From Patescibacteria group bacterium (GTDB lineage Bacteria; Patescibacteriota; Patescibacteriia; GWA2-46-9): a stretch of DNA of 64,000 nt. Of this stretch, positions 1 to 64,000 are shown one piece after another. A program made the translations under genes and the position numbers. Under the pieces are notes generated by a model, which was given only the letters and a program-made list of their open reading frames with translations, had not been told where the DNA came from and made no database searches. Each line of letters begins with the position of its first letter. Within the stretch, counting starts at the first letter, position 1. The stretch is taken from contig JBAYUF010000002.1 of assembly GCA_041675205.1 (NCBI GenBank), positions 1,731 to 65,730 of the forward strand, read 5' to 3'.

Positions 1-237
1 ACGGGCTTCAGCCTCAGCAATAAATTCATCCGAGACAACCACCTTTACATCAAAGACATGAGTTAACGCTGTTTCTAAATCAAATTCCACCTTAATGTTC
101 TGATTTTTTTCGCCAAAATCTTTTCGATACGCAGCGGCGAGTGCTGCTTCAATAGTGCCAACAATTGATTCGACGGTTAGTCCTTTCTCTTCGGCGATTT
201 GTTGAACAGCGGCCTTAATTGGCGACTCACCCGACAT
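1..237 (-). CDS. nusA: transcription termination/antitermination factor NusA, N-terminal part (gene continues past the window start)
   Basis: Minus-strand translation from ATG at 235-237 gives MSGESPIKAAVQQIAEEKGLTVESIVGTIEAALAAAYRKDFGEKNQNIKVEFDLETALTHVFDVKVVVSDEF... This matches the conserved NusA N-terminal domain pattern (EKGI..E.I.EAIEAAL.SAYK..F ... V.VD...G.I.VF). Not in the ORF track because it is truncated by the window edge. Confidence 0.65.
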   Translation of the reverse strand, partial: MSGESPIKAAVQQIAEEKGLTVESIVGTIEAALAAAYRKDFGEKNQNIKVEFDLETALTHVFDVKVVVSDEFIAEAEAR

Positions 238-326
238 GTTTGTAATAGTTAGTTGATGCCTGAAGCATCAGTAGGAATAAAAAAACTCATTCTTCCTAGA
301 ATGAGCACTTAGTAATAATAGCCTAG

Positions 327-704
327 TTAGGGCAAAAAAGCAAGATTTGAGCCGCCGATGGCTTCATAGTGGCGCAGTATTGGCTTCTTGTCGTCAAACC
401 CAAAAACAATCGCAATCGCGTCAATACGGCAATTCGTTACAGCGTTTTGCCGAGCGTATTGGGCAAGTGCGATAGCCAAACGACGCACCTTGGCTTTTGT
501 AATAGCTTCTTCGGGTGAGCCAAAGGCATCACCTCGTCGGGTTTTCACTTCAACAAAGGCAACCGTGCCCCCTCGTGCTGCAATTATGTCTACTTCCAGT
601 TGTTTGAATCGCGCGTTTTGAGCCAATACTTTCCAACCACTATGCTCTAGGTATTGCACCGCATACTGCTCACCAAGTCGGCCGAGCTCGCTGCGGACAT
701 TCAT
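327..704 (-). CDS. YraN-family (UPF0102) predicted endonuclease
   Basis: 125 aa. LGEQYAVQYLEHSGWKVLAQNARFKQLEVDIIAARGGTVAFVEVKTRR is the typical YraN/UPF0102 Holliday-junction-resolvase-like motif (G...A..YL...G..IL..N.R...GEIDII....G.L.FVEVK.R). Confidence 0.8.
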   Translation of the reverse strand: MNVRSELGRLGEQYAVQYLEHSGWKVLAQNARFKQLEVDIIAARGGTVAFVEVKTRRGDAFGSPEEAITKAKVRRLAIALAQYARQNAVTNCRIDAIAIVFGFDDKKPILRHYEAIGGSNLAFLP

Positions 705-712
705 ACATTCAG

Positions 713-1114
713 CTATGGAAGATACTGCCGACGACGACGATCTTCAGCTTGCGCTGCAGCCTGTTTTGGCACCACGCGGATTGCTCGGTACAGTAGTCGC
801 ATCGACCAAACAGCAGCGACACACGCGAGAAGGAGCATCCAGTAACGAGCCGAAAACCACGGCACTTGTTCGTATCGCAAGAAAAGAAACAGAAATGCCA
901 AGCCACTTACTGTGTAGCCAAGGATAACCCACCGTCGGGACCATGCACGCCACGCTGGTAAAAGCGTTGTCCGATGAATAAGGACTGAGCCGGCAACGGC
1001 CGCGCAGAGCACAACGCCGGCGAGTACTGCCCAGGCAATAAGACCGTTTCTACTCAACACCCCAGGGAAATTTGTCGTGAGATATGAAACAGAGAAAAAA
1101 TTAGCTATGTTCAT
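713..1114 (-). CDS. hypothetical small membrane protein
   Basis: 133-aa ORF with three or more hydrophobic helices. No recognisable family. Confidence 0.35.
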   Translation of the reverse strand: MNIANFFSVSYLTTNFPGVLSRNGLIAWAVLAGVVLCAAVAGSVLIHRTTLLPAWRAWSRRWVILGYTVSGLAFLFLFLRYEQVPWFSARYWMLLLACVAAVWSMRLLYRAIRVVPKQAAAQAEDRRRRQYLP

Positions 1115-1162
1115 AGTGTTGCCGAGTATACCAGGTAGCGGTCACACCGTGAAGACCCTCGA

Positions 1163-1765
1163 TTAGGTGAGAAATTTTTTACAAAATGACTGCCGATGAA
1201 TCTTTGTCAGCCCATGCATTCGAATAGCTTTTTCATGCGCGGCAGTGCCATACCCAACGTGCGACTCAAAGCCATACTGCGGATGTGTGGCGGCCAGCGT
1301 AAACATTAGTTTGTCACGATATACTTTCGCCAGTATCGACGCAGCTGCAATCGAACGTATCACGATGTCCCCATGTAGTACCCCTTCAACAGGGCAGCGA
1401 TAATCTGTAATTGAAAAATAATCTGCCAGAACATAGTCAGGGCGTGGACGCAGGGCATCAAGTGCCAACCTGAAGGCCAGCTCGTTTGCGCTAGCAACGC
1501 CAAGCCGATCAACAGCTGCTGGAGGTACCTGTCCATAACCGATACTCTCTGCAACAGCTAAAATTCTTTTTGCGAATTGTTCACGCTGCAATCGAGTGAG
1601 TGCTTTTGAATCTTTAAGATTTGGCAAACGCGCCCCCACTCGAAGCACTACGGCTGCTGCTACGAGTGGACCAGCCAACGCTCCCCGCCCTACCTCGTCG
1701 ACACCAGCAACAAGCGGGTACCCTTGCCCGCGCCGACGCGACTCGAGTGGTCGAAACGTAAAAAT
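1163..1765 (-). CDS. rnhB: ribonuclease HII
   Basis: The track ORF 1163..1678 starts at TTG, but the in-frame upstream extension encodes IFTFRPLESRRRGQGYPLVAGVDEVGRGALAGPLVAAAVVL, which carries the catalytic GxDEVGRG motif of RNase HII. Downstream are DSKALT...REQ and the rest of the family pattern. The only in-frame candidate start before the upstream TAG (1766-1768) is ATT at 1763-1765, so the start is non-canonical or unresolved. Confidence 0.75.
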   Translation of the reverse strand: MFTFRPLESRRRGQGYPLVAGVDEVGRGALAGPLVAAAVVLRVGARLPNLKDSKALTRLQREQFAKRILAVAESIGYGQVPPAAVDRLGVASANELAFRLALDALRPRPDYVLADYFSITDYRCPVEGVLHGDIVIRSIAAASILAKVYRDKLMFTLAATHPQYGFESHVGYGTAAHEKAIRMHGLTKIHRQSFCKKFLT

Positions 1766-1769
1766 CTAT

Positions 1770-2096
1770 TTAGCTAGCAAGAGCGTTCAATTTTTGTCGG
1801 AGAACTTCCTCTGGTTGCACGCCAACAAGCTGTTCCACCACCTTACCGCCCTTAAAAAAAAGTAGCGTGGGGATACTGAGAATACCAAAGCCACCAGCCG
1901 TCGCTTGGTTTTCGTCTACGTTCATTTTGGCAATCTTTATCGGTTTCCCCGCAAATTCCACTGCCAATTTTTCTACAATTGGGCCAAGCACTCTGCATGG
2001 TCCACACCAGGGCGCCCAAAAATCAACTAACACCGGCACGTCCGATTTCAAAACCTCAGCGTCAAAATTTTGATCTGTCACGATAACTTCAGCCAT
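1770..2096 (-). CDS. trxA: thioredoxin
   Basis: 108 aa with the WCGPC active site in FWAPWCGPCRVLGPIVEKLA, and typical thioredoxin length. Confidence 0.9.
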   Translation of the reverse strand: MAEVIVTDQNFDAEVLKSDVPVLVDFWAPWCGPCRVLGPIVEKLAVEFAGKPIKIAKMNVDENQATAGGFGILSIPTLLFFKGGKVVEQLVGVQPEEVLRQKLNALAS

Positions 2097-2123
2097 ATAG
2101 TTTGCGTAAAATAATTAACTACA

Positions 2124-2456
2124 TTAATAGAGTCGACCACCAACAGGCACGGCTTCGTCTGGCGTAATGAGCACACATTGTCCTTGTTCGTCTGGTACGC
2201 CGAGCGTTAACGATTCTGAAATAAACGGGCCAATCTGCCTAGGAGGAAAGTTTACCACACCAAGCACCAGCTTACCGAGTAGCTGCTCTTTTGTGTAGTG
2301 CGTTACAAGCTGAGCGCTGGACCGTTTAGTCCCAATCTCAGAACCAAAGTCAATTGTTAGTTTATACGCCGGTTTTCTCGCCTCAGGAAAATCTTCTACT
2401 GCTGTAATGCGGCCGACTCGAACATCGAGCTCAGTAAATGCTTCGAAACTAGTCAT
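2124..2456 (-). CDS. tRNA-binding (EMAP/Myf-type OB-fold) domain protein, CsaA/YgjH-like
   Basis: FEAFTELDVRVGRITAVEDFPEARKPAYKLTIDFGSEIGTKRSSAQLV...GKLVLGVVNFPPRQIG matches the tRNA-binding domain found in CsaA/Trbp111/MetG C-termini. The start was chosen at internal MTSFEAF (2456). The track ORF extends to 2492 and overlaps the Nudix gene. Confidence 0.7.
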   Translation of the reverse strand: MTSFEAFTELDVRVGRITAVEDFPEARKPAYKLTIDFGSEIGTKRSSAQLVTHYTKEQLLGKLVLGVVNFPPRQIGPFISESLTLGVPDEQGQCVLITPDEAVPVGGRLY

Positions 2457-2904
2457 ATTCACCTCGTGCAATTTTTTTAAACTCCTCTTCATATCGCTTC
2501 ACAATAGTCGCAAACCCCGTATGCAGTGGGCTGGGTAACGCATCGAGGGTGAACCAACCCAACTCATCAATTTTATCTGGCTCATTAATGCGAACCTCGC
2601 TCGGATCCACCAAAATAAAAAACGGAATTGCCACCCAGTGTGTTGGTTGTCCGTTGTGCTCACGAAAAATATCCAGTGCCGGCAACCGTCCTTGAATAAC
2701 ACCGTTGACTCCGAGCTCTTCGTAAATTTCACGCAACACATTGTCTTCCATTGAAACACCAAAATCTAATTTTCCCCCACCACCGTCCCATCGACCTTGT
2801 TCATCACGACACGCTGCACCACGACGATGTAAAAGAAAATTTCCTTTACCATCGTGACAGCAAAAGGAAGTTGTTACGCCAACGTAATCTTTACCAACGA
2901 CCAT
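2449..2904 (-). CDS. NUDIX hydrolase
   Basis: Nudix box GGGGKLDFGVSMEDNVLREIYEELGV (G-x5-[E/V]-x7-REIYEELGV). Confidence 0.75.
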   Translation of the reverse strand: MVVGKDYVGVTTSFCCHDGKGNFLLHRRGAACRDEQGRWDGGGGKLDFGVSMEDNVLREIYEELGVNGVIQGRLPALDIFREHNGQPTHWVAIPFFILVDPSEVRINEPDKIDELGWFTLDALPSPLHTGFATIVKRYEEEFKKIARGEYD

Positions 2905-2911
2905 ATATCAA

Positions 2912-3238
2912 CTATCGCCACTGCGTAGCCATCACAAGGGCAATGCCGCAAATAAATACAGCCAGCCAGCCCAATGTTGCACCAAGAACGATGATTGCAG
3001 TCCTGCGACTACCGCTGAAATAAAGTGCCGCCGGTAATCCAAGCACCAGAAGCGCACTGACTGTGGCAGAAAGAACAAACAGCAAAAGCATGAACACCGG
3101 TATTAAGAAACTATCCACTGATCCAAATAATTGTTCCCCATTAGAGAGAAGCAATGCAACAAGACTTACGTACAGCGCAAGACTGAAGGCGTGTAAAAAA
3201 CTTCTGAAAATAATGTGAGATGTTTTCATAAAAAACAA
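2912..3238 (-). CDS. hypothetical membrane protein
   Basis: 108 aa with three predicted TM helices. No family match recognised. Confidence 0.35.
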   Translation of the reverse strand: MFFMKTSHIIFRSFLHAFSLALYVSLVALLLSNGEQLFGSVDSFLIPVFMLLLFVLSATVSALLVLGLPAALYFSGSRRTAIIVLGATLGWLAVFICGIALVMATQWR

Positions 3239-3410
3239 AAAAATCTAAAAACTGCTGACGTGCATACTGCACTTTAAAAAACTGATGTTGCTTGCCCAGC
3301 CTGCTTGCGGGATAATTACTACCTGCGCATTTCAACTCAGCGGAATATATTTTCTGTAGCTGGATTACTGACGGACTACATAATCGGCTACCTTGAAGCA
3401 AAAATTACTC

Positions 3411-3483
<73 letters not shown>

Positions 3484-3665
3484 AAGTTTCTGAATGATAG
3501 TACAAAGAGTAGATCTACGTAAGTCTTGCCGGTCACAGTCTTCAGACTCGGCAAACCGAAGCTCCATACTTACTATAGTATATACTTGTAAATATAGCAA
3601 TTATTGTTTATAATACTATTTAATATTGACAATTTAACTAATTTATATTATAAAATATATCCGCT

Positions 3666-3685
3666 TGTGTTCCACGTGGAACACA
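3666..3685. promoter_or_regulatory. 20-bp perfect palindrome TGTGTTCCACGTGGAACACA, ~38 bp upstream of the ABC exporter start (candidate operator)
   Basis: Read directly from the sequence. It sits in an AT-rich promoter region between the tRNA and 3723. The core GTTCCACGTG(A/G)AAC recurs at 7458-7472. Confidence 0.45.
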
Positions 3686-3722
3686 GTAACAATGCATGGG
3701 TACTTAACGTCTTACTTACTGT

Positions 3723-5486
3723 ATGTTATTCGAAAATAGACCCACAAATTGGCGAATACTCTCTGTATTTTTAAATGCAGCCCTGAAATACAAACGGGCC
3801 TTTTTCATTGCGTTTATTGGTGTATTGTTAGCGAGAATCACTGGTTTAACGGCCCCCATTTTCTACAAAAGATTTTTCGATACTCTAGCAACCGTTGATT
3901 TTGCTCTTGTCCCCGCCCTACAAGCCATATTGTTAACAATATTGGGAATTTATCTATTTGAAAACTTACTGAGAAGGATTGCTATATTTGCTGCCATATA
4001 CTTTCAATCCCGAACAATGTCAGATCTCTGGCAATCGGCAGAAGCGTACCTCATGGGGCATTCCTATCACTTTTTTTCGGACAACTTCTCTGGTTCTTTG
4101 GTTCGAAAAGTGACAAAGATGCCCCGTTCCTTTGAGACAATATCTGATGATTTTCTGTTCAATATTATTCCACTCGGCGTTTCCGTGACGTTTATCAGCG
4201 CTGTTCTATTTTCACGAGATTATAGACTAGGAATAGCGATGTTCCTTTGGGTAGTGATTTTTCTATCTATCAACATTGGCCTCGCAAAATGGAAACAGCA
4301 ATATGATATACGAAAAGCTGAGCTTGATTCAAAACTGACCGGTTTTCTGTCTGATATTGTTTCAAATAGTCTAAATGTACAACTTTACACAGCAAACAAG
4401 CATGAAAATGAAGGTTTCAATGCAATTTCACAAACACACGAAAGGGCCAGACGTTTCACGTGGAACATTGATGCTGGAATCGACTCAATACAAACACTGC
4501 TCACCGTCGGCATTGAAATTGCTCTCATGTTCACTGCGGTTAATCTATGGAAACAGCAAATAATTACTATCGGTGATTTCGCGCTGATTCAAGCATACTT
4601 GATTACTGTGGTACTTCAGATTTGGGATTTTGGAAGAGTATTGCGCAGACAATTCGAAGCCTTAGCCGATGCTTCTGAGGTTATCCAGATTTTAGACACA
4701 CCACACGAAATCCATGACGTGATAACTGCAAAGCCACTAAAGCCAGCCGGGGGCGAAATCGACTTTCGGAATGTAAGTTTCAGCTTTAACAAAACAAGAA
4801 CCGTTCTCAAACAGTTTTCGCTTTTAGTGAAAGCAGGTGAGCGTATTGCCCTCGTTGGTCCGTCGGGTGCAGGAAAATCTACAATCACGAAGTTGCTCTT
4901 CAGGCTTTACGATGTTGACCATGGTCGTATCTTAATTGATGGCCAAAATATTGCCGAGATAACACTCGAGAGCTTGCGCGATGCTGTGGCGCTCGTACCA
5001 CAGGACCCGATTCTATTCCACAGAACACTGCTTGAAAATATTCGATACGGAAGTCGGAATGCATCAGACGAAGATGTCATGGAAGCAGCGCGACAAGCCA
5101 ACTGCCACGACTTCATTATGGATCTACCTGAAGCGTATAGCACCTTTGTTGGTGAACGTGGGGTGCGGCTGTCTGGTGGAGAACGGCAGCGTGTTGCAAT
5201 CGCGAGAGCAATTCTTAAAAACGCACCAATTCTTGTTCTGGACGAAGCGACTTCCTCGCTTGATTCAGAGTCTGAACTGCTGATTCAAGACGCACTAAAA
5301 AAGCTGATGCACGACCGAACGACCATTGTTATCGCGCATCGACTTTCAACCATCATGGAAATGGACAGAATTATTGTCATTGAGGAAGGTGGTATTAGTG
5401 AGGCTGGAACACACACTGAACTTCTCGAACGCGACGGGACATACAAACGACTTTGGGAAATTCAGGCTGGTGGGTTTATTACCTAA
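3723..5486 (+). CDS. ABC transporter, fused permease/ATP-binding exporter (MsbA/ABCB-type)
   Basis: 587 aa. The N-terminus has six TM helices. The C-terminal NBD has Walker A GPSGAGKST, signature LSGGERQRVAIARAIL, Walker B ILVLDEATSSLD and an H-loop. Confidence 0.9.
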   Translation: MLFENRPTNWRILSVFLNAALKYKRAFFIAFIGVLLARITGLTAPIFYKRFFDTLATVDFALVPALQAILLTILGIYLFENLLRRIAIFAAIYFQSRTMSDLWQSAEAYLMGHSYHFFSDNFSGSLVRKVTKMPRSFETISDDFLFNIIPLGVSVTFISAVLFSRDYRLGIAMFLWVVIFLSINIGLAKWKQQYDIRKAELDSKLTGFLSDIVSNSLNVQLYTANKHENEGFNAISQTHERARRFTWNIDAGIDSIQTLLTVGIEIALMFTAVNLWKQQIITIGDFALIQAYLITVVLQIWDFGRVLRRQFEALADASEVIQILDTPHEIHDVITAKPLKPAGGEIDFRNVSFSFNKTRTVLKQFSLLVKAGERIALVGPSGAGKSTITKLLFRLYDVDHGRILIDGQNIAEITLESLRDAVALVPQDPILFHRTLLENIRYGSRNASDEDVMEAARQANCHDFIMDLPEAYSTFVGERGVRLSGGERQRVAIARAILKNAPILVLDEATSSLDSESELLIQDALKKLMHDRTTIVIAHRLSTIMEMDRIIVIEEGGISEAGTHTELLERDGTYKRLWEIQAGGFIT

Positions 5487-5671
5487 GGCACAGTGCGTGT
5501 TGAAAAAATCGAATATACCTCTTGCCGTATCGTGTTTCAATGTACTAGTACGCTGAAACATAAAGTGTCACTTCGTTTTGCACTCTTTGCACTCTCTCGA
5601 ACCCAAATACTTTTAGGTTGACAGTCCTCGTGACTAGTGATTGTCTGTAGTAGTTTGAACATCGAAAACAG

Positions 5672-6148
5672 ATGCCCGCAATGCGGTGCGTCAGGGAGGC
5701 GACAATGACCGAACTGTTGCTACTGGCCACAATTTTCCTGGTTTCATACCTCGTTTTTCGTGCAGTCGCGCCCCGTTGGGCAGCGTGGGTGAAAAGCCAC
5801 AAGACTCGCATGAGAAAGGAGGTCGTGACCTGGGCGATGTCCACCTACGGCTGGGATCGCACCAGAGCTCGGAACTGGGTGAACGCGAAGTTCACCTTCT
5901 ACACCGACGGCGCCGAGTGCCAAGGTGGACTGAACCTCCGCAACAAGAAGACAGTTCACCACCTACCGAGATGCCTGGTACGGATTATCGGGAACCTCGA
6001 CATTCGAGGCACCGGCGTCAAGCACCCCCCGAAGGTGGCTGTTCTCGGCCGGCTTCGAGCAGACGGCGCCCTTCGGGTCGCCGGCAATTCCTCTCACCTG
6101 TGGAGGGGGAGGCGTTGCCGGACCCATCGACGGGTTGGACGAAGATGA
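5672..6148 (+). CDS. hypothetical protein in a GC-rich islet (N-terminal TM helix; frame and extent uncertain)
   Basis: GC- and GC3-rich ORF, unlike the flanking DNA. The N-terminal hydrophobic helix is MTELLLLATIFLVSYLVF. The C-terminal ~25 aa are Arg-rich and may come from a frame error. An alternative frame (5686..6198) is low-complexity. Confidence 0.3.
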   Translation: MPAMRCVREATMTELLLLATIFLVSYLVFRAVAPRWAAWVKSHKTRMRKEVVTWAMSTYGWDRTRARNWVNAKFTFYTDGAECQGGLNLRNKKTVHHLPRCLVRIIGNLDIRGTGVKHPPKVAVLGRLRADGALRVAGNSSHLWRGRRCRTHRRVGRR

Positions 6149-6151
6149 ACA

Positions 6152-6183
6152 GAGGCCCGGTGCGTATCGTCGCGCCGGGCCTC
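6152..6183. terminator. GC-rich hairpin between convergent genes (possible bidirectional terminator)
   Basis: GAGGCCCGGTGCG...CGCGCCGGGCCTC inverted repeat, between the end of the 5672 ORF and the end of the 6204..7358 minus-strand gene. Confidence 0.4.
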
Positions 6184-6203
6184 TCTCAAAACTGCTAGGC
6201 AGG

Positions 6204-7358
6204 TTATGTTAACTGGTGGAATAATTCATACCCGGCACTAAAAACAAAAAGCACAACCAGCACACTGGCGGCGATACGGTTCATTGGCAAAAAACGAAAA
6301 CGAGAAATTCCTAATCCGCGAATCTTTTGCAACATGAGAACAATGAAGATGCCATCAATGGCAATCGAGATACCTCCCAAAAATGCGATGAGACTAACAA
6401 AATTGTTTGCGCCAAAAAGAAACGGAACAACCGGTAAGGCTACCGCGAGGAACCAAGAAGCGGTCGGTGAAATTTTAAAATCAAACTCATAGATTTCTTT
6501 GAGGTCGTACCCAAGTGAAAGATACGATTTAAAAACAGCTACGAAACCAAGCGCTGCTCCGAATTGAACGACGGACGGACCAAGCACTGCCACCAAACCA
6601 CTTAGGGCATCAGTAGTAACAGCCCCGCCTGATGCCATTAACACACCCGCAACAAAAATAGCAGTGGTGATTAATGGCAGCACCACACCGGCAACTATGA
6701 GTAACCGTAACCGTCGACAATCATCAACCGTCCCACGAAAAAATTGATACGCGTCTGCGATGACGACGTACCCGGAAAGTGAAAAAAGAAACACCGCAAA
6801 AGCAAACAGTGGATCATTGCCAATCGCAGGGAGTTGAGCAATGTCGCCCCGCACTATGCCCGCTAACCCGATGCCAACAAACGAGGTCATGAGCGGCAGC
6901 GCCAACATGAAATTGATTTCGCTAATTTGTCGGGCACGACCAAGAAGGAGCAAGGCGCCGACAACAAAAAATGTAATTGACCAATACGTTGCTGCACCAC
7001 CAAAAATTTTACTTAGAAATATGCCGCCCAGAAGCACATAGCCAAGCAGCACGCCACTGACGAAGATGACTTCGTTTACTGCGGCTATCCACCCGGGTAC
7101 AGATCCAAGATAACGCCGCACATAACCTGGCAAACGGTGCTGTTCAATTGTGCTCGCCACAACTTCACCATAACTGAGGTGTATTGCCAGCACGGCCGCT
7201 GCCGCCAGCACAGCGAGGAGAGTAGACCATCCTACACCTGAGATAGTCACCGCGTAAGGTACGGCAAAAATACCTGCACCTATAGTAAGACCCGCAATCA
7301 TACCTGCGGCTGAGAAAAATGGAGGAGCAAAAAGTGTTGTGCGCATGTGATTAATCAA
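6204..7358 (-). CDS. amino acid permease (aromatic/hydroxy amino acid transporter-like, HAAAP/APC-fold)
   Basis: 384 aa with ~11 TM helices. The N-terminal GxG(I/L)F.VP motif (GAGIFAVPYAV) is typical of TyrP/Mtr/TnaB-type permeases. Confidence 0.6.
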   Translation of the reverse strand: MINHMRTTLFAPPFFSAAGMIAGLTIGAGIFAVPYAVTISGVGWSTLLAVLAAAAVLAIHLSYGEVVASTIEQHRLPGYVRRYLGSVPGWIAAVNEVIFVSGVLLGYVLLGGIFLSKIFGGAATYWSITFFVVGALLLLGRARQISEINFMLALPLMTSFVGIGLAGIVRGDIAQLPAIGNDPLFAFAVFLFSLSGYVVIADAYQFFRGTVDDCRRLRLLIVAGVVLPLITTAIFVAGVLMASGGAVTTDALSGLVAVLGPSVVQFGAALGFVAVFKSYLSLGYDLKEIYEFDFKISPTASWFLAVALPVVPFLFGANNFVSLIAFLGGISIAIDGIFIVLMLQKIRGLGISRFRFLPMNRIAASVLVVLFVFSAGYELFHQLT

Positions 7359-7528
7359 GCTGACTGATGTATCAGCGATACACTGACTCTACCAAGAATA
7401 GCACCACCGGTGGTGCTGTCGAGAGAATTATTCTGCCTCTGTGTTCTTTGTAGTAATTGGTTCCACGTGAAACGTACGTATCGTCGTCTGAACATGCCGT
7501 TCACATACTGCTGACCTTACGTTACCGC

Positions 7529-8644
7529 TTATTCTACCGGAATAAATTTACCGCCTTTAGCTCTTACAACGTCATAATTACCAACTACGTCACCATGTTC
7601 GTCGAAATCAATATGTCCTGACGCACCTTCAAATGTTACCTCGCGAAGCACCTTGGCAATTGCGTCGCCACTTCGAGCACCCTTCAGTATGGCAAGATTT
7701 AACGCTCGCATTGCGTCATATCCCTGCGCGGCGAATGGTCCAGGTTCTGCACCGTTGTATTCGGCTTTATGACGTTCAATAAACCCACTCGTTCCAGCAC
7801 TGACCGAGGTGACAATTAACCCTTCGGCAGCAATGCCGGCGCCAATTAAAATGTCATCACTTTTCAACCCTTCAGATCCATAGAGTGGTACGGTCACCCC
7901 AAGTTCACGCAGTTGCTTTAGCGTGGCGACGGCCGTCTCTGGATTATTCACGACAATGTAAACGGCATCTGGCTCAGCACTTTTAACTGCTTCTATTTGA
8001 ACTCGCACATCAACATCGTCTCGACCAAACGTTTCCGTCGCCACTACCGCACCACCCCGCTCTGAGAATTGTTTGGTTAACACATCTTTAAAACCAAGCC
8101 CGTACTCTTCGTTGCTGTAGAGAACAGCCAACTTTCGGAATCCATTGTCGTACACCAAATTTGCGCCGAATAATCCTTGTGATGCGTCAGACGGTACCGT
8201 GCGGAAAAAAAATGTACCAGCCTCGCTCAGCCGAGGACTAGTTGACGCTGGGCTAATCATGACGACGCCATTCTGATTGGCAACTGGTGCAGCGGCTAAT
8301 GTAGCGCCTGAGCAAACTTCACCAACAATGGCACTCACACCATCAACTGAAATAAGTTTGTTCACCGCATTCACCGTGTCGCGACCTTCACACTTCGTAT
8401 CTTCAAAAACAATCTCAATGGTTCCTGGGTTCAACTCACGTGACGCCATCTCTACGCCTCGACGAATACTTTCGCCGTAACTGGCAGCGCCACCCGAGAG
8501 CGGCCCCACCCACCCAATTTTTATTGGTCCAGCGAGCACCTCGTTCTCAGAGCGTTGCTGATATAACGTGTACCCAGCAAAACCAAGAAGTGCCAGAACG
8601 AGAAAACCGGAAAGTATTTGCAGTGATTTATTCATAACGTACAA
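7529..8644 (-). CDS. ABC transporter substrate-binding protein, branched-chain amino acid (LivJ/LivK, PBP family 6)-like
   Basis: 371 aa with a signal anchor, followed by IKIGWVGPLSGGAASYGESIRRGVEMA...AIVGEVCSGATLAAAPVANQNGVVMISPASTSP...FFRTVPSD, the characteristic Leu/Ile/Val-binding-protein pattern. The start could be MNKSL, 9 nt in. Confidence 0.8.
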   Translation of the reverse strand: MYVMNKSLQILSGFLVLALLGFAGYTLYQQRSENEVLAGPIKIGWVGPLSGGAASYGESIRRGVEMASRELNPGTIEIVFEDTKCEGRDTVNAVNKLISVDGVSAIVGEVCSGATLAAAPVANQNGVVMISPASTSPRLSEAGTFFFRTVPSDASQGLFGANLVYDNGFRKLAVLYSNEEYGLGFKDVLTKQFSERGGAVVATETFGRDDVDVRVQIEAVKSAEPDAVYIVVNNPETAVATLKQLRELGVTVPLYGSEGLKSDDILIGAGIAAEGLIVTSVSAGTSGFIERHKAEYNGAEPGPFAAQGYDAMRALNLAILKGARSGDAIAKVLREVTFEGASGHIDFDEHGDVVGNYDVVRAKGGKFIPVE

Positions 8645-8799
8645 AGTGATTAAAGACTACCTTACCGTAAGGGTACCCAGCAAAAACTTCTCTGACAAGC
8701 AGTTCGCCTTCTCTTGACCGCGCCACTCGAAACAAGTAAAAAGGCTGAGCTTGATAAAGCTACGACCTTCACAACTAGCACCCGCTGAAAGCGGAAAGG

Positions 8800-10251
8800 A
8801 TGGTACCAATGATACCTCTTGGCGCGGTCATTCAAGAGCTCAAGGAATCGAGCAACCGTCGTGGGCTCAACCTCCAACTGCCCTGTGACGGGCACTACCA
8901 GCCCGGGGATTTGCGCTGGGCCTTTGGATACGACATGCGCACCTCATGGTGGGCACTTGTGGAATTCCGCTGGCTCGAAACGTTGGCAGCAACCGGGCAG
9001 ATGCCGGTTATGACTGGCACGCTGCTGACGCCGAATCTTCTCCGACGTGTCTTCGAGAAGACGCATACGGCGCGGGTAACGAGGCGTGAACGGGGAACGC
9101 CAACGAACCCCGGAACAGGGCACGACGTTCTTGCCCTCTTGGCGTGCATGCGTCAAGCGCTGCCACGGGAACTGCACCAGTACCTGCACCTCGATCTGAC
9201 ATCGTACGACACCATTTCGACCGCTTACGCGTTGCAAATGCGCGAAGCGTTCGAGGAGACGTTCTACGTCAAAGCTGGTGAAGTTGACCAACGGTGGCGA
9301 AGCCTGATTGCAGAGTACGCCGAGGTGGTCCAAATTGGACGGACTCACCTCCAGTACGCCCTACCCATCACCGTGGGTTGCTGGCTCGCTCAACTGCGTA
9401 ACCGTTTCGCGGCAAGCGTTCGTGAAGCAAGGAAACTCAGTCGCGCGATTCCTGGGAAAGCGAGTGGTGCAGTAGGCACGAGTGCGGCGCTGCGACACCA
9501 CTTTGGAACGAACGACCTCGAAGTTGGGCTACTCAATTCCTTGCGGTTGCCGCGGCCGCTGCAGTCTACCCAGATCACACCGCCAGAAGCGTTCGTCAGA
9601 TTTCTGGGTGAAATTGTACTGACCTCTGGGTCACTGGCTAATCTGGGGGAAGACGTACGGCTGCTGCAGTCGTCTGACATCGGAGAATTGACGAGCATCG
9701 GCTCAACAAGCTCGACGATGGCACATAAGACTGGTAACCCGGTGGCAGCCGAGAATATGGCCGGCATGCACGGCAGTGTTCTTGGTGCGTACACCATGGT
9801 ACTCGGAACACTCGTAAGCGACCTGCAGCGAGACCTTCGCGGATCGAGCGTGATGCGCGGCTTCGGCGGCGTACTTTGCTACACCTACCAGCAGCTACTA
9901 ACCGCCGACCGGTTGCTGAAAAGTCTGCGGGTAAACGAGGCTCGCTGCACAGAGAATCTGCAGAAAGCCGGACCGTGTGTAACGGCCGAACTGCTTTACG
10001 TATCACTGCTGCATGCGGGCTTCGCGAATGCCCATACGCTCGTGAACAAGGTAATCGTTCCGGCGGCGCGGGCAACTGGTTGCGACTTGGTAGTTGCCAC
10101 AGACACGGTCATCAAGCAGACGCGAAACAGACGGCTTCGCGCCGCTTGGACTCTCGTTCCGGAGGAAACGAGAAGGCAAATCGCTTCGCCCAGAGACTAC
10201 CTTGGTGATGCAGTAAAGTTGGCGGTTCGAACTGCCCACGATCAACTGTAA
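8800..10251 (+). CDS. adenylosuccinate lyase family protein (class I fumarate-lyase fold; PurB-like)
   Basis: 483 aa and GC-rich. The fumarate-lyase signature is GSTSSTMAHKTGNPVAAEN (GSSxMPxKxNP). An N-terminal W..EF.WLETLAA block resembles PurB. Its base composition is clearly different from the neighbouring genes. Confidence 0.65.
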   Translation: MVPMIPLGAVIQELKESSNRRGLNLQLPCDGHYQPGDLRWAFGYDMRTSWWALVEFRWLETLAATGQMPVMTGTLLTPNLLRRVFEKTHTARVTRRERGTPTNPGTGHDVLALLACMRQALPRELHQYLHLDLTSYDTISTAYALQMREAFEETFYVKAGEVDQRWRSLIAEYAEVVQIGRTHLQYALPITVGCWLAQLRNRFAASVREARKLSRAIPGKASGAVGTSAALRHHFGTNDLEVGLLNSLRLPRPLQSTQITPPEAFVRFLGEIVLTSGSLANLGEDVRLLQSSDIGELTSIGSTSSTMAHKTGNPVAAENMAGMHGSVLGAYTMVLGTLVSDLQRDLRGSSVMRGFGGVLCYTYQQLLTADRLLKSLRVNEARCTENLQKAGPCVTAELLYVSLLHAGFANAHTLVNKVIVPAARATGCDLVVATDTVIKQTRNRRLRAAWTLVPEETRRQIASPRDYLGDAVKLAVRTAHDQL

Positions 10252-10264
10252 AGAAAGGGAGGAA

Positions 10265-10298
10265 CAAAGAGGGAAACGGCCGTCCGGACGAAAGTCTG
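10265..10298 (+). terminator. stem-loop AACGGCCGTCCGGA...TCTGGACGGCCGTT after the lyase gene
   Basis: Near-perfect 14-bp inverted repeat 14 bp after the stop. The tail is not strongly U-rich. Confidence 0.4.
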
Positions 10299-10327
10299 GA
10301 CGGCCGTTCTCATTACAGAAATTAATA

Positions 10328-10597
10328 CTAGCTATCTAAGAGAACGAAAACGATATCGGTTAACGCCTTGATCTTATGATACGTTCGAGCTGGAAATTCA
10401 ATTTTTGCAGGCCCTTGAATCTTATAGATACGATCTCCTGTTGTTACTTCAGCCATTCCTTTAAGTAGATAAATTAGCTCGGCTGCATTCTCAGAGTTGT
10501 CACCCGATACTGACTCTCTGTTTCTTAAAAAAATTTTGAGACCTGCCGCTTCATAAACCTTCCCTTTTAAATCATCACGGATGAGTTTCATTTCCAT
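10328..10597 (-). CDS. cupin-domain protein
   Basis: 89 aa. GDNSENAAELIYLLKGMAEVTTGDRIYKIQGP fits a small single-domain cupin beta-barrel. Confidence 0.5.
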   Translation of the reverse strand: MEMKLIRDDLKGKVYEAAGLKIFLRNRESVSGDNSENAAELIYLLKGMAEVTTGDRIYKIQGPAKIEFPARTYHKIKALTDIVFVLLDS

Positions 10598-10613
10598 AAT
10601 TAGGAAGACTATT

Positions 10614-10919
10614 TTACTTACCTTTAACCTTTACATTGACGCCACCAACTTTCTTATATGTTCGTTGCTTATTCTTTTTAATCTTTTTTACAATTTCTTT
10701 TTCTAAATCAACGTCTAGCATTTTAGATAGAGAAAGAAGATAAATTGCAACATCGGCCAACTCTTCACCTATATCAGGCAATTTTTTATGATAGGCACGG
10801 AACGCCTCGGCGAGCTCATCAAAGGTTAAACAAAATTCCAAATTAATATCATCGATATTGAACTTCTTTGTATTTTTATTTTCCCAAATCTCTTTTAGAA
10901 TTTTTTGGAAATCGATCAT
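10614..10919 (-). CDS. MazG-like nucleotide pyrophosphohydrolase-family small protein
   Basis: 101 aa. EFCLTFDELAEAFRAYHKK...EELADVAIYLLSLSKMLDVDL matches the all-alpha NTP-PPase (MazG/HisE-like) motif. Confidence 0.55.
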   Translation of the reverse strand: MIDFQKILKEIWENKNTKKFNIDDINLEFCLTFDELAEAFRAYHKKLPDIGEELADVAIYLLSLSKMLDVDLEKEIVKKIKKNKQRTYKKVGGVNVKVKGK

Positions 10920-10944
10920 AGAGGCTTTATAGAAATTGAATGTC

Positions 10945-11361
10945 TCAACACTTCAACTCAAAGGTCGGGAATCGGTCACAACTCTCGCCTCGTTCCCTCG
11001 ACTCCGCTGCTGCGGAGCTACTGACAATTCATGACATTCTGATCACATCAGAATGGGTGTTATTGTTGTCGGCTGCGACCCCGCCTCACGAGTTTATCCC
11101 GCACACAGTGAGGGGCTCCGGCTTTCGAATCCCTCACGCGAATGAAGCAGTTCATTCGCTCCCTTCCTCGTTCACAAAGTTCACTTCAAGGGAGGGTCGG
11201 GAATCGGTCACAACTCTCGTTCGCTTCCGCTCACTCGGTCGCGACCCCGCCTCACGGTCTTCGTCGTCAGCAATACTCCTCAGACATCGTTCCGGCTTTC
11301 GAATCCCTCACGCGAATGAAGCAGTTCATTCGCTCCCTTCCTTCGTTCACAAAGTTCACTT
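10945..11361. repeat. two imperfect tandem copies (~235 and ~170 bp) of a unit that starts with a tRNA-Ser 3'-end-like segment, immediately 3' of tRNA-Ser
   Basis: Shared blocks are GGTCGGGAATCGGTCACAACTCTCG (x2), CGACCCCGCCTCAC (x2) and a ~70-bp block CCGGCTTTCGAATCCCTCACGCGAATGAAGCAGTTCATTCGCTCCCTTCCT(T)CGTTCACAAAGTTCACTTC (x2). The last of these abuts the real tRNA end, GGAAGGGGAGGGATTCGAACCCTCG. The track ORFs 10940..11398 and 11142..11462 are translations of these repeats. Confidence 0.65.
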
Positions 11362-11448
11362 CGGAAGGGGAGGGATTCGAACCCTCGAGATCTTGTAGGA
11401 TCTACCGCATTTCGAGTGCGGCCCATTCGACCACTCTGGCACCCTTCC
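11362..11448 (-). tRNA. tRNA-Ser (anticodon CGA), class II with long variable arm
   Basis: The reverse complement GGAAGGGTGCCAGAGTGGTCGAATGGGCCGCACTCGAAATGCGGTAGATCCTACAAGATCTCGAGGGTTCGAATCCCTCCCCTTCCG has a 7-bp acceptor stem, a D-loop GAGTGGTCGAA, anticodon loop CUCGAAA, an 18-nt variable stem-loop and TpsiC loop TTCGAAT. CCA is not encoded. Confidence 0.85.
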
Positions 11449-11568
11449 ATAGGCTTACTTAGTGTACAGAACTATTCGTATGACCGCGCGACCACTTTGG
11501 CACCCTTCCACAGGTTTACTTAGAAACGTGCTTCGCACGCTACCATGACCGAACGTCTTCAACAAGCT

Positions 11569-13221
11569 TTATGGTACTAACCGTAGATGAAATGCGGCAA
11601 CACCATAGTGTCGCGAATGATCTTGATAGCGGGTTGCTAACCATAATAAAGCTTCCGATGCTGTTTCAAAGCCTAAATCAAATGGATGGTGCGCTGCAAC
11701 CAGATGGTCAAAAGATGCATACGGCCGAATAGACTCGACCGCCAATCGAACGCAATGAGCACCGTTTCCTTCTTGATAACACAGCAGTATGTCGCCTTCG
11801 CGAACCCGTTCATGGCCACCAGCTAGTAAGCGCGGGTCAACCCGTCGCCGTCCACTAGAAAGTAGTGAAAACGAAAACGCATCATATTCAAATACATGTA
11901 CCCGTCGTGTTTCTAATAAGGGCAGCGCCATAAGCACCCAAAATAATATGGAGAGGTCATTTTTAAAATACGGAACATCCACCAGCCCATGAATAACTAA
12001 CGCCAACATTGCGGCAATTGCTCCAGCAACTACCGGGCTATTCCGTCGCGGCCAGGCATGAACAAAAAAGGCCGCGAGCAGCCAGACAAATGCGAGGAGA
12101 CCAGCCAGACCAAGCTCTACCCAGGCATTTAAGAAAAGATTATGTGGGTAGAGAAATATTTCTATTTTGTAGGGCGTAATATTTGGTCGCCAATCTACAT
12201 GATACGGTGCAACTGCTTGCTGATAATTTGCTAAACCGGCGCCTGTTATGGGGTGGTCTTTTATAAGCTCGACAGTCTCTTCCCATACCGCCAACCGCAT
12301 TGCGCCGGACGGCGCGCTAAATGAAAAGCTTTGCTCAACTTTTAATCTGAGTGTTGGCACAAAAGCCAAAAAGCCGACAAATAAGAATGCTGCGCCTACG
12401 ACAACTACTCGGTGTCGATTTTTTGAAACAAGCAAGATGGCGACAAAGGTACTAATGGCCACCCCCAACCACGCACCTTTCGTTTGAGACAAAACAATGG
12501 CGCTCACGCCAAAAATAACGACAATGAGCGACCACCAAAATGATTGCTGCCGACGATATGAAGTTATGAGGAGCGGGATGTAAAGCGCAATAATTGGCGC
12601 CAGCAACAGACCAACAGCATTGGGGTATGGAAAAACGCTTGTGAATTTTAAAACCGCTGCACTGGCGTATGGCTCTGGTACGTAGCCAGTGAAGTACTGC
12701 AACCATGCACCCATAGCGACAAAAATCGCGAGGCCACCGAGAGCGTGGAGCAGCCAAATTCGTTCACGTGCGCCACGAAATTCGATAACCAGGATAGTGA
12801 AGAGCAGCATGGGATCAATAAAGTACGCCTTCCAGGCGCCAAGTGCGGCATCAATATTTGGCGAAAGAATTGCGCTGACTGTAGCGGTTAACAAAAACGC
12901 AAGTAGTGGGTAAAGAACGGGATGAAAAGGATTGTCAGTACTTACGGTGCTTCCTGCTGGTAGCCGTGGCCAACCATGGTGGCGGACCATTCTCAAAAAC
13001 CAAACAGCCGCGACAACAGTGATGGTTAGTTCAAGAAGTGTTGTTGGGATACCAAAGAGCTCAATCCGGACGAGATACGTTGGGAGTAAAAAAACAATTA
13101 AAGCCAGCGCCCTTTTAGGTGCTCGGTACGTGAGCAAAGCAAAACTAAGTAAGTAAGCGCTTATTAAAATCGTAGAATCCATGATTTTATTATACCGCAA
13201 AACTAAATTCCCGGGTTGCAA
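11569..13221 (-). CDS. O-antigen ligase (Wzy_C/RfaL)-family polytopic membrane protein fused to a C-terminal ASCH-like domain
   Basis: 550 aa with ~11 TM helices. The O-antigen-ligase hallmark is SQTKGAWLGVAISTF. The C-terminal ~100 aa (...GDILLCYQEGNGAHCVRLAVESIRPYASFDHLVAAHHPFDLGFETASEALLWLATRYQDH...) resemble the ASCH/PUA-like fold. Confidence 0.65.
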   Translation of the reverse strand: MQPGNLVLRYNKIMDSTILISAYLLSFALLTYRAPKRALALIVFLLPTYLVRIELFGIPTTLLELTITVVAAVWFLRMVRHHGWPRLPAGSTVSTDNPFHPVLYPLLAFLLTATVSAILSPNIDAALGAWKAYFIDPMLLFTILVIEFRGARERIWLLHALGGLAIFVAMGAWLQYFTGYVPEPYASAAVLKFTSVFPYPNAVGLLLAPIIALYIPLLITSYRRQQSFWWSLIVVIFGVSAIVLSQTKGAWLGVAISTFVAILLVSKNRHRVVVVGAAFLFVGFLAFVPTLRLKVEQSFSFSAPSGAMRLAVWEETVELIKDHPITGAGLANYQQAVAPYHVDWRPNITPYKIEIFLYPHNLFLNAWVELGLAGLLAFVWLLAAFFVHAWPRRNSPVVAGAIAAMLALVIHGLVDVPYFKNDLSILFWVLMALPLLETRRVHVFEYDAFSFSLLSSGRRRVDPRLLAGGHERVREGDILLCYQEGNGAHCVRLAVESIRPYASFDHLVAAHHPFDLGFETASEALLWLATRYQDHSRHYGVAAFHLRLVP

Positions 13222-13248
13222 TGTGACTACCGGAAAAGTCTACTACCG

Positions 13249-14670
13249 TCACTTTTGAAACGTGGTCCGTGCATCAAAAAATAATTGACGAACCAGTGGA
13301 CTAGAAACAAATAACACAAGGGTGTAGACAAGTACGGCAAACGGAATAACTAACCATAGAACAAAACTACTGGCGTAAATTAGCCACGCAACCATGACAG
13401 CGGTAGCCAACATTGCGGGCAGTATACTAGCGAGTCGGAACCGAATACCCACTGACACGAGATACCCAAACAGCAAAACGGCAATCAGCAGCTCCACTGC
13501 CACGGTCATGCTTGCCGCACCCAATGCCCCAAAACGAGGAATTGCGATGACATACCCGAACAAGCTTACTGCGGCAGCGACCGCATACGCCCAAAGCACT
13601 TTGCGCTGCTGGCCAATTGCAACAATGAGATGCCCGAAGTAGGTACCAATAAATATTATGCCCGTCGCAATGCCAAGTAACTGTAGAACTGGTGTACCAA
13701 GCGCCACGAACTCTTGTCCAAAGTAGACGGTGAACCGTGGAGCTGTCATTACGACACCCACCGCGATGGGAAAAGCAAAATAACACACGGCTGCAAATCC
13801 GTTTTGCGTGATGCGTCGGAAACGATCTTTGTCTTCTGTGAGCCACGCTGCCGTTAGTACTGGAAGTAGCAGACCAACAAACATGGTGGGGAACGTAATG
13901 AGCACTTCTAAGACCCGATACATTGCTCCGTACACACCAACTTCTGCTTCGTCGCGCACGAAAGAAAGTATAAGGGTGTCGGCTTTTAGATAGACAAGGT
14001 TTAAAACAACGCCAAGCGCAATCGGCCATGAGCGCTGCCAAATGAGGCGCCATAATTCACTGTCATACGCGAAACGCAAACGAACGAATGGCCGTGCCAA
14101 CCAAGCCGCAACCGCTACGTTAACTATGCTTGAAACAGTAACTGCTAAGGCAATAAAAAGTATCCCGCGCCCGGTGGCTATAGCCGCAACAACGGCGAGT
14201 AGAAGCACCAATCGGGAAAGTACCTCGGCAATAGTCGCTCGCCAAATGGTAAGTGTTTGCTGAAACAGACCAGTAAACACCTGGAGCACTGCGACGCAGA
14301 CAAACGACAGTACCAATACAACCACACCTTGTTTCACAAGCAAGCTGTATGGAAATAGCCAAACAAGCAGTGGGGCAAGAGCAAGAGCGAATAAGGCGGT
14401 GACAGCACGGAATGCCAATACATTAGAAAATACTTTTTGCCGGTCGGTGGTAAATTCTGCAAATAGCTGGCTACTGACGAGTACCAATCCTAAATCAATC
14501 GCTACTGCAAAGAACTGCAGGTACGTTGTCATGATGGTATACGTCCCATAACCACCGGCACCAAGGTAGTTGGTCAGTAAAAGTACTACCCCCCAACCAA
14601 GCGCGATGCTGAGTATTTTACCGACGGACTGAATTATTGTATTTGTCGCTAGGCGCCCGGAAAGTGACAT
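13249..14670 (-). CDS. polysaccharide biosynthesis protein / Wzx-type flippase (MOP superfamily)
   Basis: 473 aa with ~14 TM helices. The N-terminal pattern (TIIQSVGKILSIALGWGVVLLLTNYLGAGGYGTYTI) is typical of Wzx/MurJ-like exporters. Confidence 0.75.
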   Translation of the reverse strand: MSLSGRLATNTIIQSVGKILSIALGWGVVLLLTNYLGAGGYGTYTIMTTYLQFFAVAIDLGLVLVSSQLFAEFTTDRQKVFSNVLAFRAVTALFALALAPLLVWLFPYSLLVKQGVVVLVLSFVCVAVLQVFTGLFQQTLTIWRATIAEVLSRLVLLLAVVAAIATGRGILFIALAVTVSSIVNVAVAAWLARPFVRLRFAYDSELWRLIWQRSWPIALGVVLNLVYLKADTLILSFVRDEAEVGVYGAMYRVLEVLITFPTMFVGLLLPVLTAAWLTEDKDRFRRITQNGFAAVCYFAFPIAVGVVMTAPRFTVYFGQEFVALGTPVLQLLGIATGIIFIGTYFGHLIVAIGQQRKVLWAYAVAAAVSLFGYVIAIPRFGALGAASMTVAVELLIAVLLFGYLVSVGIRFRLASILPAMLATAVMVAWLIYASSFVLWLVIPFAVLVYTLVLFVSSPLVRQLFFDARTTFQK

Positions 14671-14671
14671 A

Positions 14672-14700
14672 TTGACACGTTGGCAAGGCTATGCTAAAGT
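14672..14700 (+). promoter_or_regulatory. sigma70-like promoter: TTGACA - 17 bp - TAAAGT
   Basis: -35 TTGACA at 14672-14677, exact 17-bp spacer, -10 TAAAGT at 14695-14700. It faces the structured element downstream. Confidence 0.45.
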
Positions 14701-14707
14701 TTTCTGT

Positions 14708-14866
14708 TTTGAGTTCGAGGAACTGCATCCACGACAAGCGTGGGGTCTTCGGGCGGAGGCAATCTTGGTGCTTGCACTCAGATTTTCCCCACTTCGGGCC
14801 TCTTGGATGCAGTTCCCCGGTCGCAAAACAAACAAGCTCGCACTAGTGTGCGAGCTTGTTTTCTTA
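14708..14866 (+). ncRNA. candidate small structured RNA (~160 nt) bounded by the promoter above and an intrinsic terminator
   Basis: A 13-bp perfect long-range stem (GGAACUGCAUCCA 14719-14731 with UGGAUGCAGUUCC 14804-14816) encloses an inner GUGGGG/CCCCAC stem and small hairpins. The terminator hairpin 14832-14859 plus U-run follows. No conserved protein is encoded (ORF 14672..14896 rejected). Confidence 0.4.
14830..14866. terminator. rho-independent terminator hairpin ACAAGCUCGCAC-uagu-GUGCGAGCUUGU with U/A runs on both sides (bidirectional)
   Basis: 12-bp perfect stem. T-run TTTTCTTATT on the + strand and TTTGTTTTG on the - strand. It lies at the 3' end of the minus-strand gene 14864..15076. 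Confidence 0.7.
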
Positions 14867-15076
14867 TTCGTCGGCGTTCAAAATTTCATTGAGTAATTCT
14901 CTTGTCTGGTCACGTCGGTCATCCGTGGCCGCACCGTCAACCGCTACGACTAACTGCAATACGCTGCCTTCGGCCGCTTCGTCCGGGAGCTCGGCACTTG
15001 GCCAATAAATTTCTTGACCATCGCTTGTCCTGAGAATTGCATCGTCTCCTTCAAACCGATCAATAGTTGCTTCCAT
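14864..15076 (-). CDS. DUF3006-family small protein
   Basis: 70 aa. MEATIDRFEGDDAILRTSDGQEIYWPSAELPDEAAEGSVLQL matches the DUF3006 pattern (IDRFEGD.AVL....G....P...LP..A.EG.VL). Confidence 0.55.
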   Translation of the reverse strand: MEATIDRFEGDDAILRTSDGQEIYWPSAELPDEAAEGSVLQLVVAVDGAATDDRRDQTRELLNEILNADE

Positions 15077-15083
15077 ATGTATG

Positions 15084-15533
15084 TTAGGTTACAACGCGCA
15101 CGGTAACCGCGGTTGGTTCACTGCGCGTAAGAGTAATTGTTAATACACCGTCTTGCATTGTAGCGGTAGCGCTGTCTGCTTGTACTGACACCGGAAGGAC
15201 AACGGAACGTGAGAATGCCCCCCAATAACATTCCTGCACCATATACTGCTTAACTTCTTGGCTGTACTTTTCATGACGTTCACCACGAACAGTTAGAAGA
15301 TCGTTGTGCAGCGCGATAACGATATCTTCTGGTCGAACACCAGCAATGGCGCTCTGAACAACCACCTGACTATCGGTCACATAAACATCTAGCGCAAGAG
15401 CACCCTCAGATGTGGCTGATTGAAATGCTTCGTCACTTCGCGCAATCGGAGGCGTGAACACTGCTTCGGCACGATCACTCACCGGTACAGAATGCACCGG
15501 GGTTCGTTTCGATTTTTTAAAAAGCCATGCCAT
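15084..15533 (-). CDS. Hsp20/alpha-crystallin family small heat-shock protein
   Basis: It has an alpha-crystallin domain: ALDVYVTDSQVVVQSAIAGVRPEDIVIALHNDLLTVRGER...GAFSRSVVLPVSVQADSATATMQDGVLTITL. The start was chosen at internal MAWLFKK (15533). The track ORF extends to 15701. Confidence 0.8.
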   Translation of the reverse strand: MAWLFKKSKRTPVHSVPVSDRAEAVFTPPIARSDEAFQSATSEGALALDVYVTDSQVVVQSAIAGVRPEDIVIALHNDLLTVRGERHEKYSQEVKQYMVQECYWGAFSRSVVLPVSVQADSATATMQDGVLTITLTRSEPTAVTVRVVT

Positions 15534-15579
15534 AGTATGAACGCCGTTCAGTATACTGAGGTCTGCTGTCTGTAGCAAG

Positions 15580-16677
15580 TTACTTGGGATTAACTGCCTC
15601 CGCGCTTCTGAGCGACGGAACAAAATGCACCCACAGTAAGCCGGGGGCAATGGGTACGGCATTCCCATCTTTGTCGAAGTATTGCAGCGGCCCGTCAGCA
15701 TTCACCTTGCTCCACGAAATTGAATATTGCTGACCATTCCGGAGTAGTAGCGCTTTGCCACTACCCGTAACTCGCACGGTAACCGCATCGGGCACCCCAG
15801 GGCGAGGTGCTGGCAAAACGTCTGTTTCAAGTAGTAGGACCGTAGCGGCACGAATAGTTTCATGCGTGGTTCTGTCGATTGCTTCTACGCCACCAATGAA
15901 CCGTTCATAGCCCTGATTGCCTTCATTCCACTTCCACACGGTTTGGTATGTCAGGAGTGACGACGGTGAAACGCGCACCTGCGAAGCAGCCACACCACCA
16001 CCAGGCGCATTGTCGTGCGCCGCCATTGCCGTAACACCCGGCCATACTAACCAGTCGTTCGAGGCGGCCAAAAGGTCTAACTGAAAAATACTAGAAAACA
16101 AATTGTGAGGAGCGGGACTGCTTGATTGCCTTGCGTAGTACTTACCATTACGAAACTCGTCTGCATCGAGCAATCCGGTATTTTGTTTTAATCGCTGAAG
16201 CGCCAACGGACTGCCACCCGAATGCACATAGAGAGCATGAAAGCCTTGAACAATTGGCAGGACATACTCTCGAGCAGAACGTACCGGACCAATAACCACA
16301 TTCTCATCTGTTTGCCACAGTGCTAACAACCTCGTAAGCCCACCTTCAACTGGAAATTCAAACACAACGGCAGCTTTACTTAACCCTGCGGCCGGTCGAG
16401 CCGCAACACTATTATCGATCATGGCGGCAATGGGTAGTTTTGTGGCAACGGTGAGTGAAACCGGAGAACCGTTTAATAATGACGGCGTCGTTGTTACTGC
16501 TGGTGCTACTACTGGCACGACAGGTGCGGGTTGTGGTGATTGTAAAATAAAAAAGTATACGAGCAACGCATTCGTGATTACCAAAAGCCACAATGTGACG
16601 AGCCAACTATGTCGCCGCAGTAGGCCGCGCAAAATAACCCACGAGCGCAAAACCTTCGTACGAACCTGATTCAACAT
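15580..16677 (-). CDS. DUF3048 domain-containing (YerB-like) membrane-anchored protein
   Basis: 365 aa with an N-terminal TM anchor. IDNSVAARPAAGLSKAAVVFEFPVEGGLTRLLALWQ matches the DUF3048 N-terminal signature. Confidence 0.6.
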   Translation of the reverse strand: MLNQVRTKVLRSWVILRGLLRRHSWLVTLWLLVITNALLVYFFILQSPQPAPVVPVVAPAVTTTPSLLNGSPVSLTVATKLPIAAMIDNSVAARPAAGLSKAAVVFEFPVEGGLTRLLALWQTDENVVIGPVRSAREYVLPIVQGFHALYVHSGGSPLALQRLKQNTGLLDADEFRNGKYYARQSSSPAPHNLFSSIFQLDLLAASNDWLVWPGVTAMAAHDNAPGGGVAASQVRVSPSSLLTYQTVWKWNEGNQGYERFIGGVEAIDRTTHETIRAATVLLLETDVLPAPRPGVPDAVTVRVTGSGKALLLRNGQQYSISWSKVNADGPLQYFDKDGNAVPIAPGLLWVHFVPSLRSAEAVNPK

Positions 16678-16679
16678 AC

Positions 16680-18023
16680 CTACACAATGAGCGGCAGTGA
16701 CTCTAGAGGAAAGTGTTCATCGGTTATAACGCTCTCTATTCGATACGCACCGTGGGTTGGTGCTTCGATGTAGCCGCTCCACGCCATCTTGGCGAGACCA
16801 CCACTTGCCACCCAGTCAAAGAGCCACTCGCCAACATACTTTGGGTTATGCTGCGGCACACCACCTCCAACCGTTTGCAGCCAACGCGCGTTAAACTCTT
16901 CCTGAGATCCAAGCGGGGGAGCAATAATTATTGGTAATCCTGCGCCAGCATAGAAAGATTGTTCTGATGGTTTCGTCCACAAAACATCCGTCGTCGCTAG
17001 TCGCTTTGTGTAATCACGGAAGTAGTCGTGACGACTTTTTGTGTAGTAAACATGTACGCTACTGCCAAGATATTTCGTTAGGCGCAGATCGCTGACTGCT
17101 TTCTTGTAGAGGTCGCGAACACCGCGATGCGTGCCGGCTTCAAGGTTAAACGTAATCTCGTTTCTGGCAATACGAACACGGAGCGACTGCAGTGCCTCAA
17201 CGCCAATTTTTGCTTGCGCTCCGGCACCACCAACAGCGAAAGTAACAGTGAGCGACCGTGGTTGCGGTCGACTATGCCAATCGCGACCAAAGTGCTGGTG
17301 CAACGTTCGGTCGTACTGCTTTCTGAAAATACCATTTGGGTCAAGATTATTGAGTCGTCGCGAAATTTGACGCCGGAGCTGTGCTGGGTCTGGCCCGTCA
17401 ACTAATTCTTTTGGTAGGGGGAAACCAGTCAAGAAAATGTTCTCCTCGGGCACCCCATAGAGCTTCAACCGTTCTACCACTCTGCCGGTCGGGGCAAAAT
17501 ATTTAATGCGGCTTTGCTTTGGGTCAAGCGCTGCCCACGCTCTGCTAATATCGGCGTCAGTTACCACGCAATATATTTCCCCGGGGTAGCCATAATATTC
17601 AGCGGCAAACGCCGGAAGAAAAAAGGTTGTAACGAGTGGTAAATTTTTTCGTCGGAGACGATCAATCAGGTCGCGCATGAACTCATGCTTCTCCATCATT
17701 CGATACAGTTCACGAACTTGGAGGGTGGGGCGAGATAAATCACGACGTGGATAGAACGGCTGAATCTCTTGCAGCTTATCGTACGTTTCAAAAATGAACT
17801 GCCCCACAAGCGGCACGGTGCTGAGGCGTGAAATAGCCTCATAAAATTTTCTTCCTTGCTGCCAAAGCTGTAAATCCTTAGCTGGAATACCATCGTAATT
17901 ATTCGCCGTTACAATGTCGCCTGACGCAATGTGCCGTAAACCAAAAGCGGCGCGCTCGTGACCATATCCCATGTCGACCGATACAACCCACGCTTTCTGT
18001 TTTACTATACTGTTTTGTTTCAT
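16680..18023 (-). CDS. glycosyltransferase, MGDG-synthase/UgtP-like (GT28-related) family
   Basis: 447 aa. The N-terminal VVSVDMGYGHERAA resembles the G(N/Y)GH motif of the MGDG-synthase N-domain. A C-terminal GT-B Rossmann half is present. Tentative. Confidence 0.45.
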   Translation of the reverse strand: MKQNSIVKQKAWVVSVDMGYGHERAAFGLRHIASGDIVTANNYDGIPAKDLQLWQQGRKFYEAISRLSTVPLVGQFIFETYDKLQEIQPFYPRRDLSRPTLQVRELYRMMEKHEFMRDLIDRLRRKNLPLVTTFFLPAFAAEYYGYPGEIYCVVTDADISRAWAALDPKQSRIKYFAPTGRVVERLKLYGVPEENIFLTGFPLPKELVDGPDPAQLRRQISRRLNNLDPNGIFRKQYDRTLHQHFGRDWHSRPQPRSLTVTFAVGGAGAQAKIGVEALQSLRVRIARNEITFNLEAGTHRGVRDLYKKAVSDLRLTKYLGSSVHVYYTKSRHDYFRDYTKRLATTDVLWTKPSEQSFYAGAGLPIIIAPPLGSQEEFNARWLQTVGGGVPQHNPKYVGEWLFDWVASGGLAKMAWSGYIEAPTHGAYRIESVITDEHFPLESLPLIV

Positions 18024-18084
18024 AGTACTTTCTTTATATTGTGCACTGCTAAAAATTACTCACGAACTGTTTTGGTAGCTGTTA

Positions 18085-18447
18085 CTACTGATGGAGCCAA
18101 TTAACTGCTTCTTGTTCAGAGTCAAAAAAACCAACCTTGGAGCTTTTTGCAAAACGAACGGCAAATTCAACGAACACTCTTTGCGTCTCATTAAGGAACC
18201 CAAAAAAGGCTACCTTTGTAAGTTGCGGATGCTCCAGGGCGGGAACGTACGCCTTGAGGGTCGCTGGGTCAGCCGAATTACTGGCGCTCGACAAATCAAC
18301 CAGTGCTGAAAACTGTTCACCCGGATGGTCTGAAAATGTTTTTAAGACAACACCAGTCAATGTCTCCGCCTTAGCGGCGTCATCTTCTGCGTAAACAGTA
18401 ACGCGCAGCTGATTGTTTGGTTCAATGGCAAGTGTATGTGCGGGCAT
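18085..18447 (-). CDS. hypothetical protein (possible STAS/SpoIIAA-like fold)
   Basis: 120 aa with no strong motif. The C-terminus, FFDSEQEAVNWL, is reminiscent of STAS-domain proteins. Confidence 0.35.
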   Translation of the reverse strand: MPAHTLAIEPNNQLRVTVYAEDDAAKAETLTGVVLKTFSDHPGEQFSALVDLSSASNSADPATLKAYVPALEHPQLTKVAFFGFLNETQRVFVEFAVRFAKSSKVGFFDSEQEAVNWLHQ

Positions 18448-18578
18448 AGAGCAAGTGTACGTCGAGCATCACCCGTGGGCAAGAAGTGCCTTACCTTGAC
18501 CGATAGCAATCCACATCGTAGTATGTTGTGTTCGGCCAAAAAGGGTTGGACAAAAAACTCACAAGGGGTTCAAGAGTA

Positions 18579-18920
18579 ATGTTGTTTTTGTTTGACGTCC
18601 ATCTAAGCGAATACCTCCCAGTGGTGGAGGCAGTCAAGAAAGAGCTCGGCTCCGAGTTGGTAGCAACCGATTCGGCTGTCGAGGCGGAAAAACTGATCGA
18701 AGGACTCACGACTGCACCGAGTGTGGCAATCGTCACCCCTGGTGATGCACACTGCGAAGAAGGGCGCAGGGTAGCAACGCAGCTCCGGGCAAAGTTCCCG
18801 GACACGAAGATAGTCCTTTGGTCCACCCAGACCTACCGGGGACCGTGGGACGAAGAGGTCCAGCGGCATTGGGCGTTGGAGGACAACACCACACCGCTTA
18901 TTCAGGCCATCAAGGCCTGA
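18579..18920 (+). CDS. hypothetical protein with a degenerate receiver-like fold
   Basis: Start at ATG 18579, preceded by AAGGGG. The first residues MLFLFDVH, and then KIVLWST, resemble a REC domain, but the canonical acid pocket and Lys are missing. Moderately GC-rich. Confidence 0.3.
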   Translation: MLFLFDVHLSEYLPVVEAVKKELGSELVATDSAVEAEKLIEGLTTAPSVAIVTPGDAHCEEGRRVATQLRAKFPDTKIVLWSTQTYRGPWDEEVQRHWALEDNTTPLIQAIKA

Positions 18921-18942
18921 CCAAAACCTGGTTCGCGAACTA

Positions 18943-18986
18943 CGCCGGCCGTTTCTCCCCAAACTTGGGTTGAGGAACGGCCGGCG
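18943..18986 (+). terminator. stem-loop CGCCGGCCGTT...AACGGCCGGCG followed by an AT-rich tract
   Basis: 11-bp inverted repeat 23 bp after the stop at 18918-18920. The same AACGGCCG arm style occurs at 10265. Confidence 0.45.
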
Positions 18987-19149
18987 AAATCATTTTTAAT
19001 AATCACGCCTGGGTTGACAAATCTATAAAAACTTGTACGATACAGAGTTCTTTTCTCAATTTTGGGAACTGAATCACTTTGCAAATTAGAAGTTGTTGCA
19101 AGAGTGGGTAAGGTAACTTCGCTTTGAAAATTGACTTAGAGGTGAGCAG

Positions 19150-19782
19150 ATGAGCGACCAGATCAGCACAACCACCAACCCCGTCGGCAGCTGCGTGCAC
19201 TGCAGCAAGCCAGCGACGGGTGGGAACTGGGAGAAATACTTCCGTGTGCCCTCAATGATCGAGATCGAGAACTTTCTCGAGGCGCAAGGAATGCCCCGGA
19301 TCGTTCAGGAGGAGCACCTGTTCATGGTGCTCGTTTGCTCGGTCTGCCGACCCGAACTCGAAGCGGCGGGCATGGCCTTCCACCAGGTCTGCTCCGCGCG
19401 CAGGCTGATCAAAGAGGACGAGGTCAGGCGGGCGGAACAGGTGAAGCGCGAGGCCGAAGCCAAGGTGAAGCGCGAAGCCCGCGAGGCCGAAGCCAAGGTG
19501 AAGCGCGAAGCCCGCGAGGCCGAAGCCAAGGTGAAGCGCGAACGGGCTGCGGCGACTGCTGCCCTCTTCGGCCACAAGCCCGATGAGCAGCGTCAGCGTC
19601 CGCACCGCACGGAAGTGATCGGACGCATCGAGCCGACCACCAGGCCGGTTGAACTGCCCCGCCATGTCCGAGGCAATGGCCAGTTCCGGAACTCCCCGTT
19701 CGCCGACATGGGACAGCCGCCCCGCAACGAGGAGCGAACCCACCCCAAGAGCGGAAAAAGGAACCGCGGCCACCGCTCCTGA
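19150..19782 (+). CDS. hypothetical protein: N-terminal Cys4 zinc-ribbon-like region plus Ala/Glu/Lys/Arg repeat coiled-coil
   Basis: GC-rich ORF with RBS GAGGTGA. It has CVHC...(40 aa)...CSVC. The 11-aa unit VKREAREAEAK occurs about three times, encoded by 33-bp DNA repeats. Confidence 0.5.
   Translation: MSDQISTTTNPVGSCVHCSKPATGGNWEKYFRVPSMIEIENFLEAQGMPRIVQEEHLFMVLVCSVCRPELEAAGMAFHQVCSARRLIKEDEVRRAEQVKREAEAKVKREAREAEAKVKREAREAEAKVKRERAAATAALFGHKPDEQRQRPHRTEVIGRIEPTTRPVELPRHVRGNGQFRNSPFADMGQPPRNEERTHPKSGKRNRGHRS
19441..19540 (+). repeat. 33-bp tandem repeat (about 3 copies; first copy is a shortened 24-bp form) GTGAAGCGCGAAGCCCGCGAGGCCGAAGCCAAG inside the CDS
   Basis: Units start at 19441, 19465, 19498 and 19531. 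Confidence 0.8.
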
Positions 19783-19861
19783 CCACAACCGCTCACATGC
19801 CGCCTGCTCTCGACTTAAAGGAAGAGAGCAGGCGGCGGGACAAGTAAGAAGGAATGAAGCG

Positions 19862-20218
19862 ATGAAAGAAGACGACGTGAAGAAGAGTCTGCGGAGCTTC
19901 CTGGACGAGTCGTGCTCACCTGGAGCACAGCCCGTTCAGGAGGTCGTCGCATTGGTGTTTTGGCGGGAACACTACTGGTTCCCGCGACTGAGAGCAACGT
20001 TCGTGCGAAGAACGAACAAACACGGACTGTTGGTCGCCAACAGACACGTGATGGAGGCACGCAAGAACACGGCGCAGGCGAGCGCAGAGCTCGAGACCTG
20101 CGACGCCACCAGTCAGACGGTGTTCCTGGCCTCTATGGGCCATGCTCGCGAACATCGCTGCCAGTTGGCGAGCGACCTCATCGTCGCTGCGCTCAAGCGC
20201 TGCGGCTACATCAGCTGA
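19862..20218 (+). CDS. hypothetical protein
   Basis: 118 aa. Start ATG at 19862 after AAGGAA. The upstream part of track ORF 19649..20218 overlaps the previous gene out of frame, so it is trimmed. Confidence 0.4.
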   Translation: MKEDDVKKSLRSFLDESCSPGAQPVQEVVALVFWREHYWFPRLRATFVRRTNKHGLLVANRHVMEARKNTAQASAELETCDATSQTVFLASMGHAREHRCQLASDLIVAALKRCGYIS

Positions 20219-20261
20219 CGTGCCCAAGTCGCCACCCTGGCGACTACGGCCGAACAATTCC

Positions 20262-20312
20262 GAAAGGGCCCACACATCGTCAAGATGTTGTTCGGGCCCT
20301 TTCTTCGTTTTG
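20262..20312 (+). terminator. rho-independent terminator (AAAGGGCCC...GGGCCCTTT then U-run)
   Basis: 9-bp GC-rich stem with an internal ACATC/GATGT sub-stem, followed by TTCTTCGTTTTG. Confidence 0.5.
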
Positions 20313-20425
20313 AAAATTTTAAAACGACCAACTGACCAACGTTAGACAATTGACTGATGAGTATAATGCTGCTAATTTGCGGCCACGAACGAACGTTCAA
20401 AACTCGCAAGGAGCAAACCCCGACC

Positions 20426-21055
20426 ATGACGAATTGTTTTCGAATGATGGCAACAGGCATTCTACTTGAAGGCATTCCGGTTATCGGCAACGGAAAGCGC
20501 TGCGTACAGCTTGGCGACAGGGAGGACGTCCGTGTGATTCCATTTCATGCGCAACCACCCTTGGTGCGCGATGAGCTTCTTCGTGAAGCTGCACCGGATA
20601 AAACCAACCCCAAGCGTCCGCTGCTGCGTAGCAAGGGGCGGTGGGGTGGTGTGCTCATCATGGTAACGACTCGTATACTCCGCTTCCCGGAGACGACGAG
20701 CACCCACCTGCCGTGCATCATGAATGCGTGGGCGGGTATCGAACAGGCCGAATACCCTTTCGCGCAATCGGGCACACGATACTTGCTGGTCGCTATTGAG
20801 GATGGCGAGATATGTTTCGCTTGCGACACAACGAAGCGCTACGTACAGCTTTTTTGCAATAACGGCCGCATCGAAATATCAGCCGCCGACCCACAAAAAC
20901 TGGCCGGATGTCTGGTGGAACGAGCCAGACGAAGAGGCAATGCACACGCAGGTCTCACATGGACCCTGCGCACGCTCGAGAACCTGGGCTACGGGAATCT
21001 ATGGCCAGATGATCTCCGGAAACGACTCGCCGCAATGGACACCTGTCGATACTAA
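20426..21055 (+). CDS. hypothetical protein
   Basis: 209 aa starting at ATG 20426, 12 nt after AAGGAG. GC-rich. No recognisable family. Confidence 0.4.
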   Translation: MTNCFRMMATGILLEGIPVIGNGKRCVQLGDREDVRVIPFHAQPPLVRDELLREAAPDKTNPKRPLLRSKGRWGGVLIMVTTRILRFPETTSTHLPCIMNAWAGIEQAEYPFAQSGTRYLLVAIEDGEICFACDTTKRYVQLFCNNGRIEISAADPQKLAGCLVERARRRGNAHAGLTWTLRTLENLGYGNLWPDDLRKRLAAMDTCRY

Positions 21056-21119
21056 AGATAAGCGCAACTGCGCTAAGGAGGAACGAGTGGCAAAGGGAAG
21101 GAAATAGGAAAGAGGCGCG

Positions 21120-21326
21120 GTGCCAAAACCCACCAAACCTTCTTCAACGGAGGAGCTGGCAGACCAAGTAAGAACGTTCCTCGACACGGCGACCCCGAAG
21201 GAACGCGAAATCTTTGCCGTACGCTTCGGCATCGGTACGCCAGACGGGAAATCTTTCCCGAAGACCAATGCGAAAATCGCCGCAATCGTGAAACGCGCGA
21301 TGGCGGCCCTCCATAATAAGACCTAG
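21120..21326 (+). CDS. small protein with a sigma-70 region-4-like segment (REREIFAVRFGIG...)
   Basis: 68 aa with a GTG start. TPKEREIFAVRFGIGTPDGKSF resembles the L..RE..V...RFGL.DG. start of sigma region 4.2, but the protein is too short for a complete HTH. Confidence 0.3.
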   Translation: MPKPTKPSSTEELADQVRTFLDTATPKEREIFAVRFGIGTPDGKSFPKTNAKIAAIVKRAMAALHNKT

Positions 21327-21345
21327 CGGTCTTAGTCTCCGGCCA

Positions 21346-21400
21346 GAAGGCCCCCGCATTGCTTTAAACACAGCAGCGCCGGGGCCTTCGAACTTTTTGA
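21346..21400. terminator. hairpin GAAGGCCCC...GGGGCCTTC plus T-run between convergent genes
   Basis: 9-bp stem with a long loop, then AACTTTTTGAATTG. Confidence 0.4.
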
Positions 21401-21407
21401 ATTGCTT

Positions 21408-22403
21408 CTAGCTACTCGTTACTGGTGCGCCTACTGAGTAATTTACAAAAAAGGCTTCTGGTAAATCATCTACCTGTTTTGACCAGTTCGCGCCGTACAT
21501 ACTGACTGCAATGTCGGGTGACGTTACGTGCCGTAAGACTCCACCGAGCTGCACCACATAGACGTGTGGGTCTGTTGGCACCTTCACCATTCGCACTCCT
21601 GGGCGTGAGGTTACATTCCCACCAAGCGGGATGTTGGCAAGGTCTGTGTCAGTAATTTTTACAACACCTGTAAAGTCTGGGTACCAGCTGATGTAAGTTT
21701 TTTGATTTGGAAAAACATACCGCTTGTTGTCCGCACCACAGTAGTAGACGGCGCTCAGTGAACCCTTGATGAGTGTGTTCGACTCGCAAACTGTGTTGAA
21801 GTTCGCGACCAACTGCTTATCGTCATTTATGGTTGGCGCACTTTGTGTAGCTTTGGCGGGATCAAATTTTGTAACGCTATCTGCAACAACGAGGCTTGGG
21901 TAAGGATTTATAGGAGAGTGGTCTGGTAAACGTATTTCAAAATGAAGATGCGACCCAATGTTTTCGGCATTACCGCTATCACCAACCCAACCAATATGTT
22001 GCCCAGCCACCACCGGTGACCCACGCTCAATTCCCGGTGCATAGGCATACGGCGGGCCACCTAAACCGTCATCGGTGCCAGGCGTGTCGTTATTAATGTG
22101 AAGGTAATGATACGAGTATCCGTCATTTCCCCGAATGATAATAGTAAATCCGTACGACGGCTCTTCTTGGGGCAATGAGCTAACATAGCCGCCTACGGCG
22201 GAAACAACTGGTGTCATTTTTGCAGCAGTAATATCTATACCCTCGTGCACGCGCCCACCAGAGCGAGGGTCACCATAGTCATCACTAAAACTGTGCGCAC
22301 CATTCACTGGGAACGTAATGGTACGAAGTTCCTGCGTCTCAGCAAGACTGACTGCGGGAAGCAATAGTGAAAAGACTGAGATTATAGTGACAATTTTCAA
22401 CAT
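21408..22403 (-). CDS. M23-family metallopeptidase (secreted)
   Basis: 331 aa with a signal peptide. The M23 core is HEGIDITA...GWVGDSGNAENIGSHLHFEI (HxxxD and HxH). Confidence 0.85.
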   Translation of the reverse strand: MLKIVTIISVFSLLLPAVSLAETQELRTITFPVNGAHSFSDDYGDPRSGGRVHEGIDITAAKMTPVVSAVGGYVSSLPQEEPSYGFTIIIRGNDGYSYHYLHINNDTPGTDDGLGGPPYAYAPGIERGSPVVAGQHIGWVGDSGNAENIGSHLHFEIRLPDHSPINPYPSLVVADSVTKFDPAKATQSAPTINDDKQLVANFNTVCESNTLIKGSLSAVYYCGADNKRYVFPNQKTYISWYPDFTGVVKITDTDLANIPLGGNVTSRPGVRMVKVPTDPHVYVVQLGGVLRHVTSPDIAVSMYGANWSKQVDDLPEAFFVNYSVGAPVTSS

Positions 22404-22674
22404 AAGCTCTGCATTGTTATATATCTGCTGCTACAAGTAGCACTTCAGGGCTAGGCAGTAGCCTAGCATGGATTAACCACCAACAGCATCGTGGTAACCA
22501 GCGTATGAGATGCGACTGAAAGGGAAGTGATTACATGGTTAAGGTAACTTTTGATACGTCATTAACTTTAAAAACAGGTTAATCTTCTTGATCATCGTTC
22601 TTTTTAATTGGGGCTATTGACAGTTTTATTTATAAAGCTAAGGTGTGGGCACAAACCAAGGAGGTGGCACAACA

Positions 22675-22965
22675 ATGCCAACGCAAAGGTTCAACAACTA
22701 CCAACGAGGGGCCAATCGCCCCCTGAACGGTGAACGGTTCGGTGACAGTCGCCTTGAGTGGGTACTCGGTTGCAGCGGTACGCACCACGCCCGACTCACT
22801 GAACGAGTCGAAGTCGTGAACGACGAGGGGGTACCGTTCGTTCAACACAGCCGAACGCAGAAGGACATCAAGGTCACAACAAAGGGCCCCTGCGATGGTT
22901 CTTGTACCGGCCGGCAGGGAGGGGGCCACTTCTTCGCCGAAGTCGACTCAGTTGGCGACAGCTAA
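22675..22965 (+). CDS. hypothetical protein (GC-rich islet)
   Basis: 96 aa. ATG at 22675, preceded by AAGGAGG. There is an overlapping antisense ORF, so the strand choice rests on the RBS. Confidence 0.35.
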   Translation: MPTQRFNNYQRGANRPLNGERFGDSRLEWVLGCSGTHHARLTERVEVVNDEGVPFVQHSRTQKDIKVTTKGPCDGSCTGRQGGGHFFAEVDSVGDS

Positions 22966-23020
22966 CTGCTCGCACAACCCAAGACACATTTGGGTGTAGG
23001 GAGCCAACACAGAGAATCAT

Positions 23021-23058
23021 GAAGAGGGAACATGTGTCGTTCCCTCTTCATCTTTTTT
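23021..23058 (+). terminator. rho-independent terminator GAAGAGGGAAC-auguguc-GUUCCCUCUUC-UUUUUU
   Basis: 11-bp perfect stem followed by a T-run. Immediately precedes repeat A1. Confidence 0.7.
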
Positions 23059-23117
23059 AAAAAGTTTTGGAAACAAAAACACTCCCGTTGCACGGGGGAT
23101 GTGTATTGATTTTTAGC
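23050..23117 (+). repeat. island repeat A, copy 1 (approx. CTTTTTGAAAAGGTTTTGGAAACAAAAACAATCCCGTTGCACGGGATGTTTTGATTTTTAGCC)
   Basis: One of three direct copies (see 24994 and 27973). Each follows a GC-rich terminator hairpin, contains the small hairpin ATCCCG-TTGCA-CGGGAT, and ends in TTTTTAGCC. Confidence 0.8.
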
Positions 23118-23279
23118 CTTAGAGGGGCCACCAAGGGACGTGATACCCTACAACGGGTTATAAAATAAACCGACTCAAAGCCCCTAAATCCAACCCAGTT
23201 TGGGTCAGCAACATGCTTTGCCAGTGTCTAGCCTGATGGAAAGCTGTATACTTATAACAATATTAATGATTAGAATTTT

Positions 23280-23879
23280 ATGAATAATAAAGTGGTCTCA
23301 ATTGTCGTCGCCGTTTTGGTAACCCTTGGTCTTGCTTCAGGCGTCTATTTTATGGTGGGTAGTCCCTCCAAAACCGAGCTACAGGTTGACCAAGCAATTC
23401 AAATTGATACTCAAGAACAAGCCGAAACGGATTCAGCAAATGTGACTGAGCCATCAAAGTCCACCTCTCTAAAAATCCTACTAGCCTCAGGCCAACCTCA
23501 GCGCTGTCAGTTTATAGATTCCACTGATCCTTTTAAAACACAGGGCACCGTGTTTATAAATGGTGGAAAAGTAAGAGGAGACTTAATGTCCACAAGAGAT
23601 TCCAAAATAATGAAATTTCATATGATTGGCGATATGGAAACAAATTACGTTTGGGTTGAAGGGATGACAACCGGTGCTAAATCTACAGTAAAAAGTTCTT
23701 CCGCAGTTCCCGGCGATGATAAATGGCAAGGAATTGATAATGACAAAGAAGCCGACTACCGTTGCGATCCCTGGATAGTAGATAGCTCCTTATTTGTTTT
23801 ACCGACAAACATAGAATTTATTGACATGTCACGGCCGATCATAGATCAAGGACCAATCGGTTTGCCTAACAATAACTAG
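23280..23879 (+). CDS. hypothetical secreted/membrane-anchored protein
   Basis: 199 aa. N-terminal signal/TM VVSIVVAVLVTLGLASGVYFMV. No family recognised. Confidence 0.5.
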   Translation: MNNKVVSIVVAVLVTLGLASGVYFMVGSPSKTELQVDQAIQIDTQEQAETDSANVTEPSKSTSLKILLASGQPQRCQFIDSTDPFKTQGTVFINGGKVRGDLMSTRDSKIMKFHMIGDMETNYVWVEGMTTGAKSTVKSSSAVPGDDKWQGIDNDKEADYRCDPWIVDSSLFVLPTNIEFIDMSRPIIDQGPIGLPNNN

Positions 23880-23993
23880 CCGAGGAGTCTCGTCCTGAAC
23901 AGCCCCAAATACTTGCGCACGTTCGCACCTCTCGGCGCTCGACTGCGCTTTGACTGTTTCGTCCTTGCTCGTTCGAATTTTCTGCTTATTAAA

Positions 23994-24035
23994 TAAAAAA
24001 TACCTGGCGCTATGTCAGGTATTTTTTATTAGCCC
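23994..24035. terminator. hairpin AAAAATACCTGGCGCTATGTCAGGTATTTTTT, then TAGCCCTAG
   Basis: Stem TACCTG/CAGGTA with flanking A- and T-runs. The 9-mer TAGCCCTAG recurs at 29505. Confidence 0.55.
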
Positions 24036-24144
24036 TAGAAGGAAATAGTGAAGATTGGCACTCCGGAAGAGGACAGAACTATATTGACCGTCTATTAGAC
24101 CAAGAGTAAGGTGGCCGCACAACTGCAGAAGGAGGAACTGCTTT

Positions 24145-24639
24145 ATGCTCATTAGAATTGAATACTTAGGACAGTTCGTTGGTTGGCGCATTGATTGCGA
24201 CGGTTGCGGCGTCAAGGACGAACACGACCGCGGCCCGGAAGGTCAGATTCTCCTCGCACACAACGAGGAGAGGGAAGCCTACGATTCGGCCTCATGCACG
24301 GAGTGCGACAACAGCCCATGGATTCTCCGCGTCGGTGACGACGACCTCTGTGAGTCGTGTCGCAACGAGGGTCCGCTGACAGCCGATCAACGGCGCATCT
24401 ACGGCCACCTCCTCGATGCCGCCGTCGCCCACGAAGCCGACATACCAGTCAATGATCTACTCACTACCAGGTTAGCTGACACAACCCCTGCCATCGACGC
24501 TCTCCTAGCAAACGTGCTCGGAGCAACAAAATTGGAACCTCCCCAGGACGCCATGAAAATCAAGATACAACTCTTGGGGTCACCTCCTACTGTTGCGTGG
24601 GTACTCAGAAATGCCGCGCGCGGGCTTAAGGTGAGCTAG
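24145..24639 (+). CDS. hypothetical Cys-rich (zinc-ribbon-like) protein
   Basis: 164 aa and GC-rich. Strong RBS GAAGGAGG. Four Cys pairs: CDGCG...CTEC...CESC. Confidence 0.45.
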   Translation: MLIRIEYLGQFVGWRIDCDGCGVKDEHDRGPEGQILLAHNEEREAYDSASCTECDNSPWILRVGDDDLCESCRNEGPLTADQRRIYGHLLDAAVAHEADIPVNDLLTTRLADTTPAIDALLANVLGATKLEPPQDAMKIKIQLLGSPPTVAWVLRNAARGLKVS

Positions 24640-24672
24640 TGTCCTGAAAACGAAGGACCACAGGAGGAGCCA

Positions 24673-24924
24673 ATGAATAATAAGCGAGGAGATATAACCA
24701 AGCTACTAAGGAAACTGCGTGTAGCTGTCAAGGTAATCGAAGATTTTGACCTTCGTGCATTGCGGCGGGAACTGAAAGAAACACAAACAGAGATGGCTCA
24801 GATGCTCGGTGTTTCTCTGCGGACATACAGTACGTGGGAGAGGAAGGAGTCGAACACACCACTTCGAACGCTGAAATATCTCTGCACCCCAAGCAAGAAG
24901 ACGACCGCCAAACGCAAGCGATGA
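24673..24924 (+). CDS. XRE-family helix-turn-helix transcriptional regulator
   Basis: 83 aa with RBS AGGAGG. LRRELKETQTEMAQMLGVSLRTYSTWER is an HTH_XRE-type motif. Confidence 0.65.
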   Translation: MNNKRGDITKLLRKLRVAVKVIEDFDLRALRRELKETQTEMAQMLGVSLRTYSTWERKESNTPLRTLKYLCTPSKKTTAKRKR

Positions 24925-24950
24925 AAACAAGATAGGAACCGCCGAACGAA

Positions 24951-24999
24951 GAAGACCCGTGTGCATTGCAACTGCAGTGCCCGGGTCTTCGTTCTTTTT
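24951..24999 (+). terminator. terminator hairpin GAAGACCCG...CGGGTCTTC plus T-run, preceding repeat A2
   Basis: 9-bp stem with a 22-nt loop, then GTTCTTTTT. Confidence 0.55.
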
Positions 25000-25057
25000 G
25001 AAAAGGTTTTAAAAATAAAAACAATCCCGTTGCACGGGATGTTTTGATTTTTGTTAG
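24994..25057 (+). repeat. island repeat A, copy 2
   Basis: CTTTTTGAAAAGGTTTTAAAAATAAAAACAATCCCGTTGCACGGGATGTTTTGATTTTTGTTAG, near-identical to copies 1 and 3. Confidence 0.8.
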
Positions 25058-25089
25058 TAGAGTACTATCCTTTGGGTAAGGAGGATACC

Positions 25090-25248
25090 GTGAACACCAT
25101 CGAAGACTTGATTGGAATGATCTTTACCGCGGCCGCTGAAGAGGGGTGGCAACCAAATGGGGATACCTTGATGATAGTTGATCCTATCATCTATCGCCTG
25201 AAGCTCGTCGTCAAACCAGATGGCACCATGGTTTGGGAAGACGACTAG
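25090..25248 (+). CDS. hypothetical small protein
   Basis: 52 aa from GTG 25090, 6 nt after AAGGAGG. The track ORF 25051..25248 includes upstream non-coding sequence. Confidence 0.3.
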   Translation: MNTIEDLIGMIFTAAAEEGWQPNGDTLMIVDPIIYRLKLVVKPDGTMVWEDD

Positions 25249-25364
25249 ACCGCCGCCCATGCCCACCACTGAAGTCCGTCGGGCGCACAGCAAAAGATAG
25301 CTGTCGCGCTCGATGGGCTTCTTCATTTTCAAAAGTCAGCCCACCCTTTCAGGTTAGATTTTTT

Positions 25365-25410
25365 TAGCCTCACTCCCGCAGGGATCGTTCACAAAAAAAC
25401 GTGCTTATCC
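25365..25410 (+). repeat. island repeat B, copy 1: TAGCCTCACTCCCGCAGGGATCGTTCACAAAAAAACGTGCTTATCC
   Basis: Direct repeat of 27745..27790. It resembles the forward-strand image of the tRNA-Glu 3' end (TAGCCCCACGGGGAATCGAACC). Confidence 0.6.
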
Positions 25411-25492
25411 ATGTTTTTCATTGCGCAACTTGTCCTCGTGTAAGCATACAGAATCAGAGATTAATCAAATACTCAATTCTCTAATTCCACCC

Positions 25493-26860
25493 CTAAATAA
25501 GTTCAATTGCCACTTGTTTGAAAATATGAACTATGTTGCTGAAATCTTGCTCTGATTCAATCCCTGCAGCTATTCTGACGGTTCTTTTGTCCATACCATA
25601 GTTTGAAAGCCATGTTTTTTCATGCCCAAAACTTGAACCTAAACCAACGCTTTCACCGGCGAGATCTTTAACTCTTTGTATAAACTGCTCTCCGGTAATT
25701 TTTTCTGGCACTGTTACATAAAATAAGGTAACGGCTCCCTCTGGTGCCAATTCCTGCACAAGCTCATTTTGTTTGTGCGTGGGTAAGTTTGGGTGGGAAA
25801 CCTCAAGGCCTGTTATTCCACTTAACGCTTCAGCAAGTTGCAGTGCATTCCGTGCATGATTTTTCATTTTTCCGGCCATCGTTTCTGAAATACTATCTGG
25901 AATTTTTCTTTCATCAGTCGGCTGTAAATATGTTCCTAGTTCGATTCTCCTTGTCTTAATTGCCCTCGTTTTCTCGTCATTATCAGAATATGCAACCCCT
26001 AAGGTTATTTCATTTGCCCCCTCCTGGTAGTGCTTCGTTCCGCTTTCAACAATAACCTTCTCAACATTAAACTTTTTTAGAACTTGTAATGGATTTATTA
26101 ATACTGGTGACGGCAACGTATTGTCAATAATTACAGATAATTTTTCGCGACTATCTCCAGTCACTCGCTTCACCATCCGCTCAAGTTCGCGTACCACTTC
26201 TTCGCGAGCAAGCTCGGTATCCTGCTCAATGCACCTTACGGCTTTACGAAATACAAAAGGATTCTGACCGACTCGGTATTCCTCTATCGAAGCCAAAATG
26301 ATGGCCTGCGTTTCTGCTGATAGCCCAGTAAGATTTTTTCTCTTCTCACAAAACTTGGTCAATATTTTTTCTGACGTTCTATTTTCTTGATAATCCAGAT
26401 TTGTCGTTTGCACAATTTCCCCGACCCCCTCGAGATCGGTTACTTCCATACCTTTAGAATTTGCAACTGTTTCAACCACTATCAGTCGAGGTTTTTCTCT
26501 CTCAACAAGTTCCCGCAAAGCTGCAAGATCGGTGGAGTCAAAAATAACTACCCGTATCCCTAGACCTTCTAACGACTGAATGTCTTTTTTTGTGGTGTCA
26601 TAAATAGCATCAGCACAAAATACTACATCGCCAACCTTCAAACCTTCTGCCGCAATGGCTGAGTGCATCGCAGCTGCTCCAGAATTAAAAAGGGCAACAT
26701 CAGATGCCCCCTCAATCATTTTAGTTAACTCCGCCTCTCTTTCTTGAAGCTCTTTATAATTATAGCGGGCGTAACCAACCTCGTTAATTTCTTCATTAAA
26801 TTGTCCCATGGTCTCGAATTCTGCAGCAATCTTCGGTTGTTTAAACGAACTCTCCGGCAT
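25493..26860 (-). CDS. Cys/Met-metabolism PLP-dependent enzyme family protein (transsulfuration/sulfhydrylase fold) with an ~75-aa internal insertion
   Basis: 455 aa. Family blocks present: SGAAAMHSAI, IVVETVANSKG, SVIIDNT...VESGTKHYQEG (PLP-Lys motif S.TK...GH-like), GESVGLGSS...RIAAGIESEQD. The extra segment lies between the VETxxN block and the IIDNT block. Confidence 0.6.
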   Translation of the reverse strand: MPESSFKQPKIAAEFETMGQFNEEINEVGYARYNYKELQEREAELTKMIEGASDVALFNSGAAAMHSAIAAEGLKVGDVVFCADAIYDTTKKDIQSLEGLGIRVVIFDSTDLAALRELVEREKPRLIVVETVANSKGMEVTDLEGVGEIVQTTNLDYQENRTSEKILTKFCEKRKNLTGLSAETQAIILASIEEYRVGQNPFVFRKAVRCIEQDTELAREEVVRELERMVKRVTGDSREKLSVIIDNTLPSPVLINPLQVLKKFNVEKVIVESGTKHYQEGANEITLGVAYSDNDEKTRAIKTRRIELGTYLQPTDERKIPDSISETMAGKMKNHARNALQLAEALSGITGLEVSHPNLPTHKQNELVQELAPEGAVTLFYVTVPEKITGEQFIQRVKDLAGESVGLGSSFGHEKTWLSNYGMDKRTVRIAAGIESEQDFSNIVHIFKQVAIELI

Positions 26861-26861
26861 A

Positions 26862-27701
26862 CTACTTCGTCAATTTAATAACCGGCATATTCCGAGTAAA
26901 CTCATGCGATGTAAACAACCACTCGATTTTTTTAAAACCGGCGGCTTCAATTTCTTTTTGAATTTCCTCTTTTGTTACGTAACTACGAAACTTTGTACCT
27001 GCAGCCATTGAAATTAGTGGTTGGATGTCCGTATAATCTTCGTCGCTAATTTTCCCCTGCTCATGAATTTTTTTTATGACCTCACGAGCTTTAGGATAAT
27101 CTAGATACCCTTGTTTATCAGCACAATAAATATAAAGAGGAACCTCCAAATAACTGAACAGTCGATACGGTCTACTGGAAACTAACCCCCATTTACTTAC
27201 CACTTCTATCAACTCGCCATTGTTCTCGGGGAATAACACGTTACCTCGACAGAAAAAAACACCGCCAACTTTCAAAGAATCATACATTTTTTGAAACAGT
27301 AGCCGAACCTGATCTCCCCGTATGACGTTGAAAGGACGATGCCCTAATATATAGTCAAAATAATTCTGATAGTTTATCTGAAGCCAGTCTGCTTCAATAA
27401 AATGTTCTTGTTCAAATTTTTCCTCAGCATAGGAAGTCAGCGCATCGAAATTCTCTTTCGCAAAATCAACAACATAAGGATGGGTACCAAGTTTTTTGCA
27501 TAGCGACCTATATTCTATAGTGGAACCAAGTATCATTACGTTGATATCCGACGGTGGTACACCAGAAGCTAGTATTTCTTTCTTTTCTATTTCCAACTCC
27601 TCGTCGTCTGGTCGAGCTGGTATTGGATATTTGTCCCACAGCTCGGCATAGCTCCAGCTCGCCTTTGTTTCATCAATTTCTCTACTTTTTAGCATATACA
27701 C
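26862..27701 (-). CDS. hypothetical protein, possible class-I SAM-dependent methyltransferase fold
   Basis: 279 aa. It appears translationally coupled to the PLP enzyme (stop and start 1 nt apart). VMILGSTIEY...VVDFAKEN...LKVGGVFFC loosely fit MTase motifs I, post-I and III. Confidence 0.35.
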   Translation of the reverse strand: MYMLKSREIDETKASWSYAELWDKYPIPARPDDEELEIEKKEILASGVPPSDINVMILGSTIEYRSLCKKLGTHPYVVDFAKENFDALTSYAEEKFEQEHFIEADWLQINYQNYFDYILGHRPFNVIRGDQVRLLFQKMYDSLKVGGVFFCRGNVLFPENNGELIEVVSKWGLVSSRPYRLFSYLEVPLYIYCADKQGYLDYPKAREVIKKIHEQGKISDEDYTDIQPLISMAAGTKFRSYVTKEEIQKEIEAAGFKKIEWLFTSHEFTRNMPVIKLTK

Positions 27702-27744
27702 TAACTTAATACTTATGACTTAATTATACCTTAGTTCTGACAGT

Positions 27745-27790
27745 GTCCCCACTCCCACAGGAATCGTTCACACGAAAGCGTGCTCACTCC
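27745..27790 (+). repeat. island repeat B, copy 2: GTCCCCACTCCCACAGGAATCGTTCACACGAAAGCGTGCTCACTCC
   Basis: Direct repeat of 25365..25410. Together the two copies bracket the minus-strand two-gene operon. Confidence 0.6.
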
Positions 27791-27930
27791 CTTTGGTCGT
27801 TGTGCTGCTTGTATTTACGGGGCGAATCTCACCACGGTTCAATTTCTCAGAATGGGAGGAAGAAATAAAAGCCCCTAATAGGGCCATATTAATAGGTTTA
27901 CAAAGAACGGTTTAGGAGTTTACAAAAGAG

Positions 27931-27978
27931 GAGAGACCCGCACCATATCACTGGTGTTCCGGGTCTCTTCTTCTTTTT
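27931..27978 (+). terminator. terminator hairpin GAGAGACCCG...CGGGTCTCTTC plus T-run, preceding repeat A3
   Basis: 10-bp stem, then TTCTTTTT. Confidence 0.55.
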
Positions 27979-28036
27979 GAAAAGGTTTTGGAAACAAAAA
28001 CAATCCCGTTGGACGGGATGTTTTGATTTTTAGCCC
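27973..28036 (+). repeat. island repeat A, copy 3
   Basis: CTTTTTGAAAAGGTTTTGGAAACAAAAACAATCCCGTTGGACGGGATGTTTTGATTTTTAGCCC, followed directly by repeat C1. Confidence 0.8.
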
Positions 28037-28105
28037 AAGTGGGTGCGCATTGGAACTCTATTGTTTTGGAGCTGAGAGAATGGTTGAGGTTTGGGGAGGA
28101 GATGA
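28031..28105 (+). repeat. island repeat C, copy 1 (TAGCCCAAGTGGGTGCGCATTGGAACTCTATTGTTTTGGAGCTGAGAGAATGGTTGAGGTTTGGGGAGGAGATG...)
   Basis: ~90% identical to 29503..29578. The track ORF 28023..28259 is probably a translation of this repeat. Confidence 0.7.
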
Positions 28106-28270
28106 AAGCCTTAGATTTTCAAAAGGAAGTGGTGCAAATTGGTACTCCGTAGCGGGAGTGGAACTAGGTCCTGTAAGGTGGAAAACTTTCTTGGCTTTAG
28201 TAAGGGAAGTATATTTTTCAATTACTGAAATTCCGCAATTATATAACCATGCCCCTTAAAACAGAATTAG

Positions 28271-28981
28271 CTATCCTACTAATATTCCAACAATCAAACC
28301 AACCACAAGCGCTACTCCACCAATCACTAACATTTTTAGCCCTGACTTTATTAATGGTTGTTTAGTGGACTTAGTAGCCGCTGCTCCTAAACCAAATAGT
28401 CCAATCAATGTTAAAACTATAGAGACTGGTATGGCTTGCTTGATCGGTAAAAACAAATATGAAAATAGTGGCAACATTCCACCTATGATATAAGAACCAA
28501 ACATGTAAAACCCGCCTTTGAGTGAAATAGAAGGACGGGAAGGAAATACTTCCAGTTCCCTTAGAGCCATTTCTTTCAACATGAGTTCAGGGTTTTGCGA
28601 AGCCGCCTCTGACATCTCCACTGCCAATTTTTCCGGCCAGCCGTCTTTAGCATACATCTCCCTTAATTCTTCTTTTTCTTCTATTGGATAATTTGTAATT
28701 TCGCTTTTCTCCTCTGCTAATTTCCTGGCAGAAACCTCTTCTTCAGACTGGTTGGATAAATACGAACCTATGCCCATAGAAACAGATTCAACAGCAATAA
28801 TAACTAACCCTGCTAGCAGTACCGTAGAATGGTTTCCACTACCTACCGCAATACCGGTGACAGAACCTAAAGTAGACACCATACCATCTTCCATCCCAAA
28901 GACAATTTCCTTGATTACATTCTCAAGTTGTGAAGTTTGATGTTGAATTTTATATGTTTTTTGTAAATCCATAAAAGTCAA
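28271..28981 (-). CDS. VIT1/CCC1-family (DUF125) iron/manganese transporter
   Basis: 236 aa. EIVFGMEDGMVSTLGSVTGIAVG is the VIT-family signature. There is a cytoplasmic Glu-rich loop and C-terminal TM helices. Confidence 0.8.
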   Translation of the reverse strand: MTFMDLQKTYKIQHQTSQLENVIKEIVFGMEDGMVSTLGSVTGIAVGSGNHSTVLLAGLVIIAVESVSMGIGSYLSNQSEEEVSARKLAEEKSEITNYPIEEKEELREMYAKDGWPEKLAVEMSEAASQNPELMLKEMALRELEVFPSRPSISLKGGFYMFGSYIIGGMLPLFSYLFLPIKQAIPVSIVLTLIGLFGLGAAATKSTKQPLIKSGLKMLVIGGVALVVGLIVGILVG

Positions 28982-29217
28982 AAACGAAGCGGATTTTTTT
29001 TCTTAAGTACTCAATAACAAATAAAAACTTAACTATTTTAATTATGCGCTTATTTACAAATTGTTTCCACAGAATAATTTGTTATCCCGCCTTTGGCGCG
29101 ATCTGCGACCGAGGGAATTTGCAACCGGGAACCCCAGTAGAAGTCCTCAGATGCATTCGGACTCTACGGGGCGCGGTCGGACCCGAGTCCAGCTTCTTGC
29201 ATCCGATAGTATAACCA

Positions 29218-29262
29218 AAAGAAAAAACCTGGCGCACAGCCAGATTTTTTCTTTTAGCCCCA
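29218..29262. terminator. hairpin AAAAAACCTGGCGCACAGCCAGATTTTTT followed by TTTTAGCCCCA
   Basis: Stem CTGGC/GCCAG flanked by A- and T-runs. The following TAGCCCCA matches the tRNA-Glu 3'-end image 8 of 8. Confidence 0.5.
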
Positions 29263-29502
29263 TCCTTCGTCGCTAAGCTTCTCAGGACAAGCGGGGAATT
29301 CCGACGCCCTTCGTCGCCAGCAGTGCGACTCAGTGCTCTGTCCTGGGCAGCGCTTGATGCTTCGCCTGCTCACATCCATCGGCGCTCGCGGTATTCGTGA
29401 TTTCTTCCGAAATCACTCAGCGCTCGCTGCTGCCCGTTCGATTCCCACGCGGGGAAGCACATACCAAAAAAGCACCCCTCACAAGGAGAGATGCTTTTTT
29501 GG

Positions 29503-29578
29503 TAGCCCTAGTGGGTGCGCATTGGAACTCTATTGTTCTGGAGCTTAGAGAATGGTTGCGGTTTGGGGAAGATATGGA
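29503..29578 (+). repeat. island repeat C, copy 2 (TAGCCCTAGTGGGTGCGCATTGGAACTCTATTGTTCTGGAGCTTAGAGAATGGTTGCGGTTTGGGGAAGATATGG...)
   Basis: Direct repeat of 28031..28105. It is preceded by TGG, so the junction reads TGGTAGCCC, the same 9-mer that opens the forward image of the tRNA-Glu CCA end (TGGTAGCCCC at 38306-38315). Confidence 0.7.
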
Positions 29579-29641
29579 AAAGGATGCTTTGGCCAAGGAA
29601 ATGACCTTGGCGGCATAGTCCCTCATGGGAGTAGAACACCA

Positions 29642-30505
29642 CTATTCAGCAGGTGGAGCACTAGGTGATATATCTACCTCTTTATCGGACAGTGCTTTTT
29701 CGAATACACCGATAGCTTCATAAACGGCATCTAGCGTAACTATTTTTGACAGGCCTAGATGGCCTTCCACTAACTCAAGTATTTTATTCTCGGTCATAGC
29801 CGCTTCACTGTGCTTTGTTTGCCAGTAATAATGTGTGGCTATACCTATTAGGTAGGCACGATTTATTGATTTTGTCCCTTGGATAGAAACAACTTGTGGT
29901 TTGCAAAAAACTGGTCCGCCGCTATTACCCGGGAAAACTGGGGCATCAAGGTATAAGATTGAGTTTTTGGCAAGCTCGGGGTCTCGTCTCGCTATAATGC
30001 CCGATCTACAGATAGCGTAGTTTTTGTTTTCACCGCGCATTCCAAGTGGAAATCCAAGAAAAAAAATTTCATCACCAACAGATAAGCCCACCTCATCAAA
30101 TTGCTCAGGACGGAGTCCTGTTTCAGTGTCGAGGATACTGACAAAATCAATTTCATTTTCTTCAAGAGTTTCTTTGTCGAGTGGAATTACAGCAACATCT
30201 TTACCTGATTCAGGACAAAAAAAGCTCCTTAGACCTGGTGCGCGATGAGTCGGAATGGAAAATTTCTGTGCAATCGCTTCGCCGTTTTTATCAAATCTTA
30301 GGTACAATTTTTCAAACCCATCACGCTCAATATCAATTAGAACATGCGCGGCCGTTACTAAGAATAATTGACCAGAATAACGTTCGCCCTCTTTATTATA
30401 TACTCTGAATAATAAAAATCCCGTGCCGCGGCATTTCGCCTCTTGGCCCTCGATAACTTCAATTGAAACGACTGATTTCAAAAAGGCTGGTGGAAGCAAG
30501 GCCAT
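29642..30505 (-). CDS. trypsin-like (S1/chymotrypsin fold) serine protease
   Basis: 287 aa. The catalytic triad context is LVTAAHVLID (His), DVAVIPLD (Asp) and FPGNSGGPVF (Ser). No signal peptide is obvious. Confidence 0.75.
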   Translation of the reverse strand: MALLPPAFLKSVVSIEVIEGQEAKCRGTGFLLFRVYNKEGERYSGQLFLVTAAHVLIDIERDGFEKLYLRFDKNGEAIAQKFSIPTHRAPGLRSFFCPESGKDVAVIPLDKETLEENEIDFVSILDTETGLRPEQFDEVGLSVGDEIFFLGFPLGMRGENKNYAICRSGIIARRDPELAKNSILYLDAPVFPGNSGGPVFCKPQVVSIQGTKSINRAYLIGIATHYYWQTKHSEAAMTENKILELVEGHLGLSKIVTLDAVYEAIGVFEKALSDKEVDISPSAPPAE

Positions 30506-30638
30506 ATCAAATTCTATCGTTTTATTAGTGTAGGGCTAACTCAAGAGACCAAACAACATCTTTCCAACTATAAAAACCACAATCAAACCCACTCAATTAG
30601 CTTGTCTTTAGAAGTAACAAAAGGCACAGAACATTCTA

Positions 30639-31232
30639 CTAGCCAAAAGGAGGAAGTACTACTCTGTTTTCAATTTTTTTCACCCACTGATCAGCCAGCA
30701 TTTTTATCCTAAGTACCTCTTGATTCAAGACAGCTAAATCAAAGTCTTCGTTTACAAAAGTGAAGTGCATCGTTCTAGGGTCATAGTGACTAACAAAAAC
30801 TATATTATTTATTTGAAACGCTAATCGGGAACCAATATTATATGTCCCGATATTAGTATCGGGACCATATTTGCCAATCCAGCCCTTTAGCCGCTCATCA
30901 TAATGTTCCAGATGATTACGGAATTTTCGTTTATGGATTAGAGATTTTTTATCGACTCCCAACACTACTCCAATTGAGAAGACATCCTTCTGGACAAAAA
31001 AACGATGCCACCACCTTGAAAGGATATTGTTCCGTTGTTCTGTTGCTTTCAGCATTTTTGAAACCATTGCACAGTGGGACAAAAAGGAATGAATGGCAAT
31101 AAAAATTATGTCATTACTAGCCTGGTGCGGCTTTTGCAAATACGAATACATGATCCCCGCAAATTTTGCTTGTGTTGAAATCTCCCTTATAGACATCTCT
31201 ATCCAAAGATCTTTGGAAGTTTTTTTTATCAT
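30639..31232 (-). CDS. hypothetical protein (defence-cassette member)
   Basis: 197 aa, co-directional and tightly spaced with the neighbouring genes. No family recognised. Confidence 0.4.
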   Translation of the reverse strand: MIKKTSKDLWIEMSIREISTQAKFAGIMYSYLQKPHQASNDIIFIAIHSFLSHCAMVSKMLKATEQRNNILSRWWHRFFVQKDVFSIGVVLGVDKKSLIHKRKFRNHLEHYDERLKGWIGKYGPDTNIGTYNIGSRLAFQINNIVFVSHYDPRTMHFTFVNEDFDLAVLNQEVLRIKMLADQWVKKIENRVVLPPFG

Positions 31233-31241
31233 ACCAAAATA

Positions 31242-32039
31242 TCACCGTAACATTTTTTGATTTATATAGTGCAATAAAGAACGCGCACTATTTATAACAA
31301 GCATAGCTTCCGCCTCTGCGAGCAAGCTATTGTTGGGGTGAGCGAGACTGGATTGATTGCGAAACGTATTCATTGCATCAAGTATTGATGCGAAAGATTT
31401 CAAAACTCGATCCACGTCATGTGATCGTGTAACTTCAGAAGTAAAAGCTGGATGCTTTGTTCTCAATATTTTGAAAAATTCCGTAATACTCTTGTTATCC
31501 GTTTCCGCTACTCCCATTTCTTCACATAAATTTTTCATGTAGCCATGCAATGCTGTGTGGGCCCTATCCATGGCGCTGATCGGACCATTTGTGGCCAAGA
31601 GATTCTCGGCATCAAGCAGTGCACGATCAACAACAGCCGTCGTATTATGAGGTTTTGGTGTTGAAACTGGTGCAGGAACATCAACTAATTCTGGATAAAT
31701 ACAAATAAAACGAATAAAAGGCCCCCCGACCTCACTTATACAATAAGCAACATGCATGAAAGCCTCCTCATCTTGCTGGGTTGTTTTCAGGGCACCCATT
31801 TCTTCATAATCATCCAGTGGTACCGTTGCATGCAAAACATAAAAGTCATCGCCAAAATAATTAGAACCTTCACTTATCGAAAACGGTATCAAGGATAACA
31901 ATTCTGCTGCACGAGACTGTCCTCGACGAAGCAACAAGCGGGCAGCATTCGTGGCGATACGTTGCCATCGTTCCTCGGGCATAGGTTCACCGACAAGTTC
32001 AAATCCAGATGCACCACTGCCTTGGTATAAAAGTATCAT
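31242..32039 (-). CDS. hypothetical protein with a C-terminal Abi_C-like (abortive-infection C-terminal) motif
   Basis: 265 aa. The C-terminal ...FRNQSSLAHPNNSLLAEAEAMLVINSARSLLHYI resembles the conserved R-N-x3-AH(G/P) core of the Abi_C domain. Low certainty. Confidence 0.35.
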   Translation of the reverse strand: MILLYQGSGASGFELVGEPMPEERWQRIATNAARLLLRRGQSRAAELLSLIPFSISEGSNYFGDDFYVLHATVPLDDYEEMGALKTTQQDEEAFMHVAYCISEVGGPFIRFICIYPELVDVPAPVSTPKPHNTTAVVDRALLDAENLLATNGPISAMDRAHTALHGYMKNLCEEMGVAETDNKSITEFFKILRTKHPAFTSEVTRSHDVDRVLKSFASILDAMNTFRNQSSLAHPNNSLLAEAEAMLVINSARSLLHYINQKMLR

Positions 32040-32064
32040 CGCAGTTTATGTGCAAAAGAATTTT

Positions 32065-33282
32065 CTACTCACTAATAGCAGAAAGTATCCGTTGGCGCTT
32101 GATAAATCTATCCAGTAACGGGATACCGAGGCGATACTTACCATACCGAGTTCGGTAAATAAGGCCGTCAATAACGAGCTTTGCAAATATTTGACTTGCG
32201 TGGCTTGAACTAATAGGGCTCTGGAGCAGCCTTCCCCATTGCTCAACTACCTCCTTTACTGTGAATTCATCTTGGCAGTTGTCTAATGTAGACATAACAG
32301 ACAGTAATTCTCGTTCCCTGTCGGTGGCGTTATTCCAGCGCGCTGCAAAGAAGTCTATATCAAGCTTGGCTATTATTTCTTCAAGGGGAACGCTCGGATC
32401 ATTCCTTCCTTGTGTCATCTGGCTCAAAAAACTATTGAATGCTTCCCGACAAAGAAACTGAATGAAATAAGGATAACCACCCGACTCTTTCACAATTATT
32501 CCTACTGACGTATCGCCAAATGTTACGGGACAGTTTTCCCTTTGTATCGGTTTTAGAACCGCTTCTCTGCTCTCTGTGTCAGAGAGACCATGAAGCTCTG
32601 TCACCTCAAACATGCGCTCCGCGTAAGTCCTCGCATCAACCAAACGCTGCTGAAGCGTTGGAAGACCAACGAGAACAAGTAGTAAGGGATAACCTCTTTT
32701 TTGTAACGATTGAAAAACCTCTAAAAGTACTGACAACGGATACTGTCCTTCTTTCCCTTGATCACTCATTTTTTGTGCCTCATCGTAAGCGATTACTATT
32801 CCTTTTACTTGAGGGCTAGCTTTTTTTACATTATTCCAAACAAATTCGAGTGTACTTCGAAGTTTGTCTGACACCAGCCCTGGCTGACCATTGTAATATT
32901 CAAGCAATGCAGCGTAGTCTAGGGAAACTTCGTCTGTTTCCCCGCCAAAACCCATCTTGTCCTTTTGTCCCTTGAGTTGCGATGTAATAATCGAGAGGTC
33001 AGTCAATATTCTTGTAGCAATGGTGTTTTCTGAAACACTAGCCGACTCAGAAAGATCGGTACCTGCCCAAAGCCACTGATTCACAAGAGCGACGGGTTTG
33101 AAGCTATCGACGAGAACGGTCTTGCCCGTACCACGTAGGCCAGTCAGAATCATGTTTTTCATAATGACCTCCTGCTGGAGCAAGTTTATGAATGCTTGTT
33201 TTTCAGGGTCACGACCAGCCAAGTAAGGAGGCGGTTGACCAGCGCCGGGGCGGAAGGGGTTCAGAAAAGGTTCCTGTGTCAT
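32065..33282 (-). CDS. P-loop NTPase, AAA/Arch_ATPase (DUF234-type) family
   Basis: Walker A ILTGLRGTGKTVL and Walker B IVIAYDEAQ. The N-terminal FLNPFRPGAGQPPPYLAGRDPE and a C-terminal winged-helix-like tail are typical of ORC/Cdc6-like standalone ATPases. The start was chosen at MTQEPF (33282). The track ORF runs to 33342. Confidence 0.6.
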   Translation of the reverse strand: MTQEPFLNPFRPGAGQPPPYLAGRDPEKQAFINLLQQEVIMKNMILTGLRGTGKTVLVDSFKPVALVNQWLWAGTDLSESASVSENTIATRILTDLSIITSQLKGQKDKMGFGGETDEVSLDYAALLEYYNGQPGLVSDKLRSTLEFVWNNVKKASPQVKGIVIAYDEAQKMSDQGKEGQYPLSVLLEVFQSLQKRGYPLLLVLVGLPTLQQRLVDARTYAERMFEVTELHGLSDTESREAVLKPIQRENCPVTFGDTSVGIIVKESGGYPYFIQFLCREAFNSFLSQMTQGRNDPSVPLEEIIAKLDIDFFAARWNNATDRERELLSVMSTLDNCQDEFTVKEVVEQWGRLLQSPISSSHASQIFAKLVIDGLIYRTRYGKYRLGIPLLDRFIKRQRILSAISE

Positions 33283-33603
33283 AGAATGAGTAACTTTTAT
33301 AATATTACTAATTCTAGATGTTTCACTAATTCTTGTCAACAAACTAAATGTTTGTAGAACTTATACTTGGCCAATTTTATAGAAATAGGCCATAATGATT
33401 GCGACAATTGAATTGCCTAAACCACTGGGTAACCAGCGGCATGGCAAGAAATCCCACAACGATACTGAACCCCGTGTTCAGCGACTCGTTGTGGGTCATA
33501 TCCCGAAAGGGGTATGGGGCAGAAAGGCTCAGCTGGCGCGGGGCTCTGTGTTGCACCCCAAGCGCCTTGCTACCTACAAGTCGCTTATTTTTATTTTATT
33601 CAC

Positions 33604-34374
33604 ATGGACAACCAATCAACTTCGGGAAGTATCAAAAAACCCTTTTGGCAGCAGTTATGGTTTCTCGTGCCTATGGCTGTTTTGTTACTCATTATCGTTA
33701 GTGCAGCGAACTCTTTGGAAAAAACGAGTGATCAATATTCAGGACCAGTGCAAGCGATGGTTTTTGATTTACCTCCACTCATAGGCAAAACAATAGATGA
33801 AGTTGTAACTGCACTCGGAGAACCAACAGCAGAGGAGGAACCAACAGCAGAGCAAAAGAAGGTTGGGTATACAGAAGGCACAGTAAGCTACGAACACGAG
33901 GGTATCACGCTAATGGTCAACTTTGATGTGCTTACTCGAAAAGTAAATGATTTCTATGTCAGCCCGCCCGGTATAGAGCCGGTGCAAAACATTACGGCTC
34001 TCTTGCAAGCAGCTAATCTCAGAGAAGAAACAACTGATTCATATGTGGTGAGTAGTGTTTCAGCCGGAGACAAAAAAGATGCTGGCTACTCTGGTATTGT
34101 CGTCATTACGAAAGAAGATGCGGAGCGCAAAAATACTATTCAGAAACAGTTTAGCGCGTGGGATGGTTCCCACATCAAACTTACTCGAGTCATCAAAGAT
34201 TCGATGCATGATCCTGATAGCTATGAACACGTAAAAACAACATACGTGGATAAAAGTGACCACCTCATCGTCACCACAACGTTCCGAGGCACGAATGCTT
34301 TTGGTGGCAAAATCTCCAATACTGTAAGCGCTAAGGTCTCCGTCCAGGGAGACGTTATCGAAATACTTGAGTAG
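33604..34374 (+). CDS. hypothetical membrane-anchored protein
   Basis: Start at ATG 33604. N-terminal TM FWQQLWFLVPMAVLLLIIV, then a soluble domain. Unknown family. Confidence 0.45.
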   Translation: MDNQSTSGSIKKPFWQQLWFLVPMAVLLLIIVSAANSLEKTSDQYSGPVQAMVFDLPPLIGKTIDEVVTALGEPTAEEEPTAEQKKVGYTEGTVSYEHEGITLMVNFDVLTRKVNDFYVSPPGIEPVQNITALLQAANLREETTDSYVVSSVSAGDKKDAGYSGIVVITKEDAERKNTIQKQFSAWDGSHIKLTRVIKDSMHDPDSYEHVKTTYVDKSDHLIVTTTFRGTNAFGGKISNTVSAKVSVQGDVIEILE

Positions 34375-34409
34375 TAGGCGTATACTGTGGGGTATAACCT
34401 AAGAAATCT

Positions 34410-34631
34410 ATGGGCTACATACTAAAGCAGTACTTGATCACTTTCGGCTGGGCACTTACCGGCGCTATTTCTATGGCGTTTGCGCTCGGCATTCTCGCCA
34501 AAGTCTTTTCTTGGCTTACCCCGATAGATGAGTGGGAGGAACTCAAAAAAGGGAATTACGCTGTAGCTATCGTATTTGGGGCAACTATTCTTGGTGCAGC
34601 CTTTGTTATTGCACACATCGTTACAGGCTAA
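34410..34631 (+). CDS. DUF350-family small membrane protein
   Basis: 73 aa with two TM helices. LKKGNYAVAIVFGATILG is typical of DUF350. Confidence 0.5.
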   Translation: MGYILKQYLITFGWALTGAISMAFALGILAKVFSWLTPIDEWEELKKGNYAVAIVFGATILGAAFVIAHIVTG

Positions 34632-34633
34632 AA

Positions 34634-35008
34634 ATGAAGCGTAGAGCAGCTATTGCAACCGTCCTGGTCATAATGGCACCGACGCTTGCTTGGGCACACC
34701 CAGGACGCACTGATGCCAACGGGTGCCATACCAACAAGAAAACGAGCGAGTATCACTGCCACGGGGCTCCAGCAACAACATCTGCACGTACGGATGCGCC
34801 AGTTGCCGCTCGAGAAACCGCGCGAGCTACGTCGCCAAGCGTTGAACCAAGCGCTGCCGTTTGTAATTTTGACCTCTATAACTGCAGTGATTTTGCTAGT
34901 GGAGAAAAGGCGCAAGCAACCTTTTTAGTCTGCGGAGGAATAAATAAAGACATTCATCAATTAGACAAAGACAATGACGGCCTTGCTTGCGAAGAACTGA
35001 GCAACTAA
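34634..35008 (+). CDS. secreted Excalibur calcium-binding domain protein
   Basis: Signal peptide MKRRAAIATVLVIMAPTLAWA. The C-terminal DKDNDGLACE is the Excalibur DxDxDGxxCE motif. Cys-rich. Confidence 0.7.
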   Translation: MKRRAAIATVLVIMAPTLAWAHPGRTDANGCHTNKKTSEYHCHGAPATTSARTDAPVAARETARATSPSVEPSAAVCNFDLYNCSDFASGEKAQATFLVCGGINKDIHQLDKDNDGLACEELSN

Positions 35009-35066
35009 AGAACTAGGAATTACGTAATCTTTTTGTGCGAATGTCAAGTAAAAACCGGACACAACC

Positions 35067-35164
35067 GGACAGTATCTGACACTTTTACAACATTTTGACT
35101 CCATATCCGACAGTACCCGACACTATTAGGATATTCTGATTAGAAATTAGACAGTAATAGACAC
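35067..35164 (+). promoter_or_regulatory. three phased iteron-like direct repeats RGACAGTA-N2-3-GACAC (35067, 35108, 35148), ~40 bp apart, upstream of 35187
   Basis: GGACAGTATCTGACAC, CGACAGTACCCGACAC and AGACAGTAATAGACAC. There are additional CCGGACA half-sites at 35055 and 35065. Confidence 0.5.
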
Positions 35165-35186
35165 AATTACCGGGAATTGCCGAATT

Positions 35187-36368
35187 GTGACGCCCAAACT
35201 TCTAAGTCAAACAAGAACAATGGTAAAAGGTGACGCCGCTAAATCATTAGAGAATCTACCTTACTTCGAAGATTACGAAGTCTATGCTCTTTGGAAGTAT
35301 CTCAACGGAAACCTAACGGGTCGACCGGTTTTTCAATTAGTCGACTTATTGGGACCAGGAAACAGTTACCTATCACTGTACGTACTACTACACAACCTAA
35401 ACCAGTGGGGCATAACACTTGAAAATCCAACTTTTGATCGTAAGGGGCATAGATGGTTTTATAAAAAACATCGCACCAAAAAAGAGAGCGAGGCGAAAAA
35501 CTCGCTGAATAACATCTACAAAAATAAGTTCAACTTGGTTGACATAGTGGCCGCGTTTCCTGTTGCTCAGCAACAACGTATGCTCGCTTGGATAGAGTTC
35601 AAAAAAGAGCTGAGCGACAGCAACCGTCAAATCTTGAACTCATTCTTAGGGCGCTATATGGATCTGTTTGTACACGATCAACTAAAGTTGCGGGAAAAAA
35701 GCTTCTACACTTTTGAGCGGCAGATAGAGAAGCTTCTAATGCTACTTCGTGAACGATCTAAAGATTTTGGCAAAGAATTTGTTTTTGAGTACGCACCTCC
35801 AAGAGACGAAGATGGTCTTTCTATCTACTCTCCTTTTCTATTTACTCATTCCATGGTCGCGGCATCGACACTCGGCCTGGTGAAAGTGACGGAAGCCTGG
35901 GTACAAGATGAAGCACCGCCTAAAAGGCAGCGCCACAGCTATAAAATTAGACTTACTATTACTGAAGTAGGCAGTGAGAAGATAAATGAACTAGCTGAGA
36001 AGGTGGTTGGCAAAAGGACTATTATGAAAAACAGCGACGGACTATTTACATATCGAGGGGCACCGCTAAACGTAACCCTTGGTACTAATTATGCACGCGC
36101 TTTTGATATTCTTCTGTCGGACTTCCCTCAGGGAGGTTTTGTTCCTTATGACGTTCTAGAAAATCTATTGATACAAAACGGTTTTGAGCCGAGCAAGAAC
36201 AACGAACAACGCAACAAGAGAATCAATAACTTGCTTAGTGTAGACCAGGGGTTTTTCCGATATGCAAAGTTGAACAACAAAAAGCTTCCTAACAGTGCAG
36301 CGGATGGTAAGTCTATTATCCATATACGCCGAGGAAAGGGTATAGAATTTTACAACCCAGAGATCTAA
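35187..36368 (+). CDS. hypothetical protein (possible replication-initiator/DNA-binding protein served by the upstream iterons)
   Basis: 393 aa with no recognisable catalytic motif. Its position directly downstream of the iterons and upstream of the recombinase suggests a Rep-like role. This is inference. Confidence 0.3.
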   Translation: MTPKLLSQTRTMVKGDAAKSLENLPYFEDYEVYALWKYLNGNLTGRPVFQLVDLLGPGNSYLSLYVLLHNLNQWGITLENPTFDRKGHRWFYKKHRTKKESEAKNSLNNIYKNKFNLVDIVAAFPVAQQQRMLAWIEFKKELSDSNRQILNSFLGRYMDLFVHDQLKLREKSFYTFERQIEKLLMLLRERSKDFGKEFVFEYAPPRDEDGLSIYSPFLFTHSMVAASTLGLVKVTEAWVQDEAPPKRQRHSYKIRLTITEVGSEKINELAEKVVGKRTIMKNSDGLFTYRGAPLNVTLGTNYARAFDILLSDFPQGGFVPYDVLENLLIQNGFEPSKNNEQRNKRINNLLSVDQGFFRYAKLNNKKLPNSAADGKSIIHIRRGKGIEFYNPEI

Positions 36369-36396
36369 AACCATTCCACTTGGTTCCGACTGGGGA

Positions 36397-36424
36397 CAGC
36401 TCAAAACTGAGCTGTTTTTTTATT
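36397..36424 (+). terminator. rho-independent terminator CAGCUCA-aaacu-UGAGCUG-UUUUUUUAUUU
   Basis: 7-bp stem plus a long U-run, 29 bp after the stop. Confidence 0.65.
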
Positions 36425-36819
36425 TGTTTACTTGGTTTTTGAAGACAAAAAAGAAACTGAAAACTAAACCAAGTGGAAGTATTACAAGGTAGGGTAAGGA
36501 TAGGCTTGCAATAACTTTTTTCAGGAAATTTATTGCAACCAGGTGACGTCACACTTATTCAGCCGCTGGCGCGTCACCTCGCTGGCGGCTGATGTGTTTT
36601 GAGATGCTTACTCTAGAACAATGCCGAAAAATTGATCCCTCTCTTGCTGATATAACAGACGAAGAGTTGTTACGCATTAGGGAAAAACTACAAGCTGTTG
36701 CGCTGCTTGCGTTTGAGGATTTTGTAAAAGAAAACGGACTAAAATCAGGACCATAATAAGAGTTTGAAATATCCCGCTTGGGTACTCACTAATTCTTATT
36801 TTCAGGGTAATGTATAAAT

Positions 36820-38346
36820 ATGAGCATGAATACAGTAAAAACTGGGATAATTTACGTTAGAGTTTCCTCTAAAGATCAGGTTGAAAACACGAGTCTAGAA
36901 TCGCAAGAAAAAGCCTGTATAGAATACGCTGAACGAAACGCCATTACGATTATTGAGCCAGCGTTCGTCGAGAAAGGTGAGTCTGCAAAAAGCGCCAACC
37001 GAACTGAATTCCAAAAGGCTATTTCACGATGCGCTGATAAGAAACTACCAATCAAGTACTTCGTTGTTTATAAACTTGATCGTTTCGCTCGAAACCAAGA
37101 TGATCATGTCACTGTAAGAGCCATTCTCAGACGCTACGGTACTGAACTTCGTTCTGTTACGGAACCAATCGACGAAAGTTCACTGGGGCGAGCCATGGAA
37201 GGAATGATTTCTGTTTTTGCAGAGCTAGATAACAATATGCGAACCGAACGGACTAGGGGCGGGATGCTAGCTCGAATACGACAGGGTATTTGGTGTTGGC
37301 AAGCTCCGCTGGGCTACTACCGCCCATACAAGAAAGCTAACATTACGCCTGATGAAAAAATAGCACTCTACATAAGGATCTTGTTCGAAGAATACGCTAA
37401 AGGAACATACACTTACGAGAGGTTGGCAAGATTTATTAGTGATCGCGGATTACGAACAAAGGAGGGTAAGAAACCTTGGCCACAGCTCATGGTAAAAATT
37501 TTGAAAAACGAAGTTTACTGTGGAGTAATAGTCGGACTCGGAGAGAGAATCGATGGTGCATTTGAACCGATTGTTTCAAGAGAGCTTTTTGAACAATGCA
37601 GAAAAATAAGACTTGGCATTGCAAATGGCTGTCGTCGTTCACCAGAAAACCCTCTGTTCCCACTACGACGGATTGTGGTTTGTACCAAATGCAAGCAACC
37701 ACTCACCGGCAGCAGATCTCGGGGGAAACTCGGGAAATACTACCATTACTATCATCATCGTAAACAAGGTTGCGTGGCCGCAAAAAGTATCCCCAATATC
37801 GAACTAGAAAAGATTTTTCTGAATTATTTTCAAAGGATCGCACCCAATGATCGTTTTGAAAAGTTATTCAAAGCCATCATTACTGATACTTGGAAGAGTA
37901 GTTATAAAAAGCTAGACGAAAATAATTCTCGGATTCAAAAACAGATAGAAGTATTGGCTACTGATCGTCAACGTATTTTTGAGTTCCACCAGAATGGTAA
38001 ATACTCCGATGAAGAATTTCAAGAACAGAAACGGCTTATAAACCAACGCATCGAACAAAAGAGGATACTACTAGATGACAGCCGGATTGAAGAATTCGAT
38101 ATGGAGCTAGCCCTCAATTATTGTTTTGAGTATTTGAGAGCCATTCCAGAGAAATGGGGAAAAACTAGCGATGTATCTAGAAAAATGCGCTTACGGGGTT
38201 TGATGGTCAAAGGATTTATATATTTCGACGGCGAACGAATTGAAACCCTCGATATGACAGAGATTCACAGGGTAAAACAAGAGTACGGTGGTGAAAAATA
38301 CCATTTGGTAGCCCCACGGGGAATCGAACCCCGATTTCCGCCGTGA
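36820..38346 (+). CDS. large serine recombinase (phage-integrase/resolvase-type serine recombinase)
   Basis: 508 aa. The N-terminal resolvase catalytic domain is IYVRVSSKDQ...(catalytic Ser)...VYKLDRFARN. Then comes a recombinase domain, a zinc-ribbon (CTKCKQP...C) and a coiled-coil. The last 41 nt overlap the tRNA-Glu gene on the opposite strand. Confidence 0.85.
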   Translation: MSMNTVKTGIIYVRVSSKDQVENTSLESQEKACIEYAERNAITIIEPAFVEKGESAKSANRTEFQKAISRCADKKLPIKYFVVYKLDRFARNQDDHVTVRAILRRYGTELRSVTEPIDESSLGRAMEGMISVFAELDNNMRTERTRGGMLARIRQGIWCWQAPLGYYRPYKKANITPDEKIALYIRILFEEYAKGTYTYERLARFISDRGLRTKEGKKPWPQLMVKILKNEVYCGVIVGLGERIDGAFEPIVSRELFEQCRKIRLGIANGCRRSPENPLFPLRRIVVCTKCKQPLTGSRSRGKLGKYYHYYHHRKQGCVAAKSIPNIELEKIFLNYFQRIAPNDRFEKLFKAIITDTWKSSYKKLDENNSRIQKQIEVLATDRQRIFEFHQNGKYSDEEFQEQKRLINQRIEQKRILLDDSRIEEFDMELALNYCFEYLRAIPEKWGKTSDVSRKMRLRGLMVKGFIYFDGERIETLDMTEIHRVKQEYGGEKYHLVAPRGIEPRFPP

Positions 38347-38380
38347 AAGGGCAGCGTCCTAACCGTTAGACGATGAGGCC
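38306..38380 (-). tRNA. tRNA-Glu (anticodon TTC), CCA encoded
   Basis: The reverse complement is GGCCTCATCGTCTAACGGTTAGGACGCTGCCCTTTCACGGCGGAAATCGGGGTTCGATTCCCCGTGGGGCTACCA. It folds as a cloverleaf (acceptor stem with two G:U pairs), with anticodon loop CUUUCAC and TpsiC loop TTCGATT. Confidence 0.8.
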
Positions 38381-38477
38381 TCAATTACCTGAAAGATCTG
38401 TGAGAAACGCTCACTTCGCTTCCGCGGTATGTGGTGCGACGATAGTACATTCATTTCTGTTTTGAATCAAATTTTTG

Positions 38478-38520
38478 GGGGCGCAGGCGGAAACAACTGT
38501 TAAGGTTGCTCCGCCTGCGC
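38478..38520 (-). terminator. hairpin GGCGCAGGCGGA...TCCGCCTGCGCC downstream of the minus-strand secreted-protein gene
   Basis: 12-bp GC stem with an AT-rich tail on the minus strand. Confidence 0.45.
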
Positions 38521-38532
38521 CAGGAGGAGTCG

Positions 38533-39009
38533 TCAGATCGGCAAGCTGGGCGTCGCTGGCTCCGATGGGAAGACATTCCCGGTCGCGACTTTCGCGAAGG
38601 CCTGCCGCAAGACCCTGACATACTCCAAGGGGTCGTTCAGGACGAGACACGCCGCTTCGTCTGTTGCTGGCTGGGAGAAGTACATCTGCGACATCGCCCC
38701 ACCCGCTCCAGCAAGCTCAACAACGACCCCCCATCTTGGGTCTGCCTCGTCGATAGCCGTGAAGAAATTGACGTTCACGACAGTGACGATAGGCAGGGGT
38801 TGTAGACCAACCTCTGTCGCCACCCCCGCGGCAAAGTGGCACATGCAGGGGTCCACCTGCGTTCCACGGCATTCTTGAGCAATGTCGTGAAACGCCTTCG
38901 CCACGGCCGTGGCGATGCCTACCCGGGCGGCAGGTGGATCGTCGGCTCCCTTGGCTATGCCCGTCAGAAAGAAAAAAGAGACACACACCGTCCACATTTT
39001 TTTTCTCAT
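38533..39009 (-). CDS. hypothetical secreted protein (GC-rich islet)
   Basis: Start at MRKKMWTVCVSFFFLTGIAKGADDP (signal peptide), preceded by GGAGGG. GC-rich compared with the neighbouring genes. Confidence 0.45.
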   Translation of the reverse strand: MRKKMWTVCVSFFFLTGIAKGADDPPAARVGIATAVAKAFHDIAQECRGTQVDPCMCHFAAGVATEVGLQPLPIVTVVNVNFFTAIDEADPRWGVVVELAGAGGAMSQMYFSQPATDEAACLVLNDPLEYVRVLRQAFAKVATGNVFPSEPATPSLPI

Positions 39010-39111
39010 CACATCCACCCTCCATCGTGTGGTGCCACACTTATAGCTCATCAATTAAAGACCGTCAATGCTAATTGCGACGATGCACATGAACCCGTAT
39101 ACTCGGGTCAT

Positions 39112-40251
39112 ATGAACAAACGGGTTCGGATATTAGGAATTGAAACGTCATGCGACGAAAGCGGGATTGCTTTGCTGGATGCCTCGCGAGACAAGCACGG
39201 CACCATTCAGTTGTCTTTGCAGTACAACTTTCTTCACTCACAAATTGCCACCCACAGAAAGACCGGCGGGGTAGTGCCAGAGATTGCGGCGCGAGAACAT
39301 GCTATTCGTTTGCCGGGTCTTCTTACCCAACTTGAAAAAAAAATCCCACTTTCAGAATTAAAAAAATCAATTGATGCCATTGCTGTTACTAGTGGGCCGG
39401 GCCTTGTAACTTCTCTAGTTACTGGCGTGGAAGTCGCTCGTACTATTAGCTACCTGTGGCAAAAGCCGCTGGTGCCGGTGAACCATCTTGAGGGACATAT
39501 TTATGCGAACTTGTTGGCAGGTGGCAAATGGCCAATAGCAAATGGCAAGACAATAAGGGGGGAGATTTCAGATGGTAAATTGCCAATGGCAAATGGCGAA
39601 GGGGAAAAGGGAAGAACTCCGGGTGACAACGCGGCCAATTTCACTTTTCCATTGCTGGCGCTACTGGTTTCGGGTGGGCACACCGAGCTTATTTTAATGA
39701 AGCGTCATCTCTCGTATATCGTGCTTGGCTCTACCCGAGATGATGCTGCGGGTGAGGCATTTGATAAGACAGCAAAACTGCTTGGGCTCCCATACCCGGG
39801 TGGGCCGGCGCTTTCACGACTGGCGAAGCAAGGGAAGCCAATCATAAAACTACCTCGGCCGATGCTCGACAAAAAATATAATCTTGACTTTAGTTTCTCT
39901 GGTTTAAAAACGGCTGCGGCAATGCAGATTGAAAAAGGGGGAGTGCGTAAGGCTGACATGGCAGCAAGTATTGAAACGGCTATCGTTGAAACCCTTGTTG
40001 AAAAAACGTGTCGAGCGGCCGAACAGTACTTGCCAAAAACTATTGTGCTGGCTGGTGGTGTAGCCGCAAACACAAAACTACAAATGCGTTTAGCAGAAGC
40101 GCTGACCGTGCGCGCCCCAAAAGCAACCTTGCTCACCCCGGCCATAGAGTTCGCAACGGACAATGGTGCCATGATTGCAGCGGCTGGGGCGGTACGTTTT
40201 CTTTTGAACAAAAAGCGGCCGCTCGTTATTGACCCGCACTTGCCTCTGTAG
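39112..40251 (+). CDS. tsaD: tRNA N6-adenosine threonylcarbamoyltransferase TsaD (Kae1/YgjD family), with an internal repeat-containing insertion
   Basis: Start at [23 protein letters not shown] (39112). Family motifs present: [17 protein letters not shown], the GxxxD loop. An extra segment [31 protein letters not shown] is encoded by two imperfect 27-bp direct repeats at 39522-39599. Confidence 0.85.
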
Positions 40252-40253
40252 CT

Positions 40254-40694
40254 ATGACTAAGAAGAAACAGCAGAGCGTAACGCTCCCACTGGCAAATTT
40301 ACAAGCCACAAAAGCCCTTGCCGTTCGCCTCGCGAAGCTCGCCCGAGGGGGTGACGTCTTTGGACTCGTTGGAAATCTTGGCGCCGGCAAAACAACCTTT
40401 ACGCAGTTCTTTGCAGCCGCACTTGGTGTAAAGTCACGAGTGATTAGCCCAACCTATACGCTGGTCCAATTTCATGCCGGAAAAAAATTCACCCTCTGCC
40501 ACATTGATAGCTACCGGGCGCACAGTGCCGAGGAAATATGTATGGCGGGGTTGGACGACGCTTTGGCCGATAAAAACTGCATTGTCATAGTCGAGTGGGC
40601 GGACACGATAGCGCCAGCTCTGCCGCCACACACTACCTGGCTACAGTTTTCTCGCCAAGGAACAAAAAGAACGGTGACAATTACGACTCCTTAA
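40254..40694 (+). CDS. tsaE: tRNA threonylcarbamoyladenosine biosynthesis ATPase TsaE (YjeE)
   Basis: 146 aa with P-loop [10 protein letters not shown] and then ISPTYTLVQ. Adjacent to tsaD. Confidence 0.85.
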
Positions 40695-42403
40695 CCTTCT
40701 TCACTGGTTACGCGGAACACTTCTTCAAGACTCGTAATTCCCTGTAGCGCCTTCAGCACACCGTCCTCAACCATAGTGCGCATACCATTTTTCCTGGCCA
40801 TTGTAAGCACTGCTGACTCAGAAAGTTCAGCGCCTGACAAAATTGCATTTTCAATATCTGCATCAACCAGCAGTACTTCATAAATACCAATTTGTCCGCG
40901 GTACTGCAGCTGCTGACACGCTTCGCAACCCGGGCTGGTGTAGAAGGTTTGGTTCTTTGGTAACTCATCACGATCAACGTGCGGAAGGGTTGCCAGGATA
41001 GCGGCCACACGAGCGGCCAATTTTTCTTCTGGCATCGTCGGTACTTTACACGATTCACAAAGACGACGAACCAACCGCTGACCAATGATAACGTTTAGGG
41101 CGGCTGGTAAAAGAAACCGAGCCAGCCCAATATTTAAGAGGCGCGGAATAGCACCAGCGGCATTATTTGTGTGGAGCGTAGAGAGCACCAAATGCCCCGT
41201 GAGCGCCGCGTTCGCCGCCACATCCGCCGTTTCCGCATCACGAATTTCGCCGACCATAACCACATTTGGATCTTGTCGCAACATTGAACGGAGTCCAGCC
41301 GCAAACGTGTAGCCCCGCGTCTGATCAATTTGGCTTTGCGTAATACCCGGCAGCTGATATTCAATCGGATCTTCCAGAGTAATAATCTTGTTCTCTGGTT
41401 TTGCTAACCGCACCAACATGGCGTAGAGCGTTGTTGTCTTACCAGAACCGGTTGGACCGGTCGTCAGAATCATGCCATTTGGCTTTTCTAGTTCGGCTAA
41501 CAATACCTCTTTTGCGTGCCCGGTGAGGCCGAGCGTTTCAAGGGCTACCCCACGCGCATTCCAGCGAAGGAGCCGCAACACAACACTTTCTCCATACGCA
41601 CTTGGTAGTGTAGAAATACGAACATCAACCTTGTCAGCGGCCTCAGCGATAGTGAAGCGACCATCTTGTGGTTTGTCGGTAATATTTATTTTTAGTCCAG
41701 ACAACAATTTTAATCGTTTAACCAAAGCGTCATACATAGTCGCCGGAAACGAAAGGACGGGATAGAGAACACCATCAATACGAAACCGTAGTGCCAGACC
41801 GGCGTTACTGGCTTCAATATGTATGTCGCTCGCCCGTGTTTGCAGTGCCCCCGCAATGATTGCCGTGACCACATCACTCGTTGAGGCGCCTGAAATTGCT
41901 TTCTTGATTTCACCTAACGTGTCACTTTGCCGACCACCTTGGGTATACTTTTCAAGATCTCCGGTAGAAATACTAACGCCACGGGTGGTTACGTACGGTC
42001 GTGGCACCCGTCGATAGGTATCAAGGGCGAGGCGAAAACTTTCATACGAAATGAGGTAGAGGGTCGGCGTGGTATGGTGTTCTGCTGCGAGCGCCGCAAC
42101 TTTTTCACGTACCGCTGGAGACGTTGGATTAATACTACCTAGCCGAAGGTCATCTATTGAGTACCAAAAGCAAATCAATCCGAGTGAACGAGCTTCATCT
42201 TCTGAAATCAAAGAAACGCTATCGGGATTAATTGGAAATCCCTTCAAATTAAAATAGACAGCGCCAACAGTAGTGGCTTGCTCTTCTACCTCTCGCTCTT
42301 TTGCTTCAAAACGAAGTGAACGGAGCTTGTCCGCCAACTTACCCGAGGCGTCGGGCGAAGCGACTCGCACCGTGCGGTCGCTCGCATTACCGGCCGCGCC
42401 CAT
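40691..42403 (-). CDS. pilB: type II/IV secretion system ATPase, GspE/PilB family (type IV pilus assembly ATPase-like)
   Basis: 570 aa with an N-terminal GspE_N domain. Walker A ILTTGPTGSGKTTTLYA, the Asp box, Walker B ITLEDPIEY...GEIRD, and a C-terminal Cys4 cluster (CESC...CEAC). Confidence 0.85.
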   Translation of the reverse strand: MGAAGNASDRTVRVASPDASGKLADKLRSLRFEAKEREVEEQATTVGAVYFNLKGFPINPDSVSLISEDEARSLGLICFWYSIDDLRLGSINPTSPAVREKVAALAAEHHTTPTLYLISYESFRLALDTYRRVPRPYVTTRGVSISTGDLEKYTQGGRQSDTLGEIKKAISGASTSDVVTAIIAGALQTRASDIHIEASNAGLALRFRIDGVLYPVLSFPATMYDALVKRLKLLSGLKINITDKPQDGRFTIAEAADKVDVRISTLPSAYGESVVLRLLRWNARGVALETLGLTGHAKEVLLAELEKPNGMILTTGPTGSGKTTTLYAMLVRLAKPENKIITLEDPIEYQLPGITQSQIDQTRGYTFAAGLRSMLRQDPNVVMVGEIRDAETADVAANAALTGHLVLSTLHTNNAAGAIPRLLNIGLARFLLPAALNVIIGQRLVRRLCESCKVPTMPEEKLAARVAAILATLPHVDRDELPKNQTFYTSPGCEACQQLQYRGQIGIYEVLLVDADIENAILSGAELSESAVLTMARKNGMRTMVEDGVLKALQGITSLEEVFRVTSEEG

Positions 42404-42408
42404 AGCCC

Positions 42409-43443
42409 CTATGCTCGACGGAATAGGCGAAATCGCCTATCAGGCAGAAAACGGCTCAATACTCTCACTATTTTACTGACAGTTTTTGTTCGTTGGGTTA
42501 ATCGAACGTAGAGCATGGTCCATGCCGTCCATTGGAAGGTTGCCAGCCACGCCGCAAAAAAGAAGAGGAGGACAATGAGAACGACGAGCGCGATTAAGCC
42601 CACAATAGTTCCCCAGGCGCCAAACCCCAGCTGCCAAAGAACAGCGGCGGCAATAAACGTCGGCACAATGAATAGCCAAGCGATGAATAGTACGAGAGCC
42701 CCAACAAGAACACTCACAACCCCAAGGAGAGCCGCCATTTCTAACGTGACCAACCAATGGGCCTTCAATAAAACGATCGACCGCTCAAGGGCATCGACGA
42801 GGCTACACTTTTTTAACACAATAAACGAAACCATGTAGCGAACAATAAACGAGAGCGCAATGGCTGTTGGGATAAGCAAAAGAAACGCTACTGCAAAACT
42901 TGGCATTCCAAAGTATGGGTCAAGGATTGCCAAAGCAGCGAAGAGCGCCACCAATGCCAGTAACATCCACACAACAATCTTCCCAAATAGAAACGTGACG
43001 AGTAGGGGAGCAAAAGTGGTTCGGCTTGCTGCCAAGGTTGTCGCTGAAGAAGTAAGTGGTTTACTGGCGGCGACTAGTGCGGCATTCCGCACCAATGCGG
43101 CCACACTAATCATAGCCAACCAAATTAAAAAAGCCGCCACGGCTATTATCGCCGCGCCGGTCATGAAGAGGAACAGAATAGAACCTGGCTCTTGGAAAAA
43201 AATGTGTCCGAGTGAGCTGGCCGTTTGAATAGTTGCGGACGGCACGTCGGCAGTGAAACTGAGAGGAAGCGGTACTCCACCGCGATTGCTCACTTGCTCA
43301 ATGGCGCTAAAGAGAACTTGATATTCACCGACGTTACCGATTAACGCCGCAAATAATCCCCACATCCAAAGCGACTTTTCTCGCCACGATGCACGAAGGG
43401 CTGACGCGAGCACTGCCCGATACACTGGTTGCACTTTTATCAT
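42409..43443 (-). CDS. hypothetical polytopic membrane protein
   Basis: 344 aa with about 7 TM helices. No family recognised. Confidence 0.4.
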   Translation of the reverse strand: MIKVQPVYRAVLASALRASWREKSLWMWGLFAALIGNVGEYQVLFSAIEQVSNRGGVPLPLSFTADVPSATIQTASSLGHIFFQEPGSILFLFMTGAAIIAVAAFLIWLAMISVAALVRNAALVAASKPLTSSATTLAASRTTFAPLLVTFLFGKIVVWMLLALVALFAALAILDPYFGMPSFAVAFLLLIPTAIALSFIVRYMVSFIVLKKCSLVDALERSIVLLKAHWLVTLEMAALLGVVSVLVGALVLFIAWLFIVPTFIAAAVLWQLGFGAWGTIVGLIALVVLIVLLFFFAAWLATFQWTAWTMLYVRLTQRTKTVSKIVRVLSRFLPDRRFRLFRRA

Positions 43444-43521
43444 ATGTGTTTTCGCCTCCTGAGGATTACCCGACGCACATAGTATACCGAAAAAACTTCA
43501 CTACAGCAAAGTGGCGGCCAC

Positions 43522-45348
43522 TTAGGCCGCCACCGGTTCTGCCATTATTGCTTCAAATGCTTGCCGCTCTAATGTTTCTTTTTCAAGAAGTGCGGCCACA
43601 ATGCGTTCAAGAGTCGGTCGATTTTCTTTAATGAGTCGCTTAGCTGTTGCCTGTGCCCGCTTCAATAGTGCGGCTACTTCTTCATCAATCTGCTTGGCGG
43701 TGTCTTCACTATAATCTCGCTGTTCGTGTATTTCTCTACCCAAGAATATCATCTCTTCTCGATGCCCGAAGGTTCGTGGGCCAAGCACGCTCATACCATA
43801 ATCAACGATAATACTCTTCGACAGTTTCGTAGCCTGCCGCAAATCGTTCGACGCACCGGTGGTTAACTCATCAAACACTTCTTGCTCGGCGGTGTAGCCG
43901 CCCAACATAACAGCCAGGTCGTCAATAAACTCACTCTTCGTGTGGAACCGTTTGTCTTCGAGTGGCAGTTTTAATGTGTACCCTGCGGCATGACCGCGAG
44001 AAATAATGGAGATTTTATGCACCGGGTCGGCGTTTGGCAACAAGTGTGCAACGAGCGCATGACCAGCCTCGTGGTATGCAGTAATTTTCTTCTCTTTGTC
44101 TGAGATCACTTGATTACGACGTTCTGGGCCAAGGATAACTTTTTCAACGCTCTCTAAAATCGCCGTTTGTGAAATCGCTTTGTCTCCATGACGCGCAGCC
44201 AAGATAGCCGCTTCGTTTAATACGTTGGCGAGATCCGCACCAGACAGTCCCGGTGTTCGAGCAGCCACCTCTCGTAAGACAACGGTTGGTGCCATTGGTT
44301 TGTTTTTTGCATGTACGGCAAGAATTGCCTCACGATCGTTAATGTCGGGAAGGTCAATCATCACTCGTCTATCAAAACGACCGGGTCGGAGGAGGGCGGC
44401 ATCCAACACATCAGGCCGGTTTGTGGCCGCCATAACAATCACGTTGGTTGATGTTTCAAACCCGTCCATCTCAACAAGTATCTGATTTAGTGTTTGCTCT
44501 CGTTCGTCGTGCGAGCCACCCAACCCGCTACCACGCTGACGGCCAACGGCATCGATTTCATCGATAAAAATGATAGCCGGGGCAAGCTTTTTAGCACGGC
44601 GGAATAGATCGCGCACCCGCGAAGCCCCAACCCCAACAAACATTTCCACAAATTCTGAACCAGAAATGTGGATAAAAGGAACACCGGCTTCACCCGCAAC
44701 CGCTCTCGCTAAAAGCGTTTTGCCTGTACCCGGAGCGCCAACCAATAAAACGCCACGGGGAATCTTGGCGCCAACGGCCTGAAATTTTTCTGGCTGAGCC
44801 AAAAACTCCACGACTTCTTCTAATTCTTGCTTTGCCTCGTGAGCGCCAGCAATGTCGGCAAAGGTCGTTTTCTCGCGGCGCTGGTCACTTGCTTCTCGAG
44901 CGGTGCTTTGTCCAAACGTCATGGCACGATTGTTCATGCCTTGCACCTGCCGCAACATGAAGTAGAAGAGCAGTCCAATGAGCGCGATGGGTAAGAGGAT
45001 TGGAAGCACTGCCCCCAGCCAATACGAGAAACCACCCTCGGTCTTTACGGTAATGGGGAGCGCCCGAATAGCTTCCGCTGAAACGCCATAGCTCTGCAAC
45101 AGCGCTGGCAATGAATCTTGTGATTCTTTGTGCGCCATCTTCTCAGACCCGTCTTGCAACGTATAGAGAATCGTTGCTCCATCACTAACGAGTATGCTTT
45201 TTACTGAACCGGCAGAAATATCGGTGACAAATGCGCTAAGACTTACGGTCTCTGTGCTGCTGCGATAATTAGAAACAACAGCGACCATCCCCGCGAGTGC
45301 GAAGAAGATGAGGATGAAGAAGAGGAAGCTGCGAAGTAAATTTTTCAT
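43522..45348 (-). CDS. ftsH: ATP-dependent zinc metalloprotease FtsH
   Basis: 608 aa. Two N-terminal TM helices, AAA module ([35 protein letters not shown]), zinc site HEAGHAL. Confidence 0.95.
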
Positions 45349-45423
45349 ATAATAAAGTAGGTGCAGTGTAGCAAGAAAAAACCGCCCCGGCTACGGGACG
45401 GTTTTTTATGCCTAATAAATAAT

Positions 45424-46599
45424 TTAGACGGCCGATTCTTTCTTCGTATTATCATCTTCAGTTACGGGCTCTTCTTTTGCACTGGCCGCAACATCAGCGG
45501 CTGTTTTTGTAAGCGACAAGCCAAGGCGATATTCAAGCGGCTTTAATGAAACGATGGTGAACTCCATCTCGTCACCTAACTTTACTTTTTCAGCAACCTC
45601 TTCGGGAGCCATACCCAATTCTGAGACGTGTGCCAAACCATGAATTTCAGGGTCAAGCTCCACGAACAACCCAAAGCTGTTTATCTTTCTGATTTTCCCC
45701 TTTACTCGAGTCCCAATAGCGTACTTCTCTTGTACTGTTTTCCATGGGTCAGGGAGAAGCCGCTTAACCGACAAGAAAACCTTTGGGCCATTGATGTTAA
45801 TAATCTGCGCTTTTACTTTTTGGTCCATCACGACAATTTCTGAAGGATTCTCAACCCGCTGCCAGGCCAACTCTGAAATATGGATGAGACCAGTGAGCCC
45901 CGGGGCAAACTCCATGAAGGCACCGAAGTCGGCAATGGCAGTAATTGGACCTTCACAGACCTCACCAACACGATGCGCATTAATCTTCTCCACCTGTTTG
46001 TCCTCTTCAACCTTCTTTTCGGAAACAATCAGTTTCCCGTCATCTAGGCTTGCGTCAAGCACCTTAACGACAAACTTCTCACCAATAAATTCTTTCAATT
46101 TTTCTAGAATGCGGACCTTGTCACCACCAGGAACCCGTGGGTAGTGCTCGGCTGAGAGCTGTGAGACAGGCAAGAAACCTTCAACATTGTTGACGTCAAC
46201 AATGAGCCCACCCTTGTTCGCCTCTCGCACGGTTACCGTCACTAACTCGCCGGCATCACGAAGGTCTTCCAGTTTACCCCACGACCGTTGCTGTCCAGCA
46301 AATCTGAAGGAGAGTTCAACTTCACCAAGCTCGTTTTCAAGATCAAGAACGGTTGCTTCGGCCGGGTCGCCAAGCCCCAACTTTGCATAGTCTTCTGATT
46401 CATTATAAAGCTCCCGACCACGGATGACACCAGAATAGCCACCTAAATCAAGGTGAACTTCTGTTTTTGTAATACTGCTAACGATACCGGAAACGACATC
46501 GCCAACCTTTGGCAGTGACCAATATTGCCGATCTTCGAGAAGCTGCTGAATCTCTGAAGTAGCGATTTTGCTGGGGTTTTTCGTTGTTACTTTAATCAT
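45424..46599 (-). CDS. rpsA: 30S ribosomal protein S1 (four S1 domains)
   Basis: Repeated S1/OB units (GDVVSGIV...; GELVTVTV...; VGEVCEGPI...; IGTRVKGKI...). The start was chosen at MIKVTT (46599). The longer track ORF (to 46698, GTG) would overlap the divergent PBP gene start. Confidence 0.8.
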   Translation of the reverse strand: MIKVTTKNPSKIATSEIQQLLEDRQYWSLPKVGDVVSGIVSSITKTEVHLDLGGYSGVIRGRELYNESEDYAKLGLGDPAEATVLDLENELGEVELSFRFAGQQRSWGKLEDLRDAGELVTVTVREANKGGLIVDVNNVEGFLPVSQLSAEHYPRVPGGDKVRILEKLKEFIGEKFVVKVLDASLDDGKLIVSEKKVEEDKQVEKINAHRVGEVCEGPITAIADFGAFMEFAPGLTGLIHISELAWQRVENPSEIVVMDQKVKAQIININGPKVFLSVKRLLPDPWKTVQEKYAIGTRVKGKIRKINSFGLFVELDPEIHGLAHVSELGMAPEEVAEKVKLGDEMEFTIVSLKPLEYRLGLSLTKTAADVAASAKEEPVTEDDNTKKESAV

Positions 46600-46683
46600 A
46601 GGTTTACCCACTATACTGAAGGGGACAGACTTTGGCAAGGGTGATAGCTCTGCTATAGTGAAGCCACTATCTTTCTTATACAA

Positions 46684-49239
46684 ATGCCGCACCATCACTT
46701 TAAACGCATAGCCTATAAACCGTCTCCAACAGGGTCACTGCACCGGAAACGAAAACGTGGTCGCCGACTCCCTCAGTTCACTCTCCCCCGTGGCGCAAAA
46801 CATCTCATTGGCAAACTGGCGCTTATTGGGGCCACTGGCGCGGCCTTTGGTGTGCTGGCGCTTCTCGCACTAACCGCGTGGTACTCACACACCCTGCCCG
46901 ACCCTGGGAGCCTTGCGCACCAGGCTATAAACAATGGCACAAAAATTTACGACCGCACGGGTGAAACAGTGCTATATGAATTCCATGGCGACCAAAAACA
47001 GACGACGATTACCTTGGCGCAAATCCCAGAAAACGTAAGGAATGCGACGTTGGTAGCCGAAGACCGTAATTTTTACTCACACAACGGGTTTGATATCCGC
47101 GGGTTCCTTCGAGCAGTGCTTGTGAATATTTTTACCAGTCGACAACCGGGGGGATCAACCATTACGCAACAGCTGGTTAAAAACACCATCGTCGGGAACG
47201 AAAAAAGCTACACCAGAAAACTAAAGGAACTCATTTTAAGCTACCGACTCGAACAAGAATTTTCAAAGGACCAAATTCTTGAACTCTACCTCAACGCGAT
47301 TCCTTACGGCGGCAATGCCTACGGTATCCAATCTGCTTCGGAGAAATATTTTGCGAAGGACGCCAACGAACTCTCGCTAGCGGAGTCGGCAACACTGGCC
47401 GCCCTACCAAACAGACCTTCTCGACTTTCCCCTTATGGCAACAACCGAGCCGAACTCATAGCACGACAGCACTACATCTTAGACGAAATGGCCGCCCTTG
47501 GTTATATATCGGAAGAGGCAGCTGAAGTGGCCAAACAAGAGGAGCTCCACTTCTCGAAATTGGGGGAGGGTATCACGGCACCACATTTCGTTTTCTATAT
47601 TCAATCCTTGCTGGCAGAAAAATATGGAGAAGGCTATTTGGAAACGAATGGATTACGAGTGGTAACGACGCTCGACGCGAAGTTACAAAAAATTGCCGAG
47701 GAGGCAGTAAAGAATGGTGCGGATAAAAATACTGAGCGCTACGGCGGAAACAACGCAGCACTCATAGCGATTGACCCAAAGACAGGCCAAATAGTGAGCA
47801 TGGTTGGTTCCAAAGACTACTTCGAAGAAACAATTGACGGCAACGTCAACGTTACCATTCAACCACGACAACCAGGCTCGTCTTTCAAACCAATCGTATA
47901 CGCCGCTGCGTTCATGCGTGGCTACACACCAAACACTGTCCTCTACGACGTAAAAACAAAGTTCTTATCGCCGCCGCAAGCCGCCTATGAACCAACCAAT
48001 TTCGGTGGGGCAGAGCATGGCCCGGTCACTATTCGGCAGGCGCTAGCCGGCTCTTTAAATATTCCTGCCGTGCAAACACTCTATTTGACTGGTGTCGATA
48101 ATGCGCTGAACCTCGCTGATCGTCTCGGCTATACAACGCTTGGTGATCGGAGTCGCTTTGGTTTGTCGTTGGTGCTTGGGGGTGGGGAGGTAAAACTACT
48201 AGAACATGCGGCTGCTTTTCAAGCATTCGCCAATGATGGTGTCTACCACGAAACCGCGGCAATCCTTCGCGTTGAGGACTCCAATGGGAACCTTCTCGAA
48301 TCGTTCCAACCAAAAAATCGACAAGCTATGCCAACGCAAGTTGCCAGACTCGTTACCAGTATTCTCACCGACAACAGTGCCCGGGCGTATGTCTTTGGTG
48401 CCAGTAGCCCGCTCACCCTGGGAGACAGACCAGTTGGTGCAAAAACAGGAACAACAAACGACTTCCACGACGGCTGGACAATTGGGTTTACGCCGTCTCT
48501 CGTCGCTGGTGTGTGGGCAGGAAACAATAACAACACGGCAATGACCGGCTCTGCTGACGGGGTGAATGTTGCTGCGCCAATCTGGAACGCTTTTATGCGC
48601 GGTGCCCTGCAAGGTACTTCGGTTGAACAGTTCACCCCACCAGATCAAATTTCTGAGGATGGTAATCCAGCGCTCTATGGGAAAATACCAACAACGCTTT
48701 CTGTTGTTATTGATCGTGCATCAGGAAAATTAGCCACCGACCGAACACCGACTGATTATCGAGAAACACGCTCCTACCCAGCGGCGCACAGTATTCTCCA
48801 CTATGTTGATCGCGATAACCCAACCGGGCCAGCACCTGAACATCCAGAGAATGATCCTAACTACGCCCCATGGGAAGCTGCCGTCCAACAGTGGGTGGGA
48901 GCCCAAGGTAGCGACACCATAACAGTCCCGCCAACTGAGTATGATGATGTGCACACTATTGAGAACGAACCGCAGCTCATTGTCACAAGTCCGGCACCTA
49001 ACCAAACCGTGCGAGGAACAACGCTACCCGTCACACTGGTCGCTACTGCCAAACGGGGCATTGTAAGTATTTCATACTCTTTTGACGGCAGCCGAGTGGC
49101 CACAGGGGGAGGGGGGACAGGGCAAACAATAGCTATACCAGATACCTTTGCCTCTGGCTTCCACAATCTTCAAGTTGAGGTTCGAGACGATGTTGGTAAC
49201 ACAAAAACTGTTGAGCGTTCTTTTAACTACATCCCATAA
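46684..49239 (+). CDS. penicillin-binding protein 1A (bifunctional glycosyltransferase/transpeptidase)
   Basis: 851 aa. A basic cytoplasmic tail plus TM. GT51 motifs EDRNFYSHNGFDIRG and GGSTITQQLVKN. Transpeptidase motifs SSFKP, SLN and KTGT. A C-terminal beta-rich extension. Confidence 0.9.
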   Translation: MPHHHFKRIAYKPSPTGSLHRKRKRGRRLPQFTLPRGAKHLIGKLALIGATGAAFGVLALLALTAWYSHTLPDPGSLAHQAINNGTKIYDRTGETVLYEFHGDQKQTTITLAQIPENVRNATLVAEDRNFYSHNGFDIRGFLRAVLVNIFTSRQPGGSTITQQLVKNTIVGNEKSYTRKLKELILSYRLEQEFSKDQILELYLNAIPYGGNAYGIQSASEKYFAKDANELSLAESATLAALPNRPSRLSPYGNNRAELIARQHYILDEMAALGYISEEAAEVAKQEELHFSKLGEGITAPHFVFYIQSLLAEKYGEGYLETNGLRVVTTLDAKLQKIAEEAVKNGADKNTERYGGNNAALIAIDPKTGQIVSMVGSKDYFEETIDGNVNVTIQPRQPGSSFKPIVYAAAFMRGYTPNTVLYDVKTKFLSPPQAAYEPTNFGGAEHGPVTIRQALAGSLNIPAVQTLYLTGVDNALNLADRLGYTTLGDRSRFGLSLVLGGGEVKLLEHAAAFQAFANDGVYHETAAILRVEDSNGNLLESFQPKNRQAMPTQVARLVTSILTDNSARAYVFGASSPLTLGDRPVGAKTGTTNDFHDGWTIGFTPSLVAGVWAGNNNNTAMTGSADGVNVAAPIWNAFMRGALQGTSVEQFTPPDQISEDGNPALYGKIPTTLSVVIDRASGKLATDRTPTDYRETRSYPAAHSILHYVDRDNPTGPAPEHPENDPNYAPWEAAVQQWVGAQGSDTITVPPTEYDDVHTIENEPQLIVTSPAPNQTVRGTTLPVTLVATAKRGIVSISYSFDGSRVATGGGGTGQTIAIPDTFASGFHNLQVEVRDDVGNTKTVERSFNYIP

Positions 49240-49242
49240 GTA

Positions 49243-49266
49243 AACCCCCACGCTTGTGGGGGTTTA
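49243..49266. terminator. hairpin AAACCCCCAC-gcuu-GUGGGGGUUU between convergent genes
   Basis: 10-bp stem. It sits 3 bp after the PBP stop and 25 bp before the dnaN stop. Confidence 0.6.
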
Positions 49267-49291
49267 CTTATCCTCTCCTGCTGCCTCTCTA

Positions 49292-50398
49292 TTACCCCCG
49301 AATGGGCATAATAAGATACCGCCAATTATTTCCCTCTGCTGCTTCATAGGGGGTAACCAAAACCGGTCGATCAGCATTCAATAAATGTACGACTACCTTA
49401 CCATCAGCCACCGCCAAAATATCGAGAAGGTAACGCGCGTTTAGGGTGATTGACTCTCCTGTTCCAGCTGGCCCAGTAGCTGGTACTTTTGTGCGATGGA
49501 AACCAACCTCACTACTTTCAGCATGTACATCTAGTGAGCCGTCGGCATTCCCGGTTACCCCAATACTAGACGAACCACCACGAGAAAAAAGTGCAGTGGC
49601 TTTTACCGCCTTACTAAGGGCGCTAACTGCTACAACATGCTCGGTTCCACCAACTGGGAATAAAGACTCGTACTCTGGAAAATCTCCCTCTACCAAGCGG
49701 GTTGTTACTACTGTTTGATCAAACAAAAAACATGCTTGATTTTCCCCAAGCGCCATTTTTACCGATCCACTTAAACTACCCAGCATCCTGAAGATTTCCT
49801 GAGCTGCACTTGTTGGTACAATACACTGCACTCGTCCTTCTTGCGTTGCTATTTTTCCTTTCGCTTCAGCCAATCGGAATCCGTCAGTAGCCGCAAAACA
49901 CACCGTCTGCCCATCAAGTACCAGTAGAACACCTTGAAATTGTGGTCGTTGCTCATTTCTTCCAACTGAGAACTGTGTTTTTTTAAGACCCTCAACAAAA
50001 TCGCTAATTAAAAATTCAACTTCGTTTTTCGGATTCTCTAGTGAGGGGATAATAGGAAAGTCTGCTTCGGGAATTGTGTGAAGTGAACTACTTGTGTCCG
50101 CGGTGGCGATTCGCAACCCACTTTCCTCCAAAGTAACCGTCACCGTTCCTTCTGGCAATAAACTAACAAGATCAAGGAATAATTTTGCAGGTACAAGACA
50201 GCTGCCATCTTCTTCAGTTTTTCCGCGAACGGTGTGCTGGACCCCCAACTCAAGGTTTGTTGTGGTGAAAGTTATTTTTCCTGCTTCAACTGAAATATGG
50301 ATATTCTTTAGCACTGGTAACCCACCAGACCGAAGTGCAGTTGGGGCAACTGTTTGGACACCGAGTACTAGGTTTTCTTTCAAGCACGTGAACCGCAT
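49292..50398 (-). CDS. dnaN: DNA polymerase III beta sliding clamp
   Basis: 368 aa with three-domain beta-clamp architecture. N-terminal MRFTCLKENL...VQTV. Positioned immediately downstream of dnaA. Confidence 0.9.
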   Translation of the reverse strand: MRFTCLKENLVLGVQTVAPTALRSGGLPVLKNIHISVEAGKITFTTTNLELGVQHTVRGKTEEDGSCLVPAKLFLDLVSLLPEGTVTVTLEESGLRIATADTSSSLHTIPEADFPIIPSLENPKNEVEFLISDFVEGLKKTQFSVGRNEQRPQFQGVLLVLDGQTVCFAATDGFRLAEAKGKIATQEGRVQCIVPTSAAQEIFRMLGSLSGSVKMALGENQACFLFDQTVVTTRLVEGDFPEYESLFPVGGTEHVVAVSALSKAVKATALFSRGGSSSIGVTGNADGSLDVHAESSEVGFHRTKVPATGPAGTGESITLNARYLLDILAVADGKVVVHLLNADRPVLVTPYEAAEGNNWRYLIMPIRG

Positions 50399-50684
50399 AT
50401 TAATAAGTTAATATAGAAAAGAAATAATAGAAGTAGTAAGTGGTGTGGATTTGTGGGTAAGTAAGATTAAAGACAACCGTACCCAGCTTTTGCTGCTAAA
50501 TCTCTACTGGTGGTAAGTGTTAGGTTGTTGATGAAGTGCGGATGACGTTGTGTAGTAGTGATCATAAAGTTTTAGTGGTTGTGGAAAGTGTCGTGAGGAG
50601 TGGAGTGAAGGAAAGTAATTGTGTTAGTAGGTCTCTTTTTCTCCACAGTTCATCTCTCTGTGCTGCACTGTTCGTGCACATGTT
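50399..50684. promoter_or_regulatory. candidate oriC (dnaA-dnaN intergenic): AT-rich unwinding tract plus several DnaA-box-like 9-mers
   Basis: AT-rich TAATAAGTTAATATAGAAAAGAAATAATAGAAG at 50401-50433. DnaA-box-like 9-mers: TGTGGATTT (50444), TGTGGGTAA (50454), TGTGGAAAG (50580) and TTCTCCACA (50637). Consensus is TTATCCACA/TGTGGATAA. Confidence 0.5.
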
Positions 50685-52034
50685 TTACACAACATAGAGT
50701 TGCTGACGAATAGTGAGAATATCCTGTCGTATCTTTTCGTCATTTTCAACAGCAGTTTTAATTTTGTCATACGCATGCATAACGGTTGTGTGGTCACGTT
50801 GCCCAACATGTTGGCCAATGGAAGGGAAAGACGCCTTTGTTTCTTCTCTCATTAGGTACATGCTTACTTGGCGGGGAAGAACGAGTTCTCGTTTCCTACT
50901 TTTCCCAAGTACATCCTCAATTGATATCGCATAATAACGACAAACGATGTCGATGAGCTGTTTTGGAGTGAGTCGCTCGGTGCGAGTGGTTGTTTGAGCG
51001 ATATCTCGGTACAGTTTTTTCACGTCGTCAAGGGTTGCAATTCGGCCAGAGAATTCTTGTTCGGCGAGCACGCGGTTTAGCGCCCCCTCTAATTCGCGGA
51101 CATTGTGCTGCACAACAGACGCAAGGTAGCCAAGAATGTCACCGTCGATGTTTACCCGCTTCTCCTTACATTTCGACTGTAAAATGGCGGTACGAGTTTC
51201 AAGGTCGGGGTTAGCAATATCAGCAATCATTCCCCATTCGAAACGAGAGAGTAACCGTTGTTCGAGGGCGGGGATGGCTTTTGGTGGGCGGTCTGAAGTA
51301 AGCACGATTTGCTTGTTGTTTTGGTGAAGCGCGTTAAAGGTGTGGAAGAATTCTTCTTGCGTGGCTTCTTTCCCAGCAATGAATTGAATGTCATCAATGA
51401 GAAGAACATCAACGGAGCGGTACTGATCTTTAAACTCTTTTGCACGACCGGCGCGAACTGATTGAATGTAGTCGTTCGTGAAACGTTCACTGGTCACGTA
51501 GAGCACCCGAGCGCCTTTTTCAATAAGGTTAAGCCCGACACCTTGCAAAAGGTGTGTTTTTCCAAGGCCAACACCACCATAAATGAATAAGGGGTTGTAT
51601 GACTTACCTGGGTTACTCGCTACTGCCAATGCGGCGGCGTGGGCAAGTTCGTTTCCTTTCCCAACAATGAAAGATTCAATACGGTAGCGCTCATTTAAGC
51701 CAAAGCGTTGCTGCGCCTGGCTTACCGCTACTGCTTTTGGTTCGACTGCTGCAGTCGTCGTGTGTTCAAAGACACCGTCAGGACGATGGACCTCAACTTT
51801 GTACATCACTTCTCGAAGTGTTTCTTGAAGGGTGTTTTGGATAGCAACAACAATGGCGTCGTGGTATTTTTTTTCGAGCCAGGTTTTTGTGAACGTGTTG
51901 GGGACGCCAATAATCACCCGGCCATCATCAACCTCAATAACAAATGTATTTTTGAACCAGGTTGTGAAATTTGCTCGGCTGATGACCAGTTCAAGCTCAC
52001 CCAAAACCGCTTGCCAGAGATGCTCCTTTGTCAT
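50685..52034 (-). CDS. dnaA: chromosomal replication initiator protein DnaA
   Basis: 449 aa. AAA+ core (GGVGLGKTHLLQ, LLIDDIQF), sensor motifs, and the C-terminal DNA-binding domain (SMYLMREETKASFPSIGQHVGQRDHTTVMHA). Confidence 0.95.
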   Translation of the reverse strand: MTKEHLWQAVLGELELVISRANFTTWFKNTFVIEVDDGRVIIGVPNTFTKTWLEKKYHDAIVVAIQNTLQETLREVMYKVEVHRPDGVFEHTTTAAVEPKAVAVSQAQQRFGLNERYRIESFIVGKGNELAHAAALAVASNPGKSYNPLFIYGGVGLGKTHLLQGVGLNLIEKGARVLYVTSERFTNDYIQSVRAGRAKEFKDQYRSVDVLLIDDIQFIAGKEATQEEFFHTFNALHQNNKQIVLTSDRPPKAIPALEQRLLSRFEWGMIADIANPDLETRTAILQSKCKEKRVNIDGDILGYLASVVQHNVRELEGALNRVLAEQEFSGRIATLDDVKKLYRDIAQTTTRTERLTPKQLIDIVCRYYAISIEDVLGKSRKRELVLPRQVSMYLMREETKASFPSIGQHVGQRDHTTVMHAYDKIKTAVENDEKIRQDILTIRQQLYVV

Positions 52035-52296
52035 AGGAGGTGGGGTACCATGTGGTGAGTACGAAGCAGCAAAAAAATCATTGTAGTTTATTTCAAAAAA
52101 TTCGGTATTTTCAACTATAGCACAGGGGGTGGAAGCTCATAGTAGAATGGAACAGAAGGAATGTTAACAACCTGTGGATATCCTGTGGGCGGCCTGTTTC
52201 TCCATGATGACTTTGACCACGAGCTTTTGACAACGTATACTGAATGCATTACATAGACTGGGCAGCGTTACAACTTACTAATTCATTTACGGGAGT
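52035..52296. promoter_or_regulatory. dnaA upstream region with a DnaA box TGTGGATAT and an AT-rich tract (second origin/autoregulatory element candidate)
   Basis: CCTGTGGATATCCTGTGGG at ~52178-52196. AT-rich CAAAAAAATCATTGTAGTTTATTTCAAAAAATTCGGTATTTTCAAC at ~52065-52110. Confidence 0.4.
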
Positions 52297-52437
52297 ATGC
52301 CAAAGAGGACGTTCCAACCTAAAAAAGCGAAGCGAGCAAAAAAACATGGCTTTCGAGCGAGGATGAGTACCACGAGTGGACGAGCGGTACTGGCGCGGCG
52401 TCGAGCAAAGGGTCGCAAAAGATTGGCCGTTGCTTAG
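52297..52437 (+). CDS. rpmH: 50S ribosomal protein L34
   Basis: Translation [46 protein letters not shown] (46 aa) matches the L34 consensus. Not in the ORF track (too short). Confidence 0.9.
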
Positions 52438-52440
52438 TCC

Positions 52441-52785
52441 ATGTTTCCCCGGGCCGAGCGGTTACGGAAACGAAGAGACATCCAGCGGACAATAGCAAAA
52501 GGCAGGCGAGTATCCGATCAATTTTTATTGGTGCGCACAATGCCGTTACTTGCTCCTGGCCCGCGAGTTACCGTTGTTGTTGGTACCGTCGTTGATAAAC
52601 GGGCTACTGTACGGAATAAGATAAAACGGCAGTTGCGGGTTGATTTACGTCAGGCACTGGCAAAACGACCCTTGTCGTCGAGTGGTATTGCTATCATGGT
52701 TTCTGTAAAGCGTCCGATACTGCAGTGTTCGGCCATAGCACGAAAAGCTAGCTTGCAAGCGTTACTCAGCCGATCGGGTCTCTAA
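52441..52785 (+). CDS. rnpA: ribonuclease P protein component
   Basis: 114 aa, basic. RLRKRRDIQRTIAKGRRVSDQFLLVR...RNKIKRQLR is the RnpA pattern. Immediately downstream of rpmH. Confidence 0.85.
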   Translation: MFPRAERLRKRRDIQRTIAKGRRVSDQFLLVRTMPLLAPGPRVTVVVGTVVDKRATVRNKIKRQLRVDLRQALAKRPLSSSGIAIMVSVKRPILQCSAIARKASLQALLSRSGL

Positions 52786-52789
52786 GCCT

Positions 52790-53035
52790 ATGCTTAAGGT
52801 TATTTCCTTCGGAATCACTCTTTATCAGTGGACAGTTTCACCAGACCATAGCGCTGTTGGCCGCTATTTTTATCCCTATGGCTGTTGCCGCTTTACGCCA
52901 ACGTGCTCTGTCTACGCCAAGGCGGCGGTTGCCGAGTATAAGTGGCTAGGCTTGTGGTATGCGTTCCGGCGCCTTGTCCGGTGTCATCCATGGGCCAAAG
53001 GCGGCAGTGACCCTGTAGAAGCTATAAAACAGTAA
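52790..53035 (+). CDS. yidD: membrane protein insertion efficiency factor YidD
   Basis: 81 aa. ITLYQWTVSP...CRFTPTCSVYAKAAVAEYKWLGLWYAFRRLVRCHPWAKGGSDPV is the YidD signature. Confidence 0.85.
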   Translation: MLKVISFGITLYQWTVSPDHSAVGRYFYPYGCCRFTPTCSVYAKAAVAEYKWLGLWYAFRRLVRCHPWAKGGSDPVEAIKQ

Positions 53036-53043
53036 TTTTTGCC

Positions 53044-53775
53044 ATGTCATACCTCTATAACACCATCTTTTATCAGCCGGTTTTCAACGCGTTAGTTTTT
53101 TTGTATGACATTATCCCAGGCAATGACCTCGGTGTTGCCATTATTATTTTGACAATATTTATTCGCCTGGTTCTCTATCCACTTTCCGTTAAATCCATAC
53201 GTGCCCAAAAAGGATTGCAAGACTTACAGCCAAAGCTGGAAGCTTTAAAAAAACAGTACAGCAATAATCGTGAGCAGCTGGCGCGAGAGACAATGCAGCT
53301 CTACAAAGAAGAAAAGATTAATCCACTCTCGTCGTGCCTTCCTTTACTCCTGCAGCTCCCGTTTCTTATTGCACTGTTCCACGCGTTTCGAAATGTAACA
53401 AAACCCGAGAGTTTGCAGCTATTGTACTCATTTATACCATCGCCGGAGCACATAAACACCATGGGTCTTTACGGCCTTCTCGACCTATCGCAGCCGAATT
53501 ATATAATTGCAATTCTCGCTGGGTTGGCCCAATTTTGGCAAGGGAAAATGCTGGTTCATCGTCGGCCAGCCAAGCGAAGCGACGAATCCAAGGATGAAGA
53601 CTTCGCGACACTTATGAACCAGCAAATGCTGTATGTTATGCCGGCGGTAACGACCGTGATTGCGTGGACGTTTCCAGCCGGACTGGCATTGTATTGGTTC
53701 CTGAGCACGTTGTTATTGGCGTTGCAGCAGTGGGTTCTTTTTAGAAAGAAAAAAGATGGCAACCTTGCCAGCTAA
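53044..53775 (+). CDS. yidC: membrane protein insertase YidC/Oxa1 (short form)
   Basis: 243 aa. NDLGVAIIILTIFIRLVLYPLSVKS...PLSSCLPLLLQLPFLIALF... shows the YidC core TM1/TM2 pattern. Confidence 0.85.
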   Translation: MSYLYNTIFYQPVFNALVFLYDIIPGNDLGVAIIILTIFIRLVLYPLSVKSIRAQKGLQDLQPKLEALKKQYSNNREQLARETMQLYKEEKINPLSSCLPLLLQLPFLIALFHAFRNVTKPESLQLLYSFIPSPEHINTMGLYGLLDLSQPNYIIAILAGLAQFWQGKMLVHRRPAKRSDESKDEDFATLMNQQMLYVMPAVTTVIAWTFPAGLALYWFLSTLLLALQQWVLFRKKKDGNLAS

Positions 53776-54043
53776 AGCACTCCTTGGACTACCCGTTGAA
53801 ACACAAAGCGGTACTCGCCTGGGGATTATAAAAAATTTTGATATTGACGTTGCGTTGTGTACCGTTGTCCGTTTTTATGTTGCGCCGCGGCTGCCAAAGC
53901 CATTTCAGAACGAGCGTTTCATTATTACGCCAGCGCAAGTTGTTGCGATAGAGCGGCAGCGTATGGTCGTCTTTGATGCGGTTAGCCGTGAAGGACTACC
54001 GGCGTCTGCGACAGGGATAAGCGCACCAGCGGTGGGTGCTTAA
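53756..54043 (+). CDS. hypothetical protein, possible PRC-barrel fold
   Basis: 95 aa. LLGLPVETQSGTRLGIIKNFDIDVALCTVVRFYV resembles PRC-barrel (YlmC-like) proteins. Tentative. Confidence 0.35.
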   Translation: MATLPAKALLGLPVETQSGTRLGIIKNFDIDVALCTVVRFYVAPRLPKPFQNERFIITPAQVVAIERQRMVVFDAVSREGLPASATGISAPAVGA

Positions 54044-54771
54044 AAAGACCGGTCGCGGCCAACAATTACCCGTAGTGAACGAGGCATTACCTCGGCAATG
54101 GCCGGAAGCTTGATAGTGTAGTTGCCTTGGATTGTGGCGGTTTCTTCTTCGCCGGCAAAAATACGCACGTGTTTGAAAGGAACGGTGCTTGTGATGGCGG
54201 TAGTGGCTCTGAGCCAGCTACGTTTTGTTGGTGGGGTGAAGTGTGCCTCGAGGTAGCCATCCTGACAGTGTGCAGCAGTAGTAAGATTGGCCAGGGTAAC
54301 TCGGTTGGTGGTTTTCGGAATACTTACCGTGTACCGTTCGTCACACTCTAGGGTGAGTGGTTTTGCCGCAGCTACTTCTACCTCGGTCAAAAAGAAGTGG
54401 GTATCAATTTTACCAAGGTCTATAATTTCTACTTTTCGGGCGGCGAGTACTTCGACAGCTCGTTCGCCTGCCGGAACGCCGAGGTGGTGAGCGATGGTGG
54501 AAGGCTCGCCAATGGGGATGATGCCGAGCGTTGTGTCGGTTCCCGCAATAGCGTCGAGTGTTTCGCTGACAACAGTGTCAGTACCCACAGCGACAATCGT
54601 CGTGGCACCAGCACGAACCGCCTGGCGTACCATGTCTTTGGCGCTCTTTAGTGGCCCAAGGCGGCCAACGCGACCATGGAGCTCGAGATCTGTTAGTCTC
54701 GCCTCAACGTTCGCTAATGCCGCCGCAAGTTTAGGCTGCGTTAGTGCTTCGTCGTAGACGTAGAAGTGCAT
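54040..54771 (-). CDS. DAGK_cat/YegS-like lipid-kinase-fold protein with a degenerate GGDG motif
   Basis: 243 aa. IVAVGTDTVVSETLDAIAG aligns to the DAGK_cat ATP loop (GGDGT here becomes GTDT). Possibly non-catalytic. Confidence 0.5.
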   Translation of the reverse strand: MHFYVYDEALTQPKLAAALANVEARLTDLELHGRVGRLGPLKSAKDMVRQAVRAGATTIVAVGTDTVVSETLDAIAGTDTTLGIIPIGEPSTIAHHLGVPAGERAVEVLAARKVEIIDLGKIDTHFFLTEVEVAAAKPLTLECDERYTVSIPKTTNRVTLANLTTAAHCQDGYLEAHFTPPTKRSWLRATTAITSTVPFKHVRIFAGEEETATIQGNYTIKLPAIAEVMPRSLRVIVGRDRSF

Positions 54772-54795
54772 AATAGAATGGCGCGCTGCGCCACC

Positions 54796-55206
54796 TTATG
54801 ATGTTTTGACGGCCTTCGCTTTGGTCTCTCGTGCGAGTTCACTACTTTCAAGGTCATCAGTTTTTGTCGCGCCCATAGCGCACTTCCCATTGAAACTTGC
54901 TCCTTCAGCAATCACCAGAGACGTGGTGGCGATATCTCCTTCTACTCGACTGCCAGCCAAAAGTTCTATCCTACTTTTTGCAATTATATTGCCACGAACA
55001 AAACCACCAACGACGACAGAGTCGGCTCGAACGTTTGCTTCAATGGTGGCTGATTTTCCAACCTCAACTGAGTGGTTGGTGACGATGGTCCCCTTCACTT
55101 CACCATCAATTACCATGGGGCCTTCCCCTTTGAAATTTCCTTCAACTTTAACCCCCTCTGCAATAACGGTTGCGCCGGCGAAGCCGCCTTCTTTCTGGCT
55201 AAACAT
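54796..55206 (-). CDS. bactofilin (DUF583) polymer-forming cytoskeletal protein
   Basis: 136 aa. Repetitive beta-helix pattern VEGNFKGEGPMVIDGEVKGTIVTNHSVEVGKSATIEANVRADSVVVGGFVRGNI. Acidic/basic tail. Confidence 0.8.
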   Translation of the reverse strand: MFSQKEGGFAGATVIAEGVKVEGNFKGEGPMVIDGEVKGTIVTNHSVEVGKSATIEANVRADSVVVGGFVRGNIIAKSRIELLAGSRVEGDIATTSLVIAEGASFNGKCAMGATKTDDLESSELARETKAKAVKTS

Positions 55207-55358
55207 GAGCGAAAATGGTTAGTAGGTATTAAGTAAACTGTATCGTTCACAGCGGTTACTGTCAAAATATTTGCGAGCAGGTGTAAATTTAGATTCAAAA
55301 TAGCTACCCAACTAATAGACAAGCTTGAACTTCTCAATCAAGGTGATAATATTTAATT

Positions 55359-56033
55359 ATGAGAGTGCATAGTCTTCAGAAGATAGAAAAAGCAAAAAAA
55401 CTCAGAAAGAACGGGTACAGTTTAAATGAAATTTCCAAGCTGCTAACAATTCCAGTGCCAACTGTCTGGCACCATGTACATGCGATACGTTTAAGTCCTT
55501 TTTATGCACGCATCCTGAAAGCTAAACAAGGCGGGAGTGCGAATCGTCGCAAGGTTGGCCTTGCTAAAGCGGAAAGTGAATCGTTGCAATTGTTGGCCAG
55601 TCATCATCGCGAGTCATTTATTGTGCTTGCGATGCTTTATTGGGGAGAGGGCAGTAAGGGGGTTTGTGAGTTAATAAATTCGGACGGGCGATTGATAGCA
55701 TTATATTTAGAAATTTTGCGAAAAGATCTTTCTATATCTGAGTCGCGTATCAAGCCAACCATGCGGTTTTTTACTGGCATGAGTAAAGGGGAGTGCCTTA
55801 AATACTGGGTTCGGGTTACTGGCATCCCCGCTGCGCGATTTAAAATAAATTACAACGACGGAGGTACTCGTGGCAGGACACAGTATGGCATGTGTAGAAT
55901 CACAGTTACAAAAGGTGCTGCTGAAGTTAAGCTATTTCATGCATTGATAAATAACATTTCCGCGAGTATCCTGCCCAAGCAGAGACAGTTTTTAAGCCCT
56001 CGTAGCTCAACGGATAGAGCACCGCAGTCCTAA
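55359..56033 (+). CDS. hypothetical protein with an N-terminal HTH-like segment. A LAGLIDADG-like reading of LAMLYWGEG is speculative.
   Basis: 224 aa. KLRKNGYSLNEISKLLTIPVPTVWHHV is HTH-like. The last 38 nt of the ORF overlap tRNA-Arg on the same strand, so the true C-terminus is uncertain. Confidence 0.35.
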   Translation: MRVHSLQKIEKAKKLRKNGYSLNEISKLLTIPVPTVWHHVHAIRLSPFYARILKAKQGGSANRRKVGLAKAESESLQLLASHHRESFIVLAMLYWGEGSKGVCELINSDGRLIALYLEILRKDLSISESRIKPTMRFFTGMSKGECLKYWVRVTGIPAARFKINYNDGGTRGRTQYGMCRITVTKGAAEVKLFHALINNISASILPKQRQFLSPRSSTDRAPQS

Positions 56034-56067
56034 TGCAGTGATGGGGGTTCAATTCCCTCCGGGGGCA
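55996..56067 (+). tRNA. tRNA-Arg (anticodon CCT)
   Basis: GCCCTCGTAGCTCAACGGATAGAGCACCGCAGTCCTAATGCAGTGATGGGGGTTCAATTCCCTCCGGGGGCA folds as a cloverleaf. The anticodon loop GUCCUAA has U33 and A37. There is one C:A mismatch in the anticodon stem. No CCA is encoded. Confidence 0.7.
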
Positions 56068-56456
56068 GATACCGCTTCGCCGAGTCAGACTCGGCTTCGC
56101 TTCTCTAAAGGGAAACTCCCGTTTCCCTGTTAGGGTATCCCTTCCTCCTTCAAGGTCGTTCATTTTTCCCTCCGCGCGGTAGCAGGCTTTGCCCTACCGC
56201 CACCGTGCTCAGTAAAAACTCACTCTGATTTTAAAAAAAGAGCTCAATACTATATTCCCTTCCATCCCCCAAGGTTGCTCGTTTTTCCTTCTTTGTGATA
56301 AGGAGTAAAGCTCTACGGTCGCTGTGTTCAAAATTACATCACCCATTACGGCTGGTTGTCTGCCGCTATTTGCTATATGCTATTTGCTCCGACGTTTAGT
56401 CGGAGCCCCGATTCATTAGATGCTTTACATTGCGGCGTCGGGGCCATTCGCCATAC

Positions 56457-56529
56457 GGGCCCGTAGCTCATCTGGTAGAGCGCTGCATTCGCATTGCAGA
56501 GGTAAGGGGTTCGATTCCCCTCGGGTCCA
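56457..56529 (+). tRNA. tRNA-Ala (anticodon CGC)
   Basis: GGGCCCGTAGCTCATCTGGTAGAGCGCTGCATTCGCATTGCAGAGGTAAGGGGTTCGATTCCCCTCGGGTCCA has anticodon loop UUCGCAU and the G3:U70 pair. No CCA is encoded. Confidence 0.85.
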
Positions 56530-56532
56530 AAA

Positions 56533-56568
56533 GAAAACCTTTCCCTTTTCGGGAAGGGTTTTCTTTAT
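56533..56568 (+). terminator. rho-independent terminator AAACCUUUCCC-uuuuc-GGGAAGGGUUU-UCUUUAUU after tRNA-Ala
   Basis: 11-bp stem with one mismatch, followed by a T-run. Confidence 0.6.
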
Positions 56569-56720
56569 TGTAGAGAGAGGGGAATCGAATACCACAGGTA
56601 CTTCCTTCGGTCGCGGGGAACAGCTGGCGGTGAGGAGTGTCTGAAGGTATCCATTACGTCGTATGACGGCTGAATTATGAACAGCTTTCCTACTGCTTCG
56701 TCCTAGGGTAAAGTAAAAAT

Positions 56721-57818
56721 ATGGCTGCACACAAAAAACTTACCGTCCTCCTTCTTTTTGGCGGCAAATCAACGGAGCATGAAGTATCCGTTGTTTCCGC
56801 CCGGGGTATTTATAATGCTCTTGATAAGAATAAGTACGATGTCGTGTTGGCCGGAATTGACCACGATGGCCGCTGGCAGCTTCAGGGGGGTGCGGAGCGT
56901 ATGCTCCTCGAGGGCAGCGTTGAACAAGCTGGTGGTACGCAGGTTTTACCCACAGCGCTTAATGGTGGGTTAACTCTGCGTGGTGCAACTGATGGGGATA
57001 CGCATAAAATTGATGTTGTTTTCCCTATCATCCACGGCACGGGCGGTGAGGATGGGACGTTGCAAGGTCTTCTGGAGCTTATCGAAGTGCCCTACGTTGG
57101 CTGCGGTGTCTTGGGTTCAGCGGTTGGTATGGACAAGGACGTTGCGAAACGACTCGTGGCTGCGGCAGGCATTCCCGTTGCTCGAACAATAGTTGTACGA
57201 CCACACACGCACATAAGCCAAGCAGTTCGCGACTTCACGGCAACTGTTGGTTTTCCGGTTTTTGTTAAACCGGCTAGTCTTGGCTCTTCGGTGGGAGTTG
57301 TGAAAGTTGCCGATGCTGAAAATCTTCAGCAAGCGATTGAGGCTGCCTTTTTTTATGACACGAAGGTTTTAATAGAAGAGGGCATTGTGGGACGTGAGAT
57401 TGAGGTGGCAGTACTTGGAAACGATGTTCCTGAAGCCTCGGTTCCAGGAGAGGTAACTCCAACGCATGATTTCTATTCTTACGAAGCGAAGTATATTGAT
57501 GAGGCAGGAGCGGCATTGCAAATTCCGGCGGCGCTTACGAAAGCGGAGCAGCAGGAAGCGCAGCGGTTAGCGTGTAAGATTTTTCAAACATTAGAATTGT
57601 CAGGAATGGCGCGAGTGGATTTTTTCTACACTCCTAGTGGCACATGGGTCTTTAACGAGGTGAATACAGCGCCAGGGTTTACACCAATCAGTATGTACCC
57701 GAAGTTGTGGGAATGTTCTGGTCTCCCGTATCCACAACTTCTCGATCGGTTGATTGAATTAGCGCGGCAACGGTACGAAGTGCGGCGAGCGGTGCAGCGA
57801 AAGTTTAAAATCTCTTGA
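56721..57818 (+). CDS. ddl: D-alanine--D-alanine ligase
   Basis: 365 aa. N-terminus LTVLLLFGGKSTEHEVSVVSARG. ATP-grasp core GTGGEDGTLQGLLE, FVKPASLGSSVG. C-terminus EVNTAPGFT. Confidence 0.9.
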   Translation: MAAHKKLTVLLLFGGKSTEHEVSVVSARGIYNALDKNKYDVVLAGIDHDGRWQLQGGAERMLLEGSVEQAGGTQVLPTALNGGLTLRGATDGDTHKIDVVFPIIHGTGGEDGTLQGLLELIEVPYVGCGVLGSAVGMDKDVAKRLVAAAGIPVARTIVVRPHTHISQAVRDFTATVGFPVFVKPASLGSSVGVVKVADAENLQQAIEAAFFYDTKVLIEEGIVGREIEVAVLGNDVPEASVPGEVTPTHDFYSYEAKYIDEAGAALQIPAALTKAEQQEAQRLACKIFQTLELSGMARVDFFYTPSGTWVFNEVNTAPGFTPISMYPKLWECSGLPYPQLLDRLIELARQRYEVRRAVQRKFKIS

Positions 57819-57859
57819 CACGGTATTCCGCCAGAGTATTCTAGCGATAATGGTAATTC

Positions 57860-59311
57860 GTGTGGTGGGCAACGTGCCCACCGCTTTCAATAAAAAATAT
57901 GATTTTCGTAAATAACGCAAAACTGTTCTTGCAGCGTTTTAAGATGGTACTGATTGGTGCCACAGTATTTTGGGGGCATAGTGTTTTTGCCAGTTCGGGA
58001 GCGGTGCCCGAAGGTGCAAATATCGCAACTGTTTTTTTATGGATTGCCATCCTGCTACTCGCCGCGAAGTTTTCAGGATTCGTGGCAGCGTTCGGTCAAC
58101 CGGCGGTTCTCGGGGAGCTCCTCATCGGTGTTTTCCTTGGTAACCTGGCGCTTATTGGTATTAATTTTTTTGAGCCAATTGCCCAAAACGAGATAATTCA
58201 TTTTCTTGCCGAACTGGGTGTCGTTATTTTGCTGTTTCAGATTGGGCTAGAATCCAATATTGCCGAGATGCAACGGACTGGTCCGCGAGCTGTGATTGTT
58301 GCCGTTGTTGGTGTCATAGTGCCCTTCGTCCTGGGGACATACGTCGTCGGTCCTTGGCTTTTCCCGGAACTTAGTCTGAATGCTCATCTTTTCCTTGGCG
58401 CGACGTTGACCGCCACCTCCGTAGGTATAACTGGCCGGGTATTTAAAGATCTTCATTTCATCAAGGAACCTGAAGCGCAAATTGTGCTTGGCGCGGCTGT
58501 AATCGATGATGTGCTGGGTCTCATCATTTTGGCCATTGTTTCGGCAATTGTGACGCTTGGCGCCGTCAGCTTTGGCGCCGTCAGCTTCATCATTGGAAAG
58601 GCCGTCCTTTTCCTTGTTGGGGCAATTGTCGTCGGGCAGCTTGCTGCTCCGAGAATTGGCCGACTCTTCTCCCTAATAAGCACAGGAGTCGGAATGAAAT
58701 TTACTTTGGCAGTATCCTTTGGTCTCGTATTTTCCTATTTGGCGAGCGCGATTGGTCTAGCACCGATTGTTGGTGCGTTTGCTGCCGGATTAATTTTAGA
58801 TTCGGTACATTTTCAATACTTCAAAGATCCGAAGGTTATTCGAGACGTACGAAAATATATTGCTGGGTGTGATGAAACTACTAGGGTGGGCATCGAAGCA
58901 ATCATTGAGCCACACGCAAAGCGCCATTTAGATTCTATTGTCGAACCAGTAGGGTATCTCGTCGTCCCAATTTTTTTCGTGGTTACCGGTATGAACGTTA
59001 ATGTGGCTACCTTCACAAATCCGCGACTGCTCGTGCTCGCACTCGCCGTAACAGTTGTCGCGTTTATTGGTAAATTAGCAGCCGGCTTGGTTGCTGGCCC
59101 CGTCCGCAAACTCATTGTCGGTTTTGGTATGGTGCCGCGTGGTGAGGTTGGGCTTATCTTTGCCACTGTGGGGAGAAGCTTGGGCGTCGTTTCTGAAGAT
59201 GTTTACTCGGTTATTGTTATTATGGTTATAGTGACCACGATTTTTACACCTCCAATTTTAACTCGTCTCATAAAACAACACTCAACCGAACCGGTGGTGA
59301 GTGGTAAATAG
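57860..59311 (+). CDS. cation:proton antiporter, CPA2 family (Kef/NapA-like Na+/H+ or K+/H+ exchanger)
   Basis: 483 aa with about 12 TM helices. GQPAVLGELLIGVFLG is the CPA2 N-terminal motif. The start may be an internal Met (MIFVNN at 57899 or MVLIGA at 57944). Confidence 0.8.
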   Translation: MWWATCPPLSIKNMIFVNNAKLFLQRFKMVLIGATVFWGHSVFASSGAVPEGANIATVFLWIAILLLAAKFSGFVAAFGQPAVLGELLIGVFLGNLALIGINFFEPIAQNEIIHFLAELGVVILLFQIGLESNIAEMQRTGPRAVIVAVVGVIVPFVLGTYVVGPWLFPELSLNAHLFLGATLTATSVGITGRVFKDLHFIKEPEAQIVLGAAVIDDVLGLIILAIVSAIVTLGAVSFGAVSFIIGKAVLFLVGAIVVGQLAAPRIGRLFSLISTGVGMKFTLAVSFGLVFSYLASAIGLAPIVGAFAAGLILDSVHFQYFKDPKVIRDVRKYIAGCDETTRVGIEAIIEPHAKRHLDSIVEPVGYLVVPIFFVVTGMNVNVATFTNPRLLVLALAVTVVAFIGKLAAGLVAGPVRKLIVGFGMVPRGEVGLIFATVGRSLGVVSEDVYSVIVIMVIVTTIFTPPILTRLIKQHSTEPVVSGK

Positions 59312-59358
59312 GAAGGAGAAATTGCCAAGCCTGGCGGGCTGTACTAGGATTGCTTTAG

Positions 59359-59394
59359 GCACGGGATTTCCCAGCCTCACCCGTGCGGTGAGGC
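59359..59394 (+). promoter_or_regulatory. two mutually exclusive hairpins (GCACGGG/CCCGUGC and GCCUCACC/GGUGAGGC) in the antiporter-mgtE spacer
   Basis: H1 pairs 59359-59365 with 59380-59386. H2 pairs 59374-59381 with 59387-59394. The two share bases, giving an attenuator-like or terminator architecture ahead of mgtE. Confidence 0.35.
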
Positions 59395-59412
59395 GCTTGT
59401 TATTAAAACTCT

Positions 59413-60774
59413 ATGCATAAATCCCTCAATCGTGTCCAAGATGCACTGCTCAGGTTGATTCGCAATCATGCGCTCAGCTCAGCATTTAATGCAGTGAAAC
59501 AAATGCATCCGGCTGATTTGGCGCAACTGTTGCCGTATCTTCAAGCAAGTGAACAGCAGTGGTTTGCGGAGAGCCTGTTGAAGAGCCGAAAGTTAGCTCG
59601 AGTTATCAGTGAACTTGATGAATCACAAGTTCCAGAGATTTTAGAGCTCATTCCAGAGGACCATTTCATGGCGGCGCTCCAAGAGCTTGATCCGGATGAC
59701 GTCGCAGATTTAATTCATGGATTACCAGAAGAACGGCGGCAACCAGTGTTTGATAAATTAAACGGCACGCAGAAGAAAGCAGTTGGAAAATTGTTAGGCT
59801 ACGCACCAGATACGGCCGGTGGAATCATGACCACTGACCTGTTGTCGATGCAAAGCACTTTAACTGTCGGGGAAGCTATTGCACAGATTCGTGCGTTACC
59901 CAAGGACGCGGCCGAAGAGTACTACAGCATTTATGTGTGTGACGACAATGAGCAACTAGTAGGTGCAGTGACGTTTCGTCAATTGGTGCTGTCTGCTGCG
60001 GACGTAACGCTGGCTGACATCATGGAAGTGGACCCCGTTGCAGTGCGCCCACACGCTAATCAAGAGTTCGTAGCCGATTTAATCGCCCGCTATAATTTAC
60101 TCTCCGTTCCCGTTATAGATGATAACCATCGATTAGTCGGGCGAATTACTGTTGACGACGCTATTGATGTTTTGACCGATGAGGCAACGCAAGATATCTA
60201 CCACCTTGCTAACCTTGGCCAAGAAGACCACGTTTCGACGCCGATTATTATTTCTACTCGCCGTCGTGCCCCATGGTTACTCATTAATTTGGGTACCGCC
60301 GTTTTAGCTGCCGCGACGATTTCACTTTTTTCGGACACCATTGCCCAGTATGTTGTTCTAGCCGCTATGATGCCAATCGTTTCTGGTATGGGTGGTAACG
60401 CTGGTACACAATCACTGACCGTTGTGGTGCGGAGCCTCGCACTCGGTGAAGTTGATTGGAGCCTTGGAATGAAAGTAATCGGGAAAGAGTTGGGCATCGG
60501 TGTTTTGAATGGCATGCTCATTGGTGTTGTTATCGGTCTCTTAACGTTTGCGTGGTATCAGAACATTTGGCTGGCACTTGTTATGTTCTTGGCCATGCTC
60601 GGAAACTTAATTATTGCAGGACTCGTTGGCGCCTTCGTTCCCTTAGTGCTTCGTAAATTGAAGCAAGACCCGGCGCTCGGGTCGAGTATTTTTGTCACAA
60701 CCGCCACAGACGTTGGTGGGTTCTCCCTCTTCCTTGGATTAGCCACCCTGCTCATTAGCCTCATTGTTAAGTAA
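59413..60774 (+). CDS. mgtE: magnesium transporter MgtE
   Basis: 453 aa. MgtE N-domain, tandem CBS domains, and a C-terminal 5-TM channel with GMGGNAGTQSLTVVVRSLALGE. Confidence 0.9.
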   Translation: MHKSLNRVQDALLRLIRNHALSSAFNAVKQMHPADLAQLLPYLQASEQQWFAESLLKSRKLARVISELDESQVPEILELIPEDHFMAALQELDPDDVADLIHGLPEERRQPVFDKLNGTQKKAVGKLLGYAPDTAGGIMTTDLLSMQSTLTVGEAIAQIRALPKDAAEEYYSIYVCDDNEQLVGAVTFRQLVLSAADVTLADIMEVDPVAVRPHANQEFVADLIARYNLLSVPVIDDNHRLVGRITVDDAIDVLTDEATQDIYHLANLGQEDHVSTPIIISTRRRAPWLLINLGTAVLAAATISLFSDTIAQYVVLAAMMPIVSGMGGNAGTQSLTVVVRSLALGEVDWSLGMKVIGKELGIGVLNGMLIGVVIGLLTFAWYQNIWLALVMFLAMLGNLIIAGLVGAFVPLVLRKLKQDPALGSSIFVTTATDVGGFSLFLGLATLLISLIVK

Positions 60775-60780
60775 GGTCGT

Positions 60781-61524
60781 ATGTCGGCGTTAGTGGTTAC
60801 GAATTTACAAAAATCTTACAACGGCGTTCCGGCAGTAAACGACGTTTCGTTTTCAATTGCCGAAGGGGAATTTTTTGGTTTCCTTGGTCCGAATGGTGCT
60901 GGGAAAACAACCACCATTGGCTGCATCGCGGGGCTGGTTACTCCAGACTCTGGGAGCATCACTGTTTTTAGTCAGGATGTTGTTACAAATTACCGAGCGG
61001 CACGGGCGTTGGTTGGTTTGTCGCCGCAAGAGTTTAATGTTGATATTTTTCGCTATCCTTTAGAAACACTGATAAGTAACGGAGGTTACTTTGGCATTAC
61101 TGAGGGGGCTGCTAAACTACGCGCCGAAACACTACTGAAGCGGTTTGATTTGTGGGAGCAACGGATGAAGCCATTTCAAAGTTTGTCTGGTGGTATGAAA
61201 CGTCGTGTACTTTTGGCTCGGGCTTTAATGCATAAACCAAAGTTGCTCATTCTCGATGAACCGACGGCGGGAGTGGACGTAGAAATGCGGCACTGGCTCT
61301 GGCAAGAGTTAAAAGATATTCAAGCACAAGGGACAACCATTCTTTTAACAACGCACTACCTAGAAGAAGCAGAACGGCTTTGTGAGCGCGTGGCCATAAT
61401 CGATCATGGAAAGATTGTGCTTATGGAAAAAACAGCTGAGCTACTCGCAAAAGAGGGCCACAAGAAATTGGAAGAAATTTATCTTGACCTCACGCGAACC
61501 GAGGCTAAAGAGAACGGGATATGA
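60781..61524 (+). CDS. ABC transporter ATP-binding protein (ABC-2/DrrA-like)
   Basis: 247 aa. Walker A GPNGAGKTT, signature LSGGMKRRVLLARAL, Walker B LLILDEPTAGVD. Confidence 0.9.
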   Translation: MSALVVTNLQKSYNGVPAVNDVSFSIAEGEFFGFLGPNGAGKTTTIGCIAGLVTPDSGSITVFSQDVVTNYRAARALVGLSPQEFNVDIFRYPLETLISNGGYFGITEGAAKLRAETLLKRFDLWEQRMKPFQSLSGGMKRRVLLARALMHKPKLLILDEPTAGVDVEMRHWLWQELKDIQAQGTTILLTTHYLEEAERLCERVAIIDHGKIVLMEKTAELLAKEGHKKLEEIYLDLTRTEAKENGI

Positions 61525-62285
61525 ACTGGGTAGGGCTGTATACGTTATACATTCGTGAGTTGCGCAAAACATTTAAGTTAGCGGTGCAGACGGTATTCCC
61601 CCCTATTATTTCCTCACTCCTGTATATTGTTGTCTTTGGCAACATTCTCGGGTCACGAATTGAAAATATACTGCCAGGCGTAAGCTACATTGATTTTATG
61701 ATTCCGGGGTTACTTATGATGAACGTCATCTCTGCCAGTTTTACAAACACTTCTTCATCTATCTACATTGGGAAGTTGCAGAATACACTCTCTGAGCTTC
61801 TTGTTGCACCACTTTCGTACACGGAGATTGTTCTTGGATTTGTGCTCGCCGCCACTACTCGCGGGTTGGTGGTTGGGCTTGGGGTGTATGGCGTAGCCTT
61901 ATTTTTCACAACTGCATCCATTTCTCATTTCTGGGCGTTTCTATTTTTCCTTATCGCTACGTCACTGTTGTTTGCTTCGCTTGGAGGCATCGTCGGATTG
62001 TGGGGGAAATCGTTTGATCACATTAGTCTTCCTAATACATTCATACTGCTCCCACTCTCTTTCTTTGGTGGTGTCTTTCATTCGGTGCGATTACTCCCTG
62101 ACTGGATGGCAACAGTGAGCCACTTCAACCCTATTTTTTATATGGTTAATGGCATTCGTTTTAGCATGATAGGAATAAGTGACGTGAACTCCCTCATTGC
62201 CGCCGCTGTTGTTATTGCCCTAACAATTTTTTCGTTTGCCATGTGCGTTCGTATGTTCCAACGAGGCTACAATTTGAGGTCCTAA
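61521..62285 (+). CDS. ABC-2 family transporter permease
   Basis: 254 aa with six TM helices. It overlaps the ATPase gene by 4 nt (ATGA), which points to an operon. Confidence 0.8.
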   Translation: MNWVGLYTLYIRELRKTFKLAVQTVFPPIISSLLYIVVFGNILGSRIENILPGVSYIDFMIPGLLMMNVISASFTNTSSSIYIGKLQNTLSELLVAPLSYTEIVLGFVLAATTRGLVVGLGVYGVALFFTTASISHFWAFLFFLIATSLLFASLGGIVGLWGKSFDHISLPNTFILLPLSFFGGVFHSVRLLPDWMATVSHFNPIFYMVNGIRFSMIGISDVNSLIAAAVVIALTIFSFAMCVRMFQRGYNLRS

Positions 62286-62405
62286 ATTCTACACAAAGCT
62301 GCGTTGCTCATTCTGAACGGCGGTGCTAAGGTACCGCCGTTTGCGTTTTTAGCGTCTATAGAGACGCTCCATGATCATTACCAGAGGAATAAGGAGGAAA
62401 GAACC

Positions 62406-63200
62406 GTGAGAACATTTAAGCTGCCAATGCGACTCTTGGGACTCGGTTCCGGGGGCGGGAGCACGCTCAGGGCCATCAAGTTGGCGACCATGGAAGGCGG
62501 AATCCTTCATGGTCTTGTCGAGTTGGTGTGCGCCGTCGCAACCAACACCAAGGACGCCCTTGGTCTCATCGACAAGCTCACCGCTCTCGGCATGACTGAG
62601 GGGGACAATCTTCTCGTCGTGCCGTACAAGGTGAGTGAGGCGGAACACTGGGGGCGAGTTCTTCTTGAACTCTCTCGTCAGTTCGCGGTGGACCATGTTG
62701 GACTCTACGGTTGCATCCCAACCGTGCCGGAGTCGTGCGTCAGAGCACTCGTTGCCGAGGGCATCCGCGGCACGAACCAGCATCCGGCTCATCCGAAAGC
62801 ATTCGGTGGGCCGGGTATGTTTGGGAAGCGTGTCGTGGCGTCGCAGATCGCGTTCGCCCGTCTCGTGCTACCGCGTGATTTCGTGGCCATGTCAGTTTGC
62901 CAGGATCTCGATCCGTTTGTCGACGAAGGAAGAGTGCTCCACTTTGAGGAGTGCCCAATTTTGCCGGCAGATGACGTGGACTCACTGCAAGCAAGGCTTC
63001 TTCCGACCGAACACTGCGTTCAGATCGAGGCGTTGCGTCGTGCGGCGCAAGGTGAGCTGTTGCCTGTCGATTGTCCCTCGCCGGTGAGGGCAGGAGAAGA
63101 GAGGCGGCTCAACTGGGCCAAAGAAATCGGTTTCATGCTGTACCCCGAGGGACGCCCCTATAAGGAGTGCCTCGCGAGAATGATCGAGCGGCGCCGCTGA
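62406..63200 (+). CDS. formyltransferase-family protein, PurN (GAR transformylase)-like, GC-rich
   Basis: GTG start 7 nt after AAGGAGGA. LLGLGSGGGSTLRAIKLA aligns with the PurN N-terminal IVVLISGNGSNLQAIIDA. GTNQHPAHPKAFGGPG aligns with NIHPSLLP...G. DDVDSLQARLLPTEHCVQIEAL aligns with the PurN C-terminal helix. Confidence 0.55.
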   Translation: MRTFKLPMRLLGLGSGGGSTLRAIKLATMEGGILHGLVELVCAVATNTKDALGLIDKLTALGMTEGDNLLVVPYKVSEAEHWGRVLLELSRQFAVDHVGLYGCIPTVPESCVRALVAEGIRGTNQHPAHPKAFGGPGMFGKRVVASQIAFARLVLPRDFVAMSVCQDLDPFVDEGRVLHFEECPILPADDVDSLQARLLPTEHCVQIEALRRAAQGELLPVDCPSPVRAGEERRLNWAKEIGFMLYPEGRPYKECLARMIERRR

Positions 63201-63214
63201 GAAGAAGGAGTAGG

Positions 63215-63409
63215 ACCATTTTCCATGCCGGGACGAGGGTCGCCGACAGCGGCCGGGACATCCTCACGGATAGTGGGCGCGCGTTGACGGTCGTCGGGCG
63301 AGGTGCAAACCTCGATTTCCGTGCGGCGCGTGAAGCCGCTTACCGTCGGGTCAATACGATTCACTGGGATGGTGAGTACCACCGGAACGATATCGCTGCT
63401 GGGCTTTAG
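63215..63409 (+). pseudogene. remnant of phosphoribosylamine--glycine ligase (PurD) C-terminal domain only
   Basis: The translation ...IFHAGTRVADSGRDILTDSGRALTVVGRGANLDFRAAREAAYRRVNTIHWDGEYHRNDIAAGL matches only the last ~65 aa of PurD (FHAGT...GGRVL.VTA.G....A...AY..V..I.F.G..YR.DIG). There is no upstream PurD body, and the frame runs out of the end of the preceding gene. Confidence 0.5.
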
Positions 63410-63577
63410 CCCGACAGCAAAATAAAGGAGGTCAGAAGAAACTAAGGAGGGAAAACGGCGTAGCTTAACAGCAGCGCCGTTTTTCCATATTTAAACATTG
63501 CCAGGTGAATCTTCCGGTGTTAAGGTCTCTCGGCTAAAGTTTTGGATTGTCGTTTCACAACCAGTTGAGGGATAGCA

Positions 63578-64000
63578 ATGAATCACATTCAAACTGTATA
63601 CAAGATGCGCCTCGGGATCGATCCTGTTGCCGCTAGTTTGCTACGGAGACTGCAAGGTCTCAATTACTCGGTAATTTCGCTCGCCATCGAGTCGGTAATG
63701 AGGGTTGAGGGCGTCGGCGACGTCCACGCTCTTCTTCCGTTTTTTACTCACCCAATGGTTGAAGTGCCAAGCGTTGCTACGTCTTTGACGAGCACGACGG
63801 CACAAGTGAGAGAGGTGGCGTATAGGCGAGCCATGACCGACCCGGAGTTGGCGTCGCTTCGGCGCACAGCACAGGCGCTTGGTCTGCCTGAGTTTACATG
63901 GGCACGCTGGGCAACAAGATACGCCTTCGAAGGTGTATCGCACGGAGTTGCCGATGAGATCGTCAAGCGGTACTGCATGAACAGTCAGACGCAAGAGATT
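63578..64000 (+). CDS. hypothetical protein, 5' part (continues past window end), GC-rich
   Basis: ATG at 63578 after GAGGGA. The frame is open for 141 codons to the window edge. It is not in the ORF track (no stop). The competing antisense ORF 63641..63994 is less convincing. Confidence 0.3.
   Translation, partial: MNHIQTVYKMRLGIDPVAASLLRRLQGLNYSVISLAIESVMRVEGVGDVHALLPFFTHPMVEVPSVATSLTSTTAQVREVAYRRAMTDPELASLRRTAQALGLPEFTWARWATRYAFEGVSHGVADEIVKRYCMNSQTQEI

Follow-up and report, generated by a model that had tools for sequence, protein, structure and literature searches.

In the window, the 64-kb stretch of Patescibacteria DNA analysed here, an intact tRNA-Ser(CGA) gene is followed on its own strand by two tandem units, with gaps of 20 nt (tRNA to unit B) and 19 nt (unit B to unit A), and then by a short AT-rich gene cassette (Table 1). 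The tRNA gene, which a first-pass annotation had already recognised, is called at 11361–11449 (-) by ARAGORN and matched at 11362–11448 by the Rfam tRNA model. The neighbouring ORFs of the window encode Wzy, MazG-like, cupin-like and lyase proteins, with no recombinase among them, and the order Wzy, then tRNA-Ser(CGA), is syntenic in the relatives L067, L068/L069 and L071. A scan of the locus for sigma-70 promoters and terminators returned nothing above chance.

Table 1. Features of the tRNA-Ser(CGA) locus (window positions; sub-elements of each unit follow the unit).
Feature	Position	Strand	Basis or remark
Partial upstream copy: 15-nt tRNA leader CTAAGTAAACCTGTG and first 20 nt of the tRNA	11489–11523	-	32/35 identical to 11428–11462
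tRNA-Ser(CGA), intact	11362–11449	-	ARAGORN; Rfam tRNA model, 56.5 bits
Spacer 1, AAGTGAACTTTGTGAACGA	11343–11361	-	two exact copies in window, 0.01 expected
Unit B	11187–11341	-	covariance model R1, 67 bits, E=3.5e-16
Unit B, P0 5' strand GGAAGGG	11335–11341	-
Unit B, hairpin H0 (9 bp, CUGC loop)	11312–11333	-	palindrome found in repeat search
Unit B, core with P1/P2/P3	11196–11309	-
Unit B, 3' tail CCCTCCCTTG	11187–11196	-
Spacer 2, second copy of AAGTGAACTTTGTGAACGA	11168–11186	-	exact repeat in window
Unit A	10953–11167	-	covariance model R1, 49.1 bits, E=4.7e-11
Unit A, P0 5' strand	11161–11167	-
Unit A, H0	11138–11159	-
Unit A, core; P3 enlarged by ~65 nt that form two hairpins	10964–11135	-
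Unit A, degenerate tail CCTTTGAGTTG	end of unit A	-
152-aa ORF, spurious; gene call in ENA assembly	10940–11398	+	no homologue but itself, no Pfam match
AT-rich cassette (32–39% GC); context, outside the repeat family	10328–10919	-	composition
MazG-like gene	10614–10919	-	Pfam MazG-like, 1.5e-6; PHROG pyrophosphatase, 3e-11
Cupin-like gene	10328–10597	-	Pfam Cupin_2, 1.7e-3
Next terminator-like hairpin	~10275–10310		approximate position

Self-comparison of the locus reveals repeat structure beyond the tRNA itself. Downstream of the tRNA, direct repeats of 52 nt (100% identical, 11117–11168 and 11291–11342, spacing 174), 27 nt (89%, spacing 175), 25 nt (100%, 10963–10987 and 11195–11219, spacing 232) and 22 nt (91%, 11069–11090 and 11235–11256) bear out the two tandem units proposed in the first-pass annotation and put their lengths at ~175 and ~232 nt. 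Blocks of 19 and 21 nt occur in exactly two copies each in the 64-kb window, where shuffled sequences would contain 0.00–0.01. The third partial boundary that had also been proposed is weak, amounting to TTGAAGTG recurring after unit A near 10948–10955. Tandem Repeats Finder does not detect the array because of the long indels between the copies. When the two units are aligned with each other, three blocks of 100% identity alternate with unrelated stretches, a pattern that a uniformly decaying duplicate would not show.

Upstream of the gene, a duplicated tRNA 5' end had likewise been noted correctly, and its tRNA part differs from the original at one position. This 61-nt duplication is recent, since it is missing in the closest relative (L067). 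Comparable 5' copies lie upstream of other Patescibacteria tRNAs.

On the opposite strand to the units runs the 152-aa ORF, which the first-pass annotation regarded as spurious, rightly as it turns out: a search of 5.8 billion protein clusters returned the ORF itself as the sole match, and the NCBI protein accession numbering appears, by inference, to leave no place for it between the flanking genes. Beyond the units, the cassette begins exactly where homology to L067 stops, which is the end of unit A, and unit A ends ~33 nt ahead of the MazG-like start codon with no terminator-like site between them. PADLOC returned nothing for the MazG-like, cupin-like and lyase proteins. The earlier statement that no cargo had been retained does not hold, as this two-gene cassette beside the repeats is cargo-like.

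Both units belong to a family of structured elements, described by the covariance model R1, whose canonical members are ordered on the tRNA strand as P0 5' strand, hairpin H0, P1 5' strand, three-way junction and a copy of the neighbouring tRNA's 3' end. The P0 5' strand equals the acceptor 5' strand of the neighbouring tRNA, and the P1 5' strand (GAGGGAUUCG) is antisense to the 3' half of the T-loop and the 3' strand of the T-stem. The junction reads AAA, GCC-GGA...GA-GGC (P2), GG and GGUCG.G...C.UGACC (P3), after which a 19–22-nt copy of the neighbouring tRNA's 3' end, typically from C56 to 1–3 nt beyond the discriminator base, closes P1 and P0. P1 follows the T arm of whichever tRNA lies next to it, reading GGGAAUCG/CGAUUCCC behind tRNA-Gly(GCC), GGGAGUCG with GACUCCC behind tRNA-Gly(UCC) and CAGGGGUCG/CGAUCCCUG behind tRNA-Ile.

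The fold covaries. Across more than 45 species, 93.2% of the cells in the core are paired, compared with 33–50% when the partners are slid, and 13 of 29 core pairs covary; 141 cells are compensatory, compared with 40±6 in shuffles (none of 500 shuffles reaches 141). Paired cells make up 80% of H0 and P0 (41–53% when slid), and seven of nine pairs covary in each helix. One invariant G-U pair identifies the strand as that of the tRNA. In about half of the members P0 is missing and H0 is terminator-like, and 21 of 45 members, compared with 10 of 40 control windows, have a terminator-like hairpin within ~100 nt past the element.

Exact matches to the core 19-mer GAGGGATTCGAAAGCCGGA number 56, spread over 54 GTDB species genomes, where ~4 would be expected by chance (2 × 596 Gb / 4^19); four of the matches do not have the remaining motif, consistent with that estimate. 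The 19-mer also occurs in 99 metagenome stretches, and R1 has 78 matches at E≤1e-5 in the 79 searched loci of the metagenome listing. A window-specific 24-mer had no match in the metagenome scan. Nearly all carriers are Patescibacteria or Elusimicrobia, and the usual place of the element is just 3' of a tRNA. One core is shared behind Arg, Tyr, Lys, Val, Gly and Ile tRNAs. In several Parcubacteria-type genomes the element stands 3' of tRNA-Arg(TCG) with tRNA-Gly(GCC) close by, and a unit follows tRNA-Ser(GCT) both in L062, from the window's metagenome sample, and in L065, where the neighbouring protein is just 55% identical. Synteny of the family with particular tRNAs is conserved across distant lineages. 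Whether searched at gathering thresholds or at E≤10, units A and B match no family of Rfam 15; 18 canonical loci, searched at gathering thresholds, matched just tRNAs. Weak YrlA, sX4 and psbI-rps4 matches near the window units rest on the genuine tRNA (YrlA scores 18.8 bits, where the cutoff is 69). Literature searches for Patescibacteria tRNA-like RNAs, and for the letters of the motif, turned up no pertinent work. The family, found in these minimal-genome Patescibacteria and in Elusimicrobia, is unmatched in Rfam 15.

Within the 64 kb, R1 matches units A and B and nothing else. Both lie directly downstream of a same-strand tRNA gene, contain all three junction blocks (GAGGGAUUCGAAAGCCGGA, GAGGCGGGG and GGUCG...UGACC) and fold more stably than expected (unit B, -61 kcal/mol, z=-3.2; unit A, z=-3.1). 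Neither has an exact 19–22-nt copy of the tRNA end: the tails CGATTCCCGACCCTCCCTTG and CGATTCCCGACCTTTGAGTTG compare with CGAATCCCTCCCCTTCCG in the tRNA, with an identity run of 3 nt. About 6–7 of the 9–10 pairs of P1 form in the window copies, since the 3' strand reads CGAUUCCCGA; in unit B, counted in the register of the alignment columns, P0 has 8 of 9 pairs and P1 6 of 9. Units A and B are eroded members of the family, and with imperfect P1 and P0 helices both may be just weakly functional. The tRNA-3'-end-like segments described in the first-pass annotation are real as unit tails, and an origin of the repeats from tRNA ends is supported; they are degenerate copies, however, and the units go unscored by the Rfam tRNA model even at E≤10. 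Searching the locus for such copies with tRNA models finds the genuine tRNA only (ARAGORN; Rfam RF00005, E≤10), and units A and B yield no cloverleaf call.

The locus also turns over. It had been anticipated that related genomes might carry an inserted element here, and L071 has a large serine recombinase 3' of its tRNA-Ser(CGA). R1 finds no canonical unit at the same locus in relatives with 85%, 51% and 50% Wzy identity. Those relatives retain diverged or remnant units only, so turnover is fast and constraint weak at this locus. The 3' end of unit A (...GAGAGTTGTGACCGATTCCCGACCTTT) is present in L067. Within the window's own metagenome sample, ~198 nt at unit B are near-identical to the L062 unit behind tRNA-Ser(GCT), a tRNA that is also followed by two units, the second ending in CGAATCCCTCCCCTTC; the spacer AAGTGAACTTTGTGAACGA recurs 3' of tRNA-Ser(GCT) in L062 and L004. 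The four units of this sample are mosaics of common modules. In L004, the same units and the MazG-like gene are joined to tRNA-Ser(GCT). This was considered as proof of mobility and dropped, because the sample contains the ~198-nt near-identical unit of L062 and the mosaic switch point falls inside the shared block; L004 may be a genuine recombinant or an assembly chimera.

The origin proposed in the first-pass annotation was a scar of integration and excision events recurring at the tRNA att site; the units would then be inert attL/attR remnants at the tRNA-Ser 3' end. In tRNA-targeting integrative elements, the att repeats run from the T-loop to the tRNA 3' end, and the direct repeats here have that extent, with variable DNA downstream. 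However, a core kept, with covariation, in more than 45 species, three perfect blocks between unrelated hairpins instead of uniform decay, and the conserved synteny of the family all speak against a scar. Moreover, the tRNA model does not recognise the units as tRNA fragments, and the window contains neither a nearby integrase nor a distal direct repeat, with no second copy of the tRNA 3' end found in the 64 kb (18-mer, up to three mismatches; 13-mer, up to two) and no element genes between or beside the repeats. We regard this explanation as largely refuted and very improbable. Equally poorly placed is the view that the units are decaying pseudogenes from tandem tRNA-Ser duplication with no function of their own: P0 matches the tRNA acceptor 5' strand, a T-stem-like GAGGG/CCCTC is present and partial tRNA 5' copies occur upstream at several loci, yet the core has no counterpart in a tRNA, is the same behind tRNAs of other kinds and shows, through its covariation, selection on the fold. 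Hardly credible at all is a cis-regulatory leader (riboswitch or attenuator) of the MazG-like/cupin operon, or a real plus-strand gene. The short, terminator-free distance from unit A to the MazG-like gene and the 152-aa ORF across the units would fit these ideas, but genes downstream of the family are unrelated and often on the opposite strand, L067 has the unit A remnant without a MazG-like gene, and the ORF is without homologues.

A more serious competitor, which we nevertheless consider unlikely, is a non-autonomous DNA element or recombination module that spreads by copying or capturing the 3' ends of tRNA genes. Such an element might move through template switching at the palindromic T-arm or through a recombinase acting in trans, and its fold would then serve mobility or single-stranded DNA instead of a cellular RNA function. 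Each element indeed holds a copy of the neighbouring tRNA's 3' end together with its reverse complement, and this match to the neighbour could stem from a duplicative DNA mechanism instead of RNA function. Loci with several copies, tandem and dispersed, point the same way, as do a 3-kb segment in L056 between two 282-nt repeats that each contain an element, the mosaic units, the variability among relatives of the region 3' of tRNA-Ser(CGA) with the recombinase of L071, and the exact start of the cassette at the end of unit A. Set against these, the left end of the element is unconserved, terminal inverted repeats are absent beyond P1, and integrases, transposases, reverse transcriptases and other recombinases are not enriched beside family members; among 102 ORFs downstream of 48 members, no Pfam family occurs more than four times and no integrase is present. 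The 18-mer GAGGGATTCGAAAGCCGG (the 19-mer minus its last base) is unmatched in IMG/VR viral contigs, where a 17-mer has two chance matches within a coding region, and a blastn search suited to distant matches found nothing for the units in phage and plasmid collections. Within one genome, copies at different tRNAs are old and dissimilar, same-tRNA copies are common to distant taxa, and G-U pairs, many of them besides the invariant one, speak for RNA. A T-loop intron, a hammerhead-like junction, a K-turn in P2 and an H0 kissing loop, considered by eye, are not claimed.

We therefore favour, with a probability of roughly 55%, the reading that the two tandem units behind tRNA-Ser(CGA) are copies, eroded in part, of a conserved structured element that is the Patescibacteria/Elusimicrobia analogue of the tRNA-linked repeats (TLRs) of E. 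coli. Being worn copies of a widespread, conserved, folded element that ends in a copy of the neighbouring tRNA's 3' end, the units are more like TLRs than integration scars. They are most likely structured RNAs encoded in tRNA operons, mimicking tRNA ends and duplicated by unequal recombination, for which we infer a function; their retention in organisms that shed nearly all non-essential DNA argues for one. For the growth of the array itself, tandem duplication, slippage or unequal recombination is probable, and the repeated integration and excision put forward earlier is unsupported. On this TLR-like reading, the units would be transcribed with the tRNA or by read-through from it, and the rebuilt acceptor/T-stem helix would let the enzymes that process tRNA ends excise a stable RNA of ~110–215 nt, whose conserved junction may bind a partner. 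The terminator-like hairpins past 21 of the 45 members lend a discrete transcript indirect support. Between the tRNA-end copies, unequal recombination and gene conversion would expand, contract and homogenise the arrays. Speaking against this reading are the degenerate state of the window copies, the fast turnover at the locus and the loss of P0, with a terminator-like H0, in about half of the family. A bolder and rather doubtful extension is that these elements are tRNA-specific RNAs of a new class, each 'programmed' by a 10–19-nt antisense strand to the 3' end of one tRNA and acting on that tRNA or its gene. Candidate roles would include 3'-end surveillance, repair or regulation, service as a decoy for acceptor/T-helix-reading enzymes or toxins, and RNA-guided copying into tRNA genes. 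If so, the same principle would account for E. coli TLRs. For annotation, the family accounts for spurious ORF calls, and for broken or chimeric assemblies, beside tRNA genes in such genomes.

Among known systems, attL/attR duplications resemble the units in being direct repeats of the tRNA 3' part from T-loop to 3' end with variable DNA downstream. They differ in that just 100–250 noncoding nt, conserved and covarying, lie between the present repeats, and in that the window cassette stands outside the repeats, with no distal repeat and no integrase nearby. With tRNA-like RNAs (the tRNA-like domain of tmRNA, YrlA/Y RNA, viral tRNA-like structures and mascRNA) the family has in common a stacked acceptor/T-stem-like helix, here one that P0 and P1 would form according to the model of the fold, together with a single-stranded discriminator end and a second domain. 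Unlike in those RNAs, an extended helix and three-way junction replace the T-loop, the helix is copied from the adjacent tRNA, and no analogue of the D- or anticodon arm exists except hairpin H0; ARAGORN finds no tmRNA at the locus. Group I introns of Patescibacteria tRNAs, which are self-splicing ribozymes in the anticodon loop (position 35/36) (PMC13011429), offer a parallel as extra structured RNA tied to tRNA genes in the same phylum. By contrast, tRNA-Ser(CGA) is intact, the present element is 85–170 nt long and lies downstream, and no Rfam intron family matches it.

The closest parallel is provided by the TLRs, known in E. coli since 1978 (Egan and Landy 1978; Rudd 1999; both as cited in PMC8144298), which include the 178-bp tyrT/tyrV repeats (rttR/RtT RNA) and RrA/RrB/RrF behind 5S rRNA (PMC8144298; Stenum et al. 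2021). TLRs contain 18–19 nt of the upstream tRNA or rRNA 3' end in one to five copies per locus; some are flanked by a terminator on either side and arise through read-through, with processing beside the repeat, as do the RrA/B/F transcripts, and the function of those in tRNA operons is unknown to date (PMC8144298). The Patescibacteria units likewise lie directly 3' of a tRNA gene (for TLRs, of a tRNA or an rRNA gene), presumably in one operon with it; tRNA-Ser(CGA) has two of them, as does tRNA-Ser(GCT) in that sample. The tRNA-end identity of TLRs corresponds to 19–22 nt in most members of the family, is also present in the second unit of L062 (end CGAATCCCTCCCCTTC) and is degenerate in the window units. 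The E. coli rttR unit also folds with an analogous closing helix, GGGGAAGGAU/AUCCUUCCCC, of antisense segment and tRNA-end copy. Homology of sequence or core is not detectable: R1 scores rttR at 6.4 bits, aligning P1 only, and no part of units A and B matches the Rfam RtT model at E≤10. What sets the Patescibacteria family apart from the TLRs is its strongly conserved three-way-junction core, common to many tRNAs and phyla. With this junction, abundant covariation and a closing helix rewritten for each neighbouring tRNA, it is a much more informative counterpart of the TLRs, and its alignment supplies a definite fold, a covariance model and predictions that can be tested.

The repeat structure that the first-pass annotation described at the tRNA-Ser(CGA) gene, with tandem units downstream and a copy of the tRNA 5' end upstream, is borne out. 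A repeat finder returns blocks of 52 and 25 nt at 100% identity and others of 22–27 nt, at spacings of 174–175 and 232 nt, found nowhere else in the 64 kb and with a shuffle expectation of approximately zero; upstream, 35 nt (15 nt of leader and the first 20 nt of the tRNA) recur 61 nt further up with 32/35 identities. As for the 'third boundary' also proposed, 8 nt do recur, which is thin at that length. Pairwise alignment of units A and B, the two downstream copies, yields three perfectly conserved blocks with unrelated stretches of unequal length between them, a pattern that points to modular structure rather than to the decay of a duplicate.

Features of the tRNA-Ser(CGA) locus and others in the window
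Feature	Position	Strand	Remarks
Lyase-family gene (Lyase_1/ASL_C)	8800-10251	plus	convergent; unusually high GC, 58-61%; not at this position in Uhrbacteria and L071 relatives
Strong bidirectional hairpin	near 10275-10310		cassette finishes here
AT-rich cassette	10328-10919	minus	MazG-like pyrophosphatase (PHROG 3e-11) and 89-aa cupin-like protein; 32-39% GC versus ~50% around
Unit A	11167-10953	minus	after second spacer; AT-rich two-gene cassette begins thereafter
Second spacer copy, AAGTGAACTTTGTGAACGA	11186-11168	minus	between units B and A
Unit B	11341-11187	minus	after first spacer
Spacer (19 nt), AAGTGAACTTTGTGAACGA	11361-11343	minus	directly downstream of tRNA
tRNA-Ser(CGA)	11362-11449	minus	intact; ARAGORN and Rfam agree
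LOOT RNA (Rfam RF03000)	33414-33530	plus	88 bits versus gathering score 46.4
dnaA	50685-52034	minus	by NCBI name of identical protein; a replication origin may lie within the window

Exact matches to the 19-mer at the centre of both units, GAGGGATTCGAAAGCCGGA, number 56 in 54 species-representative genomes, against a chance expectation that we estimate at about 4 (2 x 596 Gb / 4^19). Four or five matches do not have the remaining motif (Planctomycetaceae, Thorarchaeota, two Acidobacteria, and perhaps locus L045); five are Elusimicrobia contigs, a few are MAGs labelled otherwise, and the remainder belong to Saccharibacteria, Parcubacteria/Paceibacteria, Falkowbacteria, and other Patescibacteria. 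In a second scan, 99 metagenome stretches contained the 19-mer, and R1, a covariance model of the family core, gives 78 matches at E<=1e-5 in 79 searched loci out of those listed, with E-values that are rough owing to shortened calibration and bit scores and pair counts that are independent of it. No Rfam 15 family matches the element, and literature text searches found no description of it. The window's worn pair of copies nevertheless reveals an uncurated, widespread, and well-structured family, for which the best view is that of a novel form of tRNA-linked repeat.

In each true member, the 19-mer is followed on its 3' side by a variable hairpin, GAGGCGGGGUCG, a second variable hairpin, and GUGACCGAAUCCCUC, and then by the acceptor 3' strand of the tRNA immediately upstream. 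The segment GAGGGAUUCG is exactly complementary to CGAAUCCCUC, which comprises the 3' half of the T-loop and the T-stem 3' strand, so that the element closes on itself via a helix, P1. Across 30 sequences (RNAalifold and pair counts), 93.2% of core cells are paired, versus 33–50% when partners are slid by 1–3 columns; 141 cells are changed on both sides, versus 40±6 in shuffles (reached by 0/500), and 13 of 29 pairs show compensatory changes. A single invariant G-U pair, together with numerous other G-U pairs, assigns the fold to the tRNA-sense strand, and the junction nucleotides (AAA, GCC-GGA/GA-GGC, and GG) are near-invariant. Many members additionally possess a 9-bp hairpin, H0, 5' of P1, its loop often CUGC, preceded by the acceptor 5' strand of the neighbouring tRNA, this strand and the 3' tail forming a helix, P0; in other members, H0 is terminator-like with A/U flanks, and P0 is missing. 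In 18 sequences, P0, H0, and P1 together are 80% paired versus 41–53% when slid, with covariation in 7/9 pairs of H0 and 7/9 of P0. The CUGC loop is often matched by GCAG or GUAG in a P2 or P3 hairpin loop (e.g. L010, L013, L046, and unit A at 11010-11025; L052 has CUAC with GUAG), a match that is absent in some members and could be a kissing-loop contact.

The tRNAs preceding family members are Ser (all four anticodons), Arg(TCG), Arg(TCT), Tyr, Lys, and Val; R1 hits extend this list to Ile(TAT), Gly(GCC), and Gly(TCC). The tRNA 3'-end copy typically spans 19–22 nt, from C56 to 1–3 nt beyond the discriminator base, and contains CCA wherever the neighbouring tRNA gene encodes it. The antisense strand varies with the T arm (GGGAAUCG/CGAUUCCC behind Gly(GCC), GGGAGUCG with GACUCCC behind Gly(UCC), CAGGGGUCG/CGAUCCCUG behind Ile), so that both strands of each element fit the tRNA it follows. 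Within one genome, copies at different tRNAs are dissimilar, and the copy behind a given tRNA recurs in distant taxa; several Parcubacteria-type genomes carry the element behind tRNA-Arg(TCG), with tRNA-Gly(GCC) nearby. The copies look like old, vertically kept paralogues, not a recently jumping element.

Units A and B are eroded members of this family. R1 scores them at 49 and 67 bits, respectively, compared with ~100 bits for the best members, and matches nothing else in the window. Both share the P0/H0 architecture GGAAGGG-AGCGAAUGAA-CUGC-UUCAUUCGCGU, in which GGAAGGG is the acceptor strand of tRNA-Ser. In place of CGAAUCCCUC-CCCUUCCG, the 3' strand reads CGAUUCCCGA-CCCUCCCUUG in unit B and ends in CCUUUGAGUUG in unit A, leaving P1 with only 6–7 pairs (counted in alignment column register); P0 keeps 8/9 pairs in unit B and is mostly lost in unit A, which also has ~65 extra nt within P3, as two clean hairpins.

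A second long contig from the same ENA sample, L062, has tRNA-Ser(GCT) followed by the same spacer, a first unit nearly identical to unit B across ~198 nt, and a diverged second unit ending in an exact tRNA 3'-end copy. The NCBI name of its protein suggests that it is from the same organism, in which case two tRNA-Ser genes of this genome carry at least four units between them, with shared modules. Synteny is conserved in L065 (neighbour protein only 55% identical), which has a unit behind tRNA-Ser(GCT). By the NCBI names of its proteins, the window comes from a 'Patescibacteria group bacterium' MAG. The closest relative of the window's Wzy protein is from Candidatus Uhrbacteria, and the order of Wzy and tRNA-Ser(CGA) is kept in relatives with 85%, 51%, and 50% Wzy identity, at whose tRNA-Ser(CGA) locus R1 has no match. 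By eye, the closest relative (L067) retains a diverged unit ending CCTCCCCTTCCG and the 3' end of unit A, without the window's 61-nt upstream duplication, and another (L068) a ~110-nt stretch with a degenerate tRNA-end copy at its end. Since these units are only diverged or remnant, turnover at this locus is fast.

The first-pass annotation read the repeats as a scar of integration and excision, or of slippage, at a tRNA attachment site. The main rival to an RNA-level reading is that the tRNA-end copies have a role in DNA rearrangement. The region behind tRNA-Ser(CGA) is indeed a variable hot spot: Uhrbacteria have GDPD and other genes there, the relative with 50% Wzy identity has an AAA_15/AAA_21 ATPase and a large serine recombinase (L071 7121-9943), and the window has its AT-rich cassette, probably acquired DNA, which starts exactly where homology to L067 ends. 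However, the genes next to the window units include no recombinase, transposase, or reverse transcriptase, and the tRNA 3' end is present only once in the window. The 2.5 kb downstream of 48 members contain 102 ORFs; no Pfam family is common to more than four of them, and no integrase is among the shared families. IMG/VR viral contigs do not contain the element, and searches of phage and plasmid collections returned nothing for the window's unit region. The earlier interpretation is partly supported, in the derivation of the repeats from the tRNA's own ends and not in the integration scar.

The JGI contig L004 joins tRNA-Ser(GCT) to window-type units and the MazG-like gene at 99.84% identity. 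Its switch point falls within the shared block. The contig either stems from a recombinant strain or is an assembly chimera, and we do not count it as evidence of mobility. Two Logan contigs from sample SRR6484325 (the end of L002, at 7278, and the start of L005) break inside the tRNA and inside unit A; these repeats break up assemblies and could create such chimeras.

Other tRNA-end copies were seen. In L056 (2405-6105), a 65-nt tRNA-Ser(CGA) 5' copy runs into a diverged element core (45.6 bits), followed by the intact tRNA, an element, a 3-kb segment bounded by 282-nt direct repeats (99% identical), and a second element. In L052 (~512-820) and L065 (~4345-4460, minus strand), a tRNA 5'-half copy upstream of tRNA-Ser(TGA) carries a conserved insert, CCAGCCAGAGGCTGGTCCGCC...GGCGGAAAAACTGTC, that splits its anticodon loop after CTTG; it represents another kind of tRNA-associated element, and the ORF following it in L052 resembles, by eye only, a small nuclease.

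Our overall model, to which we give slightly better than even odds (roughly 0.55), is that the tRNA-linked unit is released as a stable RNA from the tRNA operon transcript. What we observe is a conserved fold, its match to the neighbouring tRNA, its position in tRNA operons, and an enrichment of terminator-like hairpins after the element (21/45 members versus 10/40 controls). Under the model, the unit would be transcribed together with the tRNA or through read-through; P0 and P1 would recreate an acceptor/T-stem-like helix with a free discriminator end; tRNA-trimming enzymes would release the stable RNA, the conserved junction being its putative business end; and unequal recombination between repeated tRNA ends would create and homogenise the arrays. 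Because the stretch from unit A to the MazG-like gene has no terminator-like site, a single transcript may cover the tRNA, both units, and the cassette.

The closest known kind is the tRNA-linked repeat (TLR) of Escherichia coli: ten loci carry 22 of them, with one to five at each, and the last 18–19 bp of every repeat exactly match the upstream tRNA or rRNA 3' end (PMC8144298). Those in tRNA operons have no known function, and transcripts of RrA/B/F, the TLRs behind 5S rRNA, read through the first terminator and are processed 3 nt beyond the repeat, which the authors interpret as a signal for processing (PMC8144298). The rttR units of tyrT/tyrV fold with a closing helix, GGGGAAGGAU/AUCCUUCCCC, made of an antisense segment and the tRNA-end copy, the same principle as in the Patescibacteria element; core homology is undetectable, R1 giving a non-significant 6.4 bits and aligning the closing helix alone. 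In E. coli K-12 (L072 1221-1737), the closing helix of each tyrT-linked repeat is 10 bp long and pairs an antisense segment with the tRNA-Tyr 3'-end copy, and the sequence after the helix, GGAUGAGAAGC, is similar to GGGAUGAGAAAGCC in L065 and GGGGUGAGAAGCC in the second L062 unit, which may be due to convergence or to very remote homology. The self-splicing group I introns in Patescibacteria tRNA genes, which lie in the anticodon loop (PMC13011429), are unlike the element.

Follow-up and report, generated by a model that had tools for sequence, protein, structure and literature searches.

We report that a 64-kb stretch of Patescibacteria DNA, hereafter the window, very probably contains a real gene for a small RNA (sRNA) of about 160 nt, predicted at positions 14706-14868 of the plus strand. 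It lies in the 193-nt gap (14671-14863) between a DUF3006 gene and an oligosaccharide flippase gene, both of whose proteins carry the source name of an uncultured Patescibacteria-group bacterium. An earlier note on this DNA had proposed a stand-alone sRNA here, and the comparative evidence speaks for that reading, since a predicted promoter and a predicted terminator stand on the plus strand in all seven lineages compared and enclose a covarying fold. The predicted sRNA is a member of a family that is absent from Rfam 15 and conserved in a Uhrbacteria-related clade of Patescibacteria.

Promoter and terminator of the predicted sRNA gene

The candidate gene is preceded by a TTGACA -35 box (14672-14677, plus strand), invariant in 7/7 lineages, and, after a 17-nt spacer, by TAAAGT (14695-14700). 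The earlier note had identified this promoter at 14672-14700, and it is present together with an element not remarked on there, namely the TG at 14692-14693, which turns the -10 box into an extended one (TGcTAAAGT, 14692-14700, plus strand). The form TGnTAnnnT with a 17-nt spacer recurs in 7/7 lineages; the promoter position and the key bases are constant in all of them, and the letters of the 17-nt spacer are unrelated. The pattern TTGACA-N14-TGNTANNNT finds the sRNA promoter as its sole exact match in the 64-kb window and, with one mismatch, gives 5 matches there versus 1.26 expected. By its sequence, the putative sRNA promoter is a near-consensus σ70-type promoter and the strongest-looking one in the window.

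The limits of the predicted transcript were placed from the -10 position, the covariance model and the terminator. Both ends of the gene call are predicted positions, the transcription start site being placed at about G14706 and the 3′ end in the U-rich stretch that follows the terminator. The predicted intrinsic terminator (14830-14868, plus strand) consists of a hairpin at 14830-14861, closed by the loop UAGU, and the sequence TCTTATT behind it, which provides the tail UCUUAUU; the rho-independent terminator proposed in the earlier note is therefore present, but its stem measures 14 bp and not 12. In 7/7 lineages the promoter strand carries a hairpin with U-rich sequence behind it. By eye the terminator of the window looks bidirectional, as an A-rich run, AAAACAAAC, leads into the stem, and that of locus L024 looks so too; the hairpin of locus L006, read from the sequence, has a U-rich tail in the plus orientation only. 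No gene follows the terminator on the sRNA strand; what comes next is a convergent gene, DUF3006 or, in locus L020, VanW. The base-paired rod described below starts 21-25 nt past the -10 element in the lineages other than L020, in which it starts 61 nt past it and additional 5′ and 3′ sequence forms added outer helices.

Homologues in related Patescibacteria

Beyond the window, the RNA was found in six more distinct homologues (n = 7 with the window) on Patescibacteria contigs, including Candidatus Uhrbacteria, and the proteins encoded beside them share just about 50% identity with their window counterparts. The relatives conserve the segment, and compensatory changes are seen both in the 13-bp stem of the earlier note and outside it. 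All seven RNA sequences were obtained via flippase synteny, and the range covered so far is the Uhrbacteria-related clade. On the near-identical contigs L002, L003 and L004 the RNA is unchanged; L003 has substitutions in the coding sequence alongside and in the loop of the terminator. A DUF3048 search led to a single syntenic lineage (L006/L007), whose proteins share 43-62% identity with their window counterparts and whose 196-nt gap, aligned to that of the window, showed conserved blocks and compensatory changes. A profile search with two flippases added about 22 relatives, 47-61% identical, among them Candidatus Uhrbacteria RIFCSPLOWO2_12_FULL_46_10, and the loci obtained from flippase relatives were L015, L016-L019, L020-L023 (an Uhrbacteria lineage), L024 and L025. 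Among the host loci GC content ranges from 38.5% to 57%, and nucleotide identity, averaged over pairs, is 64.5% in the RNA versus about 55% in the flanking coding sequences.

The covariance model R1 scored 106-124 bits on the seven homologues, with 124 bits for the window (14706-14829). When the window and the non-syntenic Patescibacteria loci were searched with R1, no further convincing copy was found, and the best match beyond the homologues reached 19.7 bits and lay within a coding region. By pattern search and by covariance model, the RNA is single-copy within the 64-kb window. Several other candidates were set aside: the GC-rich metagenome locus L014, picked up by the strict two-homologue pattern CACGACAAGC…TGGTGCTTGCAC, is a chance match, which the covariance model does not recover, and in L005 and L008-L013, which are DUF3048 relatives at 32-42% identity and have no hsp20/flippase synteny, the model finds no RNA. 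A flippase-based search of genome contigs returned only an unrelated Faecalicoccus match, a DUF3006 protein search returned the query itself only, and the refined RNA pattern had no match among viral contigs.

A conserved rod with a one-sided bulge

In the window, the arms GGAACTGCATCCA (14719-14731) and TGGATGCAGTTCC (14804-14816) are perfectly complementary, exactly as the earlier note had described its 13-bp closing stem, and the stem undergoes compensatory changes in the relatives; the 13-mer has no second copy in the 64-kb window. At 80% complementarity the inverted repeat reaches 35 nt per arm, the longest in the window, and the plus strand folds with a minimum free energy (MFE) of -80.5 kcal/mol (z = -7.8 versus dinucleotide shuffles). 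Over the seven lineages, the RNAalifold consensus is a single unbranched rod with a 124-nt body, and each homologue folded alone gives the same rod architecture. The consensus structure is satisfied by 93.0% of cells versus 80.8 ± 1.4% in column shuffles, a level reached by 0/500 of them, and sliding the partners by 1-3 columns leaves only 33-51% of cells paired. Both sides have changed in at least one sequence at 21 of the 41 pairs.

From its base upwards, the predicted rod is built of four helices on the plus strand. The first, P1, pairs 14707-14731 with 14804-14828 (alignment columns 2-26 with 100-124); its 5′ strand takes in the 13-nt arm of the earlier note with the invariant inner 8 nt UGCAUCCA, and its 3′ strand contains the other arm. 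By the RNAalifold pair counts P1 has about 23 pairs, 11 of them with double changes, and its inner 8 bp, UGCAUCCA:UGGAUGCA, are invariant across lineages. Immediately above lies a 10-nt bulge on the 5′ side, CGACAAGCGU (14732-14741), near-invariant in the seven lineages with the consensus CGACRAGYRU and faced on the other strand by the single base U14803. In the consensus fold, and likewise in the MFE folds of L006, L016, L020, L024 and L025, the bulge stays unpaired; in L015 and in the consensus-constrained fold of the window, its ends form a small local hairpin. Next, P2 pairs GGGGUCU (14742-14748) with GGGCCUC (14796-14802), with compensatory changes in 5/7 pairs and a G·U at position 2 in 5/7 lineages. 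P3 pairs GAGG (14756-14759) with CCCC (14787-14790), leaving the middle A unpaired, and the apical hairpin P4 (14763-14782) pairs 14763-14771 with 14774-14782 through an invariant GGUG:CACU that includes an invariant G·U. The apical loop varies among lineages (CUUG in the window, and UUUA, CCCC, UCU and UGUCC). Invariant or nearly so in the body are UGCAUCCA-CGACRAGYRU-G on the 5′ side, GAGG (UAGG in L025), GGUG…CACU and CUUGGAUGCA on the 3′ side. The hallmark of the predicted family is the 10-nt bulge CGACRAGYRU beside the invariant 8-bp helix.

Part of what catches the eye in the window belongs to that lineage only. The MFE fold of the window uses a GUGGGG:CCCCAC helix, and the consensus-compatible fold with GGGGUCU:GGGCCUC is 2.1 kcal/mol less stable; since only the latter pairing covaries, the GUGGGG/CCCCAC helix and the CUUCGGGC motifs are considered lineage-specific, and both were rejected as family features, as the other six lineages are without them. 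Accordingly, the nested GUGGGG/CCCCAC and GCAA/UUGC hairpins of the earlier note do occur in the MFE fold of the window but are absent from the six other lineages, and of its repeated motif, CTTCGGGC is indeed found at 14747-14754 and 14792-14799, but the CUUCGGGC motifs hold for this lineage alone.

Comparison with known RNA families

A scan of three lineages (the window, L024 and L020) against Rfam 15 at E ≤ 10 gave no consistent family match, so that the candidate corresponds to no known family, and at the Rfam gathering score the window yielded nothing but a LOOT RNA and five tRNAs. The LOOT RNA (RF03000) lies at 33414-33530. Nothing relevant was found in the literature on the motif sequence and on sRNAs of Patescibacteria (CPR). 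The sub-threshold Rfam matches (Leu and Thr leaders, MicC, miRNAs) are terminator-driven or random. The best of them, the Leu leader (RF00512), resembles the predicted sRNA in having a long hairpin followed by a terminator; it was rejected at 33.9 bits, below the gathering threshold of 50, as the matched letters are mostly those of the terminator, the match is not reproduced in the homologues, and neither a leader peptide nor a downstream leu operon is present.

In general shape, the candidate resembles 6S RNA and the signal recognition particle (SRP) RNA, namely an elongated and largely double-stranded rod made by pairing of the 5′ and 3′ ends and served by a strong promoter, with conserved nucleotides around an internal unpaired region and a variable apical loop. 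However, neither the window nor L024 nor L020 matches 6S RNA (RF00013) at E ≤ 10, and 6S RNA differs in its two-sided bubble and its length of about 180 nt, against a one-sided bulge of 10 versus 1 nt in a body of about 124 nt. The bacterial SRP RNA (RF00169) likewise gave no match, and the candidate is without the conserved GNRA loop and the domain IV motif. The LOOT RNA encoded in the same genome, an example of the orphan structured sRNAs that comparative genomics has brought to light in uncultured bacteria, is comparable as a stand-alone, intergenic RNA that is backed by covariation and has no downstream gene on the same strand, but the two have no match in sequence or structure, and the candidate is distinguished by its unbranched rod, its 10-nt bulge and its fixed flippase partner.

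Genomic setting and proposed control of the flippase operon

The neighbours of the sRNA gene in the window are all on the minus strand. On the promoter side, the gene of a MOP-family oligosaccharide flippase (Pfam Polysacc_synt; 13249-14670), whose start codon and the sRNA -35 box are 1 nt apart, is followed by that of a Wzy_C protein (Pfam; 11569-13221). On the terminator side stand the DUF3006 gene (Pfam; 14864-15076), convergent with the sRNA gene and sharing its terminator; the Hsp20 gene that precedes it (open reading frame 15084-15701), for which a start at ATG 15533 or nearby is assumed from a 149-aa gene call on the near-identical contigs; the DUF3048 gene (Pfam; 15580-16677); and a gene for a DUF6938 protein (Pfam; 16680-18023). 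DUF3006 adjoins the sRNA gene in 6/7 lineages, the exception being the Uhrbacteria locus L020, in which a VanW gene stands between the two and the flippase still adjoins the sRNA. The flippase is adjacent to and divergent from the sRNA in 7/7 lineages, a linkage that is partly circular and built into the sampling, because the loci were obtained through flippase synteny. In L015, the Wzy-like membrane protein encoded next to the sRNA has a C-terminal ASCH domain, and existing annotations flag an ASCH match, weaker than that of L015, in L016, L017, L018 and L025. ASCH is a fold linked to RNA binding and to nucleoside chemistry.

Based on this setting, we lean modestly towards the explanation that a stand-alone sRNA exerts cis-antisense control over the flippase and Wzy genes, perhaps with a protein partner; taken on its own, the antisense coupling of the sRNA to the flippase is a tentative proposal, possible rather than probable. 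The sRNA gene would fill, on the opposite strand, the entire spacer before a co-directional flippase/Wzy envelope-glycan operon. No conserved σ70-like promoter for the flippase strand was found in the gap of the seven lineages, and the stretch from the sRNA promoter to the flippase start leaves hardly any space, or none, for such a promoter in the window, L015 and L025. Because of the missing σ70-like promoter, flippase transcripts would need an upstream start and would run through the sRNA gene in antisense; a possible source is a promoter-like site of Hsp20 (15578-15550), with read-through of the terminator. The sRNA could then act in cis through head-on transcription, or through formation and processing of an RNA duplex, or both, in a GadY-like manner, and the outcome would be that it sets the expression level of flippase and Wzy.

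The antisense sRNA GadY of E. coli is encoded in cis within the spacer between gadX and gadW, two co-directional genes, and it directs the processing of the gadXW mRNA. The predicted sRNA resembles GadY in having its own promoter and terminator on the opposite strand within a spacer of co-directional genes, and, being encoded opposite in that spacer, it would be fully complementary to any read-through or leader transcript. It differs in that its sequence and structure are conserved well beyond what antisense pairing needs, that there is no sequence homology, and that the overlapping flippase transcript is a prediction here. Such strong conservation of primary sequence is not expected of a purely cis-antisense RNA. 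Antisense pairing has no need of the invariant 8-bp helix, the bulge or the GGUG:CACU stem, and these may indicate that a sequence-specific partner, most probably a protein, is involved as well. Two further observations weigh against the antisense coupling: the terminator, which by eye looks bidirectional in the window and L024, could halt transcripts from upstream short of the sRNA gene, and in L020 and L024 about 130 nt separate the sRNA promoter from the flippase start, where an unrecognised flippase promoter could sit.

A base-pairing target in trans was also sought. RNAduplex comparison of the bulge with the translation starts of the neighbouring genes at the seven loci gave no consistent trans target, and matches to the complement of the bulge number 3 in the window, its own site included, versus 1.04 expected, which is not clearly above chance.

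Alternative readings of the segment

The same conserved bulge and helices could be explained without any functional tie to the flippase, if the sRNA were a trans-acting protein-binding or housekeeping RNA (a scaffold, a decoy, or a mini 6S or SRP analogue), in which they would be the site that a protein recognises and the place in the genome would be an accident of history. We judge this unlikely, yet a serious contender. Invariant nucleotides in helices and bulge, with the apical loop free to vary, are the typical pattern of an RNA in a ribonucleoprotein (RNP), and the promoter that looks strongest in the window, the failure to find a consistent base-pairing target nearby and the retention of the sequence across loci of 38.5%-57% GC all fit it. 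On the other hand, Rfam offers no 6S, SRP or other match at E ≤ 10; the bulge is one-sided (10 versus 1 nt) and not a two-sided bubble, in a body of just about 124 nt; the synteny with the flippase is strict in 7/7 lineages; and the RNA is absent from the sampled loci of more distant Patescibacteria, which are short genome pieces.

The conserved element might also be read from the other strand, as a structured 5′ leader of the flippase mRNA, similar to a riboswitch or an attenuator, with the plus-strand promoter being incidental. The earlier note had excluded a leader on the grounds that both neighbours are minus-strand genes; that reasoning is invalid, since the segment, read on the minus strand, is placed directly upstream of the flippase gene, and it is for this reason that the leader needed testing, but the exclusion itself stands on the polarity of promoter and terminator and on the G·U versus A·C counts. 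The element is directly upstream of the flippase in 7/7 lineages, with no separate flippase promoter in the gap, and P1 pairs equally well on both strands (7 G·U versus 7 A·C, hence strand-neutral). The consensus folding energy is the same for the two strands (-44.04 versus -44.05) and is uninformative as a strand test. The remaining helices, however, distinguish the strands. P2-P4, counted by helix, hold 25 G·U and 0 A·C, one of the G·U being invariant, and all 25 would become C·A mismatches in a minus-strand leader; overall the plus strand has 32 G·U versus 7 A·C, and 266/286 cells are canonical on it versus 241/286 on the minus strand. The minus-strand consensus moreover loses P2, and its covariation term is halved (2.61 versus 5.11 on the plus strand). 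The -35 box, the extended -10 element and the terminator tails are all conserved on the plus strand, and in the window terminator and rod stand too close together to admit a minus-strand promoter between them. Inspection by eye shows neither a Shine-Dalgarno sequence nor a terminator expression platform behind the rod, and no Shine-Dalgarno sequence at most of the flippase genes; nor is there any Rfam riboswitch match. A leader of the flippase mRNA is therefore very improbable, and from promoter polarity, terminator polarity and the wobble asymmetry, the plus-strand RNA is taken to be the selected structure. A minus-strand transcript could still fold the P1 hairpin.

A DNA-level element, namely an inverton, an operator palindrome for the polysaccharide locus or a REP/MITE-like repeat, is an extremely improbable alternative. 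It is suggested by the perfect 13-bp inverted repeats around a 72-bp segment beside polysaccharide-export genes, superficially like the phase-variable capsule promoters. But in 32 cells a G·U pair persists at the cost of DNA complementarity, the repeats do not enclose the promoter, the 64-kb window has one copy of the element, all 15 contigs carrying the RNA show a single orientation relative to the flippase, and Pfam annotation of the neighbours found no recombinase gene near the sRNA. A small protein is scarcely credible: plus-strand open reading frames of 50-74 aa overlap the segment (for example those of 50-51 aa at 14691-14846 and 14740-14892), but they run through the terminator, no open reading frame is conserved in the segment across the seven lineages, the spacing of the invariant blocks (71-74 nt, in frames 1, 2, 2, 0, 2, 2, 0) varies by indels that are not multiples of three, and conservation tracks helices, not codons.

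Implications for Patescibacteria

Few regulatory RNAs have, to our knowledge, been described for the Patescibacteria (CPR), a mostly uncultured group with very small genomes. The support for the sRNA predicted here is unusually clean for a computational case, combining a conserved promoter and terminator, covariation and a clear strand signal. A seed alignment and a covariance model now exist for the proposed new RNA family, and the prediction of a transcript of about 160 nt starting near 14706 can be checked in existing groundwater metatranscriptomes.

In a bolder and rather improbable extension, the RNA would be strongly expressed and form the core of an unrecognised Patescibacteria RNP, with its invariant bulge and helices binding a conserved protein. 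Such an RNP may be a mini functional analogue of 6S RNA that acts on RNA polymerase, or it may be a partner of the envelope-glycan export machinery (compare the ASCH-bearing Wzy-like protein of L015). If the RNA proves widespread or protein-bound, it would represent a new RNP in a lineage whose core machinery is often atypical. In its present range, the predicted sRNA is tied to genes for the building and export of cell-surface glycans, and in the attached, host-dependent lifestyle that has been proposed for Patescibacteria the cell surface plays a central part.

Divergent homologues of the sRNA and its neighbouring genes

Among the homologous lineages, the one at L020 2620-2852, from a Candidatus Uhrbacteria genome (GCA_001791055.1, MGDV01000036.1) and present also on near-identical contigs, carries about 38 additional nucleotides past the predicted transcription start site and a longer 3′ part, and in the minimum free energy fold the added 5′ and 3′ sequences form extra outer helices. 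At this locus, a VanW gene separates the RNA from DUF3006. In the L025 homologue, found on the minus strand of its locus at about 2700-2820, the base-paired rod lies about 75 nt from the terminator, with another TTGACA inside the spacer, and the terminator stem includes two U·G pairs, which are present on the RNA strand only. The single match that the first search pattern gave among metagenome contigs, at 1745-1781 of the GC-rich, unrelated contig L014, shares TGCATC-ACGACAAGC with the sRNA; it was not matched by the covariance model and was rejected as a chance hit.

At the divergent flippase genes, a Shine-Dalgarno sequence was mostly not recognisable by eye, as inspected at window 14640-14671 and at the equivalent regions of L006, L015, L016, L020 and L025, and only the L024 lineage has a Shine-Dalgarno-like AAGGAAG before the gene. 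Scanning of the gap beside the flippase (14671-14863 in the window) found no promoter belonging to the flippase genes themselves. Downstream of the flippase in L015, the Wzy_C membrane protein (L015 4525-6147) ends in an ASCH domain at its C-terminus, which scores 29.7 bits where the cut-off is 21.2; the ASCH fold has been connected with RNA binding and with nucleoside chemistry. Precomputed annotations also flagged a weak ASCH match in L016, L017, L018 and L025, and the orthologue in the window (11569-13221, minus strand; 550 aa) gave no ASCH match at E ≤ 1.

On the other side of the sRNA, a promoter-like TTGCTA-17-TATACT at 15550-15578 (minus strand) precedes the start codon of the shorter Hsp20 version, and therefore Hsp20-DUF3006 may be a separate heat-shock bicistron, ending at a bidirectional terminator that it has in common with the sRNA.

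Other RNA features of the window

The end of the T-arm (56510-56522) of the tRNA at 56457-56529 has a perfect 13-nt inverted copy 54 nt downstream, at 56577-56589. This copy may serve as a terminator, be left over from an integration site, or have arisen by chance. Separately, a full-length LOOT RNA (RF03000) was detected at 33414-33530 on the plus strand, with 88.1 bits where the gathering score is 46.4, so that the genome encoding the sRNA has a second orphan structured RNA.

Follow-up and report, generated by a model that had tools for sequence, protein, structure and literature searches.

Was a GC-rich cluster of small genes in a Patescibacteria genome recently imported from a high-GC donor, or does it belong to the Patescibacteria themselves? 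The question is raised by a locus of about 3 kb in a 64-kb stretch of DNA from one contig (the window), which a sequence-only reading had described as a GC-rich islet with GC3 values above those of its surroundings, likely acquired horizontally from a high-GC donor. The compositional anomaly is clear. In 2.9-kb segments, positions 18501-21400 are the GC maximum of the window (0.567, z about +2.6, for a mean of 0.478 with an sd of 0.034). The longest contiguous tract with at least 56% GC spans positions 18584-21415 (57.0%, with a peak of 68% inside gene B), for an overall GC content of 48%. The five genes of the tract have GC3 values of 0.59-0.81, compared to a median of 0.45 (IQR 0.41-0.48) for the other 56 ORFs with 100 aa or more (Mann-Whitney, p=4.9e-6). 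Raw tetranucleotide distance is also largest at 18501-21400 (2.9-kb segments, 64 kb). After normalisation for GC, this extreme disappears: the normalised tetranucleotide correlation of the tract ranks 58th of 123 segments, with no deviation, and the true outlier of the window is located at 25.5-38.4 kb. The DNA between the tract genes, hairpins excluded, has a host-like GC content of 46%. No mobility gene, tRNA, or direct or flanking repeat was found at the tract borders (18.5 and 21.4 kb), the closest integrase gene being located at 36820-38346. Such bare borders, together with a host-like signature and host-like intergenic DNA, count against transfer. We conclude that the tract is an ordinary accessory gene islet of unusual codon composition, and very probably no import from a high-GC phylum.

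The tract contains five small genes on the + strand. They form three units (A; B-C; D-E), all of which start with a sigma-70-type promoter-like site and end with a long-stem terminator-like hairpin (Table 1). Genes B to E had already been proposed, with their ribosome-binding sites, and both the GC content by codon position and the Shine-Dalgarno-like sites preceding the four genes agree with this proposal; gene A, which owns the first of the three long-GC-stem terminators previously noted, was absent from that gene list. Codon position 2 has the lowest GC content in every tract reading frame, and position 3 the highest in all genes but D (0.59 vs 0.61 at position 1). The long antisense ORFs that had been reported in the tract are indeed present, because A-ending codons are avoided. 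All three long-stem hairpins fold stably, and over the whole window the strongest sites combining a hairpin with a T-run concentrate at 18.9-28 kb.

Table 1. Predicted features of the GC-rich tract and of two nearby GC-rich genes (positions in the 64-kb window).
Feature	Position	Strand	Details
Promoter-like site of A, TTGACC-17-TAGTAT	18496..18524	+	Consensus scan; both hexamers kept in L027
Gene A, 113 aa, predicted receiver (CheY-like) fold	18579..18920	+	GC3 0.67; AF2 and Foldseek
Long-stem intrinsic-terminator-like hairpin 3' of A	18943..18986	+	-36.2 kcal/mol, z = -7.5
Promoter-like site of B, TTGACA-16-TACGAT	19014..19041	+	10/12 consensus, best match of the region
Conserved hairpin, 5' leader of B	19075..19106	+	RNAalifold, three sequences
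Gene B, 210 aa: N-terminal domain with CxxC...CxxC, then a charged helical repeat and a basic tail	19150..19782	+	GC3 0.81
Tandem 33-nt repeats x3 in B (11 aa, REAEAKVKREA)	19447..19545	+	100%, 100%, 91% identity; repeat family D1
Gene C, 118 aa	19862..20218	+	GC3 0.76; AAGGAA 8 nt 5'
Terminator-like hairpin, end of B-C unit	20262..20303	+	-28.4 kcal/mol, z = -6.4, then TTCGTTTTGAAAATTTT
Promoter-like site of D, TTGACT-17-TAATTT	20350..20378	+	Kept in L029
Gene D, 209 aa, undescribed Patescibacteria family	20426..21055	+	GC3 0.59; homologue alignment
Gene E, 68 aa, sub-threshold sigma-70 region-4-like mini-protein	21120..21326	+	GC3 0.65
Terminator-like hairpin, end of D-E unit	21346..21389	+	-28.6 kcal/mol, z = -3.4
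Gene F, GC-rich, 96 aa	22675..22965	+	GC3 0.66; AAGGAGG site
Gene H, GC-rich, Cys-rich, 164 aa	24145..24639	+	GC3 0.63

The only close relative (L027, about 81% nucleotide identity) has A-B in the corresponding position, beside the same SpoIIAA-like gene, and its substitutions relative to the window are concentrated at third codon positions in both genes. The next relatives, identified by the flanking DUF6938 gene, are 50% identical, and synteny around DUF6938 is absent. The B-D pair recurs, with conserved promoter-like sites and leader, in L029, a genome of 41% GC in which the pair is also GC-rich and its proteins share 37-41% identity with those of the window; this adjacency is present in the window and L029 only. 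Relatives thus gave a mixed answer: part of the islet is already in place in L027, and the tract genes are not universal core genes, given the absent DUF6938 synteny and the variable contexts of D. All detectable relatives of tract genes (those of A, B and D) are in Patescibacteria/CPR or metagenomic genomes, and the expectation that the best relatives would be found in a high-GC phylum was not borne out.

Protein A has a single homologue (P0003, 81% identical). Its AF2 model, built from two sequences (pLDDT 76, pTM 0.70), has as its best 45 Foldseek matches in the PDB only response-regulator receiver domains (TM about 0.7). A is therefore predicted to share the five-stranded alternating beta-alpha fold of stand-alone receiver domains of the CheY/Spo0F type; unlike them, it has no match to the Pfam Response_reg profile, even at E<=1. 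The beta5 region of the model has low confidence, an alignment to approximate CheY and Spo0F sequences was out of register, and no residues were assigned to the receiver active-site set (acidic pocket, phospho-acceptor Asp, conserved Lys). We infer that A could be a stand-alone, possibly degenerate, receiver domain. No histidine kinase was detected when neighbouring ORFs were searched against Pfam, a scan that covered about half of the larger ORFs of the window. The differences in A between the window and L027 are distributed 17/13/35 over the three codon positions, which indicates purifying selection, and the hairpin of A is near-identical in L027, with a T-run beginning 7 nt past the stem.

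The zinc-ribbon and repeat character previously attributed to B is supported by Cys15, 18, 63 and 66, conserved in L027 and L029 together with a FRVPSxxEIExF motif, and by the 33-nt repeats; B would combine a zinc ribbon with a charged helix and a basic tail. The name 'TolA', given by NCBI, is due to the repeat alone. Differences with L027 are again enriched at third codon positions (21/11/30). The promoter-like site of B recurs in both L027 and the distant L029, and the hairpin of its leader has a 10-pair stem in which five pairs show compensatory changes between window/L027 and L029, with a conserved loop (RNAalifold, n=3), suggestive, for three sequences only, of a conserved RNA structure. 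Gene C, which is missing between B and D of L029, matched only itself among 5.8 billion proteins. Proteins B and D probably act together.

The promoter-like site of D and the start of its leader (GCGGCCACGA) are both conserved in L029; a third contig, L038, starts within this site and retains the -10 element and leader start alone. The earlier statement that the tract genes belong to no recognisable families is valid for Pfam, PHROGs, NCBIfam and PADLOC, but not for D, whose homologues form at least 46 clusters (clustered at 50% identity) in an exhaustive HMMER search (E = 6e-65 to 5e-4, 24/46 at E<=1e-10), all of them full length (about 205-240 aa). At its N-terminus, the alignment of these homologues supports the start of D at 20426, and the motifs NAWPGAE, VQxGxR..Q.QLVA, VAD...RY and LxWT are found in a 40-sequence alignment. 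All named homologues belong to Candidatus Kaiserbacteria or Uhrbacteria, and D appears to represent an undescribed family, with proteins of about 210 aa, restricted to Patescibacteria. It has no Pfam or PDB match, and AF2 on the single sequence gave no usable model (pLDDT 35). This conserved unannotated family would justify both a structure prediction and a family entry of its own. A k-mer-prefiltered search had returned D as an orphan, a caution for calls of 'lineage-specific genes'. The neighbourhood of D differs in every genome examined. In L029 and in L039, a Kaiserbacteria-type genome of 54% GC, D homologues are located among housekeeping genes, as is often the case in this family, and the GC3 of D in L039 (0.67) is like that of the adjoining genes. 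In a NJ tree of D, the clade formed by the window, L038 and L029 is sister to a member from a genome of 56% GC.

Protein E resembles, over residues 3-46, region 4.1 to early 4.2 of Sigma70_r4 (SigA, RpoD and MzaA models; L..L...L..RE..V...RFG), and is by eye about 8-10 residues too short for a complete helix-turn-helix that includes the residues recognising the -35 element. Its matches (NCBIfam MzaA, 5.5e-4, and RpoD, 4e-3; PADLOC MzaA, 1e-3; PHROG sigma, 0.0097) are all below curated cut-offs and limited to residues about 3-46; the top NCBIfam score is 18.9 bits, for cut-offs of 43 to 800. A phmmer comparison with SigA region 4 from the PDB gave E=0.024, and Pfam gave no match. The likeness to sigma region 4 that had been proposed is thus present as a weak resemblance, below every curated threshold, and E could be a shortened sigma-region-4-like helical protein. 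L029 likewise has a GC-rich 78-aa region-4/GerE-only mini-protein, with no detectable similarity to E. The hairpin that follows E has a sequence relative at 24950-24990, also a hairpin (repeat family D3).

Similar islets had been noted elsewhere in the window and are indeed GC-rich, with GC3 values of 0.62-0.70 (5672-6148 on the + strand, 38533-39054 on the - strand, and genes F and H in Table 1). Gene F has its own hairpin (23019-23051, -23.6 kcal/mol) and no family in Pfam, NCBIfam or PADLOC; gene H is followed by an XRE-type HTH gene (24673-24924, HTH_3 match 1.5e-7). Additional GC-rich genes of the window include purine-synthesis genes.

The tract can be compared to three known types of gene assemblage. 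Morons are defined by a promoter, a gene, a terminator and a composition unlike that of their neighbours (PMC4378225). The tract units likewise have predicted sigma-70-like promoters and strong intrinsic terminators, deviate in base composition from adjacent genes and hold small accessory genes. In contrast to morons, which are recent insertions between conserved phage genes, the tract lies outside any recognisable prophage, with no flanking phage genes and no phage relatives, two of its three units hold two genes, and its B and D units, at least, are conserved across distant genomes together with their promoter-like sites. The genomic islands and individually transferred genes of Patescibacteria (PMC12455944) share with the tract a deviant composition, a large share of hypothetical genes and likely Patescibacteria partners; the tract differs by its very small size (2.9 kb), its borders without integrase, tRNA or repeats, its deviation in GC only, and its persistence in a diverged relative. 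Integron cassettes, finally, share with the tract a run of small genes on one strand, most of them orphans, with an imperfect inverted repeat behind each gene. The tract hairpins instead precede T-runs and its genes have their own promoter-like sites; no attC core (RYYYAAC / GTTRRRY) was found at seven hairpins, and no tyrosine integrase or IntI among the ORFs scanned against Pfam.

We tentatively favour, with somewhat less than even confidence, the explanation that the tract is made of moron-like accessory cassettes exchanged within Patescibacteria and encoding small proteins of regulatory or adaptor type. The cassettes would have moved laterally inside Patescibacteria, probably from GC-richer lineages, e.g., Kaiserbacteria-type genomes, in which the D family is compositionally native; they would have been fixed before the split from the relative of about 81% identity and retained under purifying selection. 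The variable contexts of D and the absent synteny around DUF6938 make lateral movement still likely, but within Patescibacteria, and the majority of gene transfers detected in Patescibacteria occurred between members of this group (PMC12455944). No genome of a close relative was found to lack the islet. From the predicted fold and weak similarities, the gene products would be small cytoplasmic regulatory or adaptor proteins, and our best guess, held with low confidence, is that they may act on transcription, a proposal based on one AF2 model from two sequences and on sub-threshold HMM matches.

A doubtful, yet serious, alternative is that these are vertically inherited Patescibacteria genes whose high synonymous GC is maintained by codon or mRNA-structure selection or by biased gene conversion. 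In three hosts with 41-48% GC, GC3 remains high for both B (0.70-0.87) and D (0.55-0.64), despite protein identities of 37-54%, and promoter-like sites and leader are conserved over the same distance. Between the window and L027, S-to-W and W-to-S differences balance each other (9 vs 11 and 11 vs 16), and neutral decay since their split would demand an ancestral GC3 of 0.98 for B. The host-like GC-normalised oligonucleotide signature and the scattered GC-rich small genes of L029, a pattern also seen in the window, fit this explanation as well. However, such GC3 maintenance has no known mechanism, GC3 is not raised in ribosomal-protein-size genes of the window, which argues against a simple expression effect, D occupies unrelated neighbourhoods and C is lineage-specific; moreover, repeated transfer from a GC-rich pool would produce an identical pattern, and the kinship between the hosts of the window and of L029 is uncalibrated.

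The moron-like organization of the units, with promoter, gene, terminator and deviant composition (PMC4378225), could also mean that the tract belongs to a decayed prophage or integrative element, as true morons or as the early/regulatory region of the serine-integrase element located further along the DNA. Small regulator-type genes, such as the XRE gene, are close by, a gene at 21408-22403 encodes a M23 peptidase with endolysin-type PHROG matches, and an integrated element at about 29.6-38.4 kb, adjoining a tRNA-Glu gene, includes Abi_C and AAA ATPase genes along with that of a large serine integrase (phrog_95, 1e-78). We nevertheless consider this origin distinctly improbable: proteins A-E have no relatives in IMG/VR, GenBank phages or plasmid collections, their PHROG matches are no better than E about 0.01 and their PADLOC matches marginal (best 1e-3, for E against the sigma part of MzaA), no structural or replication gene is located at 18-29 kb, the integrase element is opposite in composition (about 41% GC) with a tetranucleotide signature unlike that of the tract, and the homologues of L029 and L039 sit among housekeeping genes.

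The origin initially proposed, from a high-GC donor, is very improbable if taken as a recent transfer from outside Patescibacteria, e.g., from an actinobacterial host. The GC and GC3 values above the genomic background agree with it, the GC3 of B being typical of genomes with more than 65% GC, and other GC-rich genes of the window, including those for purine synthesis, could be imports too. Five results argue against the recent high-GC donor, leaving the compositional anomaly and a likely lateral movement: homologues were found in CPR-type or metagenomic genomes only (with Kaiserbacteria and Uhrbacteria as named relatives of D), the islet is shared at the same locus with the relative of about 81% identity, B-D and conserved regulatory DNA are present in a second low-GC genome, the intergenic DNA has 46% GC, and the tetranucleotide signature has no foreign character. 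Such a donor is largely refuted in the case of A, B and D. An assembly chimera, or non-coding GC-rich DNA with ORFs resulting from low stop-codon frequency, has a negligible probability, even if the contig derives from a metagenome-assembled genome and high-GC DNA gives long ORFs on both strands, because both tract junctions recur in independent assemblies (L001 and a 9.8-kb Logan contig bearing D and F) and in the diverged relative, divergence is biased toward third positions, the D and B homologues are full-length, and the GC pattern fits a single frame per gene.

One observation speaks against our preferred explanation, exchange of cassettes within Patescibacteria: the closest relatives of D and B (L038 and L029) are likewise in low-GC genomes and keep a high GC3 at 37-54% protein identity, for which a single old transfer followed by amelioration is insufficient. 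It seems rather unlikely to us that a set of self-contained, Patescibacteria-restricted cassettes, comprising at least the units of B and D, has its synonymous GC held far above background in deeply diverged low-GC hosts. The B-D pair offers a small, testable case for whether a 'foreign' composition always implies recent transfer, a question that bears on the reading of compositional island finders in CPR genomes. If the GC3 of B and D is truly held high, this would point either to selection on synonymous sites, e.g., codon- or mRNA-structure-based control of a conserved regulon, or to a cryptic system of cassette exchange in CPR genomes, operating without integrase or att scars.

The GC-rich islet picked out in the sequence-only reading is the GC maximum of the 64 kb (0.567 at 18501-21400 against a mean of 0.478, sd 0.034, in 2.9-kb sliding windows; whole-window GC 47.9%), and the raw tetranucleotide distance over the same sliding windows is also greatest there. 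The tract 18584-21415 (57.0% GC) is the longest contiguous stretch of at least 56% GC in the window and peaks at 68% within gene B. GC at the third codon position (GC3) is 0.67, 0.81, 0.76, 0.59 and 0.65 in the five islet genes A to E, against a median of 0.45 (IQR 0.41-0.48) in the 56 other ORFs (Mann-Whitney p=4.9e-6), which bears out the compositional anomaly. The tetranucleotide check gave a divided answer: GC and raw distance are extreme, but once GC-normalised, the tract's signature does not stand out (rank 58/123); the strongest outlier after correction for base composition is a low-GC block at 25.5-38.4 kb. The intergenic DNA of the islet outside the hairpins has a host-like GC content of 46%, so that terminator stems and coding sequence, chiefly its third codon positions, account for the surplus GC. 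The long antisense ORFs noticed earlier are indeed present, because GC3-rich genes avoid the A-ending codons TTA, CTA and TCA.

Codon-position GC fits the frames of all five genes: position 2 has the lowest GC throughout, and position 3 the highest in every gene but D (0.59 vs 0.61 at position 1). A Shine-Dalgarno-like site precedes each gene. The previously proposed models of B, C, D and E are supported, but gene A had been overlooked; the hairpin at 18943 is its terminator. We place the start of D at 20426 because the family N-terminus MxxNCxxL is conserved; annotation pipelines differ on this start (202, 203, 209, 229 or 232 aa; 20357-21055). Promoter-like sites before A, B and D (see table), together with hairpins after A, C and E, therefore delimit three units: A, B-C and D-E. 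The three hairpins first described by eye fold at -36.2, -28.4 and -28.6 kcal/mol (z -7.5, -6.4 and -3.4 vs shuffles), and the strongest hairpin-plus-T-run sites of a whole-window scan cluster at 18.9-28 kb. Their interpretation as integron attC sites was tested and rejected.

Islet genes, promoter-like sites and integrase-associated features of the window
Feature	Position	Strand	Details
Gene A	18579-18920	+	
Gene B	19150-19782	+	
Gene C	19862-20218	+	
Gene D	20426-21055	+	
Gene E	21120-21326	+	
Promoter-like site of A	18496		TTGACC-17-TAGTAT
Promoter-like site of B	19014		TTGACA-16-TACGAT
Promoter-like site of D	20350		TTGACT-17-TAATTT; taken from alignment
Large serine integrase	36820-38346		Resolvase + Recombinase + Zn_ribbon_recom; phrog_95 1e-78
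tRNA-Glu	38306-38380	-	directly adjoins serine integrase
Locus tags across region of interest			WC052_01320 to WC052_01365, on 187-kb contig

Other structured or repeated segments occur between genes. A ~65-nt intergenic element, unmatched in other loci and in IMG/VR, is present in three + strand copies (23051-23125, 24993-25060 and 27975-28045), each with a variable-stem GC hairpin followed by CTTTTTGAAAAGGTTTTGGAAACAAAAACAATCCCGTTGCACGGGATGTTTTGATTTTTAG; the hairpins at 20303 and 21389 are followed by related tails, TTTTGAAAA. The terminator-type hairpin 27930-27972 shares an identical 17-nt loop segment, CCATATCACTGGTGTTC, with a hairpin at 733-775 of L038, a 1-kb contig (SRR29054604) from a different organism, where it lies downstream of the D homologue; compensatory changes distinguish the two stems. 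The shared loop suggests that this hairpin may be more than a plain terminator. The one IMG/VR match to the loop segment comes without a hairpin and was judged a chance match. In the long intergenic regions, two repeats were also found by eye, both leader-like or non-coding, at 25367-25440 vs 27748-27820 (CACTCCCRCAGGRATCGTTCACA...AAACGTGCT) and at 28033-28100 vs 29506-29572 (AGCCCnAGTGGGTGCGCATTGGAACTCTATTGTTnTGGAGCTnAGAGAATGGTTGnGGTTTGGGGA).

Neither the genome nor the metagenome collections contain a species-level relative. For the DUF6938-type gene that flanks the islet (16680-18023, - strand), the closest relatives share ~50% identity and come from Candidatus Magasanikbacteria and MAGs; a scan of GTDB genomes and JGI metagenomes with this gene gave identities of at most 51% and no shared synteny. 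In L027 (SRR6213120), a Logan contig of 1 kb, A is ~81% identical and the arrangement is that of the window, comprising the 5′ end of a SpoIIAA-like gene, the A promoter, A, a hairpin, the B promoter and the first part of B. Differences between the two sequences fall 17/13/35 by codon position in A and 21/11/30 in B, matching the pattern that would be expected for purifying selection on both proteins. Both tract junctions are confirmed by independent assemblies, namely a JGI contig 99.95% identical over 16292-20084 and a 9.8-kb Logan contig encoding both D and the gene 22675-22965 (which stands without an NCBI call in public records). An assembly artefact is for practical purposes excluded.

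The sequence-only reading had found no recognisable families among the islet genes. This holds for database families, since none of A-E, nor the neighbouring small genes, reaches threshold for a Pfam, PHROG, NCBIfam or PADLOC family, but it fails for D. A word-index protein search with D returned the self match only; an exhaustive HMMER search of 1.84 billion representatives recovered 46 homologue clusters (24 at E<=1e-10), full length at about 205-240 aa and 27-54% identical. A 40-sequence alignment reveals the motifs NAWPGAE, VQxGxR...Q.QLVA, VAD...RY, LVxRA and LxWT, and the invariant residues G104, D134 and W193. The family profile has no counterpart in Pfam or PDB, and single-sequence AF2 modelling of D gave low confidence (pLDDT 35). 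All named homologues belong to two groups, Candidatus Kaiserbacteria, with four proteins, and Candidatus Uhrbacteria. In the Kaiserbacteria-type L039 (54% GC), D is surrounded by uppS, gmk, PPDK and purine genes and has a GC3 (0.67) that matches theirs; its neighbourhood varies from genome to genome in all the others examined. In an NJ tree, which is star-like, the window, L038 and L029 (a 41% GC genome) group together, and the sister of this clade is a member whose genome has 56% GC.

Purine-synthesis genes of the window itself are GC3-rich (0.63-0.66 vs 0.35-0.48 in neighbours) at 8800-10251, 62304-63200 and 63167-63409; they comprise a purB-like Lyase_1/ASL_C gene, a purN-like formyltransferase and a GARS C-terminal domain, and may have been imported as well. 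The purB-like gene and the purB of L039 share no tblastn similarity at E<1e-5.

D is accompanied by B outside the window. On the JGI contigs of the 41% GC genome (L029-L032), BipA and a DEAD-box helicase enclose a 41%-identical D homologue, directly upstream of which lies a 194-aa B homologue (37-41% identity, tblastn E=2.6e-24). GC and GC3 there are 0.60/0.70 for the B-like and 0.54/0.55 for the D-like gene, against 0.33-0.46 GC in flanking genes, and in L027 and L038 the islet homologues (A, B and D) likewise have a high GC3. C is absent from the B-D interval in L029, and in L038 a terminator directly follows D and E is absent. Conservation extends to the promoter and leader of B in the window, L027 and L029; a hairpin in this leader (19075-19106) has 5 of its 10 pairs changed on both sides with the loop kept, as judged from only three sequences. 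For D, the window and L029 have the promoter and leader start in conserved form, and L038, whose contig begins inside the promoter, keeps the -10 element and leader start. Because their adjacency is conserved, B and D probably act together. L029 is itself a mosaic, with small 54-56% GC genes at 2052-2288, 2507-2983, 6038-6481 and 17358-17684, among its GC-rich small genes being one for a 78-aa protein that consists of a Sigma70_r4/GerE helix-turn-helix only; scattered genes of this kind may perhaps be a general trait of such genomes.

A word-index search with A found one homologue, at 81% identity. The AF2 model of A, built from two sequences (pLDDT 76), shows beta-alpha alternation, and the top 45 Foldseek PDB matches are all response-regulator receiver domains (TM about 0.7). 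The Pfam Response_reg profile is unmatched, and an alignment with CheY and Spo0F was out of register and assigned no phospho-acceptor residues; A is a receiver-like protein, perhaps a degenerate one. The first ~90 aa of B form a conserved domain that contains two CxxC pairs, whose four Cys are all kept in homologues, and a FRVPSxxEIExF motif; after it come a charged helical segment with three 33-nt tandem repeats and a basic C-terminal tail with short conserved motifs. The NCBI name of B, 'cell envelope integrity protein TolA', stems from the charged repeat alone. C has no relative among 5.8 billion proteins (word-index search, self match only). For E, the proposed likeness to sigma region 4 is upheld as a resemblance, with the beginning of sigma-70 region 4 matched consistently though below threshold (PDB SigA E=0.024, NCBIfam MzaA 5.5e-4, RpoD 4e-3), but not as membership; by eye, E is too short for a complete helix-turn-helix.

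By inspection, the products of A-E have neither signal peptides nor membrane segments, and the receiver-like A, the sigma-region-4-like E and B, with its zinc ribbon and basic tail, appear to resemble small regulatory or adaptor proteins. The divergently transcribed neighbour 18085-18447 has a weak, below-threshold SpoIIAA-like/STAS match (E=0.007), which would fit regulation in the style of partner switching. With low confidence, we propose a transcription-related role for the islet proteins. Elsewhere, a Cys-rich 164-aa gene (GC3 0.63) is separated by 34 nt from a downstream 83-aa XRE/MqsA-like HTH gene (24145-24924), with a strong hairpin behind the latter (24948-24990); the two are possibly a regulatory or toxin-antitoxin-like unit. 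A GC-rich 173-aa ORF with a signal-peptide-like N-terminus (38533-39054, - strand) overlaps the longest-ORF start of TsaD (38836-40251, + strand), whose true start is probably further downstream.

The islet is thus real and was correctly described in composition, but its origin had been over-interpreted: a recent acquisition from a high-GC donor is at odds with its distribution, confined to the Patescibacteria radiation, the locus shared with the ~81% relative, and intergenic DNA and a GC-normalised signature that both look like the host's. In architecture, the islet resembles phage morons (PMC4378225), with a promoter, one or two small genes, a strong terminator and a composition unlike that of its neighbours, but differs from them in that no prophage surrounds it. 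Most detectable Patescibacteria transfers run between Patescibacteria (PMC12455944). The misfit of the high-GC donor, the moron-like architecture and these published transfers lead us to favour, tentatively and at somewhat less than even odds, the view that self-contained cassettes have been exchanged laterally within the radiation. The cassettes would likely have come from GC-richer lineages, where the D family is compositionally at home, and would then have been fixed and placed under purifying selection.

The main rival, that the high GC3 of the islet genes is actively maintained, is rather unlikely in our estimation. It would account for the persistence of high GC3 at 37-54% protein identity in three low-GC hosts and for the symmetric S/W differences with L027; neutral decay after the L027 split would need a starting GC3 of 0.98 for B. 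Its comparison with cassette exchange draws on two or three sequences. A remnant of a prophage or integrative element is improbable: the neighbourhood contains an XRE gene, an M23 peptidase with endolysin-type PHROG matches and an integrase element at 29.6-38.4 kb, but the islet's own genes give no hint of either. IMG/VR scans for a phage origin with D, B and A were empty, the D family being too divergent for a pattern scan of viral contigs, and blastn of the tract returned nothing among plasmids and only a 62-nt match to the repeat among phages.

The integrase belongs to a likely integrated element at 29498-38380, which has a GC content of about 41% and a GC-normalised tetranucleotide signature more atypical than that of any other part of the window. 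Ahead of the integrase lie Abi_C, an AAA ATPase (phrog_6841), a trypsin-like peptidase and an Excalibur protein. The 11-nt sequence TTTGGTAGCCC is directly repeated, once at 29498 and once at the tRNA-Glu 3′ end (38304), and is a candidate att core, but such a repeat is by itself at chance level. Inside this putative element, a LOOT RNA (Rfam RF03000; 33414-33530, + strand; 88 bits vs a gathering score of 46.4) lies directly upstream of a 286-aa gene (33514-34374), with a small overlap with its start.

Study of the islet has usefully yielded an unannotated Patescibacteria protein family, that of D, a B-D module conserved along with its promoters and leader, and an as yet unexplained persistence of high GC3 in low-GC hosts.
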